DNA of 64,000 nucleotides, from contig OZ250179.1 of the NCBI GenBank assembly GCA_965238125.1, positions 6,279,364-6,343,363 of the forward strand, given 5' to 3'. How positions within the stretch are numbered: the first letter of the stretch is position 1; every line of letters starts with the position of its first letter. Under the pieces are notes generated by a model, which worked only from the letters and a program-made list of their open reading frames with translations, made no database searches and was not told the DNA's origin. This stretch comes from Bryobacterales bacterium. Its GTDB lineage: Bacteria > Acidobacteriota > Terriglobia > Bryobacterales > UBA6623. Of this stretch, positions 1-64,000 are shown in pieces. The position numbers were made by a program, and so were the translations under genes.

Positions 1-878
1 GCATCAAGCGGCGCGCGCGGCGGGCGGCCCGTCAGCCGGGCGGCGGCCGTCGAGACAGCCCCATAAGCATACGCCGCGGCGTAGGGAATGCGGATTTTCG
101 GCGCCGGTCGGCCGCTGATCTTCGACAACGCCTTGAAAATCTCGCGCAGCGTCATGTTGCGCCCGCCCAAAATATAACGTTCCCCGCTCACGCCATGTTC
201 CATGGCCGCCAGGTGGCCGCGGGCGACATCGCGAACATCGACGATGTTCAAGCCCGTATCGAGATACGCCGGCATCGCACCCCGCAAGAAATCAACGATG
301 ATTTGCCCTGTCGGCGTCGGCTTACGGTCGCCCTCGCCGACCGGCGCGGTGGGATTGACGATGACGACGGGAAACCCCTCGGTCGCAAACTCCAAGGCAG
401 CCTGCTCAGCCAAGTATTTCGAACGCTTGTAGGGTCCTTCCATTTCCGACAGCGAGACGGCCCTGTCCTCATCGCCCGGGTCGCCGTTCCCCGGCACTCC
501 GATACAGCCGACCGTCGACGTATAGACCACCCGTTCGACGCCGGCGTCGCGGGCGGCCTGAAGGATATTCCGCGCACCCTCGACATTCGACGCGTAGATT
601 TCAGCTGGGTTCGGCGCCCACAACCGGTAATCGGCGGCGACGTGGAATAGCTCGCGGCAACCGGCGAGCGCGGTTTCGAGCGAGGCAGGATCGCGCAGGT
701 CTCCCGTGACCGTCTCGACCGGCAGGCCCGCAATGCCCCCGCGGTCACTCGACGGCCGCACCAGCACCCGAACCGATCGCCCCTCCTCGACGAGCAGGCG
801 GGCGACGTGTCCGCCGAGAAATCCCGAAGCGCCAGTCAGAAACGTCACAATGCGCCGGGGGTGGAACTGCCGGCGCAC
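1..878 (-). CDS. hpnA: Hopanoid-associated NAD-dependent sugar epimerase/dehydratase (3' end runs off the window)
   Basis: Manual minus-strand translation gives VTFLTGASGFLGGHVARLLVEEGRSVRVLVR (Rossmann motif), and later GPYKRSKYLAEQ (YxxxK). Directly downstream of hpnH/shc. Start is GTG 878 or 848. Confidence 0.88.
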   Translation of the reverse strand, partial: MRRQFHPRRIVTFLTGASGFLGGHVARLLVEEGRSVRVLVRPSSDRGGIAGLPVETVTGDLRDPASLETALAGCRELFHVAADYRLWAPNPAEIYASNVEGARNILQAARDAGVERVVYTSTVGCIGVPGNGDPGDEDRAVSLSEMEGPYKRSKYLAEQAALEFATEGFPVVIVNPTAPVGEGDRKPTPTGQIIVDFLRGAMPAYLDTGLNIVDVRDVARGHLAAMEHGVSGERYILGGRNMTLREIFKALSKISGRPAPKIRIPYAAAYAYGAVSTAAARLTGRPPRAPLD

Positions 879-934
879 TGCATCCCGGAAGGTTCCCGCA
901 AGGGTCGATGTCCCTCTCTTACGACAGCGCCCAA

Positions 935-2053
935 CTACGACAGCGCCCAGCTCAGCATCTTCAAACTGTCGCCGAGCCGCGCATTCACGCCCAACGCCGC
1001 CGAGGGCTCATAGCCGCAATGCACCAAACAATGCTCACAGCGCGCATCGTTGCCGCGGCCGTAGTTTTGCCAAGGCGTCTGGTTCATCAACTCGTCGAAG
1101 GTTTCCCAATGGGCGTCGGTGATCAGGTAACAGGGGCCCTTCCAACCGCGGACGTTATACGTCGGGTTACCCCAGGCCGTGCAAGGTAGCTCACGCTCGC
1201 CCTTGAGAAATTCCAAATACGCCGGCGTCGAGGTCAGCCGAAAACGCCGAAAGATACGGTCGATGTCGCGGAATTTCTCGTGCACTTCCTCGCGCGTCAA
1301 GAAGATCTCGCGCGTCCCCACCGCCGCATAACCGTAAGCGGGCGACAGCATATGCCCGTCGAGGCCGAGCGGCTCGAGAAACTCGAAAAGCGCCTCGATC
1401 TCCTTCATGTCCGTCTCGCGGTAGACGGTCGTATTGGTGCAAACCATGAACCCGGCCTTCTTCGCCGCGCGAATGCCCTCGACCGCTTCGTCGAACACGC
1501 CCTCGCGCTCGACGGCCAGATCATGCGTCTCCCGCAAGCCGTCCAAATGAACATTGAAAAAGAACCGCTTGCTCGGTCGAAACTCATGCAGCCGCTTGAC
1601 CAGAAACATCCCGTTCGTACACAGGTAGACGTGACGTTTGCGCTCCAGGATGCCCGCCGCCAACGGCCCGATTTGCCGATACATCATCGGCTCGCCGCCG
1701 CAAATCGAAACCACCGGCGCCCCGCACTCATCCACGGCGGCGAGGCATTTTTCAAGCGGAATGCGTTCGGTGATCGTGTCGTCGTATTCGCGAATGCGAC
1801 CGCAGCCGGTGCAGGTCAAGTTGCAGGCGTGCAGGGGTTCGAGCATCAGCACCAGCGGGAAGCGTCTTCGCAAGTAGGGATGAGGAACCGCGTCACCCGA
1901 AAGCCGCGTCGGGGCCGAGCCGTTCGCCAAGATCGGAAACGGACCCGTCTCCGGAACCGGTGTAGGATCGCCTTGCCAGCGAGCCGGCGGCCGCAGCTTG
2001 TTCCAGGCGATGTAGGCGCCCAGCCGCGCGGCGGTTTCAAGGGGAATACGCAT
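935..2053 (-). CDS. hpnH: Adenosyl-hopene transferase, radical SAM
   Basis: FPLVLMLEPLHACNLTCTGCGRI (CxxxCxxC), CTAWGNPT, C-terminal CEHCLVHCGYEP; adjacent to shc. Confidence 0.92.
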   Translation of the reverse strand: MRIPLETAARLGAYIAWNKLRPPARWQGDPTPVPETGPFPILANGSAPTRLSGDAVPHPYLRRRFPLVLMLEPLHACNLTCTGCGRIREYDDTITERIPLEKCLAAVDECGAPVVSICGGEPMMYRQIGPLAAGILERKRHVYLCTNGMFLVKRLHEFRPSKRFFFNVHLDGLRETHDLAVEREGVFDEAVEGIRAAKKAGFMVCTNTTVYRETDMKEIEALFEFLEPLGLDGHMLSPAYGYAAVGTREIFLTREEVHEKFRDIDRIFRRFRLTSTPAYLEFLKGERELPCTAWGNPTYNVRGWKGPCYLITDAHWETFDELMNQTPWQNYGRGNDARCEHCLVHCGYEPSAALGVNARLGDSLKMLSWALS

Positions 2054-2116
2054 GGTGAGAAAAGTAGCAGTTCCGTGCCCGGGCCCACTCGCCGGCCGGC
2101 CGCCGCGCCGACCCGG

Positions 2117-4078
2117 TTATGATCGCTTTTCCGCTTCCGCCGTCTTGGCGTACTCGGCCAGCGCCAACAGCGGAAAATACTGCCGGTAAAGATCGTATTT
2201 CAAATAAAACACGCCCGGGAAACCGGTACCCGTGTAGGCCTGCTCGCTCCACGAACCGTCGGGAAGCTGCGTTTCGAGCAAGTACCGCACTCCCGCTTCC
2301 ACGCTGCCCGAACGGCGGTCACCCGAAGCCAAGAGCCCCAGTACCGCCCAAGCCGTCTGGGAAGCCGTGCTCTCTCCCTCGGTCTTGCGTCGCGGGTCGT
2401 CGTACCCGGCGCAACTTTCTCCCCAACCCCCGTCGGCGTTCTGAATCGATCGCAGCCATTCCCCGGCGCGGATGATATAGGCCTCGCGCGGATCCTCGCC
2501 CGCCGCCGCCAAACCCCGCAGAGCGAAACAAGTGCCGTAGATATAGTTCACGCCCCAACGCCCGAACCAGCTGCCGTCGTCTTCCTGCGTACTCTTAAGA
2601 AACTCGACTCCCCGCCACACGGCCGGGTGCGCCGGCCCGGGACCCACGGCACACAACGCGTCCAAGACGCGCCCGGTCAAATCCGGACAAGTCGGGTCGA
2701 GCATGGCATTGTGGTCGGCGAAGGGAACATGGGTGAACAGCCGATTGTTGTTGTCCACGTCAAAAGCGCCCCAACCACCGTCCTTCGACTGCATGCTGAG
2801 CAGCCACTCGACGCCGCGCTGCTCGGCCGCGCGCTGCGCCTTCGGGTCGGTCGCGTTGGCGTGGCGCAGAGCCAATAGCACCTGCGCGGTGTCATCGGTA
2901 TCGGGGTAGAACTCGTTGGCGAACTCGAAGTACCAGCCTCCCGGCTCGGCGGTTCGGTTTCTCACGGCCCAGTCGCCGCGGCGGCGCACGTCCTTGGTCA
3001 GCAGCCAATCGGCCGCGCGGCGTAAGGCCTTGGCAACATCCTCGGAGGGATTCGGAAAGGCCGTCCCGACGGCGAAGGCCGCTAGGCCCGTGTCCCAGAC
3101 CGGCGACAGGCACGGCTGCACGCGCATCGTCCCGTCGCGCTCGGTGCCTTCCTCGATAATCAGCTCGTCGAACTTTTGGATTTGCCTTTGCAACAGAGGG
3201 TCGTCGAGCCCGTAGCCCAGCTCGGTCAGCGCCATGATGCAATTCATCATGGCCGGGAAGATCGCGCCCAGCCCGTCGGAATCCTCGAGCCTTTCGATCA
3301 TCCAGCGCGATGTGGCTCGAACCGCCTTGTGGCGCGCCCGGCGGACCCCCACCCGTTCCCAAACCTTGAGCGCGCGATCGGCCAGCCGGAATAGATTGCC
3401 GGGGTCGAACAGGTCGCCCGGCGCCGGCTCGGCATCGATCGAAAGCTCCTCGAGACCGATGCCTTTGGGAACAGGCCGCGACGCGCCCAACGCCCCCAAA
3501 ATCGCCAGCGGCGCGATGATCGCCCGCGTCCAAGACGACATGTCGTAGACGCTGCACTTGGCCTTGTCGGGAAGCAGGAATAGCTCGGGCGGGATCGTCG
3601 GCGTCTTGGCACGGTCGTAGAGCCCGAAGAAACTCAGATAAATCTTGGTATAGCTGTTGGTCGCCTCGACGCCGCCCAATTGCAGGATTTGCCGCTTGGC
3701 GCCGACCAAGCGCGCATCGTCGGCCTCGTAACCGGCCAACCGCAAAGCAAGATAGGCCTTGACCGAAGCGCTGACATTCGCCGGTCCGCCCGGGTAGATG
3801 TTCCAACCGCCGTCGGGAAGCTGTCGGCTGAGAATGTAGCGCGCCGCCCGCGCGATTCGGTCGGCGGTTGGGGGCCGCCATGTCCCCGCTTGGGGCGGGT
3901 AGAGCCAAAGCTGCAGCAGGATGTAGTCGGAATCGAGCGACGTATCGGCTTCCAGTTCGCCGACCCACCAGCCGTCGGGCGACTGCCGGCCGAGCAAACA
4001 GTCGGCGGCGGCGCGCACGGCCGAGTCGACGTTGGAATGTCGATCGGGAGCGAGAGTTTGTACCGCTGCTGTACTCAA
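2117..4078 (-). CDS. shc: Squalene-hopene cyclase
   Basis: Catalytic YPDTDDTA (DxDDTA), repeated QxxDGxW motifs, WFGRWGVNYIYGT; 653 aa. Confidence 0.97.
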   Translation of the reverse strand: MSTAAVQTLAPDRHSNVDSAVRAAADCLLGRQSPDGWWVGELEADTSLDSDYILLQLWLYPPQAGTWRPPTADRIARAARYILSRQLPDGGWNIYPGGPANVSASVKAYLALRLAGYEADDARLVGAKRQILQLGGVEATNSYTKIYLSFFGLYDRAKTPTIPPELFLLPDKAKCSVYDMSSWTRAIIAPLAILGALGASRPVPKGIGLEELSIDAEPAPGDLFDPGNLFRLADRALKVWERVGVRRARHKAVRATSRWMIERLEDSDGLGAIFPAMMNCIMALTELGYGLDDPLLQRQIQKFDELIIEEGTERDGTMRVQPCLSPVWDTGLAAFAVGTAFPNPSEDVAKALRRAADWLLTKDVRRRGDWAVRNRTAEPGGWYFEFANEFYPDTDDTAQVLLALRHANATDPKAQRAAEQRGVEWLLSMQSKDGGWGAFDVDNNNRLFTHVPFADHNAMLDPTCPDLTGRVLDALCAVGPGPAHPAVWRGVEFLKSTQEDDGSWFGRWGVNYIYGTCFALRGLAAAGEDPREAYIIRAGEWLRSIQNADGGWGESCAGYDDPRRKTEGESTASQTAWAVLGLLASGDRRSGSVEAGVRYLLETQLPDGSWSEQAYTGTGFPGVFYLKYDLYRQYFPLLALAEYAKTAEAEKRS

Positions 4079-4185
4079 GTGACCCGACTCCTTGTCTGCT
4101 TGGTGAAAAATCCTACCCCGGCGTTGCCGACGACCGCGGGCTTCTCGTGAGCGTAACTCTTAGGTTCTCGTCACCCGTGCTGACT

Positions 4186-5184
4186 TCATAGGTTGGCGAT
4201 TTGGGAAAGCTCGCCTTGATGCGCCCCAAGCTCGGGAGGCAGCGGGAAACTGACGTCCTCTTGAATCACTTCGACTTCCTCGACCCGTGCAAACCCGAAT
4301 CGCGCAAGCTCGTCCACGATTCCCCGCACCAGCACTTCCGGTGCCGACGCCCCCGCTGTCACCGCGACGTGCCTTACTCCGCGGAACCAAACCTCGTCGA
4401 GTTGGGACTTGCCGTCGATCAGATGCCCGGGCACCCCCAGGTTTTCGCCGACCTCGACAAGTCTTCGGGAATTCGAGCTGTTTTGCGAGCCCACGACCAA
4501 CAGCAAGTCGGCGCGCGGCGCGACGCGTTTCACCGCTTGCTGACGATTCTCGGTGGCGTAACAGATATCCTTCGCCGGAGGCCCCTGAATGTCGGGGAAG
4601 CGCTGCTGCAACGCTTCGATGATGACGCCGGCCTCATCGAGGCTCAGCGTCGTCTGCGTCAGATAGTACGTGTTCGCGGGGTCGGGGACTTCGACTTGCC
4701 GCGCTTCCGCGGGCGACGAGACGACGATGGTGCGCTCGGGGGCCTCTCCCATCGTCCCGATCACTTCGTCGTGGTCGCGGTGACCGATCAGCAAAATCGT
4801 CCCGCGCGCCTCGGCGAAGCGCACGGCTTCCAAATGAACCTTCGTCACCAGAGGACAAGTCGCGTCGATCACCCGCAGGCGGCGTCGCTCGGCATCTTGT
4901 CGAACCTCGGGGGCCACGCCGTGGGCGCTGAAAACCACGCGGCCGCCCGCGGGGACTTCATCGAGCTCATCGACGAAAATCGCCCCCCGCGACGCCAGGT
5001 CGCTGACCACGTGCCGATTGTGAACGATCTCTTTGCGGACATAGATCGGCGGTCCGTAGACCTGCAGCGCCAGCTCGACAATGTCGATCGCGCGCACCAC
5101 GCCAGCGCAAAATCCGCGCGGCTTGAGCAGGTAGACGACCTTGTCGCCGCCGTTCACCCGGGTGGGGGAAATGTTGTCAGCCAT
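4186..5184 (-). CDS. ispH: 4-hydroxy-3-methylbut-2-enyl diphosphate reductase
   Basis: PRGFCAGV, IVHN, FSAHGV, DATCPLV, TQTTLS, DICYATENRQ, SSNS, TAGASAP. Start taken at MADNIS (5184). Confidence 0.97.
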   Translation of the reverse strand: MADNISPTRVNGGDKVVYLLKPRGFCAGVVRAIDIVELALQVYGPPIYVRKEIVHNRHVVSDLASRGAIFVDELDEVPAGGRVVFSAHGVAPEVRQDAERRRLRVIDATCPLVTKVHLEAVRFAEARGTILLIGHRDHDEVIGTMGEAPERTIVVSSPAEARQVEVPDPANTYYLTQTTLSLDEAGVIIEALQQRFPDIQGPPAKDICYATENRQQAVKRVAPRADLLLVVGSQNSSNSRRLVEVGENLGVPGHLIDGKSQLDEVWFRGVRHVAVTAGASAPEVLVRGIVDELARFGFARVEEVEVIQEDVSFPLPPELGAHQGELSQIANL

Positions 5185-5359
5185 CGAATTTCCCGATCGA
5201 GAGCAATAGCAAGATGTAGCCCGCCGCCCCCCGCATCGCAAGGGCGTCTCTATAGCTTACAATAGCGTCTCTGGGGCACGACGGCAGTGGAATAGGGCCT
5301 AGACCCATGCGGGCAATCGAGTCTTAGCCCGGAGATGGATTGCTCTAGCTCAGCGGTGG

Positions 5360-5510
5360 CTATCGGCGGGCGAACAAGTACTTCGCCACGAAAGCGAAGA
5401 TTGCCACGACGCCGGCCGTCGTGCTCGTAACCGTGGCAACGAGAACCGAATCCGGCAGAGTGAAGTACCCACGCGGTAGGAGGAATCCTTCGAAAGAGCA
5501 GGATCAGCAT
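5360..5510 (-). pseudogene. Frameshifted remnant of a small membrane protein
   Basis: Joining two frames gives MLILLF/EGFLLPRGYFTLPDSVLVATVTSTTAGVVAIFAFVAKYLFARR*, a hydrophobic helix pattern. Confidence 0.4.
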
Positions 5511-5535
5511 GATCGACGAATCCGCGGCTGCTGAT

Positions 5536-6690
5536 TCAGTCGCCCTCCCGCATCCGCCCCGCCGGGTCGAGGCGGTATCGCCGCCCCGCCCATTCGACGC
5601 GGTTGCCGAAAAAGCTCGCGCACCAAACCCCGAAAGCGAAAAGGTCGGCCGCGAAAATCCAGTAACCCCGCCGACCGACCGCTTCGGAGCCTACCGCCCC
5701 CCGACCGACCGACCAAGCCGCGACTCCCCGCAGTGCCAGACAAACCAGCGCTGCGGCCGCCGCCGGCGCTTGATCGCCGGCTAAGCCCAGCGCCGCCAAA
5801 CTCCAGACCGTCCCATGCGTGAAGAGCAGCCCGGCATGTCCCCAAGGCCGCGAAACACGCACCGTCCGCGACCACCGCAGCCAATGTCTCCCGACATCGC
5901 GCCACCCCTCGTTGGGCAGAACGGTTTCCACCACGCGCCGGGCCGGAACAACGCGCCGACCCTTAGCGGCCAAGCGGCTTCCCAATTGGTAGTCGTCGGC
6001 CAGGAACGGCCGCAGCGTCTCGAAGCCGCCGATCGCATCGAGATCGGCGCGGCGAACGGCCATCGTCGCGCCCAGCGCGAAGCGCATCCCTTGGAAACCG
6101 CGCGCCGCGAGTACTTGCCCTTGAAACTCAGCCGACACCCACAGAGCTTCGAGCAACGACGCAAAGCCCTGGGCGGGGCGGGCACGGTACAGGCAGCTCA
6201 CCAGACCGACCGCGGGGTCATCCAACTCGGCGACAATTTCCCGGAAGTAGCCGGGCTCGACGGCGATATCGGCGTCGTTGATCAGAAAAACGTTGTGGCG
6301 GGCGCGGCGCGCCAGCTCCTCGAGTCGCCACACCTTGGCGTTGCCGGCGGGCGCGGGTCCGCACACAGCGATCTCAATGCGAAGGTCGGAAAATTCGGCG
6401 GCCAAGCGAGAAACCACCGCAACGGCCGGGTCGTCGGGCGTCTCGACACCGAACAGCAGCTCGAACTCGGGATAATTCTGCGCGGCGTGAGCTCGGAGGT
6501 TTTCTTCCAACGACGGCCCGGCGCCTTGAAGAGGCTTGAGCACCGACAGCGCCGGAGTCGCTCCGCCGACACGCGGCCCGCCGCGCCGAAAGCGCCACGC
6601 AAACCATGTCATAGCCAAGTAATGGGCCGACGCGCAGACCGTCAGAGCGACGACAACGAACGACAGCGGACCGCTCACCAACTCCGTCAC
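5536..6690 (-). CDS. hpnI: Hopanoid glycosyltransferase (GT2, ceramide glucosyltransferase-like)
   Basis: LSVLKPLQG, NAKV, INDADI, FALGATMA, LADDYQLG, LRWSRTVR; in hopanoid cluster. Confidence 0.88.
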   Translation of the reverse strand: MTELVSGPLSFVVVALTVCASAHYLAMTWFAWRFRRGGPRVGGATPALSVLKPLQGAGPSLEENLRAHAAQNYPEFELLFGVETPDDPAVAVVSRLAAEFSDLRIEIAVCGPAPAGNAKVWRLEELARRARHNVFLINDADIAVEPGYFREIVAELDDPAVGLVSCLYRARPAQGFASLLEALWVSAEFQGQVLAARGFQGMRFALGATMAVRRADLDAIGGFETLRPFLADDYQLGSRLAAKGRRVVPARRVVETVLPNEGWRDVGRHWLRWSRTVRVSRPWGHAGLLFTHGTVWSLAALGLAGDQAPAAAAALVCLALRGVAAWSVGRGAVGSEAVGRRGYWIFAADLFAFGVWCASFFGNRVEWAGRRYRLDPAGRMREGD

Positions 6691-6697
6691 CCCGCGC

Positions 6698-7060
6698 CTA
6701 CGTGGAAACCAACATCACGCCGCAGGTTACCAGCAACGCGCCCGCCCAGCGACGCGGGGAGATCGTTTCCCCCAAGACCGTTTTCGCCAGCAAGGTCTCG
6801 ACCACGTAACCCGCCGCCGTCGCCGGTACGGCGAAGCTGACGTCGGCGATCGAAAGCAGCGCCATGAACGCAAAGAATGACAGGGTATAGCCGACCAGCG
6901 AAAGCCAGATCACCGCGGAGCCCCCGACGCGGCCCGCCTCCCGCGCTAACGACCGTGGACGAAAATCGTCGATCGGTCCCAAGCGCCGCATCCCGGTTGC
7001 TTTCAGAAGGTCGCCGGCGACCGTCCCCCCGACAACCAGCAGCAGCAAGAAGAACTTCAA
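6698..7060 (-). CDS. Small 4-TM EamA/DMT family transporter
   Basis: 120 aa, hydrophobic; ADVSFAVP...LGETISPRRWAGALLV. Confidence 0.85.
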   Translation of the reverse strand: MKFFLLLLVVGGTVAGDLLKATGMRRLGPIDDFRPRSLAREAGRVGGSAVIWLSLVGYTLSFFAFMALLSIADVSFAVPATAAGYVVETLLAKTVLGETISPRRWAGALLVTCGVMLVST

Positions 7061-7464
7061 GCCGCACCGCCTCGGGGTCGATCAGCGGTCGACACCGGCG
7101 TCGATCCGACCACGCCCACCCCGAAAGTAATCAGCACCGTCCCCGCCCAACGTCCGGCGGAAACGGTTTCTCCGAGTACCCACCACCCGAGCACCGCGAC
7201 CAGCACGTACCCGATCGAGGTGACCAGCAAGACATAGCTGAGGTCGGCCCGACTCAGCACCAAGGCGTGAGCGATGAAGAAAATCAGCAGTAGGACGACG
7301 CCCGCCATCACCCACGGATTGATGAACGCCCGCAGCCCCCCCTGAGCCATTGCCAACGGAGAGTAGGAGGCGATGTCGCCCACCTGCCGCATGCCGTAAC
7401 CGAGCACGATGTTGCCCGCAGCGTTCGTGACGATCACGATCAGCAGAAGGTAGGCGGTTTTCAT
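7057..7464 (-). CDS. Small 4-TM EamA/DMT family transporter
   Basis: 135 aa; ADLSYVL...LGETVSAGRWAGTVLI; 4-nt overlap with the next paralog. Confidence 0.85.
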   Translation of the reverse strand: MKTAYLLLIVIVTNAAGNIVLGYGMRQVGDIASYSPLAMAQGGLRAFINPWVMAGVVLLLIFFIAHALVLSRADLSYVLLVTSIGYVLVAVLGWWVLGETVSAGRWAGTVLITFGVGVVGSTPVSTADRPRGGAA

Positions 7465-7563
7465 GGCGACTCGCTCGAACCGCGGCTCCCGAGGGTACGG
7501 CTTCAGAGGGTCGCTATCGTACCGAGTCGCAACAAGCGGCCGGCCAACCTCACGCGCCGCGCC

Positions 7564-8382
7564 CTAAACCTCGTCCAAACAGGCAAGCCACCAGGGGTGC
7601 ATGCCGTTGTATTGCAACTTTTCGGGGATATGCTCGAAACGGTCGCAGGCCGCCGCGACTTCCTCTTTCGTGACGATCCCCTCTCGAATGGTCTCGAGCA
7701 AGGCGTCTTTCCAAACTCCCGTCAGAGGATGTTCCGGGTAGCGCCACGGCTGCGTGCGTTGCCGCGTGTAGTGCAGCAGACGCGTCTTGCCCGGTTCGTA
7801 TTCATTGAGGTGGTTCCAGTAGTGCGTGATCTCTTGAGGACGAAACTTGAGCAGATACCCCACCTGGGCCGCGCTATACCGCTTGCGCTCGTCCTCTTCC
7901 GGGCCCGCCTTGATGAAGGAGCGGATTTCTTCGACCGTGGGCCAGATCCCGCGAGCCTTTTCGCAATCGATCAACATCACGGAAGCCTCTGGGTACCCCT
8001 TGCGATACGTACACCACATACAGCTTTCGTGATTCGGATACTGGCCGTCGATTTCCCAGAGTTCGCGAATATCTCCGAAAACCATTTGGTCGGCGTCGAG
8101 ATAGATGGCCCAGCCCTTGTAGTCGCGGTACTCGGGGATGCGCCAGCGTTGAAACGAAAAGCCCGTCGCGGCGCCGAAGTCGCGAAGTTCCAGGCCGTCG
8201 GTTAGGTGATGAAATTCGATTTGCGTGGAATCCGCAGCGTGCTTGCGAATCGAATGCTCCAGAATTTTCCGAGGAATTTCGGCACACTCTTCGGTACCGA
8301 TGCAGACATGAATGGGCAATTCGACGACTCGCTTTGCCGCGCTCGCCGACTTTCGCCACTTTTCGATCAACGAGGAGAGCAC
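7564..8382 (-). CDS. Glycosyltransferase, GT8-like
   Basis: ATGFSFQRWRIPE, AIYLDADQMV (DxD), ASVMLIDC, WNHL, LLHYT..QPW. Start GTG 8382 chosen; the ORF track extends to 8682. Confidence 0.75.
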   Translation of the reverse strand: MLSSLIEKWRKSASAAKRVVELPIHVCIGTEECAEIPRKILEHSIRKHAADSTQIEFHHLTDGLELRDFGAATGFSFQRWRIPEYRDYKGWAIYLDADQMVFGDIRELWEIDGQYPNHESCMWCTYRKGYPEASVMLIDCEKARGIWPTVEEIRSFIKAGPEEDERKRYSAAQVGYLLKFRPQEITHYWNHLNEYEPGKTRLLHYTRQRTQPWRYPEHPLTGVWKDALLETIREGIVTKEEVAAACDRFEHIPEKLQYNGMHPWWLACLDEV

Positions 8383-8628
8383 GTTAGAATTGTACCGCGG
8401 AAAACCCAATAATTCAGCACGAACCAACACCGTCACGCCGTCGAACGCCGCACGGCCGGAAGGACGTGATTCGGCGGGCGCGGCCGGGTCGAACCGAGCC
8501 CGCCCGGATCCGCCGTCAAAGCAAGCTATTACCATTGTCCTACGACCTTTTCGGCTGTTGACGACGCGCCGGGGTGCAACCTTCGGACCCGCCCGAAACC
8601 GCATGTTATTCTGTTGTTCGTTGTTGTT

Positions 8629-9708
8629 ATGAATTCGTGCATTTACTCCGGGTTTCAATGGCTGACGCGCTCGGGAATTCAACGGTCATCCGGCGGTGCG
8701 TCACGCTTCTACCATACCGAGGCGAGCAAATACGCCACCGTTTCCACCGCCGCCACCAGCTACTTCGTCAGCGGCTTGCTGCAAAGCTCCGAAGTCGACC
8801 CGGACGCCGCGGTGGAGTGCGCCCAGGCCGCGGGCCGCTTCTTGCTGGACAAAGCCTTCGACGAGGAAGTCGGTCTGTTCCGCCACGAGGTGGTGGAAGA
8901 GGGGGACTTGCAGCCTTGGTCCTATCTCCTCGATTCGACCGCCGGCCTCCGCGCGCTGATCGACCTTGGGAAGGCGACCCAAGAACCCGCGTACGCCGAG
9001 CAAGCCGAGCGCTACGGGATTGCCATTAAGGAAAACCTTTCGCGGATGGACGGGTCTTTCTTTCCGGTCTTTGACCTGGCGCGGCAAATGCCCTACGAAG
9101 CCGACGAGCCATGGTGGCAACAGGCGGGCGTCTATCACCTCAAATCGGCGTTGGCGTTCCGGTTGCTCGCCGATGTCGTGGGCTTAAGCGAATTCAAGGC
9201 GATGGCGGAGGAACTCTTGCTGTGGTGCCTCAAACGGCATGAGGGCTTCGCCCAGCCCGAGCAGACCGCCGAGATGACGATGAGTCGCCTCCACGCCTAT
9301 TGTTATTTCCTCGAAGGGCTGCTTCCCGAGGCGGGTTTGGACCCCGCCTGCAGCCGGGCGCTGCAGTTCGGCATTCTCGAAATCGAAAACCTTTCCCAGG
9401 ACGTGGGTCACGAGTTTCAGCGCTGCGACGTGCTGGCGCAGCTGCTGCGGCTGCGTCTGTTCGCCGATCAGCTCGGGATCATGGAACTCGACTACCAACA
9501 GGCGGGCAACGAAGCGGCCGCAATTGAAGAGTTTCAGCGACAATCCTCGGACCCGAAAATCGACGGGGGCTTCGCCTTCGCGCGGAAGGACAGCCGACTG
9601 ACGCCGGACGGCAACACGACCGCTACCATCTTTTCCCTGCAAGCCCTGCAAATGTGGGAACAAGCCTCCTCAGGGGGGTTCCGCCGAAGCTGGGAAGCGC
9701 TGATCTAA
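8629..9708 (+). CDS. Hypothetical protein, possibly an alpha/alpha-barrel (epimerase/glycoside hydrolase-like)
   Basis: Long ORF with normal codon use; WLTRSGIQ..GG..RFY N-terminus and helical repeats. Fold is a guess. Confidence 0.6.
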   Translation: MNSCIYSGFQWLTRSGIQRSSGGASRFYHTEASKYATVSTAATSYFVSGLLQSSEVDPDAAVECAQAAGRFLLDKAFDEEVGLFRHEVVEEGDLQPWSYLLDSTAGLRALIDLGKATQEPAYAEQAERYGIAIKENLSRMDGSFFPVFDLARQMPYEADEPWWQQAGVYHLKSALAFRLLADVVGLSEFKAMAEELLLWCLKRHEGFAQPEQTAEMTMSRLHAYCYFLEGLLPEAGLDPACSRALQFGILEIENLSQDVGHEFQRCDVLAQLLRLRLFADQLGIMELDYQQAGNEAAAIEEFQRQSSDPKIDGGFAFARKDSRLTPDGNTTATIFSLQALQMWEQASSGGFRRSWEALI

Positions 9709-9770
9709 CCGCGATCGGTTTGGGAAGGGGACCCGCCGGGCCGGTTGGGCTTCCGCCGGACGCTTCTCGC

Positions 9771-10157
9771 CTACACCGCGCGCCGGTGGGTCGCCGTTAC
9801 CGTCGAGTGCAAACCGCCCCGCGGTGTGAACTCACCCACGATCTCCGCCTCGACCGGGTCGATCGTTCGCACGATGTCGGCCAACATGCGATTCACGACG
9901 TTCTCGTAGAAGATCCCCAAATCGCGATAGGCCAACACGTAGTACTTGAACGACTTCAATTCCAAGCAAAGCCGGTCCGGCTGATAGCTGAGCGTCAACT
10001 TGCCGAAATCAGGGAGGCCGGTCTTGGGGCAGACCGAGGTGAACTCGGGAATCTCGATCGTGATGCGATAGCCCTTGAATTGGTTCGGCCAGGTTTCGAT
10101 GGAAGGAAGCTCAGCGTCCAGACCGGCTTGGGCATGTTCCTCGGTGTATTCAGGCAC
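9771..10157 (-). CDS. queF: preQ1 synthase (NADPH-dependent 7-cyano-7-deazaguanine reductase)
   Basis: PEFTSVCPKTGLPDF, LELKSFKYY, FTPRGG. Confidence 0.95.
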   Translation of the reverse strand: MPEYTEEHAQAGLDAELPSIETWPNQFKGYRITIEIPEFTSVCPKTGLPDFGKLTLSYQPDRLCLELKSFKYYVLAYRDLGIFYENVVNRMLADIVRTIDPVEAEIVGEFTPRGGLHSTVTATHRRAV

Positions 10158-10172
10158 GGCGTTCGATTCTGA

Positions 10173-11312
10173 TTATGCGGGATTGAGGGCGCGCGGGTCG
10201 CGGCGCAGCAACACGTCGGCGATTCGTTGACAGGCGAGGCCGTCGCCGAAGGGGCTGTGGCGCCGGGCCATCCGCTCGTAATGCGCCGCGTCGTCGAGCA
10301 GGCGCGACGATTCACGGACAATCGTGGCGGGATCGGTGCCGGTGAGCACAGCCGTGCCGGCCTCGACGGCTTCGGGGCGTTCGGTGTTGTCGCGCAGCAC
10401 CAGCACGGGCTTGCCCAGCGTAGGGGCTTCCTCTTGGATACCGCCCGAATCCGTCAGGATGAAGCGAGCCCGCCCCATCAAATCGATCAACTCCACATAG
10501 CCGAGCGGGTCGACAAGGGTAATGCCGGGGCTCTCCGCGAGCAGCCGCCGGACCGGGTCGGCCAAGGCCGGGTTCGGGTGGACCGGGTAGACGAGCTGCA
10601 CGTCGTCGCGCGAAGCCAACTCAATCAGCGCTTTGCAGATTTGTTCCACTCCCGGGCCGAAGCTTTCGCGGCGGTGGGCCGTGACGAGAATCAATTGGCG
10701 CCCCGATTCGAGGAAGCTCCATTCGGGAACGGTCGCGCGGCCGCTTTCGATCGCTTCGCGGGCCCACAGCAGGGCGTCCACGCCTGTGTTGCCCGTCACG
10801 AAGATCGACTCCGGCGGTACACCTTCCGCGGCGAGACTGTCGGCGGCGCGCTCGGTGGGGGCGAAGTGTAAGTCCGCCAGGCAGCCGGTCAGGCGGCGGT
10901 TCATTTCCTCGGGGAAAGGGCTGCGCCGCCGGCCGGTACGCAGGCCGGCCTCGACGTGGCCGATCGGGATCGCCTGATAGAAAGCCGCCAACGCCGCGGC
11001 AAAGGCTGTCGTCGTGTCGCCTTGGACGAAGACTATGTCGGGGCGTTCCCCGGCGAGGACGTCCGTTATCCCGCTCAGCACCCGCGCCGTAAGTTGGGGC
11101 AGCGTCTGCTCGGGCTGCATAAGGTCCAAATCGTGGTCCGGCGTCAACTCGAACGTCGTCAACACCTGATGGAGCAAGTCGCGATGTTGCGCACTGACGC
11201 ACGTACGCACCTCGAACCGCTCCGGCTGTGCGGCGAGGCAGCGAACCAGGGGAGCAAGCTTGATCGCTTCGGGACGGGTTCCAAAGGCAATCAGGACACG
11301 CAGCGGCGGCAT
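10173..11312 (-). CDS. wecB: UDP-N-acetylglucosamine 2-epimerase (non-hydrolysing)
   Basis: FGTRPEAIK, VQGDTTT, HVEAGLRT, PFPEEMNR, HRRES, TDSGGIQEEAP. Confidence 0.96.
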   Translation of the reverse strand: MPPLRVLIAFGTRPEAIKLAPLVRCLAAQPERFEVRTCVSAQHRDLLHQVLTTFELTPDHDLDLMQPEQTLPQLTARVLSGITDVLAGERPDIVFVQGDTTTAFAAALAAFYQAIPIGHVEAGLRTGRRRSPFPEEMNRRLTGCLADLHFAPTERAADSLAAEGVPPESIFVTGNTGVDALLWAREAIESGRATVPEWSFLESGRQLILVTAHRRESFGPGVEQICKALIELASRDDVQLVYPVHPNPALADPVRRLLAESPGITLVDPLGYVELIDLMGRARFILTDSGGIQEEAPTLGKPVLVLRDNTERPEAVEAGTAVLTGTDPATIVRESSRLLDDAAHYERMARRHSPFGDGLACQRIADVLLRRDPRALNPA

Positions 11313-11313
11313 C

Positions 11314-12159
11314 TCAGTTCATCATCGCCTGCAGAGCCTGCAGGCCGGCGACGTACTTTTGCACTTCATCGATGTCGGAAGCTTCGGGAGAGAGTGCCAG
11401 GTACTGCTCGAAGTCACGGCGAGCCCGAGACAAGTCGCGAATCTGGTAATGCATGAGAGCCCGCTGTTTGTGCAGCTCGGCGTCTGTGGGATCAAGAGCG
11501 CTGAGCAGATAGAGAATCTGCGCCGCCTTACGATACTGCTCTCCGCTGGTGTAGATTCCCCGCAAGTTCCCCAACATGCGCTGGATGACGGCTCGCTCGG
11601 TGACGGCGCCGAAGTCGATGTCTTCCACCGCAACCGCTTTGCCCAACACCGACAACGCCCGCTCGACGCAGCTGGGGCGGTCGAGAATCTCACCGCCGTA
11701 AAACGAGTCGACAAAGAGAAGCGTATCGCCGTCGTCGTACTTCACCACGAAATGGCCCGGCAACCCGACGCCGAAGAATGGCAGGTTCAGCCGTCGCGCC
11801 ATGTCCAAGTAGACGACCGACAGAGTGATGGGAATGCCCATCCTGCGCTCGATTACATCATTGAGCAAGCTGTTGCGTGGGTCGTAATAGTCTTTCGTAT
11901 TGCCCTGGAAGCCCTCTTGATCGAACAAGAAGCGGTTGAGTGTTTGAATGACGTGGGGGGGTGAGCGGTCGGCCTCGAACTTTGGGGCGACGGTTTCGGC
12001 GAGGGCTTGCAACTTGTGCAAGCAAGCTTCGATATCGAGCGTTGGATATTCGAGCCTCGCCACCAGCAAGGCGGCTCTCGTCAAATCGGCCGCGAAGTCT
12101 TGCTTGGCGAACAGAGCCGCGAGGTCTTCGGCGACGAGGTTTGTGTTCGACATCGACAC
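11314..12159 (-). CDS. SirB1/transglutaminase-like protein with C-terminal TPR
   Basis: FQGNTKDYYDPRNSLLNDVIERRMGIPITLS, GVGLPGHF, RMLGNL. Confidence 0.88.
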   Translation of the reverse strand: MSMSNTNLVAEDLAALFAKQDFAADLTRAALLVARLEYPTLDIEACLHKLQALAETVAPKFEADRSPPHVIQTLNRFLFDQEGFQGNTKDYYDPRNSLLNDVIERRMGIPITLSVVYLDMARRLNLPFFGVGLPGHFVVKYDDGDTLLFVDSFYGGEILDRPSCVERALSVLGKAVAVEDIDFGAVTERAVIQRMLGNLRGIYTSGEQYRKAAQILYLLSALDPTDAELHKQRALMHYQIRDLSRARRDFEQYLALSPEASDIDEVQKYVAGLQALQAMMN

Positions 12160-12423
12160 AGTTTCCGGGACTACGGTTGCCGGGGTTTGGGATCGCTCCG
12201 CCGGTTCCGGCCCTAACTCGTGACCGACCGGTCAAACGTGTTCAGGGCCGCGTAAGTTTCAGATTAACATGCAGTTTAGGCAATCCCCAACGAGATATTC
12301 ACCCTAAACCGGCCATCATTTTTGTCTTGCCGCGGCCCCGCCGGCGCCTCTACACGGGCGCTCATTTGCCAACGCCTCCATGGGGATGGGAGAATTGCTT
12401 TCTTCCCATCGAGGAGTCCAGCC

Positions 12424-13968
12424 ATGAAGCGTGCCTTGCTCAGCGTTACCGACAAGACCGGCCTTGTCGACTTCGCCCAAAAACTCGCCGCGCATCAGAT
12501 CGAACTGATCTCGACCGGAGGGACCGCCCGGCTGTTGCGCCAGGCCGGCCTCGCCGTGCGGGATGTCACCGAGTTGACCGGCTTCCCGGAGATGCTCGAC
12601 GGGCGGGTCAAGACGCTGCACCCGAAAGTGGCGGGCGGTATCTTGGCGATTCGCTCGAACTCCGATCATATGGGCGCGCTCGAGCAACACGGCATCAGCT
12701 CGATCGATATGGTTGTCGTCAACCTCTACGCGTTCGAGAAGACGGCCGCGCGCGAGGGTGTCAGGTTCGACGAGATCATCGAGAACATCGACATCGGCGG
12801 GCCGACGATGATTCGCGCGGCGGCCAAGAACTTCAGCGACGTCGCGATCGTCACCGACCCGGAAGACTACGAACGTATTGGAACCGAACTCGACGCCGGC
12901 GGGGGTGCCTTGCCGGCCGAGACGCATTGGTATTTGGCGCAAAGGGCCTTTGCCCTCACGGCGGCCTACGATCGGGCCATCAGCTCGAAGCTCGAGAGCA
13001 TTGATCCTTCGGGTGCCCCGGAACCGGAACCCGCCGACGCTTTGCCGGCGATCCTCGACGTCCGAATCGCGAAGACGGCCCAGCTGCGCTACGGCGAGAA
13101 CCCGCACCAAAGCGCCGCGCTCTACGCCTCGGGCCAAGGTGGAATCGCTGCGGCCAGGAAGCTTCACGGCAAGGAGCTGTCCTTCAACAACCTGGTGGAT
13201 CTCGACGCGGCTTGGCAGCTCATTCAGGAGTTCGAAGACCCGGCGGCAGCCGTGATCAAGCACACCAACCCCTGCGGTTGCGCCGAGCAGACATCGGCCG
13301 CAGAAGCGTTTCGCAAAGCGCTCGAATGTGACCCGATCTCGGCCTTCGGCTCGGTGTTGGCCTTCAACCGCGAGCTCGACGCCGAGGCGGCCGAGGAAGT
13401 CTCAAAGCTGTTCGTCGAGGCGATTGCCGCGCCGGGGTATGCCCCGGAAGCTCTAGCCATTCTCACCAAGAAGAAGAACCTACGGCTGCTCGAAGTCGGC
13501 GCCGAGCCCGCCGGCCCGGCGATCAAAAGCATCTCGGGCGGCTTCCTGGCGCAGTCCCAAGACGGGCTTTCGTGGATCGGGGACCAGTTGCAAATCGTCA
13601 CCGAACGCCCGCCGACCGACGATGAGATGAAGGCGCTCGCTTTTGGCTGGAAGATCGTCAAGCACGTCAAGTCGAACGCCATCGTCTATGTGCGCGGCGG
13701 CCAGACGGTCGGCGTCGGAGCGGGCCAGATGAGCCGCGTGGACGCTGCCCGCATCGGGGCGTCGAAGGCCGTCCTGCCGCTCGAGGGGACCGTGGTCGGC
13801 TCCGACGCCTTCTTCCCTTTCGCCGACGGCGTCGAGGAGATCGCCAAGCACGGCGTCACCGCGATCGTGCAGCCCGGCGGATCGAAGCGCGATCAAGAAG
13901 TGATCGACGCCGTCAATCGGCTCGGGCTGGCGATGGTCTTCACCGGTATCCGCCACTTCCGGCACTGA
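12424..13968 (+). CDS. purH: Bifunctional AICAR transformylase/IMP cyclohydrolase
   Basis: MKRALLSVTDKTG, GRVKTLHP, IDIGGPTM, LRYGENPHQ, KHVKSNAI, SDAFFPF, GIRHFRH. Confidence 0.98.
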   Translation: MKRALLSVTDKTGLVDFAQKLAAHQIELISTGGTARLLRQAGLAVRDVTELTGFPEMLDGRVKTLHPKVAGGILAIRSNSDHMGALEQHGISSIDMVVVNLYAFEKTAAREGVRFDEIIENIDIGGPTMIRAAAKNFSDVAIVTDPEDYERIGTELDAGGGALPAETHWYLAQRAFALTAAYDRAISSKLESIDPSGAPEPEPADALPAILDVRIAKTAQLRYGENPHQSAALYASGQGGIAAARKLHGKELSFNNLVDLDAAWQLIQEFEDPAAAVIKHTNPCGCAEQTSAAEAFRKALECDPISAFGSVLAFNRELDAEAAEEVSKLFVEAIAAPGYAPEALAILTKKKNLRLLEVGAEPAGPAIKSISGGFLAQSQDGLSWIGDQLQIVTERPPTDDEMKALAFGWKIVKHVKSNAIVYVRGGQTVGVGAGQMSRVDAARIGASKAVLPLEGTVVGSDAFFPFADGVEEIAKHGVTAIVQPGGSKRDQEVIDAVNRLGLAMVFTGIRHFRH

Positions 13969-14103
13969 GCCGTGATCCTTCAATTGGGGCGGATTCGCGG
14001 CGACACAAGCTGAGAGCTTGTCTCAACCGGGGCTAGGACAAACACTCGTGTTTGTCGCTACCGAGCGGCCCTTCGCGCGGAATCAACCTGGGCGCGGCTC
14101 GAT

Positions 14104-14430
14104 CTACCCTGAAGCCCGGTCGTCGGGAGGCTTGCGAACGGCTCGGGTGATGGCGTCGCCGTGCAGCCGGCGGGCAACCCGCAAGTCGTAGTCGAGCTGT
14201 AGGCCGAGCCAGGATTCAGCCGAGACGTCGAAGTAGGCCTCCAGGCGCAAGGCCGTGTCGGCAGTGGCTGAGCGCTTCCCGTGAATGATGCCGTGGATGC
14301 GGTTGGGCGGGACGTCCAAATCACGCGCCAGCTTGTTGATGCTGAGCCCGAGCGGCTTCATGAATTCATCGCGCAGGACCTCGCCGGGATGAATGGCGTC
14401 GGTGGGGGCGTCGGCCATTACGTACATCAT
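14104..14430 (-). CDS. higA: HigA/VapI-family antitoxin (HTH), no adjacent toxin
   Basis: IHPGEVLRDEFMKPLGLSINKLARDL..NRIHGIIHGKR..TADTALRL..WLGLQLDYDL. Confidence 0.88.
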   Translation of the reverse strand: MMYVMADAPTDAIHPGEVLRDEFMKPLGLSINKLARDLDVPPNRIHGIIHGKRSATADTALRLEAYFDVSAESWLGLQLDYDLRVARRLHGDAITRAVRKPPDDRASG

Positions 14431-14609
14431 AATACTTTTATTGGAATGAATGCCATTTGTTTGTCGGCCCAGGGTGGAAGCTACTCCCGGAGGACTATTA
14501 TGTAACTCGTAATACTTTATTCATAATGCTGTGATCTTACTGCAATTAACTTGGTTACGCTTCTCACCACAGCGGAGTTGGGAGAGGCGGAAGGGTAAGC
14601 TGGTCTTGG

Positions 14610-15260
14610 GTGATCCAGGGGCTGACGCCCCTGGCCGGCATTAAATGGCCCCACGACACGGCCCAGGCCGTCTCGCGGCGGCGGCGGTGCAGCGCGAGCT
14701 TCGTAGTTCCGGCATTCGGACTTTTCTTCAAGTTGTTGATATGGCTTGGTTTGATCTATTCTTGGCTTCGTTTCGCAAAATCGACGGAGCCGGCTAGGCG
14801 TTCCCATTTCGCGCCTACTTGGGATATGCCCGACGGCTGCCGGATATCGTAGCGACGAGGTTGGGTGAGGTGGAAAGGCAATCTTGCAAGTTGTTGATAT
14901 AGATTGGTTTGATTCATTCTTGGCTTCGTTTCGCAAAAACTCGCTGGAACCGGTTCGGCACCCCCGCCAGGTGATCCAGGGGCTGACGCCCGGGCTGGTA
15001 TTCATGGACCGGCCACATGGCCCAGGCTGTGTTGCCACAGTCGCGGAAGATTCGAGATCGGCCATTTCTCTGTCCGTGTCTTTGCTTGCAAGTTATTGAT
15101 ATATCGTGGCTTGATCCGTTCTTGGCTTCGTTTCGCAAAATCGATGAAGCAGGCTGGTGATTCCCCTTGTGGCTCTCGCTTGGGATGGAGTCGGCGGCTG
15201 TTGGGCTCCCCTCGGCGAGATGCCGGAGGTGGGGGACAAGAAGTTGGTCCTGGGCAAGCC
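14610..15260. repeat. Three 52-bp direct repeats within a diverged ~360-bp tandem duplication
   Basis: CAAGTT(G/A)TTGATAT...TTCTTGGCTTCGTTTCGCAAAA at 14729-14780, 14887-14938 and 15089-15140; GTGATCCAGGGGCTGACGCCC at 14610 and 14971. Confidence 0.85.
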
Positions 15261-15578
15261 AGGAGGTATCAATAAAACCCACGGCAACCCGGCAGACGGT
15301 CTTCACTCGGCCCCACTGTTTTGTTCTATATTATTCGTTTCCATATCCGCGCCGCCTCCCGGCCGGTCCTCACATGAGCCCTTCAAGCCGCCTGGCTGTC
15401 TTCCCGAAGGGGCTTGGCCGCGAGCCTTGCAAGTTCAGAATCGGGAGCCTTCCCTTCAAGTGGTCCCGGCGCTGAAAGGGGACTTTCGGAAGAGTTCCGT
15501 TTCTCATGAATCCGCGGATTCATGACACCGTCATGAAAACGGGCGTCGGACGGCCGAAGGGTTAGGCTGGAGCTTCCT

Positions 15579-15675
15579 GCCGCCCTTTCAGGGCTCGCCT
15601 GGGTGGGGGTTTCACCCAGGGTTCCGCCGTTCCGGCTCCACCCTGGGCTATATTCCCGCCGCCGCTTCGCGGCTC
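15579..15675 (+). repeat. REP-like family A (~95 bp, multi-hairpin)
   Basis: GCCCTTTCAGGGC...CCCAGGGTTCCGCC..CGGCTCCACCCTGGGCTAT...CCGCTTCGCGGCT; copies at 25256, 25570 (partial), 29229, 39428 (reverse) and 48009. Confidence 0.85.
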
Positions 15676-15764
15676 AAGGTGTTCGCGGTCTTGCCGGACA
15701 TCAACGTAACACACAATACCCTCGACGAGGCTGGTAATGCACAATACCCGAAGGCTATTTTCGG

Positions 15765-15871
15765 AGGAGGGGTTTCGGAACAGTTCACTCCGCGCCAACC
15801 AAATCTTGGCGATCCAAATAGAACTTATTCGGAAGGCGCTCGGGACAGTCCGCATTTCTTCACAGCTCCTC
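15765..15871 (+). repeat. REP-like family C (GGGACAGTCC), degenerate copy
   Basis: GAACTTATTCGG..GGCGCTCGGGACAGTCCGCATTTCTTCACAGC, matching 22876-22975 and 49504-49616. Confidence 0.7.
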
Positions 15872-16002
15872 AGGTTAGCGGTGCTGTCAAGCAGATGTCC
15901 CTTGCGTTTGAAGAGGCTTCTCTTGCACCCGGCGGCGGATGCGCGGTCCACTCCTTCGATCGACGGTAGGGATCTGGTATTCTGAACTTCTCAGCGGGTC
16001 CC

Positions 16003-17454
16003 ATGGCGCGCAGAACCCTTTTTCTCAATCCCCCATCTTTTGAAAACTTCGACGGCGGTGCGAGCTCCCGCTGGCCCGCCACGCGCGAGATCGAATCCTA
16101 TTGGTATCCCATCTGGCTGTGCTACCCGGCGGGAATGCTGCCCGACAGCAAGGTCGTTGACGCTCCTCCGCATAAGATCACGCCGGAGCAGACGATCGAA
16201 ATGGTGAGGGATTTCGACTTCCTCGTGCTGTTTACGTCAACGCCGGGATTCGAAAACGACACTTTGCTGGCCGAGCGGATGAAACGGGTCAGCCCCGATC
16301 TCACGATCTGTTTCGTCGGTCCCCATGTCACCGCGCTGCCCGAGCCGAGCCTCGACGCCTCGCCCGCGATCGATTTCATCGTGCGCAAGGAGTTCGATCA
16401 AGCCGTCGTCGACTTCGCCAACGGCAAAGCGCTTGCAGAGATTCCGAGCGTCAGCTACCGAAAAGACGGCGGCTTTGTCCATAACCGGCAGGCGCCCGAG
16501 ATCGAGAATCTCGATGAGCTGCCTTGGGTGACGAAGACCTACAAGCGCGACCTCGATATCAGCCGCTACAACGTCCCTTTCCTGCTGCATCCGTATTTGG
16601 CGTTCTACACAGAGCGCGGCTGCCCGGCGCTGTGTACGTTCTGCCTGTGGCCGCAGACGCTCTCGGGACACCGCTGGCGCACGCGGTCGGCGGAGGATGT
16701 CGCGGCGGAAGTCCAATGGACGCTCGGCAATTTCGCGGGGTTGCGCGAGATCTTCTTCGACGACGATACCTTCAACATTCGCAAGTCGCGAGTGATCGAG
16801 CTGTGCGAGAAGCTCAAGCCGCTGAACTTTACGTGGTCCTGCACATCGCGCGTCACGGTCGACTACGAAACCCTCAAGGCCATGAAGGACGCCGGGTGCC
16901 GGCTGCTGATCGTCGGTTACGAGTCGGGCGACCCGCGGATCCTCAAGAACATCAAGAAGGGCGCGACCGTCGCGCAAGCCGAGCGCTTCACGAAGAACTG
17001 CAAGAAAATCGGGCTGGTCGTCCACGGTGACTACATTGTCGGGTTGCCGGGCGAGACGCGGGAATCGATCCGCCGCACGATCGACTTCGCCAAGAGAATG
17101 GACACCGAGACGATTCAAGTTGCGGTTGCTCACCCCTATCCGGGAACCGAGTTTTACGAGTACGTCGAGTCTAATCGCCTGATTACGCCCGACAGCATGA
17201 CCGACGAAGGCGGGCACCAGCTGCCGAACATCGTCTACGGGGATCTCGATCAAGCGGAGATCATGGATTGGGTCGAGCGCTTCTACGATGAATATTACTT
17301 CCGGCCGCGGGTGGCTTGGAGGATCGTGCGCAAAGCCATCTTCAACCGCAAGGAGCGGCGCCGGCTCTACAAGGAGGCCCGCGAGTATCTTTCCCTGCGG
17401 GCCAAGCGGCAACGCTTCGTCAAGCAACGGCGCTACGACAATCAGGCGGCCTGA
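16003..17454 (+). CDS. hpnJ: Hopanoid biosynthesis-associated radical SAM protein HpnJ
   Basis: TLFLNPPSFENFDGGASSRWPATREIESYWYP, RGCPALCTFCLWPQT, FFDDDTF, HPYPGT. Confidence 0.93.
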   Translation: MARRTLFLNPPSFENFDGGASSRWPATREIESYWYPIWLCYPAGMLPDSKVVDAPPHKITPEQTIEMVRDFDFLVLFTSTPGFENDTLLAERMKRVSPDLTICFVGPHVTALPEPSLDASPAIDFIVRKEFDQAVVDFANGKALAEIPSVSYRKDGGFVHNRQAPEIENLDELPWVTKTYKRDLDISRYNVPFLLHPYLAFYTERGCPALCTFCLWPQTLSGHRWRTRSAEDVAAEVQWTLGNFAGLREIFFDDDTFNIRKSRVIELCEKLKPLNFTWSCTSRVTVDYETLKAMKDAGCRLLIVGYESGDPRILKNIKKGATVAQAERFTKNCKKIGLVVHGDYIVGLPGETRESIRRTIDFAKRMDTETIQVAVAHPYPGTEFYEYVESNRLITPDSMTDEGGHQLPNIVYGDLDQAEIMDWVERFYDEYYFRPRVAWRIVRKAIFNRKERRRLYKEAREYLSLRAKRQRFVKQRRYDNQAA

Positions 17455-17615
17455 GGGCGGCGCGCTTTCCGCATCGTGAGAAGCAACGTTGCCCGCATCG
17501 CGCGAGGTGCGATTCCAGCCGGGGACGTGTTAATTTTGTTACTGCGGCTAAGACAAGTACGCCCGCTAAAACTTGCCGGAAATGATATTACGGATGATCG
17601 GGTACGCGCCGGCTT

Positions 17616-18692
17616 TCACGGTGTGGCACCGCGTAGGCTGTGATACTGCACATCCGGGAGCACAAGAACCTCCTGGGAGAAATTCCACCCGGAGGACCCA
17701 ACCATTTTCTTAGCAATCTTCCCCAGTTCGGAAGGCTGAGTTTCCCTGTAGCGCTCGGGCAGCGCAAAATTTTCACCGTCCGGCTCTCCCTCGGTGACGG
17801 TCACCACGTCGTTGACGGCGCCGACATATCTTACGCCTGTCTCACCGTCAACCCGCCAAATGGTGGATCTCAGCTCGTAGCAGTCGAGTTCCGGGGCAAC
17901 CCACACTTCATAGGACGCGTCCGACCATCCGCCGTATTTGTGCTTGAGCACCTCGTAGCCGAGGATATTGTTGTGTTCCGTCTCGGGATCCGCTTCGAAA
18001 GCGGACAACAGAATCAAGCAACGTGCCGGGGCGGTTTCGCTCCACATGGAGCCGCCCGCTTCGTCTTCTTGGGGAATCCGGTGTGAGCTGATCAGGCGAT
18101 GTTCCGGCAGGACGACCGCGTAGACGTCGGCGGCCTGATCATCGATCGTTCTGATCTGTACTTGCTCTGGTTGGCGGCTGGGACCCGCAATCTGTCCACG
18201 GCTCGCTTTAGCTTTTGATCCGTCGCTGCGGAAAACCTCCACGACCGTCGCCGCTCCGCGCTCAACGCCATTCCTGTCGAAGATCCTGAAGTGCCTGGTG
18301 GCTGTAAAGGCCTTCTGCACCCGGGCAGCTTCATTCTGTGTCCCATCGACCCCGTTGCGCTCCCATAACACTGCATAGGCAACAAAGCCCAGGGTGACCA
18401 GGGCGCCCGTTGCCGCTATCATTCGCCACCTTGTCGGCAACGGCACTTTCTCGTCCTCCCGCCTTTCTTGTTCCGCCGAATGAGATAGGGCAATCTCAGA
18501 TGGGGTGCCGAACTTCCCGGTCGCCTGCTGCTCAGCTTCGGTCTCGGGCACACCGCTTGCCTTCAACTGTTCGACGGCCGCGCGCAAGTGATCTTCCGCT
18601 TCGGCAAGGACACGGTCCCGGACAGCGGGATCCCCCGACAACCTATCTCGTAGCTCGGCCAGGAAATCCTGGATGTCAAGGCGAGGGGTCAC
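17616..18692 (-). CDS. Membrane-anchored protein with N-terminal permease-prefix (HAAS-like) domain and extracytoplasmic domain
   Basis: VLAEAEDHLRAAVEQLKASGVPETEAEQQATGKFGTP, one TM helix; GTGA overlap with the padR stop. Confidence 0.75.
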   Translation of the reverse strand: MTPRLDIQDFLAELRDRLSGDPAVRDRVLAEAEDHLRAAVEQLKASGVPETEAEQQATGKFGTPSEIALSHSAEQERREDEKVPLPTRWRMIAATGALVTLGFVAYAVLWERNGVDGTQNEAARVQKAFTATRHFRIFDRNGVERGAATVVEVFRSDGSKAKASRGQIAGPSRQPEQVQIRTIDDQAADVYAVVLPEHRLISSHRIPQEDEAGGSMWSETAPARCLILLSAFEADPETEHNNILGYEVLKHKYGGWSDASYEVWVAPELDCYELRSTIWRVDGETGVRYVGAVNDVVTVTEGEPDGENFALPERYRETQPSELGKIAKKMVGSSGWNFSQEVLVLPDVQYHSLRGATP

Positions 18693-19012
18693 GAGGCCGG
18701 CTCCAGCGTGGCCGTCACGGCTCGTGAAAACTTCGGCCACTCTTGGCGGTGTTGCGCTAGGGCACGACGCCCTTTCAGGGTGAGTTTATACAGACAGCGG
18801 CGGCGGCCTGCATGACGCGACCACCGGCTCGCGAGAAATCCTGCTCGTTCCAGACGATGGAGCGCCGGGTAAACGGTCCCCTCCGGCAGGTCAAGAGCCC
18901 CTCCGCTGCGTCTGTGCAGCTGTTGAATGACGGCGTACCCATGCGTCGCCTGCGATTCCACGGAGGCGAAGATAAGGAAGTCGAGGTGACCCTTCAGGAG
19001 CTGACCGTGCAT
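18689..19012 (-). CDS. PadR-family transcriptional regulator
   Basis: LLKGHLDFLI...HGYAVIQQL...EGTVYPALHRLERAG. Confidence 0.93.
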   Translation of the reverse strand: MHGQLLKGHLDFLIFASVESQATHGYAVIQQLHRRSGGALDLPEGTVYPALHRLERAGFLASRWSRHAGRRRCLYKLTLKGRRALAQHRQEWPKFSRAVTATLEPAS

Positions 19013-19050
19013 ACCTAGTTATGCTAGGTTAAGAGCCGCCGCGCTGTCAA
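19013..19050 (-). promoter_or_regulatory. Sigma70-type promoter with overlapping palindromic operator (leaderless padR)
   Basis: Minus strand: TTGACA-18 nt-TAGCAT-8 nt-ATG; palindrome ACCTAG-N5-CTAGGT at 19013-19029. Confidence 0.75.
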
Positions 19051-19109
19051 GGGTTAGAGGGCGGCGTTGCGCCACTTCCGAGGTCGCCCGCGGAGCCGGG
19101 CGAAATAAG

Positions 19110-19919
19110 CTAAGGGCTCGCGCTGGAGCGCACGCGTATATTCTCCGGCGGCTCGGTCAACCACACGCGATTTCCCTGCACTTTCACTAGATCATGCATT
19201 CCCTGTTCCTCCATCGTGGAGAGGATGTCGACACGTTCGTTGCCGTGTTCCAGGAAGCGCACGAACTTGCTCAGCCCGGTTTGGTTTCGCAAATACTTCT
19301 CGAGCCGCCGCCAAATCTTCGGCCAAATCGGTGGGATATCGTCAAGATCTTCCTTGCGCTGCACCCGAACGCCGTCACCGGTGCTGTCGATTGGCCAGTA
19401 TCCGCGGTTGTGGCTTCTCGCGTCGGCTAGAGCAACTGTGAGCTCCTCTCGCAAGGAAGCGAAAAGCGTGTTGTAGTAAAGCGGATAGGCGAACCCGTCG
19501 CGAAGCTGGCGGAAATTCACCGAATCCCGAAGCATCGTCTCGTCTAAAAAGACATCGGACCCGTCCTGGCGGCTCGTGCCGCCGACGAAAAGAAAACTAA
19601 TCGGACGCCCGCGGGTGTCCGCCATGCGAGAGAGGACAAAACCGCGCGGTTCGGGGTTCGTGTCGCGATCGAAGCCGATCACGTCCAACATGTTGTCCCG
19701 CGACTGGGTGGCGAGTGGTTCGATCGCAGCCTTTTCGATCGAGTCAATTCCCTCGAAGCGGAGCTGCACCGTGTCTCGTGTCCGCGTGCCGGTTCCCAGC
19801 ACCACCCGACGCCGCAGACCCTGCCATAAGTTGAGATCGTTGGCGAGGAAGCGAACAGAGTCGCCGTCCGGACGTCCGGCTTTCGGGTGAAAGCGACCTT
19901 TAATCAGCTTGAAAGGCAT
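19110..19919 (-). CDS. Thermonuclease (SNase-like) domain protein
   Basis: PDGDSVRF, QLRFEGIDSIE, DTRGRPISF, SVNFRQLRDGFAYPLYY, ARSHNRGYW. Confidence 0.75.
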   Translation of the reverse strand: MPFKLIKGRFHPKAGRPDGDSVRFLANDLNLWQGLRRRVVLGTGTRTRDTVQLRFEGIDSIEKAAIEPLATQSRDNMLDVIGFDRDTNPEPRGFVLSRMADTRGRPISFLFVGGTSRQDGSDVFLDETMLRDSVNFRQLRDGFAYPLYYNTLFASLREELTVALADARSHNRGYWPIDSTGDGVRVQRKEDLDDIPPIWPKIWRRLEKYLRNQTGLSKFVRFLEHGNERVDILSTMEEQGMHDLVKVQGNRVWLTEPPENIRVRSSASP

Positions 19920-20126
19920 GAGTTGGTTCTCCCTGAAGAGCGCTTCGGCTCCCCGTTCGTTGCACTTACCTTATTACGCGAGATTCAGGGTAGAAATGGG
20001 CCAAAGCTCAAGAAGTCCGGCGGGGGGCCATGGTCGCGGCTCCCGAATTCTTCGGCCGGGGGCAACTTCTCCAAACCAGCTTGTTACCATGGGGAAAACC
20101 GTTGGGGAGGAGGGGTGCGGCGGGCT

Positions 20127-22808
20127 ATGTTCAGGGCCAAATTGATTGCGCGAGCAGCTCTCCTCTTGCTGCTCGTCATGCCGCCCGTTGCGGCCCAATC
20201 TTTCAGCGGACTTTCCGCGCCCACCGGGCTCGATGCTTCCGACGGCGCCTATTCCACGAAAGTCGGCCTGGCTTGGGAGCACGTTCGTGGCGCGGTCAAC
20301 TACCGCGTCCTTCGCGCCGGCGTCAATGACCCCGCTACCGCCGTGCTGGTGGGAACCACCCCTTCGATCATCTTTTTCGACGAAACCGCCGTTCCCGGTG
20401 AAACCTATTTCTATTGGATCCAAGCCGAGGCGGACGGTCAGGACGGCCCCCTCAGCGCTTCCGATGAAGGCTTTCGGGCCGAGGGACGTACCAGCTTGTT
20501 CGGGCCGATCGACCCGCTGCAGCCTCCTCCCGCACCGGCGGAAAACCCCATCACCGGCGCCAAGGTTTATCTCGGCAAGACGTTGTTTTGGGAGGAGCAG
20601 CTTTCCTCCACCCGCACGGTCTCATGCGGTACCTGTCACCGGCCGCGCAGCGGAGGCTCCGACCCGCGTTCGATGATCGGCTCGGCCGCTTCGCAAAACC
20701 CGGGCAAAGACGCCGTGTTTGACAGCGATGACGACATCGTCGGGTCGCCCGGCGTGCCGCGCAGCGACTCTCGGGGCGCCTACCTCGGGGCGCCCAGATT
20801 CGGTATCGCCGACCAGGTTACGCCGCGCAAAGCCCAGTCGTTCATCGACGCCGGTCACAATACGCTCACCGATTCCGGGTTGCTGTGGGACGGCCGCGCC
20901 TTCCCGCGATTTGTCGATCCGCTGACCGGCGAAGTCGTCATCGAGCGCGGCGGCGCTCTCGAAACCCAATCCTTGATGCCGATCCTCGACGAAACCGAGA
21001 TGAGCCATGAGAACGCCGACTGGGGCGACATCACCGCGCGGCTCGCGGCCTCGAAGCCGCTGGGGCTCGCCGCTTTCGTCCCGCCGGCACTTTCGGCTTG
21101 GGTAAGCGGGCGCGGCTACGCGGAGCTTTTCGACGAGGCCTTCGGCACGCCCGAAATCACGCCGGCCCGCATCGCCATGGCCATCGCGAGTTATGAGCCG
21201 ACGCTGTTTTCCGATCGCGCGCCGATCGATCTTGTCGTCTCGGAAATCACTGAAGAACCCGCCGCGGAAGGTCGCGGCCGCGATGTCTTCTTGGACTCCA
21301 AGTGTGACGCCTGCCATCGGGCCGGGCTGTTTTCCGACAACCGCTTCCACGCCATCGGCCTGCGCCCCACCGACGAGGACGAGGGTCGCCTCAACGTCAC
21401 CGGGGACCCCAGGGATGTGGCTCAGTTCCGCACGCCCAGCCTCCGCAACGTCGGTCTTCGCGCTCCCTTCATGCACAACGGGGGCTTCGCCACTCTCGAG
21501 CAAGTCGTCGAGTTCTACGACCGCGGCGGTGATTTCGACTCCTTCAACAAGGACACGAGTTTTGTTCGCAAACTCGGGCTCACGGACCGAGAGAAATCGG
21601 ATCTCGTCGCTTTTCTGCGAAACATGCTGACCGACCCGCGGGTGGCGGCCGAGGCCGGACCGCTGTTCGACCGACCGTTGCTCTATTCCGAATCGGCCCG
21701 CGTGCCCGCGGTTTTCGGCGAGGGGTCGGCCGCCGCGGGCCGCGCGGTTCCCCAAATACGGGCGATCGAACAGCCCTTCGCCGGAAATCCGAACTTCACC
21801 GTCGGCCTGTTTGACGCGGCCGAGGGCGCGACGGCTTTTCTCGTGATCGACGAACAAGACCCCGGCATCCGCTCGACGATTCCGACCACGGCCTCGTTTT
21901 TCCGCGGCTCCACTCGGATCTCCGACGACGCCGAACGGCGCGGCTCCGCCTCGCTCAGTCTTCGCGTTCCCGACGATGCGGGCGGAATGACGCTGTTCGG
22001 TCGTTGGTATGTGAGCGATTTCGGAAGCGTGTCGGTCAGTCCGGGCTTTCGAATGACGATCTTCGAACCCGGTCGTCAACCGCCGGCCGACTCGATGTTC
22101 GCCGTCGTCTCGGCCGCGTCACTGAGCGTCGGCTCGGTCGCGCCCGAGTCGATCGTGAGCGGTTTCGGCGCTGGCTTGTCGGCGGCCACTGGAGAAGTCG
22201 AGTCTCTGCCGCTGCCGACCAGCCTCGCCGGGGTCAACGTTCTGGTCACCGACAGCACGGGCCGCGAACGGATGGCGGGATTGTTCTTCTCCTCACCCCG
22301 GCAGATTAACTATCAAGTCCCGCCGGGAACCGCCGAGGGCGAGGCCGTCGTGTCGGTGGTTTCGGCGGGCCGGGTCGTCGCCGGGGGGAACCTACAGGTC
22401 ACGGCCGTCGCGCCCGGCTTATTCGCGGCCAACGCGAACGGTCGAGGGACGGCGGCGGCCCAGTTGTTGCGCGTGGAGCGCGACGGCTCCCAGAGCTTTC
22501 AATCCACCGCGCGGTTCGACGCCGAGCGAAACGAGTTTGTTTCGACCTCGATCGACTTCGGCCCCGACGACGATCGGCTATTCCTCGTTCTGTTCGGCAC
22601 CGGCATTCGATTCCACGATGGCGATGTAACGGCGATGGTAGGCGGCGAAGCGGTCGACGTGCTCTTCGCGGGGCGCCAACCTCAGTTCGTCGGCGTCGAC
22701 CAGGTGAATCTACGGTTACCCCGCACGCTGGCAGGTCGCGGCGAGGTCGACATTGTCCTCGTTGTCGACGGTCAGGCGGCGAACACCGTCCAAGTGGCCT
22801 TTGAGTAG
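20127..22808 (+). CDS. Secreted di-haem cytochrome c peroxidase/MauG-family protein with N-terminal Fn3-like and C-terminal TIGR03437-like domains
   Basis: Signal peptide; LGKTLFWE..LS, CGTCH, LLWDGRA, CDACH, FRTPSLRNV..APFMHNG; C-terminal VAPESIVSGFG..SPRQINYQVP..GVDQVN. Confidence 0.88.
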   Translation: MFRAKLIARAALLLLLVMPPVAAQSFSGLSAPTGLDASDGAYSTKVGLAWEHVRGAVNYRVLRAGVNDPATAVLVGTTPSIIFFDETAVPGETYFYWIQAEADGQDGPLSASDEGFRAEGRTSLFGPIDPLQPPPAPAENPITGAKVYLGKTLFWEEQLSSTRTVSCGTCHRPRSGGSDPRSMIGSAASQNPGKDAVFDSDDDIVGSPGVPRSDSRGAYLGAPRFGIADQVTPRKAQSFIDAGHNTLTDSGLLWDGRAFPRFVDPLTGEVVIERGGALETQSLMPILDETEMSHENADWGDITARLAASKPLGLAAFVPPALSAWVSGRGYAELFDEAFGTPEITPARIAMAIASYEPTLFSDRAPIDLVVSEITEEPAAEGRGRDVFLDSKCDACHRAGLFSDNRFHAIGLRPTDEDEGRLNVTGDPRDVAQFRTPSLRNVGLRAPFMHNGGFATLEQVVEFYDRGGDFDSFNKDTSFVRKLGLTDREKSDLVAFLRNMLTDPRVAAEAGPLFDRPLLYSESARVPAVFGEGSAAAGRAVPQIRAIEQPFAGNPNFTVGLFDAAEGATAFLVIDEQDPGIRSTIPTTASFFRGSTRISDDAERRGSASLSLRVPDDAGGMTLFGRWYVSDFGSVSVSPGFRMTIFEPGRQPPADSMFAVVSAASLSVGSVAPESIVSGFGAGLSAATGEVESLPLPTSLAGVNVLVTDSTGRERMAGLFFSSPRQINYQVPPGTAEGEAVVSVVSAGRVVAGGNLQVTAVAPGLFAANANGRGTAAAQLLRVERDGSQSFQSTARFDAERNEFVSTSIDFGPDDDRLFLVLFGTGIRFHDGDVTAMVGGEAVDVLFAGRQPQFVGVDQVNLRLPRTLAGRGEVDIVLVVDGQAANTVQVAFE

Positions 22809-22875
22809 CGCCAAACGCGTGGCGAAAACCGGCGTCACGTCTCCGGAAACCGCCCCAAACCGAGCCGCTTGCTAA

Positions 22876-22975
22876 GGGGCTGCGAAAAATGGGGGACAGT
22901 CCACTTCGCGCCATCGAAATATATTGATTCGATGGAACTTATTCGGCCGGCGCTTGGGACAGTCCCCAATTTTTC
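22876..22975 (+). repeat. REP-like family C element, nested after a family B arm
   Basis: GGGCTGCGAAAAATGGGGGACAGTCC...GGCGCTTGGGACAGTCCCCAATTTTTC, preceded by CAAACCGAGCCGC at 22856. Confidence 0.75.
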
Positions 22976-23216
22976 CAAACCGAGCCGCGTGCGTTAGCAA
23001 GCGGTATGCGTTGAGGCTGCCGGGAGCGTTGAGCGTGATGATCCCACCACCGCCACCCCGGGGCCTCCACCCGCTGACGGGGCTTGTTGACCGATCGCCA
23101 TCCGAGATAGGCCCTTCGGACGCGGATGCAATAGCCCCGGGCATCGCATTTCCACCAACTTCCTTCGCGCTGACGGCCTCATCGCATACCGCTTGCTAAT
23201 GCGCGGCTCAGTTTGG
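22975..23216 (+). mobile_element. MITE/REPIN-like family B (~235 bp with ~38-bp terminal inverted repeats)
   Basis: CCAAACCGAGCCGCGTGCGTTAGCAAGCGGTATGCG ... CGCATACCGCTTGCTAATGCGCGGCTCAGTTTGG; related copy at 40901-41129. Confidence 0.8.
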
Positions 23217-23259
23217 GGGCGTCCCGCCTCCTCTCGGCTATCATGACTGCTTGGCCGAT

Positions 23260-25140
23260 ATGTCTGATATTCCAACCCTGATCCCCCGCGAAGTCCTGTT
23301 CGGCAACCCCGAACGCACCAGTCCGCGCCTATCCCCCGACGGGGCGCGCATGGCCTATCTGGCGCCCGACGAGGGTGTGCTCAATTGTTGGGTGCGAACG
23401 GTCGGCCTCGAAGATGATCACGCGGTGACGAAAGACCGCGGGCGCGGCATCCGCACCTTTTTCTGGGCCCACGACAATCGCCACCTGCTCTATCTTCAAG
23501 ACGCCGACGGCGACGAAAATTGGAGCCTCTATTCGGTGAATCTCGAAACCAAGGAGATTCGCGACCTGACGCCGTTTGAGAAGGTTCGCGTCAACGAAGT
23601 CTTCACCGACCCAAATTTCCCCGACGACATCCTGCTCTCGCTCAACCGCCGCGACCCCGAGGTCTTCGATCTGCATCGCTTGCGCCTGTCGACCGGAAAG
23701 GTCGAGCCTGAGGCGGAAAACCCGGGCAACTACATCGCCTGGTTGACCGACAACGAGTTTCGGTTGAGAGGCGCAACGGCGGCTCTGCCCGAGGGCGGAT
23801 TTCAACTGCTGGTTAGTCCCGCACCCGGGGCCGAATTCGAGCCGTGTCTGACCTGGGGGCCCGAGGACAACGGCGGCTGCCTCGGGTTCACGCCCGACGG
23901 CGAGCATCTCTACATCGAAGACAGCCTCGAAAGCGACACCACCGAACTCTATACGATCGATCTGCAAGCCCAAGGCAGAAAAGTGCTCAGCCGTGATGAT
24001 CGAGTCGACCTCGGGCCAGTGCTTGTCCATCCAACGCGTCACCATGTGCAGGCGGTCGGCAGCAGCCTCGATCGGTTGCGCTGGGAAGTGCTCGATGAAT
24101 CAATTGCCGAGGACTTCGCCGTGCTCGAAAAGGTTCACGCCGGGGAGTTGAATCTGGTCAGCCGCGATTTGGCGGACCGCACGTGGCTGACCGCCTACAC
24201 TTCCGACCAAGCGGCGGTCGCCTATTACACCTACGACCGCAAGAAGCGCGAGGCGACCTACCTTTTCAGCAATCGAAGCGATCTCGGCGACTACACGCTC
24301 GCTCCGATGCAGCCGGTGAAGATCCCGGCGCGCGACGGCTTGGTGCTGCACAGCTACCTCACCGTCCCGGCCGGGGAGGCGAAGAACCTGCCGCTGGTCC
24401 TGAATGTTCACGGCGGGCCGTGGGCGCGTGATTCGTGGGGGTATGATCCCGAAACGCAGTGGTTGGCGAATCGCGGCTACGCGGTCTTGCAGGTGAACTA
24501 TCGGGGTTCGACCGGTTTCGGGAAGACGTTCATGAATGCCGGCAATCGCGAGTGGGGCGCAAAAATGCACGACGACCTACTCGATGCGGTGGACTGGGCC
24601 GTGTCGGAAGGCGTGGCCAACCGCGAGCGCGTTTGTATCTATGGCGGTAGCTACGGCGGCTACGCGGCGCTGGTCGGCGCGGCCTTTACGCCCGATGTTT
24701 TTTGTTGCGCGGTTGATATCGTCGGTCCATCGAACATTTGCACCTTGATCGAGTCGGTACCGCCTTACTGGAAGCCCCTGTTGAGCATCTTTCGGATCCG
24801 CGTCGGGGATGTCGAAACCGAGCGCGATTTTCTGGAATCGCGATCGCCGCTGTTTCAGGCCGACCGCATCAATATTCCGATGCTGGTCGCCCAGGGGGCT
24901 AACGACCCGCGCGTCAAGCAAACCGAAGCCGAGCAGATCGTCGCGGCACTCAAGGCCAAGGGGAAAGATTTCGAGTATTTGCTCTATGAAGACGAGGGGC
25001 ACGGCTTCGCGCGGCCCGAGAATCGCATGGCGTTCTATGCGGCGGCGGAGGAGTTTCTGGGGCGGCATTTGGGCGGGCGGAGTGAGCCGCCGGGGGAGGC
25101 GGAAGCGGAGATTCTGGGGAAGGTACGGCAGGCTGACTGA
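23260..25140 (+). CDS. S9 family peptidase (dipeptidyl aminopeptidase/acylaminoacyl peptidase)
   Basis: [16 protein letters not shown] (nucleophile), [14 protein letters not shown]. Confidence 0.95.
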
Positions 25141-25255
25141 GGAAGGTCGTGGGGCTCGCGATGCCGCGTTTCGAGTTTTGATCAGGGCAGAGTCCGTTTC
25201 TATGAATCGGCGGATTCATGATGCCGCCATGAAAATGGGTGGCGTGGCCGCTCCC

Positions 25256-25349
25256 GCCGCCCTTTCAGGGCTCCCTCCCAGGTGGAGGCTACCCAGGGTT
25301 CCGCCTTCGGCTCCACCCTGGGCTGGGGCTCCTGTCGCCGCTTCGCGGC
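25256..25349 (+). repeat. REP-like family A copy preceded by an ATGAAT..ATTCATG..ATGAAAA module
   Basis: GCCGCCCTTTCAGGGCT...CCCAGGGTTCCGCCTTCGGCTCCACCCTGGGCT...CCGCTTCGCGGC. Confidence 0.8.
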
Positions 25350-25602
25350 GGCGGCGGTTCGCGATTTCGGTGAAAGCAAGTTAATGCATGATATTCTCGG
25401 GGGCTATTTTCGGAGCAGCGATGTCGCCACGAATGGCGACACGGCACGATGAAAGCGTGCGCCACGTCGGGGGGGGCGTTCGACGTCGAGGAGGTTCCGG
25501 GGCTGTTTTCGGATGAGTTGGACGGCCTTTTCCCCGTGCCCCTGCCGCGGCTTGCCGTCATATTGTGCGGTTACCCACGGTTCCGCTTCGCTCCACCGTG
25601 GG

Positions 25603-27303
25603 CTACTTTCCCGCGCCCCCTACCGGGGGCTGGGTTCTCGCTCTGCTCGAACCTTCCGGCTCGTCCCGGAGGGTAAAGGAAAATAGCCCCGCCCCGGAGG
25701 CAATCGCGACGTACTGCTTGCCGTCGACGCTGTAGGTGATCGGCGAGTTGGCGATTTGCCCGCCGAGATAACGCTTCCACAGTAGCTTTCCCGTCTTTGC
25801 GTTAAGGGCATAGAAGAAGCCCTCGCGACTTCCTGAAAAAAGGACGTTGCCGGCGGTGGAAAGCAGTCCGCTGTCGGTTACGTCGGCCATGGCGAACTCC
25901 CAGGCCGTTTCGCCCGTCAACGGATTCATGCCGCGCACCGCGCCGTAGCCTGACTCCTTGTCCCAACTATGAATTCGGTCGCGGGTGATGGCCGTAATCG
26001 TCGACTTGACGGTTCCGCCGGCGTACCAAGCCCCTGGGGTGTAAACGGGTTTCGACTTGTAGTAGGTGCTCGAGTAGCCTTCCCAAACCGCCAGGTAGAA
26101 AAGCTTCGTCAGCGGGCTGAACGCCGGCGCGTACCAGTTCGTCGCTCCCTGGACGCCGGGAAACGTCAGGCTGCCTTCTTTGCTCGGCCCTCGCCCGCGA
26201 ACCTTGATGGGGCGGCCGGCCTCGTCGAGCCCCACCGCCCAGGTCTGCTTGACGAAGGGTTTGCCGAGCAGGAACTCGCCAGTCTCGCGGTCGAGCACGT
26301 AATAGAACCCGTTGCGGTTCGCCCACAGAATGAGCCTGCGCTCCTCGCCCTTCCAGGGAAGATCGACCAGCACCGGGATCTGAACCGAGTCGAAGTCCCA
26401 TTCATCGTGAGGCGTGAATTGGAAATGCCAGGCGAGCTTGCCGGTATCCGCGTTGAGGGCGATGACCGAGTCGGTGTAGAGGTTGTCGCCGGGGCGCACG
26501 TCGGGGTTCCAGTCCGGGGAGGGGTTGCCGACGCCCCAGTAGGTGAGATTCAATTCGGGGTCGTACGAACCCGTCAGCCAAATCGACCCGCCGCCGGTCT
26601 TCCAAGCGTCGTTTTCCCAGGTCTCGTGGCCGGGCTCGCCGGGGCGGGGGATGGTGTTGAACTTCCAAGCCTCCTTGCCCGTTTCGGCATCATAGGCAGC
26701 CAGGAAACCGCGAATGCCCATCTCGCCCCCGGCGGTGCCGACGATGACTTTGTCCTTGACGACCAACGGCGCCAAGGCCATCGCATAGCCTTGGGTGTAG
26801 TCGAAAAGGGTGACGTCCCATTTCTTCGAGCCGGTCGCTCGGTCGAGCGCGATCAGGCGCATGTCGAGTGTGGCGAGAAAGAGCGTGTCGTCGAGAATCG
26901 CCACTCCGCGGTTGACGCGCCCGCAGCAGGGAACGACCTTATCGGGCAGGTCGTGCTCGTAGATCCAAAACACGCGCCCGGTTTTGGCGTCTAAAGCGAA
27001 GACGTTGTTGGGTGCTTCGGTGACGTACATCACGCCGTCGACGACCAAGGGTGCGGCTTCGAATTTTTCGAGCGAGCGAGCCTGGAAAACCCAGTCCATC
27101 TCGAGCTGCTCGACGTTGGCGGGGGTGATGGAATCGAGCGCGCTGTGGTGGATGCTGTCATAGGAGCCGTTGTAGGTGAGCCAGTTGTGGGGCTCTTGGG
27201 CGGCCTTGAGGAGGCGTTCGTAGGAGACTTGCGCACCGACGGGCAGCCCCGCAATTTGCAGGCTCAAAAGCGTGAAGAGCAGCACTAGCGTCGAAGCTCG
27301 CAT
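25603..27303 (-). CDS. PQQ-dependent alcohol dehydrogenase family quinoprotein, probably lanthanide-type
   Basis: Signal peptide; PCCGRVNRG vicinal cysteines, AGGEMGIRG, WGVGNPSP, HDEWDFD, Trp-docking repeats. Confidence 0.92.
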   Translation of the reverse strand: MRASTLVLLFTLLSLQIAGLPVGAQVSYERLLKAAQEPHNWLTYNGSYDSIHHSALDSITPANVEQLEMDWVFQARSLEKFEAAPLVVDGVMYVTEAPNNVFALDAKTGRVFWIYEHDLPDKVVPCCGRVNRGVAILDDTLFLATLDMRLIALDRATGSKKWDVTLFDYTQGYAMALAPLVVKDKVIVGTAGGEMGIRGFLAAYDAETGKEAWKFNTIPRPGEPGHETWENDAWKTGGGSIWLTGSYDPELNLTYWGVGNPSPDWNPDVRPGDNLYTDSVIALNADTGKLAWHFQFTPHDEWDFDSVQIPVLVDLPWKGEERRLILWANRNGFYYVLDRETGEFLLGKPFVKQTWAVGLDEAGRPIKVRGRGPSKEGSLTFPGVQGATNWYAPAFSPLTKLFYLAVWEGYSSTYYKSKPVYTPGAWYAGGTVKSTITAITRDRIHSWDKESGYGAVRGMNPLTGETAWEFAMADVTDSGLLSTAGNVLFSGSREGFFYALNAKTGKLLWKRYLGGQIANSPITYSVDGKQYVAIASGAGLFSFTLRDEPEGSSRARTQPPVGGAGK

Positions 27304-27458
27304 TTCCCAAGGATAGCTTACCGGGAGCGATTTACCGGCCTTGAGAGCGATGTCTGTCAGCCGCTCTAGCCGTTGCTCTAGCCGGGAGTCTCAGAAGTTG
27401 CGAATGGGCAGGCCTGGAGACCTGCCCCACCGGGCGGTTTGCCGTCTCGCACGGCGGT

Positions 27459-27878
27459 CTAGTCGCCCGAAACGTGCAGCGACAGACGCCGATGGTGGGG
27501 GTGGCGGCGGTGTTCGAAAAGGTAGATACCCTGCCAGGTGCCGAGGGTGGGGCGGCCGTTGATGATCGGAATGGAGAGTTGCGATTGCGTTAGCGCCGCG
27601 CGGATGTGCGCCGGCATGTCGTCGGGGCCTTCCATGGTGTGGGTGTAAAGGCTCGAATCCTCGGGCACGAGGTTGCTGAAGAAGGTTTCGAGGTCGCGAA
27701 CGACGTCGGGGTCGGCGTTTTCTTGGATGACGAGCGACGCGGAGGTGTGTTGCACGAAGACGGTGAGCAAGCCTTCCGTCACTCCGAACCCGGAGGCCCA
27801 ACGGGCGACCTCGGCGGTCACCTCGTAGAAGCCCTTCCCGCGGGTGCTGACGGTGATTTCGTGCGTGTGGTGCGGCAT
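27459..27878 (-). CDS. yjbQ: YjbQ/UPF0047 family protein
   Basis: HTSASLVIQENADPDV, EGPDDMPAHIR, LGTWQGIYLFEHR. Confidence 0.92.
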   Translation of the reverse strand: MPHHTHEITVSTRGKGFYEVTAEVARWASGFGVTEGLLTVFVQHTSASLVIQENADPDVVRDLETFFSNLVPEDSSLYTHTMEGPDDMPAHIRAALTQSQLSIPIINGRPTLGTWQGIYLFEHRRHPHHRRLSLHVSGD

Positions 27879-27969
27879 TTGCTTACACTGTAGCCCACGT
27901 CTGAGCCCAACCCCGCTCTGTTAGAATTGGCAGTCGCCACACTCTCGTTTTTCCGCCAAGGGAAAGCTT

Positions 27970-29172
27970 ATGAATATCGAATATTCTGATCGCGTCAAAG
28001 ACCTGCAGCAACAAGTCTCGGCCTTCATGGACGAGCACGTCTATCCCAGCGAAAAGACTTACGCCGAGCAGGTTAATGAAGGCGACCGGTGGCAGCCGAC
28101 CGCCGTGATGGAGGAGCTGAAAACCCGCGGCCGCGAGCAAGGGTTGTGGAACCTGTTTCTCCCTGAAAGCGAGTACGGCGCCGGGTTGACGAATGTCGAA
28201 TACGCTTCGCTCTGCGAAATTATGGGTCGCTCGCCGATTGCGTCGGAGTCTTTCAATTGCTCCGCGCCGGATACCGGCAACATGGAAGTGTTGGTTCGCT
28301 ATGGAACCGAGGAGCAGAAGAAGCAATGGCTCGAGCCGTTGCTCGACGGCAAGATCCGGTCGTGCTTTTGCATGACCGAGCCGGCCGTGGCGTCGTCCGA
28401 CGCGACGAATATCTGTTCGAGCATCGTGCGCGAGGGCGATGAGTATGTCATCAACGGCCGCAAATGGTGGAGTAGCGGGGCCAACGATCCGCGCTGCAAG
28501 ATTTCGATCTTCATGGGCAAGACCGACCCGTCGGCGGCGCCCCACAAACAGCAGTCGATGATTCTGGTGCCGCTCGATGCCGACGGCGTCACCATTCACC
28601 GCCCGCTTACTGTTTTCGGCTATGACGATGCTCCGCACGGGCACGCCGAGGTCAGTTTCGAAAATGTTCGCGTGCCGGCCTCGAACATCTTGCTGGGCGA
28701 GGGGAGGGGGTTCGAGATTGCTCAGGGACGGCTGGGGCCCGGCCGCATTCACCATTGCATGCGGCTGATCGGGATGGCCGAGCGAGCGTTGGAGATGATG
28801 TGCAAGCGAACCAAGGAGCGTGTTGCCTTCGGCAAGCCGATCGCGGATCAGGGGACGATTCGCGCCGACATCGCCGACTCGCGCATGGAGATCGAGCAGG
28901 CCAGGCTGCTGACGCTCAAAGCCGCCCACATGATGGATACCGTCGGCAACAAAGTGGCGCGAGCCGAGATCGCCATGATCAAGGTGATCGCGCCGAATAT
29001 GGCGCTGCGCGTGGTGGACCGCGCCATCCAAGCGCACGGCGGCGGCGGTGTTTGCCAGGACTTCCTGCTGGCGAAATGGTGGGCGAGCGCTCGGACGTTG
29101 CGGCTGGCCGACGGTCCCGATGAAGTCCATCGCGCGGCGGTGGCGAAGCTCGAGCTGCGGAAGTACGACTAA
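27970..29172 (+). CDS. Acyl-CoA dehydrogenase
   Basis: [60 protein letters not shown]. Confidence 0.96.
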
Positions 29173-29199
29173 CGGGCGGTGTGCCCACTAAATGCCGCT

Positions 29200-30111
29200 A
29201 TGAAAATGGGTGTCGGTGGCGTTCCTTCCGCCCCTTCAGGGCTCTTCCGGGTGGGGGTTCTCCCCGGGGTTACGCCTTCGGCTCCACCCCGGGCCATATT
29301 CCTGCCGCCTGTTCGCGGTTCAAGGCGGCTGCTCGCGGTTTGCCTGGTCGCTCTCGCCGGCTGTTCGGCTCCGCCGCCCAAGCCCGTTCCCTTTCGCCTC
29401 GACGACTACCGCCTTCTCGACCTCACCCACGCTTACGACGAAAAGACGCTCTATTGGCCGACCGAGGGCAGTTTCGAACATGAGCGAACAGCCTGGGGCG
29501 TCAATGAGAACGGCTACTGGTACAGCTCCTATCGTTTCGCGAGCAGCGAGCACGGCGGGACCCATCTCGATGCCCCGATCCATTTCGCGGAAGGAGCCCC
29601 GGCGGTGGGCGATATCCCCATCGAGCGGCTCACCGGGCCGGGAGTTGTCATCGACATTTCCGCCAAGTGCGCCGCCGACCCCGATGCGCTGCTGACCGCC
29701 GGCGACATCGAAACGCATGAAGCCGTTCACGGGCCGATCTCCCCCGGCTCGGCAGTGTTGGTGCGCACCGGTTGGGCGCTCTATTGGCCCGACGCCGCGA
29801 AATACCTCGGCAGCGACGTGCCCGGTGACGCATCGAACCTCCATTTCCCGGGCGTGTCGGAGGAAGCCGCGAGGCTGTTAGTCGAGCGAAAGATAGTGAT
29901 TGTGGGAATCGACACGGCGAGCATCGATCGAGGCGCTTCGACCCATTTTCGCGCTCATCGGGTGTTCGCGGCGGCCGGTATTGCGTGTCTGGAAAACGTC
30001 GCGCGCCTCGACGAGCTGCCCGCGACGGGCGCGACCGTTTTCGCGTTGCCGATGAAGATCGCGGCCGGATCGGGTGCGCCATGCCGCATTGTGGCGCTGG
30101 TTCCGCGCTGA
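29200..30111 (+). CDS. Cyclase family (kynurenine formamidase-like) lipoprotein; start uncertain
   Basis: Lipobox LAGC, EHGGTHLDAPIHF, VLVRTGW, HFPG, VGIDTASID, LENV, LPMKI..GSGAPCR. Confidence 0.88.
   Translation: MKMGVGGVPSAPSGLFRVGVLPGVTPSAPPRAIFLPPVRGSRRLLAVCLVALAGCSAPPPKPVPFRLDDYRLLDLTHAYDEKTLYWPTEGSFEHERTAWGVNENGYWYSSYRFASSEHGGTHLDAPIHFAEGAPAVGDIPIERLTGPGVVIDISAKCAADPDALLTAGDIETHEAVHGPISPGSAVLVRTGWALYWPDAAKYLGSDVPGDASNLHFPGVSEEAARLLVERKIVIVGIDTASIDRGASTHFRAHRVFAAAGIACLENVARLDELPATGATVFALPMKIAAGSGAPCRIVALVPR
29229..29321 (+). repeat. REP-like family A copy, in frame with the cyclase N-terminus
   Basis: CGCCCCTTCAGGGCT...CCCCGGGGTTACGCCTTCGGCTCCACCCCGGGCCATAT...TTCGCGGTT. Confidence 0.78.
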
Positions 30112-30237
30112 GGCGATCCCCTTAATTCGGTCAAAGTTTTGTGCCGAGATCGAAAATGGCCCTTGCCAACTAAGCGTGATAGGACGTAGAATCCTAACCG
30201 GAGATCCCAAGACGAATCTCCGGGGGGGAGCGCGTCA

Positions 30238-30975
30238 ATGGACCGACGCCTACTGCTGTGCGCGGCGGTACTGAGTAGCACCGCCGTCGCGCAGGCGCAA
30301 ATCGCCATTTCGCCCCGTGCCGGGCTGATCCACCACGTGGAGGGTGAAGTCCGGGTTGACGGGATGGCACTGGACGTGAACTCCGGCTCTTTTTCTCACC
30401 TCAAGCCGGGTAAGATCCTACAGACTCTGGACGGTCGCGCGGAGTTGATCCTTAATCCTTCAAGCATCCTTCGCGCCGACGAGGCAACGCAATTCCAATT
30501 GCTTTCCGATGAAATCAACCGAGTCGAGGTGCGGTTGCTCTCCGGGTCGCTGTTGATCAAGCTTCGTGAGCAGCCCAAGGAATCTTCGATCACGGTTTGG
30601 TCCGGTGAGAGTGAAATCCGCCTGGTTGAGCGAGGTGTTTATCGGCTGGACGCCGAGCCTTGCGGGGAGCATCGACTGCGTGTGATGAGCGGCTTGGCGA
30701 CGGTTGTCCGCGAAGACATTGAACTGCGGCCGCACAGCGGTCAGTCGCTCGACCTAAACGCCGAGGCGGCGACACCGCAAAGGATCGCGCGCTCGAACCG
30801 CGAAGCCCTCGACGAGTGGAGTCGCCGCCGAGATCAGGTCCTCGCCGACGCAAATCGTATCAGGCCCTATTCCAATCGACGTCTCGTGGACGGGCTCGTC
30901 TTCCTCGCCCGCCACGGCCAAAGAGGCAAGCTCCCCTCCTACGGACGCGGCGCCCCACGCGGTGCGCGCCGTTGA
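30238..30975 (+). CDS. FecR-domain protein (secreted)
   Basis: Signal peptide; ISPRAGLIHHVEGEV, DGRAEL..LRADE, GVYRLD, LDEWSRRRD. Confidence 0.75.
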   Translation: MDRRLLLCAAVLSSTAVAQAQIAISPRAGLIHHVEGEVRVDGMALDVNSGSFSHLKPGKILQTLDGRAELILNPSSILRADEATQFQLLSDEINRVEVRLLSGSLLIKLREQPKESSITVWSGESEIRLVERGVYRLDAEPCGEHRLRVMSGLATVVREDIELRPHSGQSLDLNAEAATPQRIARSNREALDEWSRRRDQVLADANRIRPYSNRRLVDGLVFLARHGQRGKLPSYGRGAPRGARR

Positions 30976-31185
30976 TGCGCTCATTCGGGATTCAGCAACC
31001 GTTCGCATTGCCGAACCCGCCCCCGACGTGGCGTGAGCCGCCAGGCTCGCCGCGCCCGAGTCGTCGGGGCGGATCTTGGATCGCCGCCTTGCGGGGCCTG
31101 GCGAATCCGGGGATACGAACCGAGGAATCGGTTCGCGGCAAGCCTGGAGGCTCACGCCACGGGGGACGGTCGGCGAAACGCCGCC

Positions 31186-31220
31186 AAAAAAACGGGGGAG
31201 GGCGCGAAGCACCCTCCCCC
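31186..31220 (-). terminator. Rho-independent terminator of the TonB receptor gene
   Basis: Minus strand GGGGGAGGGTGC-TTC-GCGCCCTCCCCC followed by GTTTTTTT, 13 nt after the stop. Confidence 0.85.
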
Positions 31221-31233
31221 TGGGTTGGATCAA

Positions 31234-34200
31234 CTAGAACCTCAGCCGCAACCCGAACGTGAACTTGCGCGGGAGCAGCGAATTTGTCGATCTGCCGAAC
31301 AAGCCCGACGTAAGGTTGTGGACCGTCGGCGTCAGGTTGACCCGGTTAAAGCCATTGAGAGCCTCGATGCGCAGCTGCATCTCGGCTGTTTCGTTGGGAA
31401 ATGGGATGGGGAACCTCTTTAGCAGCTGGAAGTCCACCGTGGCGTAGCCTGGGTGATCGAACGTGTTACGGCCCAAATTCCCCTGGATGCCGTCGGCCGG
31501 GAGCGGGAAGTCCGAGGCGGAGAAGAGCCCGCTCCGGAAGTCTTCCTTCGACGCCCCCGAGATGGTGTTCCCGAAAGCCGGAGCATTGGGAACGTCATAG
31601 TTCTCCCCGTCCGCGTTGAAGTCGCCGCCGGCCCCGAACCCGGCCGTCGTGTGGACTGTGAAGGGTATGCCCGTCTGGAACACGCCGGTTGATGCGAGTT
31701 GCCAGCCGCCGAGCATCTTAGCCGCCAGCGAGTCACCGAAACTCGGAAAGTCATAAATGGCGTTAAACACGAAACGCGACCGCGCGTCGAAGTCCGCCCG
31801 GCCTCGCTGACGGCTCATGTCCGTCGCGTCGATGACCAAGCTGTTCGGTACTTGTGCCTGCGGTAACCCCGTCGTGCTGTAGAAGTCGAGGGTTTTGGCA
31901 TAGGTGTAAATAGCACGATAGGACCAATCCCTCGAGAAGCGCTTGTTCAGCATGAAGGAGACCGCATGCCCGAACGCGCTGCCGCTCGTACTGGCATAGT
32001 TGATCCCACCGAAGTTGGAATTGAGCCGGTCAAGCGTGCCGTCGAGCAGGTCGCCGGGGATGCGGTTGGTATTCGTGTTCACGGTCAAGTGAGTTGACTT
32101 CGCTCCGCTGTAGGTGAAATCAAAGACCGTGTCGTCCGACAGTTGCCGCTGAACGCTGAACATATAGCTGTGAACCGTAGGGGTGTCCAGGAAGGGATCC
32201 GAAGAACTAATGCTGTCTTGCAAACCGGCAAGCCCTCCATCCTCGTCAAACTCAAACTCGATAGGAGGCGCGGGCCAACCGCTCCCATCAGGCGGCCCGG
32301 CGCCGAATCCGTAGGTAATCGGATCGTTGTTGAAGATCGACAGCGCCGGCGTGGTAAGGGTCGGAAGGCCGCCGAACTGGACCGTCCAGTTGTTGGGAAT
32401 CCGATCGTGGAACATGCCGTAGCCCGCGCGGACGGAGGTTTTTCCGTCCCCGAAAACGTCCCAGGCAAAGCCGACTCTCGGCGAAAGGCCATTCAGTCGG
32501 TTGAGCGAGGAAACCAGATTTCCGCCGACCTCGCGGGGGCCGATGCTCCCGTTGGCGAAGCGTTCCGCCAGATTGTTGCCCGAGCCGGGGTTGAAGTAGT
32601 GCACGATGGCCGACTCTTTCTCGTACTTGAGGACATTGCCGTAGTCGTTGTACCGTACACCGATGTTGAGGGTGAAACTGCGGGTGACCTTCCAGTCATC
32701 TTGGAAAAAGAGCGAGTTGTACTTCAGGCCGTCCTTGGTGAGCGTTCCGCGCACCTCGCCGGTTTGCGGATTCATGCCGGGTCCAATCTGGAGGAACGGC
32801 TCATCCTGAGCAAAGTCAAGGATATTGCCGAAGAAGAACAGCGGCACCGTATTTGTGTTTTCCCAAGGCGTAAGATCGAGCACACGGTGATGCTCATAGC
32901 CGAACCGCATATTGTGGTTGCCGCGATTCCAAGAGATGATGTCGCGGAACTCGGTGGTCGGGCCGTTCCAGCCGCCCGGAGCCCAATGGCCGAACCGGGC
33001 TACACCCGTCACCGAGATCCACGGGACCTTGGAGTTATCTCCGGGAGAGAACAAACCGGCACCGTCCCGCTTGCCTCGAGCGAAGGAGAATGTGTTCAGC
33101 AGCGTCGGGCTGAAAATGTGCGTGAACTGGCTCTTGAAGAAATAATTGACCGAGGTATTCGGGCGTGTGATGCCGGGCCGAATGAAACCGGAATCGTTGC
33201 CGCGGGTGTCGGAAGTCGACCGGTAGTAGTAGAGGAATATCCGATCGTTGACCTCATTGAAGTGATGATCGCCGCGCAGAGTGAACTGCTCTCCATGGCG
33301 GGGGCTCGAACTCGACACGACCGTTGTCCCCACGACGCGCAAATCGTCCGGAAACACGTCGGTGTTAAAGAAGGCCGACCCGGCGGCTTTGAGATCGCCC
33401 ACCGTCTGGAAGTTCTCGAACGGAGCAATGGCGGGCGCCTGCAACCGGAAGATTTCAGCCGCCATCGAGTTCGGGAATTGGCTGCTCACGAAGTTCACGA
33501 ATTCCGGCGTTTCGACGGTGTTCACCGCGGTTGCGGTCTGCGAAGACCGCAAGACGTCGAGTCCGGCGAAGAAGAAGGTCTTATTCTTGACGATCGGGCC
33601 GCCCCCGGTCGCCCACACTTCATTGCGGCGGAAGACGGGGATGTCATTTTGGACGATGTTGCGGCTGAGAAGCTTGTTATTCGTATGCCACCAGGCCGCT
33701 GTTCCGTGGAAGTCGTTCGTGCCGGCCTTGCTGATGACCTCGATGAAGACGCCCGAAGACAAGCCCTTGTCGGCGGAAAACTCGGCCGCGCGGACATTGA
33801 AGGATTCAATCGTGTCCGGGAAGGGCGAAACGAAGGCCGACCCGGCTCTGGAATTTTCGTTGATATAGCTGCCGTCGAGAACGAACTGGTTGGAGTCCTG
33901 CCGCTGGCCGACCGCCATCACGCGGAGGCCGAGCTGAGGCTCGAAGTTGTCGACCTCGCCGCCGGCGGTGCGGCTGGCGCTCTGCGAGCCGCCGGTTAGA
34001 CCGGTACCGATGACGCCGGGAACGATGGCGGCTTGACGCCAGACCGTGCGTCCCGGAAGAGGCGCGTCCTCGAGCATTTGTTCGTCGAGTTGGACGCTGG
34101 TTTGTGCATTGGCCGTGTTGACCGAGGCCAGGGTAGCGGCGACGGTGACTTCGGTGGTGACTTCGCCGATTTCCATGACGGGCGCCAGGGTACGTACCTG

Positions 34201-34509
34201 TCGGGCCTCGAGGTTGAGGTTGGTTTGCGTCCAGGTGTTGAAGCCTTCGAGTTTGACCTCGACTTCGTAGTCGCCGGGCGCGAGATCGGCCATGCGGAAA
34301 TAACCACTGGCGTTGGTGAAGACGACGCGCGCGACACCCTGCTCCACATGGGTGATTGTTATTTCGGCGTCGGGGATGACGGCCCCGGAGGCATCCGCGA
34401 CGGTACCCTCCAAAGCGCTGTCAAATTGAGCCGACGCCGGGTTCGGCAGCGCGACAAGAAGCGCGCCGACGAACAGCAGTTGAAGCATTTTCTTCGTGGT
34501 GTTTTGCAT
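31234..34509 (-). CDS. TonB-dependent receptor, Oar-like, with carboxypeptidase-regulatory-like N domain
   Basis: GTVADASGAVIP, SKAGTNDFHG, FFQDDWKVT, SPRVGFAWD, C-terminal FGLRLRF. Confidence 0.93.
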   Translation of the reverse strand: MQNTTKKMLQLLFVGALLVALPNPASAQFDSALEGTVADASGAVIPDAEITITHVEQGVARVVFTNASGYFRMADLAPGDYEVEVKLEGFNTWTQTNLNLEARQVRTLAPVMEIGEVTTEVTVAATLASVNTANAQTSVQLDEQMLEDAPLPGRTVWRQAAIVPGVIGTGLTGGSQSASRTAGGEVDNFEPQLGLRVMAVGQRQDSNQFVLDGSYINENSRAGSAFVSPFPDTIESFNVRAAEFSADKGLSSGVFIEVISKAGTNDFHGTAAWWHTNNKLLSRNIVQNDIPVFRRNEVWATGGGPIVKNKTFFFAGLDVLRSSQTATAVNTVETPEFVNFVSSQFPNSMAAEIFRLQAPAIAPFENFQTVGDLKAAGSAFFNTDVFPDDLRVVGTTVVSSSSPRHGEQFTLRGDHHFNEVNDRIFLYYYRSTSDTRGNDSGFIRPGITRPNTSVNYFFKSQFTHIFSPTLLNTFSFARGKRDGAGLFSPGDNSKVPWISVTGVARFGHWAPGGWNGPTTEFRDIISWNRGNHNMRFGYEHHRVLDLTPWENTNTVPLFFFGNILDFAQDEPFLQIGPGMNPQTGEVRGTLTKDGLKYNSLFFQDDWKVTRSFTLNIGVRYNDYGNVLKYEKESAIVHYFNPGSGNNLAERFANGSIGPREVGGNLVSSLNRLNGLSPRVGFAWDVFGDGKTSVRAGYGMFHDRIPNNWTVQFGGLPTLTTPALSIFNNDPITYGFGAGPPDGSGWPAPPIEFEFDEDGGLAGLQDSISSSDPFLDTPTVHSYMFSVQRQLSDDTVFDFTYSGAKSTHLTVNTNTNRIPGDLLDGTLDRLNSNFGGINYASTSGSAFGHAVSFMLNKRFSRDWSYRAIYTYAKTLDFYSTTGLPQAQVPNSLVIDATDMSRQRGRADFDARSRFVFNAIYDFPSFGDSLAAKMLGGWQLASTGVFQTGIPFTVHTTAGFGAGGDFNADGENYDVPNAPAFGNTISGASKEDFRSGLFSASDFPLPADGIQGNLGRNTFDHPGYATVDFQLLKRFPIPFPNETAEMQLRIEALNGFNRVNLTPTVHNLTSGLFGRSTNSLLPRKFTFGLRLRF

Positions 34510-35021
34510 TTTGTGAACTCTCCATCTCACCCGGTTTGCGGCGGTGGTCGCCGCCTGCCGGGTGAACGTTAAAGTATCTGCTCAACTGTAGCAACTCCCG
34601 CCCCCCGGCGTAAGCCTTCGGGGGGGGCGTATCCCGGCCCTCACCCACGGCCCTAACGCCACCGCTGCGCGTACCATCAACGAATGTTGTCCCGTGAGCG
34701 AGCTGGTGCGTGTTGTGCAGGTTTACGAACTGGCCGCGCCGGCGTACTGCCCCGCAGAGTAATCTCGGCTTCGACTGGTCACCCGGCCGCTCCGGGGAGG
34801 GTGACCGCGAAGCCGTCAATGGGTTGATCGATGGGCCTGAATCAAGTGTCCGCCGTTAAAGAGGAATTACCCGATCGGTCCGGTCCTGGCGAGACCATGG
34901 CGCTCCCGAACACGAGGAACTTTCCCGATCTAGGCACGAGCAATTGGCGTTGGCGCCATTCCGCCGCGTGCCGTCGATGTGTCAGACTTCTCGTGGTGTC
35001 CCTTGTCCGGCAGTTCGTCGG

Positions 35022-35429
35022 TTAGCTCTTCCTCGACAGAAGCAGGCGCTCGGCGAGATCCGTGATCACCCAGTCTTCCGCGATGAGGCCGCCGCGGAAT
35101 TGGCTCGTGACCACATCGCGCCACACGATATTACGGCCGGACGCGGGAAACCCCATGAAGGCGCCTTCTTGGGCGCCCCGCAACGTCCTCTGCCACGCAA
35201 CTCGGTTCTTCCCCTCCACAAGAATCTCCACATCGATCTCGATATGCGGGAAGGCACTTCGAAGCATTTTGAGGTATTTGCGAATCCCGTCGTGACCGCC
35301 TTCCATATCGCGGTCGGTCAGGTGGGCTACATAGTCCGACGCGAAGAAATCCCCTACCGCCGCTAGGTTTCCGTTCGCGATGAGCGTGGTATTGGCTGCT
35401 CGGATCTTGGAGACAAGTGACGGGTTCAT
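35022..35429 (-). CDS. SnoaL-like ester cyclase family protein
   Basis: FFASDYVAH, LRSAFPHIEIDVEILV, GAFMGFPASGR, GLIAEDW. Confidence 0.85.
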   Translation of the reverse strand: MNPSLVSKIRAANTTLIANGNLAAVGDFFASDYVAHLTDRDMEGGHDGIRKYLKMLRSAFPHIEIDVEILVEGKNRVAWQRTLRGAQEGAFMGFPASGRNIVWRDVVTSQFRGGLIAEDWVITDLAERLLLSRKS

Positions 35430-35489
35430 TCGACGCTCCGAAGCACGGCAATATTTCCGTTGACAAGACGCCTCTGTCGGACTTCGATG

Positions 35490-35615
35490 TTACGCCGCCC
35501 GGCTGTGAGCCGGCGGTCGGGAATCCCTAAACTGGGCGAAAGCGTATCTAGCGCAATCGGATCTGATGCCGTAACCGTCTACGCTCATCGCCACCAAGTA
35601 CCTAATTCGTCCCAT
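35490..35615 (-). pseudogene. Truncated dihydrofolate reductase/RibD-C-family fragment
   Basis: GGAGGAAAT-like leader then MGRIRYLVAMSVDGY; similarity is lost after about 15 codons. Confidence 0.45.
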
Positions 35616-35826
35616 GAACGAATTTCTCCCGCCGCCGCCGATCATACCACCTAAGGAAGGTCGCCCTGTCAGGCTGCACCCGAGGCAGGGGGGTCGGGGG
35701 CGTCGGGAGGGTCTGCGGATGCACCCCTTCCACGCGGACGACCGGTCCCTTGAGCAGCAGCGGCCGATTGGGGTCGAATTCCGCTCCGAAAGCGTGGTGA
35801 GCTTACCGAACCATCGCGCGTTAGGC

Positions 35827-36011
35827 CTAGCCCGCATTTCTCATCGCCTGACGGGCAAAGCACATGATAGACCCGCCATTACTTCGTTTCGCTTGCTCGC
35901 CGTGCTCACCGTACTGTTCAAGTACGCCTCCGCGCGCCAAGCGGCGCGCGCCTCGTACTGACGGGCCTCTCATGCACTTTGCCTCGCCAAGCGATGAGAA
36001 AAGCGGGCTAG
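35827..36011. mobile_element. MITE with ~48-bp imperfect terminal inverted repeats, flanked by CTAG
   Basis: CTAG|CCCGCATTTCTCATCGCCTGACGGGCAAAGCACATGA ... TCATGCACTTTGCCTCGCCAAGCGATGAGAAAAGCGGG|CTAG. Confidence 0.8.
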
Positions 36012-36196
36012 TGTTCGTGTCTACTCGAAACCGTTGTGCGCGCGGGCGTCGCTTGCGCTCCGGGCTCGTATCCGTGTCGTGAATGGCGACGCGGAATTAG
36101 CCCGTAGGAGTGCTCCGCGGCGCCGCGCCGGCACGCCGGACTTCCGTAACGGACTCCTAGCGCCCAACGTCTTTGACTAGACTGGAACTAGTCGAT

Positions 36197-37354
36197 ATGC
36201 GCCGCTTTTTCGCAGTGCCGGCGATCGCGTTGTGCCCGCTGCTCGCGGGCGCGGCTTGGGCCGACACCGTGTCGCTTGCGGAAGCCTCCGGCGTCGTGCG
36301 TCGGGGCGATCACTTACTGGTCGTCGACGACGGACATCCAGGCATCTACTTTCGGATTCCGTTAGACGGCCGACCGGGTCCAACGATTCCTCTTGGCGGC
36401 GCGGAGGTACAGAGAGTTTCGATCCAATCGAGCCCCTTCGTCAGCGACTTGGAATCGATCGAAGTGCTGCGCGACGGACGCGTCGTTGTGCTTTCGGAAC
36501 GGCTGCGGATGCTGCTCTGCTCCGACGGCGTGGTCGCGACCTATGGCGCTCCCCTCAGCGAATTCGGCAAGCGCGGGCTGGAGGGCGTTGCGGTGCGAGC
36601 GGGTCGGGGCCGGTCGTCGCTGGTGGCGGTGTTGTGGGAAGGCGGCTATCCCGAGTACGTCCACTTGCCGCCTCCGCTGCAACGTAGCGCGGGTCGCGCG
36701 GCGCTCAAGCCGCTGGTCGTCGTTCATACGGTGGGGAGCGGTCGACAAGGCCTGCTTGTCCCCACCAGAGACGCGGTGGAGTTGGATGTCCCGCTGCCGC
36801 CGGGAGAGGAGCCGCGGGCGCAACGTTTTCGAGCGCCCGATTTGGTCTGGTTTCGCGGGCCGAACAGAGAATGGGAGTTTATTGTTCTGCTCAGCTCGGC
36901 TAACTCGGCCGGCAACAGGGAATACCAGCACCATTGGCTGCAACGTTTCTCGACAGAAGGGGACCAGCTGGGCGAACCGCTTGACCTCGATAAAATCGCG
37001 CCGCCCGAGTTGCGCGGAACCAACTGGGAGGGCCTCGGCTGGTTCGAAGCGGGCAAAAGCCTCGTGGTCGTCAACGAAAGTAGTCCTCGGCCGAGCGGAG
37101 TCGCCTATGTTGTCAAGCTGCCGCCGGGTTGGCGGGGCGACACCAAAGAGCCGGCCTTCTTTACACACCGCACACGCCGCAAGACAGGGTACTTTATTGG
37201 AACGCCAACAGGGGGCCGTCCCGACGGCACGCTGGCCGCGGGGACTCCCGTGGTTCTGATCGAGTCCGGACCGCGATACTGGTTGGTCCGTACCCAGGCC
37301 GATCTGGTCGCCTACGTACGCCGCAAGAGCTTGCGGCCGAATAGCGCGGACTGA
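36197..37354 (+). CDS. Secreted hypothetical protein: beta-propeller/phytase-esterase-like region plus SH3-like C-terminus
   Basis: Signal peptide; EASGV, DLESI, GLEGVAV, NWEGL repeats; tail GTLAAGTPVVLIESGPRYWLVRT..AYVRR. Confidence 0.6.
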   Translation: MRRFFAVPAIALCPLLAGAAWADTVSLAEASGVVRRGDHLLVVDDGHPGIYFRIPLDGRPGPTIPLGGAEVQRVSIQSSPFVSDLESIEVLRDGRVVVLSERLRMLLCSDGVVATYGAPLSEFGKRGLEGVAVRAGRGRSSLVAVLWEGGYPEYVHLPPPLQRSAGRAALKPLVVVHTVGSGRQGLLVPTRDAVELDVPLPPGEEPRAQRFRAPDLVWFRGPNREWEFIVLLSSANSAGNREYQHHWLQRFSTEGDQLGEPLDLDKIAPPELRGTNWEGLGWFEAGKSLVVVNESSPRPSGVAYVVKLPPGWRGDTKEPAFFTHRTRRKTGYFIGTPTGGRPDGTLAAGTPVVLIESGPRYWLVRTQADLVAYVRRKSLRPNSAD

Positions 37355-37444
37355 CGGCGCGCGCGCGCCAGTCGGCGGGGCGAGCGGAAGAGGTTTGCGA
37401 TTTGGGTTTGGGGCGCGATTGGGGGGTTGGATTAGATTCCGGCG

Positions 37445-37535
37445 TTGCCACTGGGGGGGTGTAGGTCCACCACCGTCAATGTTTCCGGGGCGGTTTCATC
37501 GCATACCGCTTGCTGACGCGCGCGGCTCGGTTTGG
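37445..37535 (-). repeat. Truncated family B element (reverse orientation)
   Basis: CATCGCATACCGCTTGCTGACGCGCGCGGCTCGGTTTGG next to the crp stop. Confidence 0.75.
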
Positions 37536-37537
37536 GT

Positions 37538-38275
37538 TTAACTCGCCGGCAGCGTTTTCTTCAGCTCGGCGGGATTGAAGTCGATACCCGAACGCGAATA
37601 AGCCAGCCTGCCGTCGCGGCGTAGCTGACTCATGTGTTGCGTAATAATCTCGCGAGACGTCCCGACATAGCGCGCCAGCAGCTCATGCGTGAGGGGCATC
37701 AAGTGCAGCGTCATCGTGTCGTCGAAGGTGCCGAACTGATTGCCCAGTCGGAGCAGCACTTTGACGAGCCTTTGGGAAATCTGATCGATGGCCAGGCTCT
37801 CGATTCGTGAATCCGCGTCGTAAAGCTTGGTGGCAAACGTGCGCAGCAGCGACGGTCCCAACTCCGGGGTGCGCATCATCAACGTCGCCAAGTCGTCCGC
37901 CGACCACTCCATGACGGCCGAATCTTCGAGCGCCACCGCCAATTCGCCCCGCACACGGCGTCCCATCAGCCCGGATTCGCCGAAGAAGGCGTCAGTGGAG
38001 CAGAAATCCAACACCGTCTCGCGCCCCCCGCCGGAAATCCGACTCAGCTTCACCGTCCCCTCCACGACCAGCAACAGGCTGTCCGCCGGGTCGTCGGGGC
38101 TGTAGATTGTCTCGTCTCGGTTGAAGCGTTGCGACTTGCGCCGCGGCAAGAAGACCAGCGGGTCATCCCAAATCGTCGTCGACATTGGAGCATTCATCAC
38201 ACCGACCGCCATGAGCGAACCTCCCTGCCGAGCGGCCATCCGCTCGCGCCCAGAATGCGCGGTGGCCGGCTTCAT
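37538..38275 (-). CDS. Crp/Fnr family transcriptional regulator (start may lie further downstream)
   Basis: IYSPDDPADSL..VEGTVKL, FFGE, LTHELLARYVGTSREIIT HTH. Confidence 0.92.
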   Translation of the reverse strand: MKPATAHSGRERMAARQGGSLMAVGVMNAPMSTTIWDDPLVFLPRRKSQRFNRDETIYSPDDPADSLLLVVEGTVKLSRISGGGRETVLDFCSTDAFFGESGLMGRRVRGELAVALEDSAVMEWSADDLATLMMRTPELGPSLLRTFATKLYDADSRIESLAIDQISQRLVKVLLRLGNQFGTFDDTMTLHLMPLTHELLARYVGTSREIITQHMSQLRRDGRLAYSRSGIDFNPAELKKTLPAS

Positions 38276-38478
38276 ACCGACTGCGCGCTGACGCCTGATT
38301 TAATAGACCCTACAAGTCTCCGATAGGTTTCCACGATTCCCCCGTCACGCGGAAAATTTACGTCGAGCCTGTCGTGGCCCAGGGTCCTGAAAACGTGAAA
38401 GCGACTGAAACAAAAGGGGTTGCGAGCGGCAGCACCGAAGCGGGCGCGGCCCGACGCGCTTGGAGAAAACGCCGCCTT

Positions 38479-38730
38479 TTACGATCGGTTCAGATGTTGC
38501 TCGAGTGTCTTCATCAGCCGTTGTTCGACTTCCTCGGGCAGGGGATGACAATCGACGCCGCGGGAGATCGCGACCGTCTTTTTCGTTTCGTCAAAGATCA
38601 GCCAACAGTCCGGGCATTTCGCCAGATGCGCCTCGATCGAGATGCGCAACTCAGCGTCCAATTCCCCGTCGAGGAAGTTGCTGACGTCGTCGAGAAACGT
38701 CTTGCAGTTAATCTTGCGGGTTGTTCCCAT
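38479..38730 (-). CDS. Zinc-finger (zf-HC2/ZAS) anti-sigma factor
   Basis: NC..FLDGEL..EAHLAKCPDC (HxxxCxxC); overlaps the sigma gene. Confidence 0.9.
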   Translation of the reverse strand: MGTTRKINCKTFLDDVSNFLDGELDAELRISIEAHLAKCPDCWLIFDETKKTVAISRGVDCHPLPEEVEQRLMKTLEQHLNRS

Positions 38731-39325
38731 GGTGACTCAATACTCGTTGCAACTTGTCGCGCAACCGCAGGCGAGCGCGCAACAATCGAGACTTCACCGC
38801 CGAGACGGACAGCCCCAAACTCTCCGCCGTCTCTTCGGTGGAAAGACCGTCGATATCCCGCAGCACCAACACCGTTCGATAGGATTCTGGCAGGCTGTCG
38901 ATGCCGCTCGAGAGTGTACGTCTAAGCTCTTCGCGTTCGTACTGCTGTTCCGGGTCGGCGTCGCCGGAGGCAATCTCGCGGGGAATCGATCCCTCGCCGG
39001 TGTCGACCGGCCGATCGAGCGGCAGAAACTTGCCGTCCTTGCGCTGCCGCAGTCTCATCAACGCCTGGTTGACGCCGATGCGCGTCAGCCAGGTGTAGAA
39101 TTTCGCATCGCCCTTAAACTGATCGAGCCGCGAGTAGGCGTTCAAGAACGTCTCTTGCAAGACGTCCTCGGCGTCCTCGTCGTTCTTGGTGATGTGGCGG
39201 GCGGTGCGGTAGATCTTCGGGGCGTAACGATTCACCAGCTCGGTGAAGGCGGAACGATCCCCCTGCTTCGCTTGGTTCGCCAGCGCGATATCGTCGAAAA
39301 CGGCGATGTTAGTGGAATCGGACAT
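38708..39325 (-). CDS. ECF RNA polymerase sigma factor
   Basis: GDRSAFTELV, DAEDVLQETF, FYTWLTRI, VLVLRDIDGLS..AVKSRLLRAR. Alternative start at 39385. Confidence 0.94.
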   Translation of the reverse strand: MSDSTNIAVFDDIALANQAKQGDRSAFTELVNRYAPKIYRTARHITKNDEDAEDVLQETFLNAYSRLDQFKGDAKFYTWLTRIGVNQALMRLRQRKDGKFLPLDRPVDTGEGSIPREIASGDADPEQQYEREELRRTLSSGIDSLPESYRTVLVLRDIDGLSTEETAESLGLSVSAVKSRLLRARLRLRDKLQRVLSHHGNNPQD

Positions 39326-39427
39326 GAGCGTGGCGGCGGAGCCAAAGAAAGAATGCCGCGCTGTCACCATTTTGTCAGGTTGCACGGCTCCCAGCGCGTT
39401 ACGAGCGGGGAACCCGCAAATCTCTAC

Positions 39428-39522
39428 AGCCGCGAAGCGGCGGAAGGAATATAGCCTGGGCTGGAGCCGAAGGCGAAACCCCAGGTTCCGAACGGAACGA
39501 AATCGAGCCCTGACAGGGCGAC
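39428..39522 (-). repeat. REP-like family A copy (reverse)
   Basis: AGCCGCGAAGCGGCGG..ATAGCCTGGG..GAGCCGAAGGCGAAACCCCAGG..AGCCCTGACAGGGCG. Confidence 0.8.
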
Positions 39523-39833
39523 AGGAACGAAGCCTGTCATCTGCCCCAACGTGAAGACGGGCGAGGAATTTCCGCTTGGTTCGGCCATGGCTAAAGCCGA
39601 AAATGGGGAAGGCCGCTGAAGCGGCCTACGGGCCCGCATGTACCGGCTCTAAAGAGCCGGCCTAGTGAAATCCAAGCCCGGTGAATCGCGGTGAATCGGG
39701 CTGCATTCATGTCGACCCCATCAACGGCCATGAAAAGCGCGCGGCGACCCCGGTAGTACCATAAGGAGTTTGCCCCACCGCGGCGGAACATCGGAGAAGC
39801 TCGAACCGCTCGACCGGGCCCGATTCGTCGACC

Positions 39834-40880
39834 ATGCATCATTCCAAAGAAGAAATCCTCAGCGCGCCGACCGACCCCTTTCTGATCGACGGCGACAGTA
39901 GCGCTTCCCACATCCTCGAAAAAATGGCCAAGACCGGCTTTCAAGGCCGCCAACTCGGCCGGGCCTTCGAAGTTTGGAAGGAGATGATTGCCGATCCGGA
40001 ATGCACCATTCTGATGGGCTTGTCCGGCGCCATGGTTCCGGCCGGAATGCGCCGCCTGGTGCGCTTCATGATCGAGAACCGGCTGATCGACGTACTGACC
40101 TCGACCGGCGCCAATTTCTTCCACGACATTCACGAGACCAAGGGCTTTTTCCACTACCAGGGCTCGAGCGACATGGACGACGAGAATCTCGGCGACCACA
40201 TGGTCGACCGCATGTACGACGTGCTGGCCGACGAAGTGCGCTTCCGCGAACACGATCTGTGGATCGGCAGCTTTGCTTCGAGACTCGATCAATCGCGTGC
40301 CTATACAACCCGCGAATTTCTATACCTGTTGGGGAAAGAGATCGGACAGGACGCCGACGAAGACGGCATCGTCAGCGGCGCGGCCAAGGCGGGCGTACCG
40401 CTGTTTTGCCCCGCCATTGGCGACAGCTCGATCGGCATCGGCGTGGCGGAAAGTCGCCACCGCGGCGAGAACCGCCTGATGTTCGACATGATGGCCGACG
40501 TGCTGGAAATCACCAATCTGGTCGCCGACTCCTGCGCCACCGGCGTGATTTACTTCGGCGGGGGGACGCCCAAGAATTACGTCCAGCAAACCGAGGTCGT
40601 CGCGATCCTGATGAACAAGGACAAGACCGGGCACCGCTACGGCGTGCAAGTGGTCACCGATGCGCCGCACTGGGGCGGGTTGTCGGGTTGTACGTTCGAG
40701 GAATCGCAGAGCTGGGGCAAGCTGGCCAAGGGTGCGCAAATGGTCAACTGCTACTGCGACTCGACGATCGCCATGCCGTTGCTGGTCTCGGCGATGGCCG
40801 AGCAGACCGAGTTGATCAAAGCCCGCAAGGCTCCCCAGTTCGACATGGGGCCGTCGCTCAAGATCCAGCTTCAGGGATAG
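39834..40880 (+). CDS. Deoxyhypusine synthase-like protein (probable homospermidine biosynthesis)
   Basis: GFQGRQL, LSGAMVPAGM, STGAN..HD, PAIGDSSIG, GGGTPKN, GGLSGCTFEESQSWGK. Confidence 0.92.
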   Translation: MHHSKEEILSAPTDPFLIDGDSSASHILEKMAKTGFQGRQLGRAFEVWKEMIADPECTILMGLSGAMVPAGMRRLVRFMIENRLIDVLTSTGANFFHDIHETKGFFHYQGSSDMDDENLGDHMVDRMYDVLADEVRFREHDLWIGSFASRLDQSRAYTTREFLYLLGKEIGQDADEDGIVSGAAKAGVPLFCPAIGDSSIGIGVAESRHRGENRLMFDMMADVLEITNLVADSCATGVIYFGGGTPKNYVQQTEVVAILMNKDKTGHRYGVQVVTDAPHWGGLSGCTFEESQSWGKLAKGAQMVNCYCDSTIAMPLLVSAMAEQTELIKARKAPQFDMGPSLKIQLQG

Positions 40881-40900
40881 GGCGTTTGTGCGGCGGGATC

Positions 40901-41129
40901 CCAAACCGAGCCGCGCGCGTCAGCAAGCGGTATGCGATGCGTTAGCCCTGGAGGCGATGCAAGTGATGATCCTACAGCCGCCACCCCAGCCCGCTTTTCT
41001 CATGGCGTAGGTCGGAGCATGGCGCCGGTTCTCTCCCCGGCTCTCTCCCGGGCATAGCGCTTCCACCGCTTTCCTTCGGGCTGCGCGACTCCATCGGATA
41101 CCGCTTGCTGACGCGCGCGGCTCGGTTTG
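40901..41129 (+). mobile_element. MITE/REPIN-like family B copy
   Basis: CAAACCGAGCCGCGCGCGTCAGCAAGCGGTAT ... ATACCGCTTGCTGACGCGCGCGGCTCGGTTTG, a perfect inverted pair, between convergent genes. Confidence 0.85.
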
Positions 41130-41151
41130 CAATCGTGCGCTAACACCCGCC

Positions 41152-42216
41152 CTACGCCACTTTGCGTAGTTTCGTCACTCGCCCGATCTCGACAAATTCC
41201 GTAATGAAGATATTCCCGGCGTGGTCATAGCAGCAGCCGTGCGGCGTGATGAATTTGCCGGGCAGGAAATGTTCGCGCGACATCCTGCGACGCTTGCCGG
41301 TATCGGCGAGGCCGACGCCGAGTTTCGTTATCACTTCGTTGTCGCGGTCGAGCAGCGTGACTTCGGCAACGAGGTCGGGTACCAACAAAACGCCGTCGCG
41401 CTCGTGGAAGTGACAAGGGCGCTTGACGCCATAGGCGAACTTAACATGCTCGCCTTCGAGCGTGAACCACTGCAAGCGATGGTTGTCGCGGTCGGCCACG
41501 ACGAGCAACGGCGGGTCTTCGCGTTCGTCGAGCCAAATCCCGTGCGGACAGATCATTTGACCGGGCGCGGAACCGGGTGCCCCGAAGGTTTGTAAGAAAT
41601 TGCCGTCCTTGTCGTAGCGGTTGATGAAGTACGTCCCGTAGCCGTCGGCGACGTAGATGTCGCCGTTGGGCGCGACGGCGAGATTGGTGGGGCTGTAGAT
41701 GAGTTTGCCGTTGTCGTCGTAACGGCGTCTGTCTTTTTTCGATGGGTCGGGCTGGTAGGCCGGCGATTCTTTCGGATAGCCGATACGGAAAATCTCCTCG
41801 CCGTCGAGGGTGGTTTTGACGACGATGTTGCGAACGATGTCGCACAGGTAGAGGAACTCTTCGGAGCCCTCTTTGCGAATCAGCATGCCGTGCGCGCCGC
41901 CGGCAAAGCCGTTGCCCCAGGACTTGACGAACTTTCCGTCGGGGTCGTAGACGACCGTGGCATGGTCGCTGCGGCTGTTCTCGTGCACCGTGTGATGGAC
42001 GTAAATGAACCCCTGCTCGTCCTCGACGACGGAGTGGGTGTTACCGTAGCTGATGCGCTCGGGCAGCTCGCCCCAATCGTGGATTGCTTCGTAGGTGAAC
42101 TCGCCTTCGCCGAGGATCGGGTTTTGGGGCTCGGTCTTGCGGTCGCAGCCGAGGAGGATGGGGCCGGCAGCGAGGGTTGAGAGAAAGCGGCGGCGGGAGG
42201 GGTTTAGGGGCAACAT
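41152..42216 (-). CDS. NHL-repeat beta-propeller protein (peptidylglycine lyase-like) with Tat-like signal
   Basis: SRRRFL; PTNLAVAPNGDIYVADGYG, CPHGIWLD, VADRDNHRLQ, PHGCCYD. Confidence 0.85.
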   Translation of the reverse strand: MLPLNPSRRRFLSTLAAGPILLGCDRKTEPQNPILGEGEFTYEAIHDWGELPERISYGNTHSVVEDEQGFIYVHHTVHENSRSDHATVVYDPDGKFVKSWGNGFAGGAHGMLIRKEGSEEFLYLCDIVRNIVVKTTLDGEEIFRIGYPKESPAYQPDPSKKDRRRYDDNGKLIYSPTNLAVAPNGDIYVADGYGTYFINRYDKDGNFLQTFGAPGSAPGQMICPHGIWLDEREDPPLLVVADRDNHRLQWFTLEGEHVKFAYGVKRPCHFHERDGVLLVPDLVAEVTLLDRDNEVITKLGVGLADTGKRRRMSREHFLPGKFITPHGCCYDHAGNIFITEFVEIGRVTKLRKVA

Positions 42217-42347
42217 ACGGCAGAGTTCCGTTTCAAACATGGGGAGACAGCGCGAGGCGTTCCTCCATTAGACACTAACCGCCACCCCCGAAGCGACGCG
42301 CGGTGGAGAGTCCAATTTTGCGCTGGCATACACAATTCGCGACCTAC

Positions 42348-42506
42348 GATACAGAGCCCAGAACGCAAGCGACGGGCCACGAGCAGGCAAGCATGACGCG
42401 CTTCGGCGGCGCGTCTCTCCGAACGGTTGAGCGCTCGGATGGTTCTTCCGTCTACTCGAAACCTTCGCGACGTTGGCCCGTCGCTTACGCTCTAGGCTCT
42501 GTATCC
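42348..42506. repeat. Inverted-repeat (REPIN-like) element, family E
   Basis: GATACAGAGCCCAGAACGCAAGCGACGGGCCA ... TGGCCCGTCGCTTACGCTCTAGGCTCTGTATC; the right arm with GTCTACTCGAAACC recurs at about 36018-36075. Confidence 0.72.
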
Positions 42507-42582
42507 GCGTCTGAATTGTTGTTCAGGAGGGCGGCTGCCCAATTTTTCACAGCCCCCTTCCTCTCGCGGCTCGGTTTGGCTT

Positions 42583-43416
42583 TTACAGCTTGTCGAGGCC
42601 TTCGGTCAATTCGAGGTAGGCGCCGGCCGGATCCGTGAGGAAGGCGATGTTCAGCTTGAGGGCCGGGATTTCCTCGTACGGCCGGTCGAAAACAATGCCC
42701 ATCTTTTCGAGCCTTTCGCAAAAGGCCTTAAGATTCTTGATTTCGAAACCGGTGTGATCGAGCACCGTTCCTTGAATAGGCTTTTCGGGCTTTTCGGCTT
42801 TGGAATAGGTCAGGTTGACTCCCGGCAGGTCGGTTGTCTTGAAGGGGCCGCGCGTGCCCGGCACGGCGCCGAAGACTTTCGCGTACCATGCCTGCAGGCC
42901 CTCGACGTCGGCGGTGTAGTAGTGAATATGGTGATTGGCGATCGGCGTGGATAAAGACGGGTCTTCGATGAGCTCGACTTTCAGTTGGTCGGGGGCCTGG
43001 ATGTACGCCATATGCACCCCCGTCCGCTCGTTGAAGATGATGTCCTCGGTCGCGCCGGCGATCGCCTGGCGGGTGATGACTTCGGTTCCCCCCGCCTTCA
43101 ACTTCGCGACCGACCCTTTAATGTCCTTGACGAGGAAGCCGATGTGGTTGACAGCCGTTCCCACGCTGCCGCTCGTGGGTTCCCTTTCACGCAGGAAGAC
43201 GAGAACATTGGGGAAAATGAAACCCTCGATCGGCCCCAGCTTGACCGGCTCGCCGCCCAGCAACGGCCCCCAGAACATCCGATGCGCCTCCATGTCCGTG
43301 GCGTTGATGTGATGATGCCCCATCGCGACCGGGGCGTCTTTCGCGGAGGTCAACTGTGCTGAAGCAGGCGTGACCGCACAGACGGCGGCGATACAGAAAA
43401 GCAAAATGCGAGGCAT
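42583..43416 (-). CDS. Secreted two-domain VOC/glyoxalase family protein
   Basis: Signal peptide; MGHHHINA, NHIGFLV, KVELIE, HHIHYY, DHTGFEI, FLTDPAGAYLELTE. Confidence 0.88.
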   Translation of the reverse strand: MPRILLFCIAAVCAVTPASAQLTSAKDAPVAMGHHHINATDMEAHRMFWGPLLGGEPVKLGPIEGFIFPNVLVFLREREPTSGSVGTAVNHIGFLVKDIKGSVAKLKAGGTEVITRQAIAGATEDIIFNERTGVHMAYIQAPDQLKVELIEDPSLSTPIANHHIHYYTADVEGLQAWYAKVFGAVPGTRGPFKTTDLPGVNLTYSKAEKPEKPIQGTVLDHTGFEIKNLKAFCERLEKMGIVFDRPYEEIPALKLNIAFLTDPAGAYLELTEGLDKL

Positions 43417-43538
43417 CTGAATGTTCTCCTTCGACACGTCCTACGCGGCGCGCGGCGGGCGATTCTCGCGCAGAAAGTTTGCAATCGATTCGAGGGACGT
43501 GCCGGGCGGAAAGACCGCCGCCACGCCTTGGCCTTTCA
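43394..43538. repeat. Left copy of a 145-bp imperfect direct repeat (partner 47430-47574)
   Basis: Encodes a second copy of the B12-domain C-terminus [29 protein letters not shown], then the RBS and start of the VOC gene. Confidence 0.88.
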
Positions 43539-43704
43539 AGCATTCCCAGCTTTGTTCGCGTGACGTCGGCGCACGTCAGCGATGTCAGCGTGTTGGATGA
43601 TCTCGTGCCACAGCCGGGCTCCTCTCATTTACCATGGACCGGTTTTCGGGGGCAAGGTCAATCAGGCCAATTGCTTAGAATCTTAGCGCTCTTCAGTCGC
43701 TGAC

Positions 43705-45370
43705 CCCGCATTTTCAATTTGATGTATGAGCTTCAGACCATCCAGCGACCTTCAGCGTCTTTATTGATAGGGGCTAGAGCCCGATAAGGACGCCATGGAG
43801 GTCAACACCCGATGGGTGAAAAAGAAAACAAGCCGTTTCAGCTCACGTTCAATGGATTTCTCAAAGTCGATTTCCAAGGATCGCGAGTCACCTCGGATGG
43901 CGGTCTGATTCTCGTTCGCGAACTGGATGAACGACTCGGACTCGGGAAGCTGATCGACGAGCATCTCAGCGACTCGCGACAAGGCTTGAACAAGAAGTTC
44001 CCGCTGGCCGATCTGCTGCGGCAGTCGGTCTACAGCCGACTCGCTGGCTACGAGGACCTCAATGACGCCGTTCGAGTATCCGCCGATCCGACCTTTCGCT
44101 TGATCGGCTCGAAGAGGAACTGGGATCGCGGAGCAGCCTTGACCTCGACGCTGGATGGCTTCGAGACGGAGATGCTGGCGAGCGAAGAGAACTTGCTGGG
44201 GCTGATGGCAGTGAACCGGGAGCTGGTCGCGCAAGCCGAAGCTCCCGACGGTTCAGACCGCGTGGTGCTCGACATGGACTCCACGGAGAGCCCCGTCCAC
44301 GGCCAACAGGAAGGCAGTGCCTACAACGGCCATTTTGAGTCCCTCTGCTATCACCCGCTGTTGCTGTTCAACCAGCACGGCGACTGCCTAGGCGCGAAGC
44401 TGCGTCCCGGCAACGTGCACAGCGCCGAGGACTGGGACGAGCTGCTACTGCCGGAGATCGAACGACAACAGGCGGAGGGCAAACAGGTGACATTCCGCGC
44501 CGACGCCGCCTTCGCCAAGCCCGAGATCTACGAGGCGATGGAGGAGCGCGGCGTGGACTACGTGATTCGCATCCCGGCGAACAAGAGCCTGGAGCTGGAG
44601 ATCGAGGACATCCTGTTTCGGCCACCGGGCAGGCCGAACGCCAAGCCCCTAGTGCGCTACAAGAGTTTTCGCTATCAGGCCGAGAGCTGGTCGAAGGCAA
44701 GGCGAGTTGTCGCCAAGGTCGAGCATCACCAGGGCGAACTATTCCCGCGCGTCGGATTTGTCGTGACGAGCATGAGCTTGCCGAGCCGCTCGGTCGTGCG
44801 GTTCTACAACAAGCGCGGCACGGCGGAGCAGTGGATCAAAGAAGGCAAACAGGCCACGCACTGGACCCGCTTGTCGTGTCACCGCTTCCGAGCCAACGAG
44901 GTACGGCTGCAACTCAGCGTGCTGGCCTACAACCTGGGCAACCTGTGGCGGCGGCTAGGGCTGCCGCAGCGAATCAAAAGCTGGTCGCTAACGAGTTTGC
45001 AACACAGGTTGATGAAGACCGGCGGTCGGCTGGTCAAGCATGCTCGCTACTACTGGTTGCTGCTGGCGGAGGGGCATCTGAACCGGCGGCTGTTCGGTGA
45101 CATGCTGCATAGGATCTGGGCGCTGCCTGTGCCGGGTGGGTAGCGTTGCCCGGGCGAGGATCAACAGTTTTTGGCTCCAAAAAGGTTTCGCAGGGAGCAG
45201 TGTCGGCCGGAGCGCCGTTCAGTCCGCTCAATCAACGTCTGTGAGCGGACGGACGAGCCCTGGCGCCTACCGGCGGAGGTGATGTGCAGGGTTCAGCGCG
45301 AAAAGACGTGGTATTCGGCGCAGCGGGGGTGTATCCTGTGACCGTGCCAGGGCCAAAATGGAAATCCTGG
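43705..45370 (+). mobile_element. IS1380-family insertion sequence, copy 1
   Basis: Degenerate left end CCCGCATTTTCAATTT, right end AAAATGGAAATCCTGG; no matching target duplication seen. Confidence 0.85.
43812..45143 (+). CDS. IS1380-family DDE transposase
   Basis: VTSDGGL, GYEDLND, LDMDSTE, YNGHF..CYHPL, LRPGNVHSA, FRADAAF, FYNKRGTAEQWIKEGK, FRANEVRL..LAYNL. Confidence 0.95.
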   Translation: MGEKENKPFQLTFNGFLKVDFQGSRVTSDGGLILVRELDERLGLGKLIDEHLSDSRQGLNKKFPLADLLRQSVYSRLAGYEDLNDAVRVSADPTFRLIGSKRNWDRGAALTSTLDGFETEMLASEENLLGLMAVNRELVAQAEAPDGSDRVVLDMDSTESPVHGQQEGSAYNGHFESLCYHPLLLFNQHGDCLGAKLRPGNVHSAEDWDELLLPEIERQQAEGKQVTFRADAAFAKPEIYEAMEERGVDYVIRIPANKSLELEIEDILFRPPGRPNAKPLVRYKSFRYQAESWSKARRVVAKVEHHQGELFPRVGFVVTSMSLPSRSVVRFYNKRGTAEQWIKEGKQATHWTRLSCHRFRANEVRLQLSVLAYNLGNLWRRLGLPQRIKSWSLTSLQHRLMKTGGRLVKHARYYWLLLAEGHLNRRLFGDMLHRIWALPVPGG

Positions 45371-45561
45371 CTTAATGTTCTCTGCCGTAAAGTTAGAATC
45401 GCCTGACTCAATCGTAGTAGCCAGAGTCAAACCGGCCTTCTCGATACCCCTAGCCACGGCTCGCAGGTGATCATCCGAGATTATTCCGTCCGTCCATTTC
45501 TGGACGTGTTCCTCGAATCGAATCATGTCTCCTATCTCGCGAGACGTCCATCTCTTCTGTA

Positions 45562-47226
45562 CCCGGATTTCCACTTTAGTTTCGGTTCTGCTAACCATCG
45601 GGTGGACTCGGACGCCTTTATTTATGCGGGCTTGAAAGCACTCAAGGCGCTGAGGAGATCAACACCCAATGGGTGAAAAAGAAAACAAACCGTTTCAGCT
45701 CACCTTCAATGGATTTCTCAAGGTCGATTTCCAAGGATCGCGAGTCACCTCGGATGGCGGGCTGATTCTCATTCGCGAACTGGACGAACGACTCGGACTA
45801 GGCAAGCTGATAGACGAGCATCTGACGGATTCGCGGCAAGGCTCGAACAAGAAGTTCCCGTTCGTCGATCTGCTGCGACAGTCGGTCTACTCCCGCTTGG
45901 CGGGCTACGAGGATCTCAACGACGCCGTTCGTGTCTCCGCCGATCCAACCTTTCGGCTGATTGGCTCGAAGAAGAACTGGGATCGCGGCGCGGCGCTGAC
46001 CTCCCGGCTGCAGAGCTTCGAGACCGCCATGCTCGCCGGCGACGAGAATCTGATCGGGCTGATGGCGGTGAACCGCGAGTTGATCGCGCAAGCCGAGGCC
46101 GGTGATGACTCCGAGTGCGTCGTGCTGGACAGGACTCTACCGAGAGCCTCGTCCACGGCCGGCAGGAAGGCAGCGCCTACAACGGCCACTTCGAGTCGGT
46201 CTGCTACCACCCACTGTTGCTGTTCAACCAGCACGGCGATTGCTTGGCGGCAAAGTTGCGACCGGGCAACGTGTCCAGCGCCGAGGACTGGGACGAGTTG
46301 CTGCTGCCGGAAATCGAACGCCAACAGGCGGAGGGCAAACAGGTGACGTTCCGGGCCGATGCCGCCTTCGCCAAGCCGGATATTTACGAGACGTTGGAGG
46401 AGCGCGGCGTGGACTACGTGATTCGCATCCCGGCCAACAAGAGCCTGGAGCTGGAGATCGAAGATATCCTGTTTCGTCCGCCGGGCAGGCCGAGCGCAAA
46501 GCCCCTGGTGCGCTACAGGAGCTTTCGGTATCAGGCCGCGAGTTGGTCGAAGTCCCGGCGGGTTGTTGCGAAGGTCGAGCATCACCAAGGTGAGTTGTTT
46601 CCTCGCGTCGGTTTCATCGTCACGAGCATGGCCTTGCCGAGCCGCTCGCTGGTGCGGTTCTACAACAAGCGCGGCACGGCGGAGCAGTGGATCAAGGAAG
46701 GCAAACAAGCGACGCATTGGACAAGGCTGTCATGCCATCGGTTCCGGGCCAACGAAGTGCGACTGCAACTCAGCGTGCTGGCCTATAACCTGGGGAACCT
46801 ATGGCGGAGGCTCGGGCTGCCGCAACGGATCAAGAGTTGGTCGCTGACGAGCTTGCAACAGCGGCTGATGAAGACGGGCGGTAGGCTGGTCAAGCATGCG
46901 CGGTACTATTGGCTGCTGTTGGCCGAAGGACATCTGAACCGGCGGCTGTTCGGCGACATGCTGCATAGGATCTGGGCGCTGCCTGTGCCGGGTGGGTAGC
47001 GTTGCCCGGGCGAGGATCAACAGTTTTTGGCTCCAAAAAGGTTTCGCAGGGAGCAGTGTCGGCCGGAGCGCCGTTCAGTCCGCTCAATCAACGTCTGTGA
47101 GCGGACGGACGAGCCCTGGCGCCTACCGGCGGAGGTGATGTGCAGGGTTCAGCGCGAAAAGACGTGGTATTCGGCGCAGCGGGGGTGTATCCTGTGACCG
47201 TGCCAGGGCCAAAATGGAAATCCTGG
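45562..47226 (+). mobile_element. IS1380-family insertion sequence, copy 2, with 5-bp target duplication CTGTA
   Basis: CTGTA|CCCGGATTTCCA ... TGGAAATCCTGG|CTGTA. Confidence 0.9.
45669..46999 (+). pseudogene. IS1380-family transposase with a -1 frameshift
   Basis: GAC-AGGAC at about 46130 versus GAC-ATG-GAC in copy 1; split into ORFs 45669-46346 and 46115-46999. Confidence 0.88.
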
Positions 47227-47452
47227 CTGTAAGCATATGTAAGTGAAGAAGTACATACACCACAAAGATCAGCCATGCCACAACAACGACGATGGCAAGT
47301 ACAGCTAACGACGCATATACGGTGACGACGCCGCTCAGATGAGCGGCGATCACCAAGATCACTCCAGCCAAGACTGAAAGTGCCCACGTGGCGCGGCTCG
47401 CATTCGTGGCCACAACAAGACACGCCATGCAGAAAGACAAGATGCGAAGCAT
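47227..47452 (-). pseudogene. Hydrophobic membrane-protein ORF interrupted by IS copy 2
   Basis: MLRILSFCMACLVVATNAS..VLAGVILVIAAHLSGVVTVYASLAVLAIVVVVAWLIFVVY; cut at the IS right end, with the remainder expected at 45371-45561. Confidence 0.5.
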
Positions 47453-47476
47453 CTGAATGTACTCCTTCGGCACGTC

Positions 47477-47899
47477 CTACGCGGCGCGCGGCGGGCGATT
47501 CTCCCGCAGAAAGTTTGCAATCGATTCGAGCGACGTGCCCGGCGGGAAAACCGCGGCCACGCCTTGCTCTTTCATGGACTCGATGTCGGCGTCGGGAATG
47601 ATGCCGCCCAAAACGACGCGAACGTCGTCCATGCCCTTCTCGCGAAGCAACTCCATCACGCGCGGAACGATCACTGTGTGGGCGCCGGAAAGAATCGATA
47701 GCCCGATAAACTCGACGTCTTCCTCGAGCGCGGCGGAGACGATCTGCTCGGGCGTCTGACGCAAGCCCGTGTAGATCACCTCCATGCCGGCATCGCGCAG
47801 GGCGCGCGCAATCACCTTGGCCCCGCGGTCGTGGCCGTCGAGGCCGGGCTTGGCGACGAGGACGCGAATCGGCGTGGCGGCGGTGGAAGCGTCGGCCAT
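47477..47899 (-). CDS. Methylmalonyl-CoA mutase-type cobalamin-binding subunit
   Basis: [34 protein letters not shown] (DxHxxG), [14 protein letters not shown]. Confidence 0.95.
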
Positions 47900-48008
47900 G
47901 GGTTCTAGTGAAACAAGAGTTGGAGGACAGTGCAAATTGACGGGGGTAAGAGCACTCGGGGCCGCGAAAAAGTCCGGGCCGGCACGTAGGGTCAGTACTG
48001 CGGCTCCT

Positions 48009-48103
48009 GCCACCCTTTCAGGGTTCAATCGTGGGAAACCGTTACCTAGGGTTCCGCCTTCGGCTCCACCCTAGGCTATATTCCTTCCGCCGCTTCGCGG
48101 CTC
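48009..48103 (+). repeat. REP-like family A copy
   Basis: GCCACCCTTTCAGGGTT..CCTAGGGTTCCGCCTTCGGCTCCACCCTAGGCTATATT..CCGCTTCGCGGCTC. Confidence 0.82.
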
Positions 48104-48267
48104 ACCCAGTCCCGCACTTGTTTCGAGTCCCTTGGCTCTTGGACTTTCGCCCTGGGTCTATAGTAACGCGGCTGCGGGATCTCGGCCTTTCTCAGCCGCT
48201 CGCGTTTTCCTCTTTCGCACGATCTATGTCGTGAATCTAATCTTCGGACTTCCCGAAGGAGGGTCTA

Positions 48268-49440
48268 CTAGACTTCCACTTTTTGGGTCTTGGGGTTCCA
48301 GCGCACCAGGCGACCCTGGTTGACCGAGATGTTCGCCATTTGCAAAACCAAGGCTGATTGGAAGCCGGTTTCGACCGGAGCGACGGGAGTCTTGCGGCTC
48401 AGCACCGACTCGACGAAGTTGTTCACATGATCGATCGTCGCCTGCCGAAAGCCGCCGGGCTGATCCTTGTCGACCGAGGGCCGATCGGGCGCTGCCTTCG
48501 GGAACACTCGCAAGAATTCGCGGCCGATATCCATGCGCGCTTCATCGCCATCGTAGGCGTTGAGCTGATCGGCGCGCATGGCGTATTGCATCGCCGAGTA
48601 GTTGATGGTGAACACGGCCATGAAGTCTTCGGGGTATTCGGCCGTCACGATCCAGGACTCGGGCAGGTCGCCGTTCGTACGATGCCCCGAGCAGGCCGAG
48701 GCGTTGACCGCCGAGGGATACCCGGCGTCCATAATCATGTGGATCGAGTCGTAGATGTGCGCGCCCTGGTCGATGACGATGCCGCCGGCGTAGTCCGACC
48801 AGTTGCGCCAGTCGAAGAACCGCAGCGGGTCTTTGGCGACTTTCGGCGCCGGTCCCAGCCATTGCTCCCAGTCGATCGGCCCCTCGAATTTTCGGGCGCG
48901 GGGGTCGAGCCGGTTGTTGAGCCAATAGGTGCGGATCATGCGCACCTTGCCTAACTTTCCGGCGCGGCGCAGGTCGCGGGCTTCCTGATAGAGGTTGTAG
49001 CTGCGGCGCTGCATGCCGACTTGGACGATTTGCTTCGACGCCTGCTCGGCGCGGATCATTTCGACGCCTTCTTCGGGCGTATGGCAGAGCGGTTTTTCGA
49101 GGTAAACGTCCTTGCCGGCGGCGAGGGCGTCGAGCAGCATGCGGTGGTGTTGATGCTCGGGCGTCGCGATGAGGACGATGTCGATTTCCGGGTCGTCGAG
49201 GAGCTTTTTGTGATTGCGGTAAGCCTTGGTCCCCGGCCCGGCGTCGGAGAGGCCCTTTTCGAGATTGGGTTCGTAGATGTCGCAAACAGCACGGGCTTTG
49301 ACGCGTGGGTTTTCGGCGAAATGCGTCATCACGCGTCGGCCGCGTCCGCCGGCGCCGATCAACCCCAGTTGCAGCGTCTCGGCCGGGCTCTGCGCCAACG
49401 CCGCGCCGCTTCCGGCCATCAAGAAAATACGTCGATTCAT
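48268..49440 (-). CDS. Gfo/Idh/MocA oxidoreductase with Tat signal
   Basis: MNRRIFL; GLIGAGGRG, IATPEHQH, DVYLEKP, QVGMQRRS, DWEQWLGPAP. Confidence 0.92.
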   Translation of the reverse strand: MNRRIFLMAGSGAALAQSPAETLQLGLIGAGGRGRRVMTHFAENPRVKARAVCDIYEPNLEKGLSDAGPGTKAYRNHKKLLDDPEIDIVLIATPEHQHHRMLLDALAAGKDVYLEKPLCHTPEEGVEMIRAEQASKQIVQVGMQRRSYNLYQEARDLRRAGKLGKVRMIRTYWLNNRLDPRARKFEGPIDWEQWLGPAPKVAKDPLRFFDWRNWSDYAGGIVIDQGAHIYDSIHMIMDAGYPSAVNASACSGHRTNGDLPESWIVTAEYPEDFMAVFTINYSAMQYAMRADQLNAYDGDEARMDIGREFLRVFPKAAPDRPSVDKDQPGGFRQATIDHVNNFVESVLSRKTPVAPVETGFQSALVLQMANISVNQGRLVRWNPKTQKVEV

Positions 49441-49503
49441 GTGGTTTGACTCCAACTGGCGGGGTGGGCTTGGAGGCCTGCCCAATCTCAAGCCGAACCA
49501 GCT

Positions 49504-49616
49504 GGCGGCGGTGAAAAAATCGGGGACAGTCCACGTCGCGCCGGATGAGGTTTCAGCATTCAACCGAACTTCCGCGGTCGGCGCTTGGGACAGTCCCCAT
49601 TTTTTCACCGCCGCCT
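49504..49616. repeat. REP-like family C, complete element with terminal inverted repeats
   Basis: GGCGGCGGTGAAAAAATCGGGGACAGTCC ... GGGACAGTCCCCATTTTTTCACCGCCGCC. Confidence 0.8.
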
Positions 49617-49625
49617 AACACCCGT

Positions 49626-50687
49626 CTACATCATCTTGCAAGCCCGCAGCAAAGCTTCCTGTGTGATCAGATCATGCTCCACCGAGTAGTCGGGTTCGCC
49701 GCCCTCGACAATCGACGCCATCATGGCGAAGTCGGGCTCATAGGGAACCGAGCGCTTGTTCTCGATGTCGATCGTCCGTGCCCCGGCCTTGTAGGGTCCC
49801 GCGGCGTGGGCTAGATCGAGATGCACCCGCAGATTGGGGAAAAACGGCCGGACGGTCGCCGTCCCCTCGGTACCCGAGATTTGGAACGTGCGATAGCGGT
49901 TGCCGTTCGGTCGTTGGGCGGCGATATAGACTTCCGCGAGCGCGCTGTCGTACTCAAAAACGGCCAGCGTATTGTCGGCGAGCTTATCGGGAACATTCGA
50001 ATCGTGGCGAATCCAGCTCGTGATGTTCTGGGGCTTGCCCAGTAGATCGACGATGCGGTCGATCATGTGCGAACCCAGGTCGAACATCATCCCGCCTGAG
50101 TAGGCCGCGTCGTAATTGCGCCCCTCGCGGCCAAGCGGCTTGTCAATCGTTGCGCGGACCATATACACACTGCCCAGCCAACCCTTGCGCGCCGCCTCGA
50201 TCGCTTTCTGCATCGCCTCGTGATAGCGCCATTGGTAACCCATCTGAACGACCAGGTTCTTTTTCGTCGCCGCCGCGAGCAAGTCGCGAAGCGCCGGCAA
50301 GCTATCGCCCGGGGGCTTGTCGAGGTGGACAAATTTCCCGGCGTCGACGGCCTTGCGGGCATATTCGAAGTTCAGGTTATTGCGAACATCCGCCTCGACG
50401 GCGATCAACCGGATCGAATCGTCGTCGAGCATTTCGCGTTCATTGAGTCGGCGAACGCCTTGGTAGACCTCGTGATCCCAAGATTGTTTCGGGTCGGGCT
50501 CGCAGATGCCGACGAGGTCAAAGGCGTCCATGCCGCGCAGGGTTTGCACCTTGCTGCGAGCATGACCATGCCCGATACCCCACACCGCCGCCCGGATTGG
50601 CTTCGGAGTCGAAGCTGCGCTGAGCGCCCCCGCACTCGAGGCCAACAGAAAAGCACGGCGATCCAGCGAAGGTTTTGGGTTCGGCAT
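49626..50687 (-). CDS. Gfo/Idh/MocA oxidoreductase with Tat signal
   Basis: LDRRAFL; WGIGHGHA, VHLDKPPG, VQMGYQWRY, GGMMFDLGSH. Confidence 0.9.
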   Translation of the reverse strand: MPNPKPSLDRRAFLLASSAGALSAASTPKPIRAAVWGIGHGHARSKVQTLRGMDAFDLVGICEPDPKQSWDHEVYQGVRRLNEREMLDDDSIRLIAVEADVRNNLNFEYARKAVDAGKFVHLDKPPGDSLPALRDLLAAATKKNLVVQMGYQWRYHEAMQKAIEAARKGWLGSVYMVRATIDKPLGREGRNYDAAYSGGMMFDLGSHMIDRIVDLLGKPQNITSWIRHDSNVPDKLADNTLAVFEYDSALAEVYIAAQRPNGNRYRTFQISGTEGTATVRPFFPNLRVHLDLAHAAGPYKAGARTIDIENKRSVPYEPDFAMMASIVEGGEPDYSVEHDLITQEALLRACKMM

Positions 50688-50782
50688 GCCTTGGATTGTA
50701 GCAAGGGGGCGAGCGGCTTTACGGTGTCGATTCACCCGAAAGCGCTCGCAAGGCAGGCTAATCAAAGCCCGCTTTGCCAAGT

Positions 50783-51079
50783 CTAGGCGGCGGGCAGCGG
50801 GTCGTAACGCTCGACCTTGATCTGATCCTGGCGCTCGCGCGCCCGCGCCAGATCGTAAGCCGCCTGGAGTCGAAGCCAAAAATCCGCGTTAGACCATCCG
50901 GCTTTCTCCAACCGGATGGCCATCTCCGGCGAAATGGCCGCGTGGCCGTTCAGCACGCGCGAAAGCGTGTGGCGGGCGACGCCCAGCACGTTCGCGGCCT
51001 CGGTGACGCTCAGGCCCAGTGCGTCAAGGCAGTTCTGCTTGATGCTGAGGCCGGGATGCGGCGGGAAAGTCATAGGCAT
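50783..51079 (-). CDS. higA: HigA-family antitoxin
   Basis: [52 protein letters not shown]. Confidence 0.93.
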
Positions 51080-51102
51080 GGCGTTCGTCCTCTCTTATTC
51101 AA

Positions 51103-51381
51103 CTAGTGGTAATCGACTAAGTCGACATCGCAGGCATCCCCGCCCTCAACCCGGAAAATGATCCGCCAATTGGCGGAAATCCATATGCTCCAGAAGCCCT
51201 TCCGATCCCCCTTCAGCGGGTGAAGTCGGTACCCTGGCAAGTCGAGATCTCGAGGCGTTCGTGCAGCGTTTAGATCCGCCAAAGCGATCCCGATTCGGTC
51301 AGCTTGGTCGGCGCGCAGCTTGCTCGGGTCGCCGCGCTCGTGAAGCCGCTTGAGACCACGATGACGAAATGACTGGATCAA
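51103..51381 (-). CDS. higB: HigB (RelE/ParE-type) toxin
   Basis: IQSFRHRGLKRL..PGYRLHPLKGDRKGFWSIWISANWRIIFR..VDLVDYH; toxin-before-antitoxin order. Confidence 0.93.
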   Translation of the reverse strand: MIQSFRHRGLKRLHERGDPSKLRADQADRIGIALADLNAARTPRDLDLPGYRLHPLKGDRKGFWSIWISANWRIIFRVEGGDACDVDLVDYH

Positions 51382-51386
51382 GCATC

Positions 51387-51415
51387 ATCGTACCGCGACA
51401 CGGTACGCATTTCAA
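51387..51415 (-). promoter_or_regulatory. higBA promoter and operator (leaderless)
   Basis: Minus strand TTGAAA-17 nt-TACGAT-5 nt-TTG start; palindrome CGTACCG-N5-CGGTACG at 51389-51407. Confidence 0.75.
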
Positions 51416-51537
51416 ATGGATCGAGCTTCCAGCCCGGCCCGTCCGCGTTTCCTCACACCCAAGGCTTTCGATAGTGTCCTAATAGATTTAGGACACTACC
51501 AGGATTTCCACGAGGCCGGTATACTGAACAGCGAAAA

Positions 51538-51924
51538 ATGCCTCTGGTGCGTTTGTGCAGGCCCGGGAGCCGCGACGACACCTTTGGGGAAGACCTCTTG
51601 GCCGAAAAAGTGCGAACCCTGGAACCGACGGCCATTGACAAGACAAGATTCCAAGGGTTGGCCCGAAGTTGGAAGAACGATACGCGGACAAGCTCGTCCA
51701 CAACCGAGCTGGCGATGCACCCAGCCTACCAGCAGATCATCGGCATGGGGGAACGAGCGTTGCCCTTGATTTTCCGCGAACTCCAACAAGCGCCGAGCCA
51801 TTGGTTCTGGGCGCTCAAAGCGATCACCGGCGAAGACCCCGTACCGGAATCGGACCTAGGCAGGATGCCGGCCATGGGGCAAGCTTGGTTGGACTGGGGT
51901 AGACGCAACGGCTACGTAAGTTAA
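51538..51924 (+). CDS. Conserved-looking hypothetical protein (start uncertain)
   Basis: F..LARSWK.DT..SS...MHPAYQQIIGMGERALPLIFREL..PSHWFWALKAITGEDP..WLDWG. Confidence 0.7.
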   Translation: MPLVRLCRPGSRDDTFGEDLLAEKVRTLEPTAIDKTRFQGLARSWKNDTRTSSSTTELAMHPAYQQIIGMGERALPLIFRELQQAPSHWFWALKAITGEDPVPESDLGRMPAMGQAWLDWGRRNGYVS

Positions 51925-51980
51925 TTCAACTAGTGGGCTTCGTCGCGACCGTCCGCCACCCCGGCATACGCGAAGCCCAT

Positions 51981-52854
51981 TCACGCCGCGAGATCCCAAT
52001 TCGGCTTTCGATTCCAGGGGTGCGGCTCGACACCCGGCGTCGCCGGCGGCAGCAAATCGGCAATCATCCCCTTCGCTTCTCTGGGCCAATCGTCCAGCTT
52101 CAATGAATCGGCCGCGGCCGCATCCGTGTCGACCCCGCGGCGTTCATAGATCTCGCGAATGCGAGACCGCATACCCGCCGGCAGCGAACCGAAATCCGGG
52201 TGATACCACAGAACGTGATCAAACTACGCTCCTGGGAGGATTGATTCGCGTAGGCGGCGTGCAACAAGCGGGAGTCGCCAATGACTAGATCCCCCGCCCG
52301 CACGGGGACCGCCTTTTCTTCCGCCAACGAACCATACAGCGGATCATCGGGGTCGTCGACCCGCGACAGAGCCTCGTCATGGGCTTGGTCGGCGTCGTGA
52401 AGCGGATGCTTTTGGCGGTGGCTTCCGGGGACCACCCGCAGGCAACCGTTCTCCGGCGACGTATCGGTCAGGTAATACATCAAGAAGACCTGCGCGACCG
52501 CTTCGGTGTAGGAGATGGGGTCGTCCCAACCCCACCAGTCTTGATGCCAAAACAGCGGCGGGCCGCCCGGCGGTTTGCTGATCAGATAGCCCGAACTGAA
52601 TCTCGGATCGGCGAACTCGAGCTCGGAGAAGGCCGCTCGAGCTCTAGGCGTTCCCGATCAGGGCCGCGTAGTCGGGATAGTCCGAGGTGTTGACCAGGCT
52701 GCCCTGGGAGCGATTTTGAGCACGGTGTTCGACCGAGACACGCTCGAGAATTCCGGTGGAAATCCGCCCGCACGCTTTCAAGCAATGGACGGATCAAGCG
52801 CGCCGTGACGACACAATATCCGTTGGTCAGCAAGTGCTGTCGTAGCGGTTCCAT
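51981..52854 (-). pseudogene. Phytanoyl-CoA dioxygenase (PhyH) family, multiple frameshifts
   Basis: Across frames: LLTNGYCVV, KPPGGPPLFWHQDWW, YLTDTSPENGCLRVVPGSH, GDLVIGDSRLLHAAYAN. Confidence 0.82.
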
Positions 52855-53098
52855 ACCGTGCTTCCCCTCGTCGTCGGGCGGCCCGTTGGCAGAGCGATTA
52901 TAGCCGACGGTCCGCTGGAAAACCATCGGGACGGTCGCTCGTGTTCGCCCGTGCTGCTGTTGCGCTCGGCTGGCGACGACCGCCGCGCCCCGGGGCCGAA
53001 TTCGCAATCGCGTAGGTTCCCATCGAGGCGGCGTGGTGCGGCAAGCACCCGCGGTGAACTACAATGCCGCTCTGAACCATAACTTTGTGGAGACCGTC

Positions 53099-53500
53099 AT
53101 GACGAAATTCCGGACCCTATCGCTTAACCTTCTACGTGCCGTCTCGGGCTTCTTGCTGTTGCAGCACGGCTTACAAAAGTTGTTCGGGCTGCTGGGGCGC
53201 GACGCGGCGCCCTTGATGTCGTTGAGCGGGGTTGCCGGCGTGCTGGAGTTCTTCGGTGGGTTGGCGTTGATCGTCGGGCTTGGTACGCGGCCCGTTGCCT
53301 TCTTGTTGTCGGGCCAGCTCGCGGTGGCTTACTTCATGGTACACGCGGGGCGGGGCTTCTGGCCGATCCAAAACGGCGGCGAGTTGCCGGCGCTTTACTC
53401 GTTTGCCTTCCTCTATCTGTCGGCCAACGGCGGCGGCGACTTTTCGATCGACGGGTGGTTGCGAAGACGCAAACAACCTTCCGCGGCCGGCGGTCGCTGA
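53099..53500 (+). CDS. DoxX family membrane protein
   Basis: LLRAVSGFLLLQHGLQKLFG..LEFFGGL..GLGTRPVAF..AYFMVH..NGGELPALY..GGGDFSID. Confidence 0.92.
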   Translation: MTKFRTLSLNLLRAVSGFLLLQHGLQKLFGLLGRDAAPLMSLSGVAGVLEFFGGLALIVGLGTRPVAFLLSGQLAVAYFMVHAGRGFWPIQNGGELPALYSFAFLYLSANGGGDFSIDGWLRRRKQPSAAGGR

Positions 53501-53546
53501 AGGTCGATTCCAGACGTCGACACCGCGTTTGCCGCGTCTCAACCCC

Positions 53547-54586
53547 TTACACGGGGTCGGCGTATTCGAATCCCATGGCCTCGAAATCGAGGACTTGGGA
53601 AACCGTAACCGCCGGATCGGCACTGAAGTCCGGCAGCCGATTGACGATGGCCGCGGATACCGATACCGTTCGATAGCCTGCGGCGTTTCCAACCCAAGGC
53701 CACATCACATCATTCAGGCGGTGCCCGAGAGGAGTCTGGCGCAGCGTAAACGGCGAAAGTTCGTTCGGAGCAGGCCAATGCTGGTCGTGCGTCGAGCCCG
53801 CTACATCCGCGATCCGCTTCTGCTGCCAATGCGCCAGATGCGGTCGACGTTGGCGTGGTGGAGCCAAAAGATCGGGTCATTGGGGGAGAAAGCTCCTCCC
53901 ATATGGCCCCGATAAATCTATGCGCCGGAATTGTGGGTGCGGGTGGTAATGGCGGAGATGGCCCGCTTCCAATACCAGCCAGAATGCCCATAGCCCGTTG
54001 GCGCCGCGCACCGGTATGTCCATCTCAGCCAAGAAATCGATGCTGGTGGTGGCGGGCGGCTCAGCTCATTTCCGTGCTTCCCCGCGACAAGGCCGTTCCG
54101 TTGCCTTCCGCGAGCAGCGAATGTACGGGGAAGCCTTGCGCGCCCGCCGGCCACCACGCCGGGCGCTCCCCGGCCGGCACCTGCCGACGAAGGACGCCGT
54201 TGGAAACGGCAGTCGGCGCGCCCCAACTGGTCGTAACTCAAGAAGTCCGGCGTAAACAATCTTGTGGCGGCCGAGACATCATCACTCCAGCGCCAGTAGG
54301 GCAATGTTACCCCGGCGACTTCCTGCTGCAGGGCCAACTCAAGGACGCGCAGGTACTGACGGTGCCAAGGCAGAAAGCCGACGTTGCCATGGGCGAAATT
54401 GATCGGGTCGGCCACGCCCGGGCTCAACACCGCCATCACCGCGCCATGCAGAGCGACGAACTGGTCGTAAACGCTGGTACCGGCGGGGGCGCCGGGAGCT
54501 TGTCGCGCTTTGAGCTTGATGAACGCTTCCACCACCGCCTGCTGTTCGTCGTCGGACAGGTCAACCGCATTTTTCCTGACATCCAT
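53547..54586 (-). pseudogene. Tyrosinase (type-3 copper), frameshifted
   Basis: VRKNAVDLS, YDQFVALH, AHGNVGFLPWHRQYL, LPYWRW; later frames give HN, SPNDPIFWLHHANVDRIW and GHRLNDVMWPW..GFEY. Confidence 0.85.
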
Positions 54587-54598
54587 GAGATTCCCTCC

Positions 54599-55108
54599 TT
54601 AGTGCGCATGCGACCCGTGCGCCGCGGCCTGGTCGTGAATTGCCTTTTTCGCCGAAGCGTGGTGGTCGTGGTGCGTCGTAGCGCGGATGACGTTTAGCGC
54701 GGCCATGATCGGAGGTCTGGGGACATTTCCGGGATCATCCCCCCGGGCTTCCTCCACGACTTCACGAAAAGTGCGGCCCGAACGGGTGCGAAGCTTCAAG
54801 AGGCTCTGGTACATACTCGGCGGACCGAACTCGATGCGTAATTCCGCGCCCGCGCGGTGCGGTTGAACTTCGATCGCGGCGGGTTCCGGGGGAGTGTGGC
54901 CGCAGTAGACGGTCCCCTCGATTCGGGCGGCGACTTCCTGGAAGAAACCGGCGTCGCAGCCCTCGAGCGCCGATCCGCTGGTCACCAGCTCCAAACGCTG
55001 GAACAGCATTCCCGGGCCGGTGACGAGGACGTCGATCTCGTTGGCGTCGACCAAAAAGTCCAGTAGACGGGGCCCGCCTTTTGTCAGCAGATACTCTTGT
55101 GTGGCCAT
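54599..55108 (-). CDS. Hypothetical protein with His-rich C-terminus, directly upstream of tyrosinase
   Basis: AGGAGG RBS then MATQEYLL; ends HHDHHASAKKAIHDQAAAHGSHAH*; 12 nt before the tyrosinase ATG. Confidence 0.65.
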   Translation of the reverse strand: MATQEYLLTKGGPRLLDFLVDANEIDVLVTGPGMLFQRLELVTSGSALEGCDAGFFQEVAARIEGTVYCGHTPPEPAAIEVQPHRAGAELRIEFGPPSMYQSLLKLRTRSGRTFREVVEEARGDDPGNVPRPPIMAALNVIRATTHHDHHASAKKAIHDQAAAHGSHAH

Positions 55109-55344
55109 CCAGGTCCTCCTATTTCCGGGTCGGGTTCGCTGCCGGCCGAGGGACTCGGAGCGTGCCGTGCCGGGTTGGCGAATCGTGGCGATTGTCCCCA
55201 GGTCAACGGCAAGAAAAAGTGTCGGCCGGCCAACGATACCACTATTCAATGCGTCTTCGCGGGTCAAAAGGGGCCGGCGTCCGCAAAGTTTTAGGCGTCA
55301 GGTGTTTCGGCAGGTGTCGGGAGCGAGCCCCCGCAGCCCCGGCC

Positions 55345-55500
55345 TACCGGGCGCGGTAGGCGGCCGGGGCGGCGCCGGTGTGGGGTCTTAAAGACTCTCG
55401 TCGAGAAATGACCGCGGCTCGAGAAACCAACGCGGTCGGCCACTTCGTTGATTGAAAGCGCCCCCTGCTTGAGTAGGTACGCGGCGCGCTGCATGCGGCG
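55345..55500 (-). pseudogene. AraC-family HTH fragment
   Basis: RMQRAAYLLKQGALSINEVADRVGFSSRGHFS then, in another frame, TGAAPAAYR. Confidence 0.7.
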
Positions 55501-55997
55501 AGGCAGCTTCGATGCGAGATCGGTCGAGATCGGGGACAGGAAGGTGTGAGTAAATTGAAAACCGCGCTTTCCGCCAAGTTGCTTACGGCGTAAGTCCTTT
55601 TAATTCAGTAGCTCATTAACGCAAATGTGGCGGTCCGAACGTCCGAAATCAATTTACTCACAGCTTCCAGCTCCCGAACTCGGAAACCTGTTTGACGCAG
55701 ACCGCCATCCTGAGCACGACGATTGCATCGGCCCATGTGCTTCCATATCAACGCCTTAACAGCCTTCCCGGACGCCGAATGGCCCAACTCAAATAAAGAA
55801 TCCGTGCCAAAACAATCCCTTGAACCTGCCCGATCTGGCTCCGAATAGGGATCGGGAGCCGTCCCCGATCTCCCCTGCGACACGGGCTAGATTAGAGGTG
55901 CTGATTGCTGGATGGAACGGGATATGTCGACAGCTACAGGCGAACCTGCGCAATCACTCGGTGACGCTCAAAATCGAGCCTGAGATGCGCTTGTATC

Positions 55998-56207
55998 TTA
56001 ACGCCGTGTGGGTGCCTTACCCTCAACGTCGCCCCCGTAGAACCGAATGTCGTTGCGGGTGTATTCGTGGCGGGCATTGCAGTTGGGACAGGTCAACGAA
56101 CCTTTGAAGTCGGGATCCCGAAGATCACGCTCCCCCGGACCTGGCCGTATCTCGTCAATCGCAAAAACTTCGTTGCAGGTCTCGCAGATGATGCCTCTAT
56201 ACACCAT
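55998..56207 (-). CDS. Small zinc-ribbon-like protein
   Basis: 69 aa with CETC...CPNC; its start (56207) lies 82 nt after the stop of the pentapeptide gene. Confidence 0.55.
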   Translation of the reverse strand: MVYRGIICETCNEVFAIDEIRPGPGERDLRDPDFKGSLTCPNCNARHEYTRNDIRFYGGDVEGKAPTRR

Positions 56208-56288
56208 GAACTCAACGTTACTAACAATCTCCCTTCAGCTGCAAGCAGGTCCTCCTTCGTCCTCTGGATTCTCGAGCCGGTGCGCCGG

Positions 56289-56631
56289 CTACATGAGGTC
56301 CTCGGGCAGCCTTGCATCCTTGCCTCGCCGAGCTTGGTTGATCTGCCCTTGAGTGAGACCTTCCGACCCTCTGAGGTCCGCCTCGCTCAGGTCTGCCTGG
56401 AGGAGGTCCGCCAGGAAGAGATTCGCCCCGGAGAGGTCTGCTCCGCGGAGGTTCGCTCGGTAGAGGTACGCCCGGCGAAGGTTCGTCCCGCTCAGGTTGG
56501 CCAGGCCCAGATTCGCTTCACGGAGGTCCGCCTGCGCGAGATCCGGACGTATTTCCGGATTCTCCTCCCTTCCACCGATTCCAGACCTCGACACCTTGTT
56601 TGAGGACGCTAAGATGTTTCGGATTCGCCAT
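56289..56631 (-). pseudogene. Pentapeptide-repeat protein, frameshifted
   Basis: [20 protein letters not shown] then a +1 shift into [11 protein letters not shown] and A(D/N)Lxx repeats. Confidence 0.8.
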
Positions 56632-56742
56632 GTGGCTTACCTCGGGTTAGCTCTCCACTGAGACACCGCTCTCGATGCTCTTGTTCAAGTGAGCCGCTCA
56701 GGATTTCATCCGGAAGCCTGCGCCCTTGAGAATTTGTGTAAT

Positions 56743-57421
56743 TTAATGGCCATTGGCTTCTCGATCGAGCCAGTTCGCCGGTATTTCAAGCCCTTCCGGC
56801 AACTTCGTATCCCCGTCTCCTTGTGCTGTGTTGATGCTCTCCTGGGTCAGACCGTCCGCGGTGCGGAGGTCCGCCCCGCTGACATCTGTCATGAGCAGCT
56901 TTGTCCCTCCCAGGTTCGCCCCCGTGAGGTTCGCTCGGACGAGCAGAGCCGCTCGGAGGTCCGCCGTGCCGAGGTTCGCCTCGATGAGGACCGCCCCGCT
57001 AAGGTCGGCCTCAAGGAGGTTTGCCTTGCTGAGGTTGGCCCTCGTAATGTCTGCGCCGGTGAGCCTGGCCGCACGGAGATCCGCCGCTCGGAGATCCGCC
57101 CCCTCGAAGTCCGCCCCGGTGAGAGCCGCGCCAATAAAGTCGGCATCGATGAGGTTCGCCTCCCTGAAGTCGGTCCCGATGAGGTCTGCTCCGCTCAGAT
57201 TCATCTCACGGAGGTTCGCCCCGCGAAGGTTCGCCCCACTAAGGTCTGCTCCGAAAAGAACCGCCACAGAGGTTCGCATCACCGAAGTTCGCCTCGCGAA
57301 GCTCGATCCCGCGGAGTTCGGCATCGGAGAGGTCCGGCTGTGTTTCCGGATTGTCCTCTCTCCACCGATTCCAGGCCTCGACACCCTGCTTACACACGTC
57401 GAGATGTTTTGGGTTTGCCAT
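56743..57421 (-). pseudogene. Pentapeptide-repeat protein, frameshifted
   Basis: MANPKHLDVCKQGVEAWNRWREDNPETQPDL..., shift near 57265, long A(D/N)Lxx run, ends GLTQESINTAQGDGDTKLPEGL..PANW. Confidence 0.85.
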
Positions 57422-57750
57422 GGAGTCAAGGTGCTCTCAGAGTCAAGTCTAGATGTTCACGACAGTGAACGTCGGTCTGATCATTGTGCCTCAGCCGGAG
57501 CAGGAGTTGCCGAGAGGCAAGGTCGGAGTCCTCTCGGCGGACGGGCCGCCGGCGTCCGGAATGCCTTGACCGGACCCGATCTGAAGGCCGGACCGGCGAA
57601 GAAAGGAGGATCGAACGTGAAAGCAGTGCGAAGAGTGCGAAGAACGTTGCAGCGCAAACCGTGGCTCGGCCATGCTATCCTTAGCCGGGATTGCCAAGGC
57701 GGAAACGCTCGTTCAGTGACGCTGGGGAAATGATCTCGCCGGGAACAAAC

Positions 57751-58563
57751 GTGAACTCAATATTGAAACCTGACCGCATACGAACCGCATTGCTGCTCGC
57801 AGCCGGAACCGGCAGTCGACTTTCTCCGTTAACGGACACCGCCCACAAGTGCCTGACTGAAGTCAACGGCGTGCCCATCCTCAGGCAACAAATAGCCTGT
57901 CTGGAGCAGTGGGGGTTTGAGGATCTGATCGTTGTCGTCGGCCACCAAGGCGATCAGATTCGAGAGTTCTTGGGCAGCTTCGAGTTGGATCTGAAAGTCA
58001 GCTACATCCACAACCCACGGTATCGAACGACGAACAACCTCTACTCGCTGTGGTTGGCTCGGAAGGCAATCGAGCGGTCGTTTCTCCTGCTGGAGTGTGA
58101 CCTTTTCTTCGAGGCCGGTCTGCTGTCAGGGATGCTGCACCCGGACAAGATCGCTCTCGCGATCCGACGGCCGTGGATGCGCGGTACTACGGTCACGCTG
58201 GACGACTCGCAACGGGTCGTTGGGTTTCAGCTGGGAGGCAGCGCCACGGGAGATCCCCTCACCTACAAGACCGTGAACATCCACAGCCTCTCTCTGTCCA
58301 CCTGGCGCCGCATGAGGAGACGTCTCGATGCGTACGTTTCGTCGGGCAGGGTGAACGACTACTACGAGGCGGTTTTCCGCGACATGACCGTCGACGGAGT
58401 ATTCAACGCGCGGGCTGTATCCTTTGACGACGGGAGCTGGTACGAAGTCGATACGCTGGAGGATCTAAGTTCCGCCGAGAGGTTGTTCGCGAACTCGCGT
58501 ATCGCGAAGCGAAAAATACGAAAATCGCGGGCGACCCCCGCGACTTCACGAGACGCGGCGTAG
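57751..58563 (+). CDS. LicC/PntC-like phosphocholine (phosphobase) cytidylyltransferase
   Basis: ALLLAAGTGSRLSPLT..HKCL, NPRYRTTNNLYSLWLA, LLECDL, YYEAVF, WYEVDTLEDL. Confidence 0.88.
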   Translation: MNSILKPDRIRTALLLAAGTGSRLSPLTDTAHKCLTEVNGVPILRQQIACLEQWGFEDLIVVVGHQGDQIREFLGSFELDLKVSYIHNPRYRTTNNLYSLWLARKAIERSFLLLECDLFFEAGLLSGMLHPDKIALAIRRPWMRGTTVTLDDSQRVVGFQLGGSATGDPLTYKTVNIHSLSLSTWRRMRRRLDAYVSSGRVNDYYEAVFRDMTVDGVFNARAVSFDDGSWYEVDTLEDLSSAERLFANSRIAKRKIRKSRATPATSRDAA

Positions 58564-58632
58564 CGGTGAACAACGGTGCGCCGCCGGTGCGGCAACTTCG
58601 GCCGGGCTCTCGATCAGCGTCTGAGGGCCGGC

Positions 58633-59442
58633 ATGGCTGAGCTGGACTACGCAACCGTCCAGCGATACTGGAACGCCGCTCAGCCCTCGATCCTCGCGCC
58701 TTACATGATGGACGGATTTGGCTTCCCCGCGGGGGCGGGGCGGTTTCGATTCCGGGCGGAATCGAAAATTGTCCAACGCCTCATCGCCGGCGCCAACACC
58801 AACGGAACCGTGTTGGACCTCGGCAGCGGCATCGGCTACTGGGCCGAGTTCTTCTCTCGCCGGTTCGCCGGCGTTGTCGCCATCGAGGCTGGCTTGTCGC
58901 TGTTTGAGGATCTGAAGCGGCGGTGCGCTCCCTACGCCAATGTCAAGACTCTCCACGGCAGGGTGTCCGAGTTTGAGCCGGAAGGCGTCTATTCCTTGAT
59001 GTTCTTCGGCGGCATGCTGATGTACCTCAAGACCGAAGACGTGATTTCGCTTCTCCGGAAGCTCATCCCCTTCCTCGAGGCCGGCGGCATGATCCTGTGC
59101 CGGGAGACGACCGCGCGTGAGGGAACCGTCACGCGCCAGGGAGAGTATCAGGCAGTGTACCGCTCCGTCGCGTCGTACTCGCGGATCTTCGAGGAATGTG
59201 GACTCACTGTTTCGACCGTCGAGTTGAACGTGCCCTATGCACTGCTTCAGATCGGCTGTGAGTCCGTTCGCAAGTGGCGGGAGATGATGCCGAAGCCCTT
59301 GCGGTTGACCCCCATCGTCGGTCGTCTCGCATACTGGGCCCTACGCTTGAGCGACCCGTTGGCTGTTCGGGCGCCCCAGGCGCTGGGGCTGCCGATCCCG
59401 CGCCTAACGAATCACTTCTTCGTACTGCGAGCAGCGGGCTGA
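58633..59442 (+). CDS. Class I SAM methyltransferase resembling the phosphoethanolamine N-methyltransferase MT1 domain
   Basis: VLDLGSGIG motif I; VQRYW, YMMD, MLMYL..EDV..LL, GGMILCRET, YRS...YSRIFEEC. Confidence 0.82.
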   Translation: MAELDYATVQRYWNAAQPSILAPYMMDGFGFPAGAGRFRFRAESKIVQRLIAGANTNGTVLDLGSGIGYWAEFFSRRFAGVVAIEAGLSLFEDLKRRCAPYANVKTLHGRVSEFEPEGVYSLMFFGGMLMYLKTEDVISLLRKLIPFLEAGGMILCRETTAREGTVTRQGEYQAVYRSVASYSRIFEECGLTVSTVELNVPYALLQIGCESVRKWREMMPKPLRLTPIVGRLAYWALRLSDPLAVRAPQALGLPIPRLTNHFFVLRAAG

Positions 59443-59492
59443 TCTAGTCCGCCGAGGCCGGCACGATCGCGCTTCTTGATGAAGGAAAAGAT

Positions 59493-60161
59493 TTGATCGT
59501 AAGAAACTTGGCGAACCTCATCTCACTCCTGGGCGTGCTGCCTGTCTGTGTGCTCTTTCTCGACGACGGCTATCGATACATCGTGCCGCTCATCGTTTTC
59601 AACAACATCATGGATGACCTAGACGGCATCGTCGCGGTCAAGCTCAACATCAAGAGCGTATTTGGCGCGGCTCTGGACAACGTCTGTGATGCCGTGGCGC
59701 ACGCGACATTCGTGTTGATGGTCGGCATGCACTACGGCTGGATCTGCGGCGTCCCGGGCCTGGCCGCGGTGACGGCGATGCTGATCCGCGTCGTCTCACG
59801 AATCGTCCCCGGAGCAACCGTGGGAGTCGGCTCACCAACCAATGAGCTGATTCGCCACATGTTCTTCGTCTTGCTTCTGGCGAGAGTCTTCGATTTCGAT
59901 GTCGCGATCGTCCTCGCGGCCGTCTTCACACTGCATACCGTGTCCATGCTCCTGCCCTACCGCATGCCGGGGCTCATCAGGAGTGTCACGAAGTCGGCTT
60001 TCTCCATCGGCCTGGTCAATGTGGCTCTGGTTGCTGCGTGGCTGGCGCCTTACGCCGCCCCCGTCGTCGCGGCGGCGTTTGGCTCCACGTACTTGTACGG
60101 GTTCGTGTTTGGAGGCCTCAAATGGTTCAAGGCGACGCCAACATCCACGGAGCCGGCCTAG
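59493..60161 (+). CDS. CDP-alcohol phosphatidyltransferase family membrane protein
   Basis: LANLIS; DDLDGIVAVKLNIKSVFGAALDNVCD (DxxDGxxA..GxxxDxxxD); multiple TM helices. Confidence 0.88.
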   Translation: MIVRNLANLISLLGVLPVCVLFLDDGYRYIVPLIVFNNIMDDLDGIVAVKLNIKSVFGAALDNVCDAVAHATFVLMVGMHYGWICGVPGLAAVTAMLIRVVSRIVPGATVGVGSPTNELIRHMFFVLLLARVFDFDVAIVLAAVFTLHTVSMLLPYRMPGLIRSVTKSAFSIGLVNVALVAAWLAPYAAPVVAAAFGSTYLYGFVFGGLKWFKATPTSTEPA

Positions 60162-60380
60162 CGTGGCCTAGCGTGCTGAGCGCACGGGTATTCGCTCCGT
60201 GCTCTTGGTTCCTACTCCTGATTTGAGAAGGAACTCGTGGGCGTGTCTTCTACAGGTCATGTTGGGTAAGACGTACGGAAACACAAAGCGTTACTTTGTT
60301 TCAGAGAGAATACGCCCTCCCCGATCAAATCAGCCTCCCAAGCACCCTTCTTGCACCGGAAAGTAACTAGAGCGACATCG

Positions 60381-62260
60381 TCAGCGACCGCCCCCGGCTC
60401 TTAATCGCTGATAGGTCTGCCGCGCCTCGCGATCCGGATAGTCGATCCGGCTTAGGTAGAGTTCGAGCGTCCGCTCCGCGCGTTGACGCAGCCCCATCTT
60501 CGCAAACAGTAATCCCAAGGCCCGGGCACAGTTCGGCAACCTTGGGTAATGCTCGATATACGTCGCGCAGGCCTTCTCGAGATGATCGCCCAGACGTGAC
60601 TTGGGGATCTGGTGGCGAGAGATCAGCTCTTCGTTCTCGGGAATGTCGTGGGCGAACACCAGTGTTTGGCCGTCTTCAAACACCAGCCGCCAGGAAGCAT
60701 TCGAATCGCTGCCTAGAGTGAGAACCAGAGGATAGATGACCCCTCGGACGTATTCGAAAGCGTTCATGACGACGATCTCGGCGCCGTAGTCGGCCGGCAA
60801 ACGATCGAGTTCGGCGCGTTCCTCGGGGTTGCGGCCGCGGTTATAGAGAATCTTGCGGTAGTCGCGATAGACCGATTCGTTCAAGGCGCGGCCGTCGATG
60901 AAGGTCCTCTGTTCGGGCCATAGCGACCACAACAGATAGCCCCCGAATTCATATGAGTTGAACATCCGCTGCTCGACTTCGTTCTCTTGGAGAAAGCGCG
61001 CGGCGGTCACGGGGAACTTCCACTCCGCCGCGCGAAGTTGAAACACCCGCCCCGCGGTCGATTGTTGGATGAAGACCGCGACGACGACGACCATTCCGGC
61101 CACGGCGACATAGCGCGACGTCCGCGCGGGCAACCGCGGCGAGCCGATGCGAGCCAAGGTCGCCGTGACGAGGGGGCCGCCGTAGGCGGCAACCAGGACC
61201 GGACCAAGAAACGCGATCAGCGGGGTGTTGCGAAACGCGGTCAGCGAGGCCGCCGCGAAAGCCGTGAACAAGAGGGCGTCGGTGAGCCGCGCTACGCGCC
61301 AAGAAAGCAGCAACACCGCGGCTGCACCGTAGAGCAAGACATTGTAGGTGTAGGGCGGCCCCCACAAGAACGGGGGTCTCCACTCGATCAGAGTACTTGT
61401 GAGAAAACTTGCTCGATAGGCGGGGAGCACTTCGAGGATTCGGAACCCGTTGGGGTTGAGACCGGCGACGAGAAAGACGGCGGCGGCGACATAAAGCAAC
61501 GTCTTGCGGCGTTCGCTTGAAAGACCGCGGGAGCCAGCTACATAGGCCCCCACCGTCACCCACCCTAGAAAGAAACCACCATGGGAGTTGGCCCACAGCA
61601 GCTCGAGCGGCGCCAGCAGCCACACCAGCCGATCCGCTCGGCCGCCGCGGTGGCGCTCCAAGATCACCACGAAGATGGCCACGAAAAGGAACGACAGCAG
61701 TGCCGGGCGACCGGCCGAAAACATGGTCAAGACCGGCGCGGCCGCCAAAGCCGCCGCGATTCCGGCCAAGAAGCTTCCGGAGCGCCGGGCCGCCAAATAC
61801 CCGGCCGCCGCGCAGACCAGGCCCAGCAGGCAAGCCTTCCACAACACCAGAGCCGGGAACCCGCCGGCGAGATAGATCAGGTACCAAGCAACCTGGGCAA
61901 GCCATTCGTGGGTCAGGTTGAAGCGACGCACCTTCTCCTCGCCCGGATAAGAGGGGTCGCCCAACTCCGAGGTGTAAGAGAACGGGTCGGGAACCGGGAG
62001 ACGCCCTTGCTCGAGAATGTAGCGGCCCGTGGCCAGATGCCACCATGAGTCGGTGTCGGCGACCTCGGTCGCGAAGACTCCGAGCAACAACAGGGTGACC
62101 GCGGCGAGCAGCCCGAAGCGGATCGGGAGTGGGATGTCGGACAGCGGTGTAGGAGCGGCAACGGGCTCGGCGGCGGCAGGCTTGGTCGCCTCGGCCGATG
62201 GGGCTTCGGGGTTCGGACGGGCGCGAGTTTTCTTCCTGCGGGACAGAGTAACCAGGCTAA
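60381..62260 (-). CDS. Polytopic membrane protein, putative GT-C-fold glycosyltransferase with TPR-like tail (start uncertain)
   Basis: DTDSWWHLATGRYI..PDPFSYT, HEWL, LWANSHGGF, LIEWRPP, MFNSYEFGGYLLW, FIDGR. Confidence 0.75.
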
Positions 62261-62472
62261 CCGTTCCTCGGCGGGCGAGCAAGCCGGCAACCGAGACGAT
62301 CGGGCGCGAGCGGGGCTTACCTTCTCGGGCCTCTTGCCCGCTGATTACGTAGCGCGCGTGCAGCCTGTGCGCCGGGTGTGGCGATGAACGCCCGTCATCT
62401 CGCGTAGAATTATTAGCGCTGTCCCCGCTGCGCGCGGCCGCAGGGCGAGGTGCCGGAAAGGTCGGGTCATAC

Positions 62473-63579
62473 ATGAAAATTGACCGCATTACGCTACGTG
62501 AAATCCGCATGCCGCTGGTCCATTTCTTTGAGACCAGCTTTGGGAGAACGACCGAACGCCGCATCATCATCGTCGAAGTCGAGGGCGAGGGCGCCGTGGG
62601 GTGGGGCGAGGTGACCGCCGGCGAGCGTCCCTTTTATAACGAGGAATGGACCGATGCCGCTTGGCTGGTGTTGCGGGATTTCGTCGCGCCGCGAGTCATT
62701 GATAGGCCGCTCACGTCGGCCGCCGAAGCCGCCGCCCTCAGCAGCCACATTCGCGGCCACCAGATGGCGCGCGGTGGATTGGAGGCCGCGGTATGGGATC
62801 TCGAAGCCTGCTTGGCCGGCGTGCCCCTTTGGAAGCACATCGGCGGCAGCCGGACCGAGATCGCCTGCGGGGTTTCGATCGGTATTCAAGATTCGGTCGA
62901 ACAATTGCTCGGGTTGATCGGGCGCGAAACAGCCGCCGGGTATCAGCGCATCAAGATCAAGATCAAGCCGGGTTGGGACGTTGACGTCGTGGGGCGGGTT
63001 CGGGAGCGTTTCCCCGACATTCGGCTGATGGCCGACGCCAACTCCGCCTACACGCTCGACGACGTCGAGCACCTCAAGCAGCTCGACGCCTTCGACTTGA
63101 TGATGATCGAGCAACCTCTTGCTCACGACGAGATCATCGATCACGCCGCGCTCCAAGCCGCGCTCGCCACGCCGATCTGCCTCGACGAGTGCATTCGTAA
63201 TGCTCACCACGCTCGCCAGGCGATTACGCTGGACGCGGCCCGCATCATCAACATCAAGCTCGGCCGTGTGGGCGGCTTCAGCGAGGCCCTGCGCGTTCAC
63301 GAAGTTTGCCGCGAGCACGGCATCCCGGTCTGGTGCGGCGGGATGCTCGAAGGGGGCGTCGGCCGGGCCCACAACATTGCGCTTTCGACGCTCGAAGGCT
63401 TCAGCTTGCCCGGCGATGTTTCGGCGTCGAAACGTTATTGGAAACGCGACGTGATCGATCCCGCGGTCGAAGTGAGTGGGCGAGGAACGATCGAAGTGCC
63501 CGAGACGCCGGGGCTCGGCTATGACGTGGACCGGGATTACGTAGCGTCCCTGACGGTCCGCGAAGAAGTCGTGAAGTAG
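62473..63579 (+). CDS. menC: o-succinylbenzoate synthase / N-succinylamino-acid racemase (enolase superfamily)
   Basis: FETSFG, RIKIKIKPG, LMADANSAY, MIEQPL, ICLDE, INIKLGRVGG, WCGGMLE, PGDVSAS. Confidence 0.92.
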   Translation: MKIDRITLREIRMPLVHFFETSFGRTTERRIIIVEVEGEGAVGWGEVTAGERPFYNEEWTDAAWLVLRDFVAPRVIDRPLTSAAEAAALSSHIRGHQMARGGLEAAVWDLEACLAGVPLWKHIGGSRTEIACGVSIGIQDSVEQLLGLIGRETAAGYQRIKIKIKPGWDVDVVGRVRERFPDIRLMADANSAYTLDDVEHLKQLDAFDLMMIEQPLAHDEIIDHAALQAALATPICLDECIRNAHHARQAITLDAARIINIKLGRVGGFSEALRVHEVCREHGIPVWCGGMLEGGVGRAHNIALSTLEGFSLPGDVSASKRYWKRDVIDPAVEVSGRGTIEVPETPGLGYDVDRDYVASLTVREEVVK

Positions 63580-64000
63580 AGCGAAGCGCTTCAGGGCAAG
63601 GGTTTGTCGCTGCCGAATAGCCGGCGGGCGGGGTGGAAGAGACACACCGCGGGCGTTGGGTTCATGGGTGTTCGGCCGATGGTGGGGGTCGATGAATGGT
63701 CGGTGGCGCCGGGGTCGGGTGGTCGAGCCTCTTCGTCGGTTCGCCGCTTGGTCTTGCGGGGTCCCGGGTCCTGGTTTGTTGTCTCCTTGTTGATTTTGTG
63801 TGTCGGATCGCGGGTCAGGGTTGGGTGCTAAGCCGTTGTTTTTAACGAGGTTCGCTTGGAAATTGGGTTTGTTTGGTGGTTTTTGATTGGCGACGTCGCG
63901 GTGTTGCGATTTCGGGATCGTTCAGCCTTTCTTTGGCGGCGGCTGACGCGGTGACGTTGGGTTTGGCTTTGGGACGGGGTTGGTTCCGCCCCCTTTTCTA

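What the first reader, a model, noticed from the sequence alone, without database searches (positions are those of the whole stretch)
57751..60161. Candidate plant/nematode-like phosphobase-methylation plus CDP route to N-methylated lipid headgroups
Seen: three co-oriented genes about 50-70 nt apart, encoding a LicC-type cytidylyltransferase, a SAM methyltransferase and a CDP-alcohol phosphotransferase. From recall of the plant PEAMT N-terminal (MT1/PMT-1) domain, the methyltransferase matches in order beyond motif I: VQRYW~IQKNYW, YMMD~AMMLD, VLDLGSGIG~VLELGAGIG, MLMYL..EDV~LLMYLSDKEV, GGMILCRET~GGYIFFRES, YRS..YSRIFEEC~YRE..YSKVFQEC. Established: most bacteria make PC by PmtA methylation of PE or by Pcs, whereas methylation of free phosphoethanolamine followed by CDP activation is the plant/nematode/Plasmodium route. 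Inference: this operon may methylate phosphoethanolamine (or 2-aminoethylphosphonate), activate it with CTP and transfer it to DAG or another lipid acceptor. No kinase or pepM gene is in the window.
Basis: partly seen in the sequence, partly recalled or inferred. Interest (0 to 1): 0.82.

Follow-up and report, generated by a model that had tools for sequence, protein, structure and literature searches.

The report
Mobile operon for N-methylated lipid headgroups
Three adjacent genes, kept together in the same order in many unrelated marine bacteria, look like a self-contained kit for putting a methylated ethanolamine-phosphate head group on a membrane lipid by a route not yet described in bacteria.

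Summary
Three co-oriented genes, 69 and 50 nt apart, encode a LicC/PntC-type cytidylyltransferase (NT), a SAM methyltransferase (MT) and a CDP-alcohol phosphotransferase (CPT). Among solved structures, the MT's nearest sequence relatives are the MT1 domains of plant and nematode phosphoethanolamine N-methyltransferases (profile E 6.5e-27).

The triad stands in the same order and strand in 75 of 80 loci from many phyla. The other 5 are cut by contig ends. Nothing else in the flanks is conserved.

A sister MT clade sits beside an NT, a CPT and a CobD-like PLP enzyme. That enzyme's best solved relative is the "threonine phosphate decarboxylase-like enzyme" (6oux), which points to phosphoserine to phosphoethanolamine.

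Best reading: a portable module that builds an N-methylated ethanolamine-phosphate lipid head group through a CDP intermediate.

Still open:
- Source of phosphoethanolamine: this complete genome has no PEP mutase, choline/ethanolamine kinase or CobD-like decarboxylase.
- Order of the steps.
- Number of methyl groups.
- The acceptor.

The MT is not inside the eukaryotic PEAMT clade, and the CPT has a PssA-like fold, so the likeness to the plant/nematode route is analogy. The aminoethylphosphonate variant is unlikely. All evidence is computational.

The parts
57691..58563 (+). NT: LicC/PntC-type nucleotidyl(cytidylyl)transferase. The longest ORF is 290 aa; the likely start is ATG 57730 or GTG 57751.
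   Evidence: Pfam NTP_transf_3 and NTP_transferase. Best solved relatives are LicC 1jyk (3.3e-17) and the PntC fusion 6pd1 (7.1e-11). The G-x-G-S-R...K signature is present. E135 and E226 align with LicC D105 and D192 and are invariant in the family.
58633..59442 (+). MT: single-domain class I SAM-dependent N-methyltransferase, 269 aa. The ORF is open from GTG 58576.
   Evidence: Homologues start at MAELDY. GAGGG lies 5 nt before ATG 58633. Profile match to plant PMT MT1 is 6.5e-27. hhalign to PEAMT homologue P0221 gives probability 99.05. AF2 model has pLDDT 92.
59493..60161 (+). CPT: small polytopic CDP-alcohol phosphotransferase, 222 aa, with a PssA-like fold.
   Evidence: Pfam CDP-OH_P_transf 1.2e-6. 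The motif D41xxD44GxxA48-V-K...G58xxxD62xxxD66 keeps all four Asp invariant; the canonical Arg is replaced by A/V followed by K across the family. AF2 pLDDT is 91.8 with all-helical topology. Best fold match is M. jannaschii PSS 7b1k/7pow, TMq 0.69. AAGGA lies 6 nt before TTG 59493.
60182..60202 (+). Terminator-like hairpin directly after the CPT stop codon; probable end of the operon.
   Evidence: Consensus scan: 7-pair stem with 5 GC pairs. This is a pattern match only.

Best explanation
The three genes form a horizontally mobile operon that puts an N-methylated ethanolamine-phosphate-type head group on a membrane lipid through a CDP-activated intermediate.

Proposed roles:
- The cytidylyltransferase turns a phospho-amino-alcohol, most likely phosphoethanolamine or its N-methyl form, plus CTP into the CDP-alcohol.
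- The PssA-fold membrane transferase passes the phospho-alcohol to a lipid hydroxyl, with diacylglycerol as the default guess.
- The SAM methyltransferase N-methylates the amine.

Shown: the gene identities, the strict linkage, the MT's similarity to PEAMT MT1, and the sister system with a phosphoserine/threonine-decarboxylase-like enzyme.

Inferred: the substrate, the lipid acceptor and the product.

Order of steps is unresolved. Methylation of the free phosphobase before activation (the plant/nematode order) I put at about 0.3. Methylation after activation or after transfer I put at about 0.25. Because the NT pocket looks built for a small amine, and MT1-type enzymes are known (recalled) for the first methylation only, a mono- or dimethyl-PE-like product is at least as likely as phosphatidylcholine.
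For: Linkage:
- NT, MT and CPT lie in the same order and strand in 75 of 80 loci. The remaining 5 are cut within 172 bases or less of the MT by contig ends.
- The records carry labels of Planctomycetota, Nitrospirota, Nitrospinota, Gamma-, Alpha- and Deltaproteobacteria, Acidobacteriota, SAR324, Verrucomicrobiota and others.
- No other flank gene is shared. The next cluster is in 11 loci, and its example member is an antisense ORF inside the cassette. All further clusters are in 5 loci or fewer.
- Distribution is patchy. In the 401-genome sample of the window's phylum, the close family is in 5 genomes (the window's own genome included) and the sister family in 3. It was found in 0 of 3 same-order genomes.

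MT:
- The best solved sequence relatives are phosphobase methyltransferase MT1 domains: 5wp5 6.5e-27, 5wp4 7.6e-26, 6wlf 5.8e-17. The next family, KsgA, scores 1.9e-12.
- The alignment to a true PEAMT covers residues 7-201, including the N-terminal YW/MM segment and the RE[ST] and YR[SE] segments outside the SAM motifs.
- R39, E43, Y131, R157, E158, Y172, Y176, R177, N199 and Y202 are kept across the wider bacterial superfamily.

Sister clade:
- It joins the window's clade with 97 SH-aLRT support.
- Its MT sits with an NT, a CDP-OH transferase and a CobD-like PLP enzyme. The PLP enzyme is fused to the NT in L115 and L116 (637 and 620 aa) and separate in L114.
- That PLP enzyme's best NCBIfam match is CobD TIGR01140 (1e-50 to 3e-53, below the curated cut-off). 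Its best solved relative is 6oux, 'Threonine phosphate decarboxylase-like enzyme' (4.2e-36). This is the name given to SMUL_1544, which I recall makes ethanolamine phosphate from serine phosphate.

Third clade: its MT is fused to a CDP-OH transferase (P0226; 5 of 23 clusters listed) or clustered with an NT and two CDP-OH transferases (L125).

NT: the best solved relatives activate phospho- or phosphono-amino-alcohols, LicC at 3.3e-17 and PntC at 7.1e-11.

Operon signals: ribosome-binding-like sequences precede the MT and CPT starts, and a terminator-like hairpin follows the CPT. Contigs from RNA libraries of 4 studies cover the genes at 90-99% identity and bridge both gene junctions. This is a weak hint only, because DNA carry-over is not excluded.
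Against: No source of phosphoethanolamine was found in this single-contig genome (94.8% complete by marker genes):
- No PF01633 kinase.
- No CobD-like enzyme. The best TIGR01140 hit is HisC in a hisD-hisC-hisB operon, and the L114 PLP protein finds nothing at 1e-25.
- The only group II decarboxylase resembles aromatic amino acid decarboxylases.

Across cassette genomes, a kinase passes its cut-off in 3 of 50. Homologues of the L114 PLP enzyme reach E<=1e-25 in 11 of the 51 genomes searched (50 other cassette genomes plus the window's own), with 9 at E<=1e-45.

By fold, the MT's best matches are protein N-terminal methyltransferases (NTMT1, E 8e-15), with AtPMT2 only at rank 42. Its best Pfam family is Methyltransf_PK. 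In the tree, PEAMT MT1 falls outside the bacterial clade, on a long branch.

The NT has Glu/Glu where phosphocholine-specific LicC has Asp/Asp. The paper ties the Glu pair to a primary amine and a smaller pocket.

The CPT's nearest fold is a CDP-diacylglycerol-dependent serine transferase, and it lacks the canonical Arg.

A single PmtA can already methylate PE, so the advantage of three genes is unclear. The genome has its own Psd next to a CDP-OH transferase.

Almost all carriers are uncultured MAGs, so no lipid data could be cross-checked.
Confidence: 0.55

Rival explanations
1. Phosphonate version. The NT activates 2-aminoethylphosphonate (made in the cell or scavenged), the MT N-methylates it, and the CPT makes an N-methylated phosphonolipid.
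For: The NT's amine-contacting positions are Glu/Glu, as in AEP-specific Tde-PntC. The PntC fusion 6pd1 is the second-best solved relative of the NT (7.1e-11). In one locus (L033, genome G023) a PEP mutase gene of 570 aa lies about 4.5 kb from the cassette.
Against: PEP mutase passes its cut-off in only 9 of 50 cassette genomes, and only 1 of those 9 lies near the cassette. None is found in this single-contig genome. The sister system carries a CobD-like class I/II PLP enzyme rather than an AEP transaminase. Uptake of external AEP was not tested.
Confidence: 0.1
2. The transferase works like PssA or Pcs. It uses CDP-diacylglycerol as donor and a free amino alcohol as acceptor, and the NT and MT serve another step or another product.
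For: The CPT's best fold match is PSS 7b1k/7pow (TMq 0.69), against 0.25-0.29 for CEPT1 and CHPT1. The nearest Atlas clusters are auto-named as the CDP-diacylglycerol--serine O-phosphatidyltransferase family. The sister CPT' scores 68-94 bits on the PssA and archaetidylserine synthase models, below their cut-offs.
Against: It does not explain why a LicC-type CDP-alcohol-forming enzyme is linked to the transferase in 75 of 80 loci and in two further subfamilies. All family members share the fold, so fold alone does not fix the donor. The genome already has a PssA-like gene next to Psd.
Confidence: 0.1
3. The product is not a membrane lipid. It could be a soluble phosphodiester solute, as IPCT-DIPPS makes di-inositol phosphate, or a phospho-amino-alcohol decoration on a glycan or other envelope acceptor.
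For: IPCT-DIPPS sets a precedent for an NT plus a CDP-OH transferase acting on soluble substrates. The NT scores 8.7e-15 on that NCBIfam model, far below its cut-off, and 4mnd appears among the fold hits. Many carriers are deep-sea, hydrothermal or oxygen-poor-water MAGs by their record names.
Against: No glycan or solute genes are conserved beside the cassette. The CPT is closest to lipid head-group synthases. Nothing specific supports this reading.
Confidence: 0.1
4. The MT is unrelated to head-group chemistry, for example a protein alpha-N-methyltransferase, and the linkage reflects regulation or modification of the neighbouring enzymes.
For: Top Foldseek hits are NTMT1/NRMT (E 8e-15, TMq 0.65-0.69). 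The best Pfam family is Methyltransf_PK.
Against: With a family profile, phosphobase MT1 domains outscore NTMT1 by many orders of magnitude (6.5e-27 against 4.4e-9). The MT superfamily is linked or fused to NT and CDP-OH transferase genes in three separate clades.
Confidence: 0.05

Closest known systems
Phosphobase methylation route of plants, nematodes and Plasmodium (PEAMT/PMT, then CTP:phosphocholine cytidylyltransferase, then choline/ethanolamine phosphotransferase)
   Same: It uses the same three enzyme classes and the same logic. The MT aligns with the MT1 domain over about 190 residues.
   Different: The MT here is a single domain of 269 aa and lies in a bacterial clade outside PEAMT. 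The NT is of the LicC/PntC type, not the eukaryotic CCT type. The transferase has the PssA fold, not that of CHPT1/CEPT1. There is no kinase. The system looks assembled from bacterial parts.
Treponema denticola CDP-choline pathway (LicCA plus 1,2-diacylglycerol cholinephosphotransferase), one of four confirmed bacterial PC routes (PMC6805115, introduction passages read)
   Same: A LicC-type enzyme makes a CDP-amino-alcohol that a small bacterial CDP-alcohol transferase puts on diacylglycerol.
   Different: That route scavenges choline with the kinase LicA and has no methyltransferase. The cassette has a methyltransferase and no kinase, and its NT carries Glu/Glu instead of LicC's Asp/Asp.
Phosphonyl tailoring (Pnt) pathway: PntC makes CMP-2-aminoethylphosphonate (PMC6697681, section 8 read)
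   Same: The NT is homologous (6pd1, 7.1e-11) and shares the Glu pair that contacts a primary amine. Fusion of the NT to the PLP enzyme that makes its substrate is mirrored in the sister system.
   Different: Most cassette genomes have no PEP mutase (9 of 50 do; none in this genome). The fused PLP domain in the sister system is CobD-like, not an AEP transaminase.
Bacterial PmtA (PE N-methylation) and Pcs (PC synthase)
   Same: The likely end product is the same class: N-methylated PE or PC.
   Different: None of the 46 chains listed at E<=1 for the MT is named a phospholipid N-methyltransferase. Pcs needs free choline and no NT. The cassette's route would go through a CDP-alcohol.
CobD-like serine/threonine-phosphate decarboxylases (6oux, 'Threonine phosphate decarboxylase-like enzyme', SMUL_1544)
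   Same: This is the best solved relative of the PLP enzyme in the sister four-part system (4.2e-36).
   Different: It is not part of the window's cassette and was not found in this genome. The reaction of SMUL_1544, serine phosphate to ethanolamine phosphate, is recalled. I saw only its title in a reference list and its name in tables.

Membership tests
PEAMT/PMT phosphobase N-methyltransferases (MT1 type) | Class I SAM methyltransferase fold with motif I (VLDLGxGxG) | tested here: met
   Pfam Methyltransf_25, _23 and _11. AF2 model with pLDDT 92 shows a Rossmann-type sheet. Motif I aligns with 5wp4.
PEAMT/PMT phosphobase N-methyltransferases (MT1 type) | Sequence similarity to MT1 beyond the SAM motifs, including the N-terminal and post-motif substrate segments | tested here: met
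   Profile E 6.5e-27, with MT1 at 69 bits and MT2 at 26 bits. hhalign to PEAMT homologue P0221 covers residues 7-201 with probability 99.05.
PEAMT/PMT phosphobase N-methyltransferases (MT1 type) | Groups with PEAMT MT1 in a tree, to the exclusion of other methyltransferases | tested here: not met
   Quick ML tree of 76 rows. The window's MT lies in a bacterial clade (97 SH-aLRT with the sister clade). PEAMT MT1 lies outside on a long branch joined to an NTMT-like row, so its placement is unsure.
PEAMT/PMT phosphobase N-methyltransferases (MT1 type) | Di-domain architecture (plants and nematodes) | tested here: not met
   Single domain of 269 aa. No longer relatives were found, which is weak evidence by the tool's own note.
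PEAMT/PMT phosphobase N-methyltransferases (MT1 type) | Published catalytic and phosphate-binding residues of MT1; activity on phosphoethanolamine | not testable with these tools
Only the shared RE[ST] and YR[SE] segments were seen.
LicC/PntC-type cytidylyltransferases | GXG(T/S)RX4-8PK signature and LicC-like fold over the full length | tested here: met
   G-T-G-S-R-L-S-P-L-T-D-T-A-H-K in the window. The window has H where the family consensus has P before the invariant K. The alignment to 1jyk covers residues 25-268. The signature is quoted from PMC6697681.
LicC (phosphocholine-specific) | Small Asp at positions 105 and 192, giving room for trimethylammonium | tested here: not met
   E135 and E226 align with D105 and D192 and are invariant in 65 family members. 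The interpretation comes from PMC6697681, section 8.
CDP-alcohol phosphotransferases (PF01066) | D(x)2DG(x)2AR(x)8G(x)3D(x)3D motif (motif wording recalled) | tested here: inconclusive
   All four Asp and both Gly are invariant. The Arg is replaced by A/V followed by a conserved Lys throughout the family. The Pfam match is above its cut-off (29.4 bits against 22).
Eukaryote-type choline/ethanolamine phosphotransferases (CHPT1/CEPT1) | Fold and size of CHPT1/CEPT1 | tested here: not met
   TMq is 0.25-0.29 to 8ero and 8gyw, against 0.69 to PSS 7b1k. The protein is 222 aa.
Phosphonate (Pnt) clusters | PEP mutase in the genome or cluster | tested here: not met
   No match in this genome. It passes the cut-off in 9 of 50 cassette genomes.

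The most novel reading that the evidence does not exclude
The cassette is a closed head-group editing cycle that needs no kinase or decarboxylase.

The transferase would run backwards on the cell's own PE (PE + CMP gives CDP-ethanolamine + diacylglycerol). The cytidylyltransferase would run backwards with pyrophosphate to free phosphoethanolamine. The PEAMT-like enzyme would make the step irreversible by methylating it. The same two enzymes would then run forwards to lay the methylated head group back on a lipid.

The inputs would be only PE and SAM. This would explain why three genes are enough and travel between phyla. If true, these genes could be a source of the N-methyl- and N,N-dimethyl-PE lipids seen in marine sediments (PMC5572230, passages).
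Probability: 0.12. Interest if true: 0.85.

Novelty: new variant of a known kind. Interest (0 to 1): 0.72.

Why it matters
Four routes to phosphatidylcholine are experimentally confirmed in bacteria: Pmt, Pcs, CDP-choline in Treponema, and glycerophosphocholine acylation (PMC6805115, introduction passages). None of them uses a PEAMT-like methyltransferase together with a CDP-alcohol step. My searches found no paper describing this cassette. The library is incomplete and supplements were not seen.

The family is large. One search found 676 protein clusters at E<=0.001, and one search found relatives in 120 of 169 candidate stretches of species-representative genomes. The records carry labels of many phyla of mostly uncultured marine, deep-sea and sediment bacteria.

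If the prediction holds, it would:
- give a gene marker for N-methylated PE-type lipids in environmental lipidomics;
- reveal a Kennedy-like, CDP-alcohol route to amino-phospholipids in bacteria, fed from phosphoserine in the sister system;
- provide a three-gene module, small enough to test directly in E. coli, for engineering head groups.

Tried and rejected
- Complex prediction of MT with CPT gave no verdict (score 0.00). It counts neither for nor against binding.
- A search for longer, fused relatives of the window's MT found none. The tool itself calls this weak evidence.
- Rfam found no family in the window, so no riboswitch was found. The promoter scan found no sigma-70-like site in 57000-60600.
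- PF04185 phospholipase C gave only a 26.5-bit partial match in the genome. A PE-to-phosphoethanolamine hydrolase is therefore neither shown nor excluded. PlcP-type enzymes were not searched.
- I looked for a conserved fourth gene in the flanks of the 80 loci and found none.
- The 490-aa open frame at G381:C49 looked like an MT fusion. It is only an upstream-extended frame overlapping the NT gene; the locus is an ordinary second triad.
- Literature searches returned nothing on a bacterial phosphobase methyltransferase cassette. Searches were dominated by unrelated papers.
- The published active-site residues of PMT MT1 could not be read, nor the SMUL_1544 paper.
- Parts of the stretch without cover in the RNA-library contigs of X7 and X8 are no finding.
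- The tree is a quick search without bootstraps. I left out all representative-search hits outside 245-320 aa, apart from the three domain slices named below.


Full report
**The observation**

The window holds three co-oriented ORFs:
- 57691-58563, the NT;
- 58576-59442, the MT, with homologues starting at ATG 58633;
- 59493-60161, the CPT.

The spacers are 69 and 50 nt. GAGGG lies 5 nt before the MT start and AAGGA lies 6 nt before the CPT start. A terminator-like hairpin at 60182-60202 follows the CPT.

Pfam assigns NTP_transf_3/NTP_transferase to the NT. It assigns Methyltransf_PK, Methyltransf_23 and Methyltransf_25 to the MT, and CDP-OH_P_transf to the CPT. NCBIfam gives only sub-threshold matches for all three, so none is a curated equivalog of a named enzyme.

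**The methyltransferase**

Against all PDB sequences the best single-sequence hits are Arabidopsis PMT1 and PMT2 (1.3e-12 and 8.8e-12), then nematode PMT-1 (6wlf 3.5e-7), then KsgA and NTMT1.

A profile of 39 family members (A1) raises the PMT hits to 6.5e-27 and 7.6e-26. The MT1 domain scores 69 bits and the MT2 domain 26 bits. Nematode PMT-1 reaches 5.8e-17. The best non-PMT family, KsgA, reaches 1.9e-12 and NTMT1 4.4e-9.

P0221 is a true di-domain PEAMT (1.6e-141 to 5wp5). hhalign of A1 to P0221 gives probability 99.05 and E 2e-18 over query residues 7-201.

The AF2 model is confident (pLDDT 92, pTM 0.89). By fold, however, its best PDB matches are NTMT1-type alpha-N-methyltransferases (E 8e-15, TMq 0.65-0.69), and AtPMT2 is at rank 42. 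Both groups methylate a primary amine, so an N-methyltransferase is well supported. The specific substrate is not settled.

**Linkage**

A scan of species-representative genomes found 120 relatives among 169 candidate stretches, and the best 80 were kept. Local tblastn with the window's proteins finds NT, MT and CPT in the same order and strand in 75 of 80 loci. In the other 5 the contig ends within 172 bases or less of the MT.

The record titles name Planctomycetota, Nitrospirota, Nitrospinota, Gamma-, Alpha- and Deltaproteobacteria, SAR324, Acidobacteriota, Verrucomicrobiota, Spirochaetaceae, Sumerlaeia and one 'uncultured archaeon'. Nearly all are MAGs, so some labels may be binning errors. 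The nearest records (91-97% identity) are labelled Bryobacterales MAGs.

Clustering all flank ORFs shows nothing else conserved. After the three cassette clusters (72, 69 and 69 loci), the next cluster is in 11 loci, and its example member is an antisense ORF inside the cassette. All further clusters are in 5 loci or fewer.

In a 401-genome sample of the window's own phylum, the close family occurs in 5 genomes (G000, G207, G280, G290, G381) and a sister family in 3 (G065, G381, G401). None was found in the 3 same-order genomes. This is the pattern of a self-contained, horizontally moved module.

**Where would the substrate come from?**

The window's genome is one contig of 6.92 Mb, 94.8% complete by marker genes. 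What it lacks:
- It has no PEP mutase and no PF01633 choline/ethanolamine kinase match.
- Its best CobD-model hit is HisC inside a hisD-hisC-hisB operon.
- Its only group II PLP decarboxylase resembles aromatic amino acid decarboxylases (7xin, 4.1e-122).

It does have Psd next to a CDP-OH transferase, that is, the ordinary route to PE.

Across 50 other cassette genomes, PEP mutase passes its cut-off in 9. Only in L033/G023 does it lie near the cassette. A kinase passes its cut-off in 3. So neither aminoethylphosphonate nor kinase-made phosphobase is the general input.

**The sister systems**

More distant members of the MT superfamily (33-35% identity) keep R39, E43, Y131, R157, E158, Y172, Y176, R177, N199 and Y202. 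I fetched three of their loci. Each holds four functions:
- an MT';
- an NT' (36-48% identical to the window's NT, with E135, D137, Y225 and E226 invariant);
- a CDP-OH transferase;
- an Aminotran_1_2 PLP enzyme.

The PLP enzyme is separate in L114 (370 aa). It is fused to the C-terminus of the NT in L115 (637 aa) and L116 (620 aa).

The PLP enzyme's best NCBIfam match is threonine-phosphate decarboxylase CobD (1e-50 to 3e-53, below the cut-off), ahead of HisC. Its best solved relative is 6oux, 'Threonine phosphate decarboxylase-like enzyme' (4.2e-36), ahead of CobD 1lc5. That is the name used for SMUL_1544 of Sulfurospirillum (tables in PMC7755780). [quoted passage not shown] That SMUL_1544 decarboxylates serine phosphate to ethanolamine phosphate is my recall; the paper is not held.

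The sister system therefore reads as: phosphoserine to phosphoethanolamine, CDP activation, transfer, and N-methylation.

A quick ML tree puts the window's clade and this clade together (97 SH-aLRT, 29 rows). Next to them is a third clade (92), in which the MT is either fused behind a CDP-OH transferase or clustered with an NT and two CDP-OH transferases. The fusion is P0226 and accounts for 5 of the 23 clusters listed. The clustered form is in L125. Two clusters of that third clade are instead fused to a phosphoglycerate-mutase-like domain (P0284 and P0292, and also L123), which I cannot explain.

Eukaryotic PEAMT MT1 lies outside these bacterial clades on a long branch.

Homologues of the sister PLP enzyme are found at E<=1e-25 in only 11 of the 51 genomes searched (50 other cassette genomes plus G000). 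They are not found in G000. The window's three-gene form therefore works without it.

**Order of steps and size of the head group**

In the alignment to LicC, LicC D105 and D192 correspond to E135 and E226 of the NT. Both are invariant in 65 family members and in the sister NTs.

Rice et al. (PMC6697681, section 8 read) report two things. In AEP-specific Tde-PntC the equivalent Glu104 and Glu196 contact the primary amine. The smaller Asp residues of LicC may make room for phosphocholine, with selectivity mainly steric.

This argues that the NT takes a small amine, either phosphoethanolamine or perhaps its monomethyl form. The NT-decarboxylase fusion and the transferase-MT fusion would each join consecutive steps if the order is decarboxylase, NT, transferase, MT. 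Set against this, the MT's only characterised relatives act on free phosphobases. I leave the order open.

**The transferase**

The four Asp and two Gly of the family motif are invariant. The canonical Arg is A/V followed by Lys in the whole family.

The AF2 model (pLDDT 91.8) matches M. jannaschii phosphatidylserine synthase best (TMq 0.69, E 1.9e-4). It matches human CEPT1 and Xenopus CHPT1 poorly (0.25-0.29). The nearest Atlas clusters are auto-named PssA family.

It is thus a bacterial or archaeal-type head-group synthase. Its donor is inferred from linkage to the NT, not from its fold.

**Expression**

Contigs from metatranscriptomic libraries of four studies lie on the stretch at 90-99% identity, so they come from relatives and not this strain. 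Single contigs bridge the NT/MT junction (X1, 58343-58728) and the MT/CPT junction (X1, 59309-60133; X2, 59240-60100). Contigs cannot prove a single transcript, and DNA carry-over is possible, so this is only a hint.

**Verdict**

It is a bacterial assembly analogous to the plant/nematode route, not a member of it. The phosphonate option is unlikely. The phosphoethanolamine source, the step order, the methyl count and the acceptor remain open.

The boldest reading that the data allow is a closed editing cycle on the cell's own PE, using the reversibility of the transferase and the cytidylyltransferase. It would explain why three genes suffice, but nothing here tests it.

Known bacterial PC routes number four (PMC6805115), and none matches this one. 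My six literature searches found no description of the cassette.

Noticed in passing
L114 (G401:C160) 4822-8546; L115 (G065:C29) 9344-12899; L116 (G381:C8) 8840-12195: A four-part sister system: a methyltransferase, a LicC-type NT, a CobD-like PLP enzyme (fused to the NT in two of the three loci) and a PssA-like CDP-OH transferase. It reads as a phosphoserine-fed, Kennedy-like route and deserves its own study.
   Followed up: partly
P0284, P0292 and L123 116-2125: In a third clade, the methyltransferase is fused behind a PhosphMutase + Metalloenzyme (archaeal-type phosphoglycerate-mutase-like) domain. I have no explanation for this.
   Followed up: no
L112 (G280:C3) and L113 (G280:C6): Genome G280 has one full triad (L086) plus two further copies. 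These hold the NT and an MT that matches only residues 1-207, and tblastn detects no CPT. They may be duplicated, decaying copies.
   Followed up: no
L033 / G023:C1:78798-79607: A 570-aa PEP mutase open frame lies about 4.5 kb from the cassette in one alphaproteobacterial MAG. It is the only such case among the 9 pepM-positive cassette genomes.
   Followed up: partly
window 56289-56594 (-) and 56743-57429 (-): Two pentapeptide-repeat ORFs lie just upstream of the cassette. The second scores 3.6e-37 on Pfam Pentapeptide. Long antisense ORFs overlap them.
   Followed up: partly
window 60381-62570 (-): A 729-aa polytopic membrane protein converges on the cassette. It has no Pfam or NCBIfam match and is not conserved beside the cassette elsewhere.
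   Followed up: partly
window 62473-63579 (+): An enolase-superfamily protein (MR_MLE_C 6.1e-49 and MR_MLE_N).
   Followed up: no
window 53918-54586 (-): An ORF with a segment (..FLPWHRQYL..) that reminds me, from recall only, of a tyrosinase-type copper site. I did not test it.
   Followed up: no
L127 (G000:C1:4768673-4772776): An aromatic amino acid decarboxylase-like gene lies between dnaJ and an IS110-family transposase elsewhere in the genome.
   Followed up: partly
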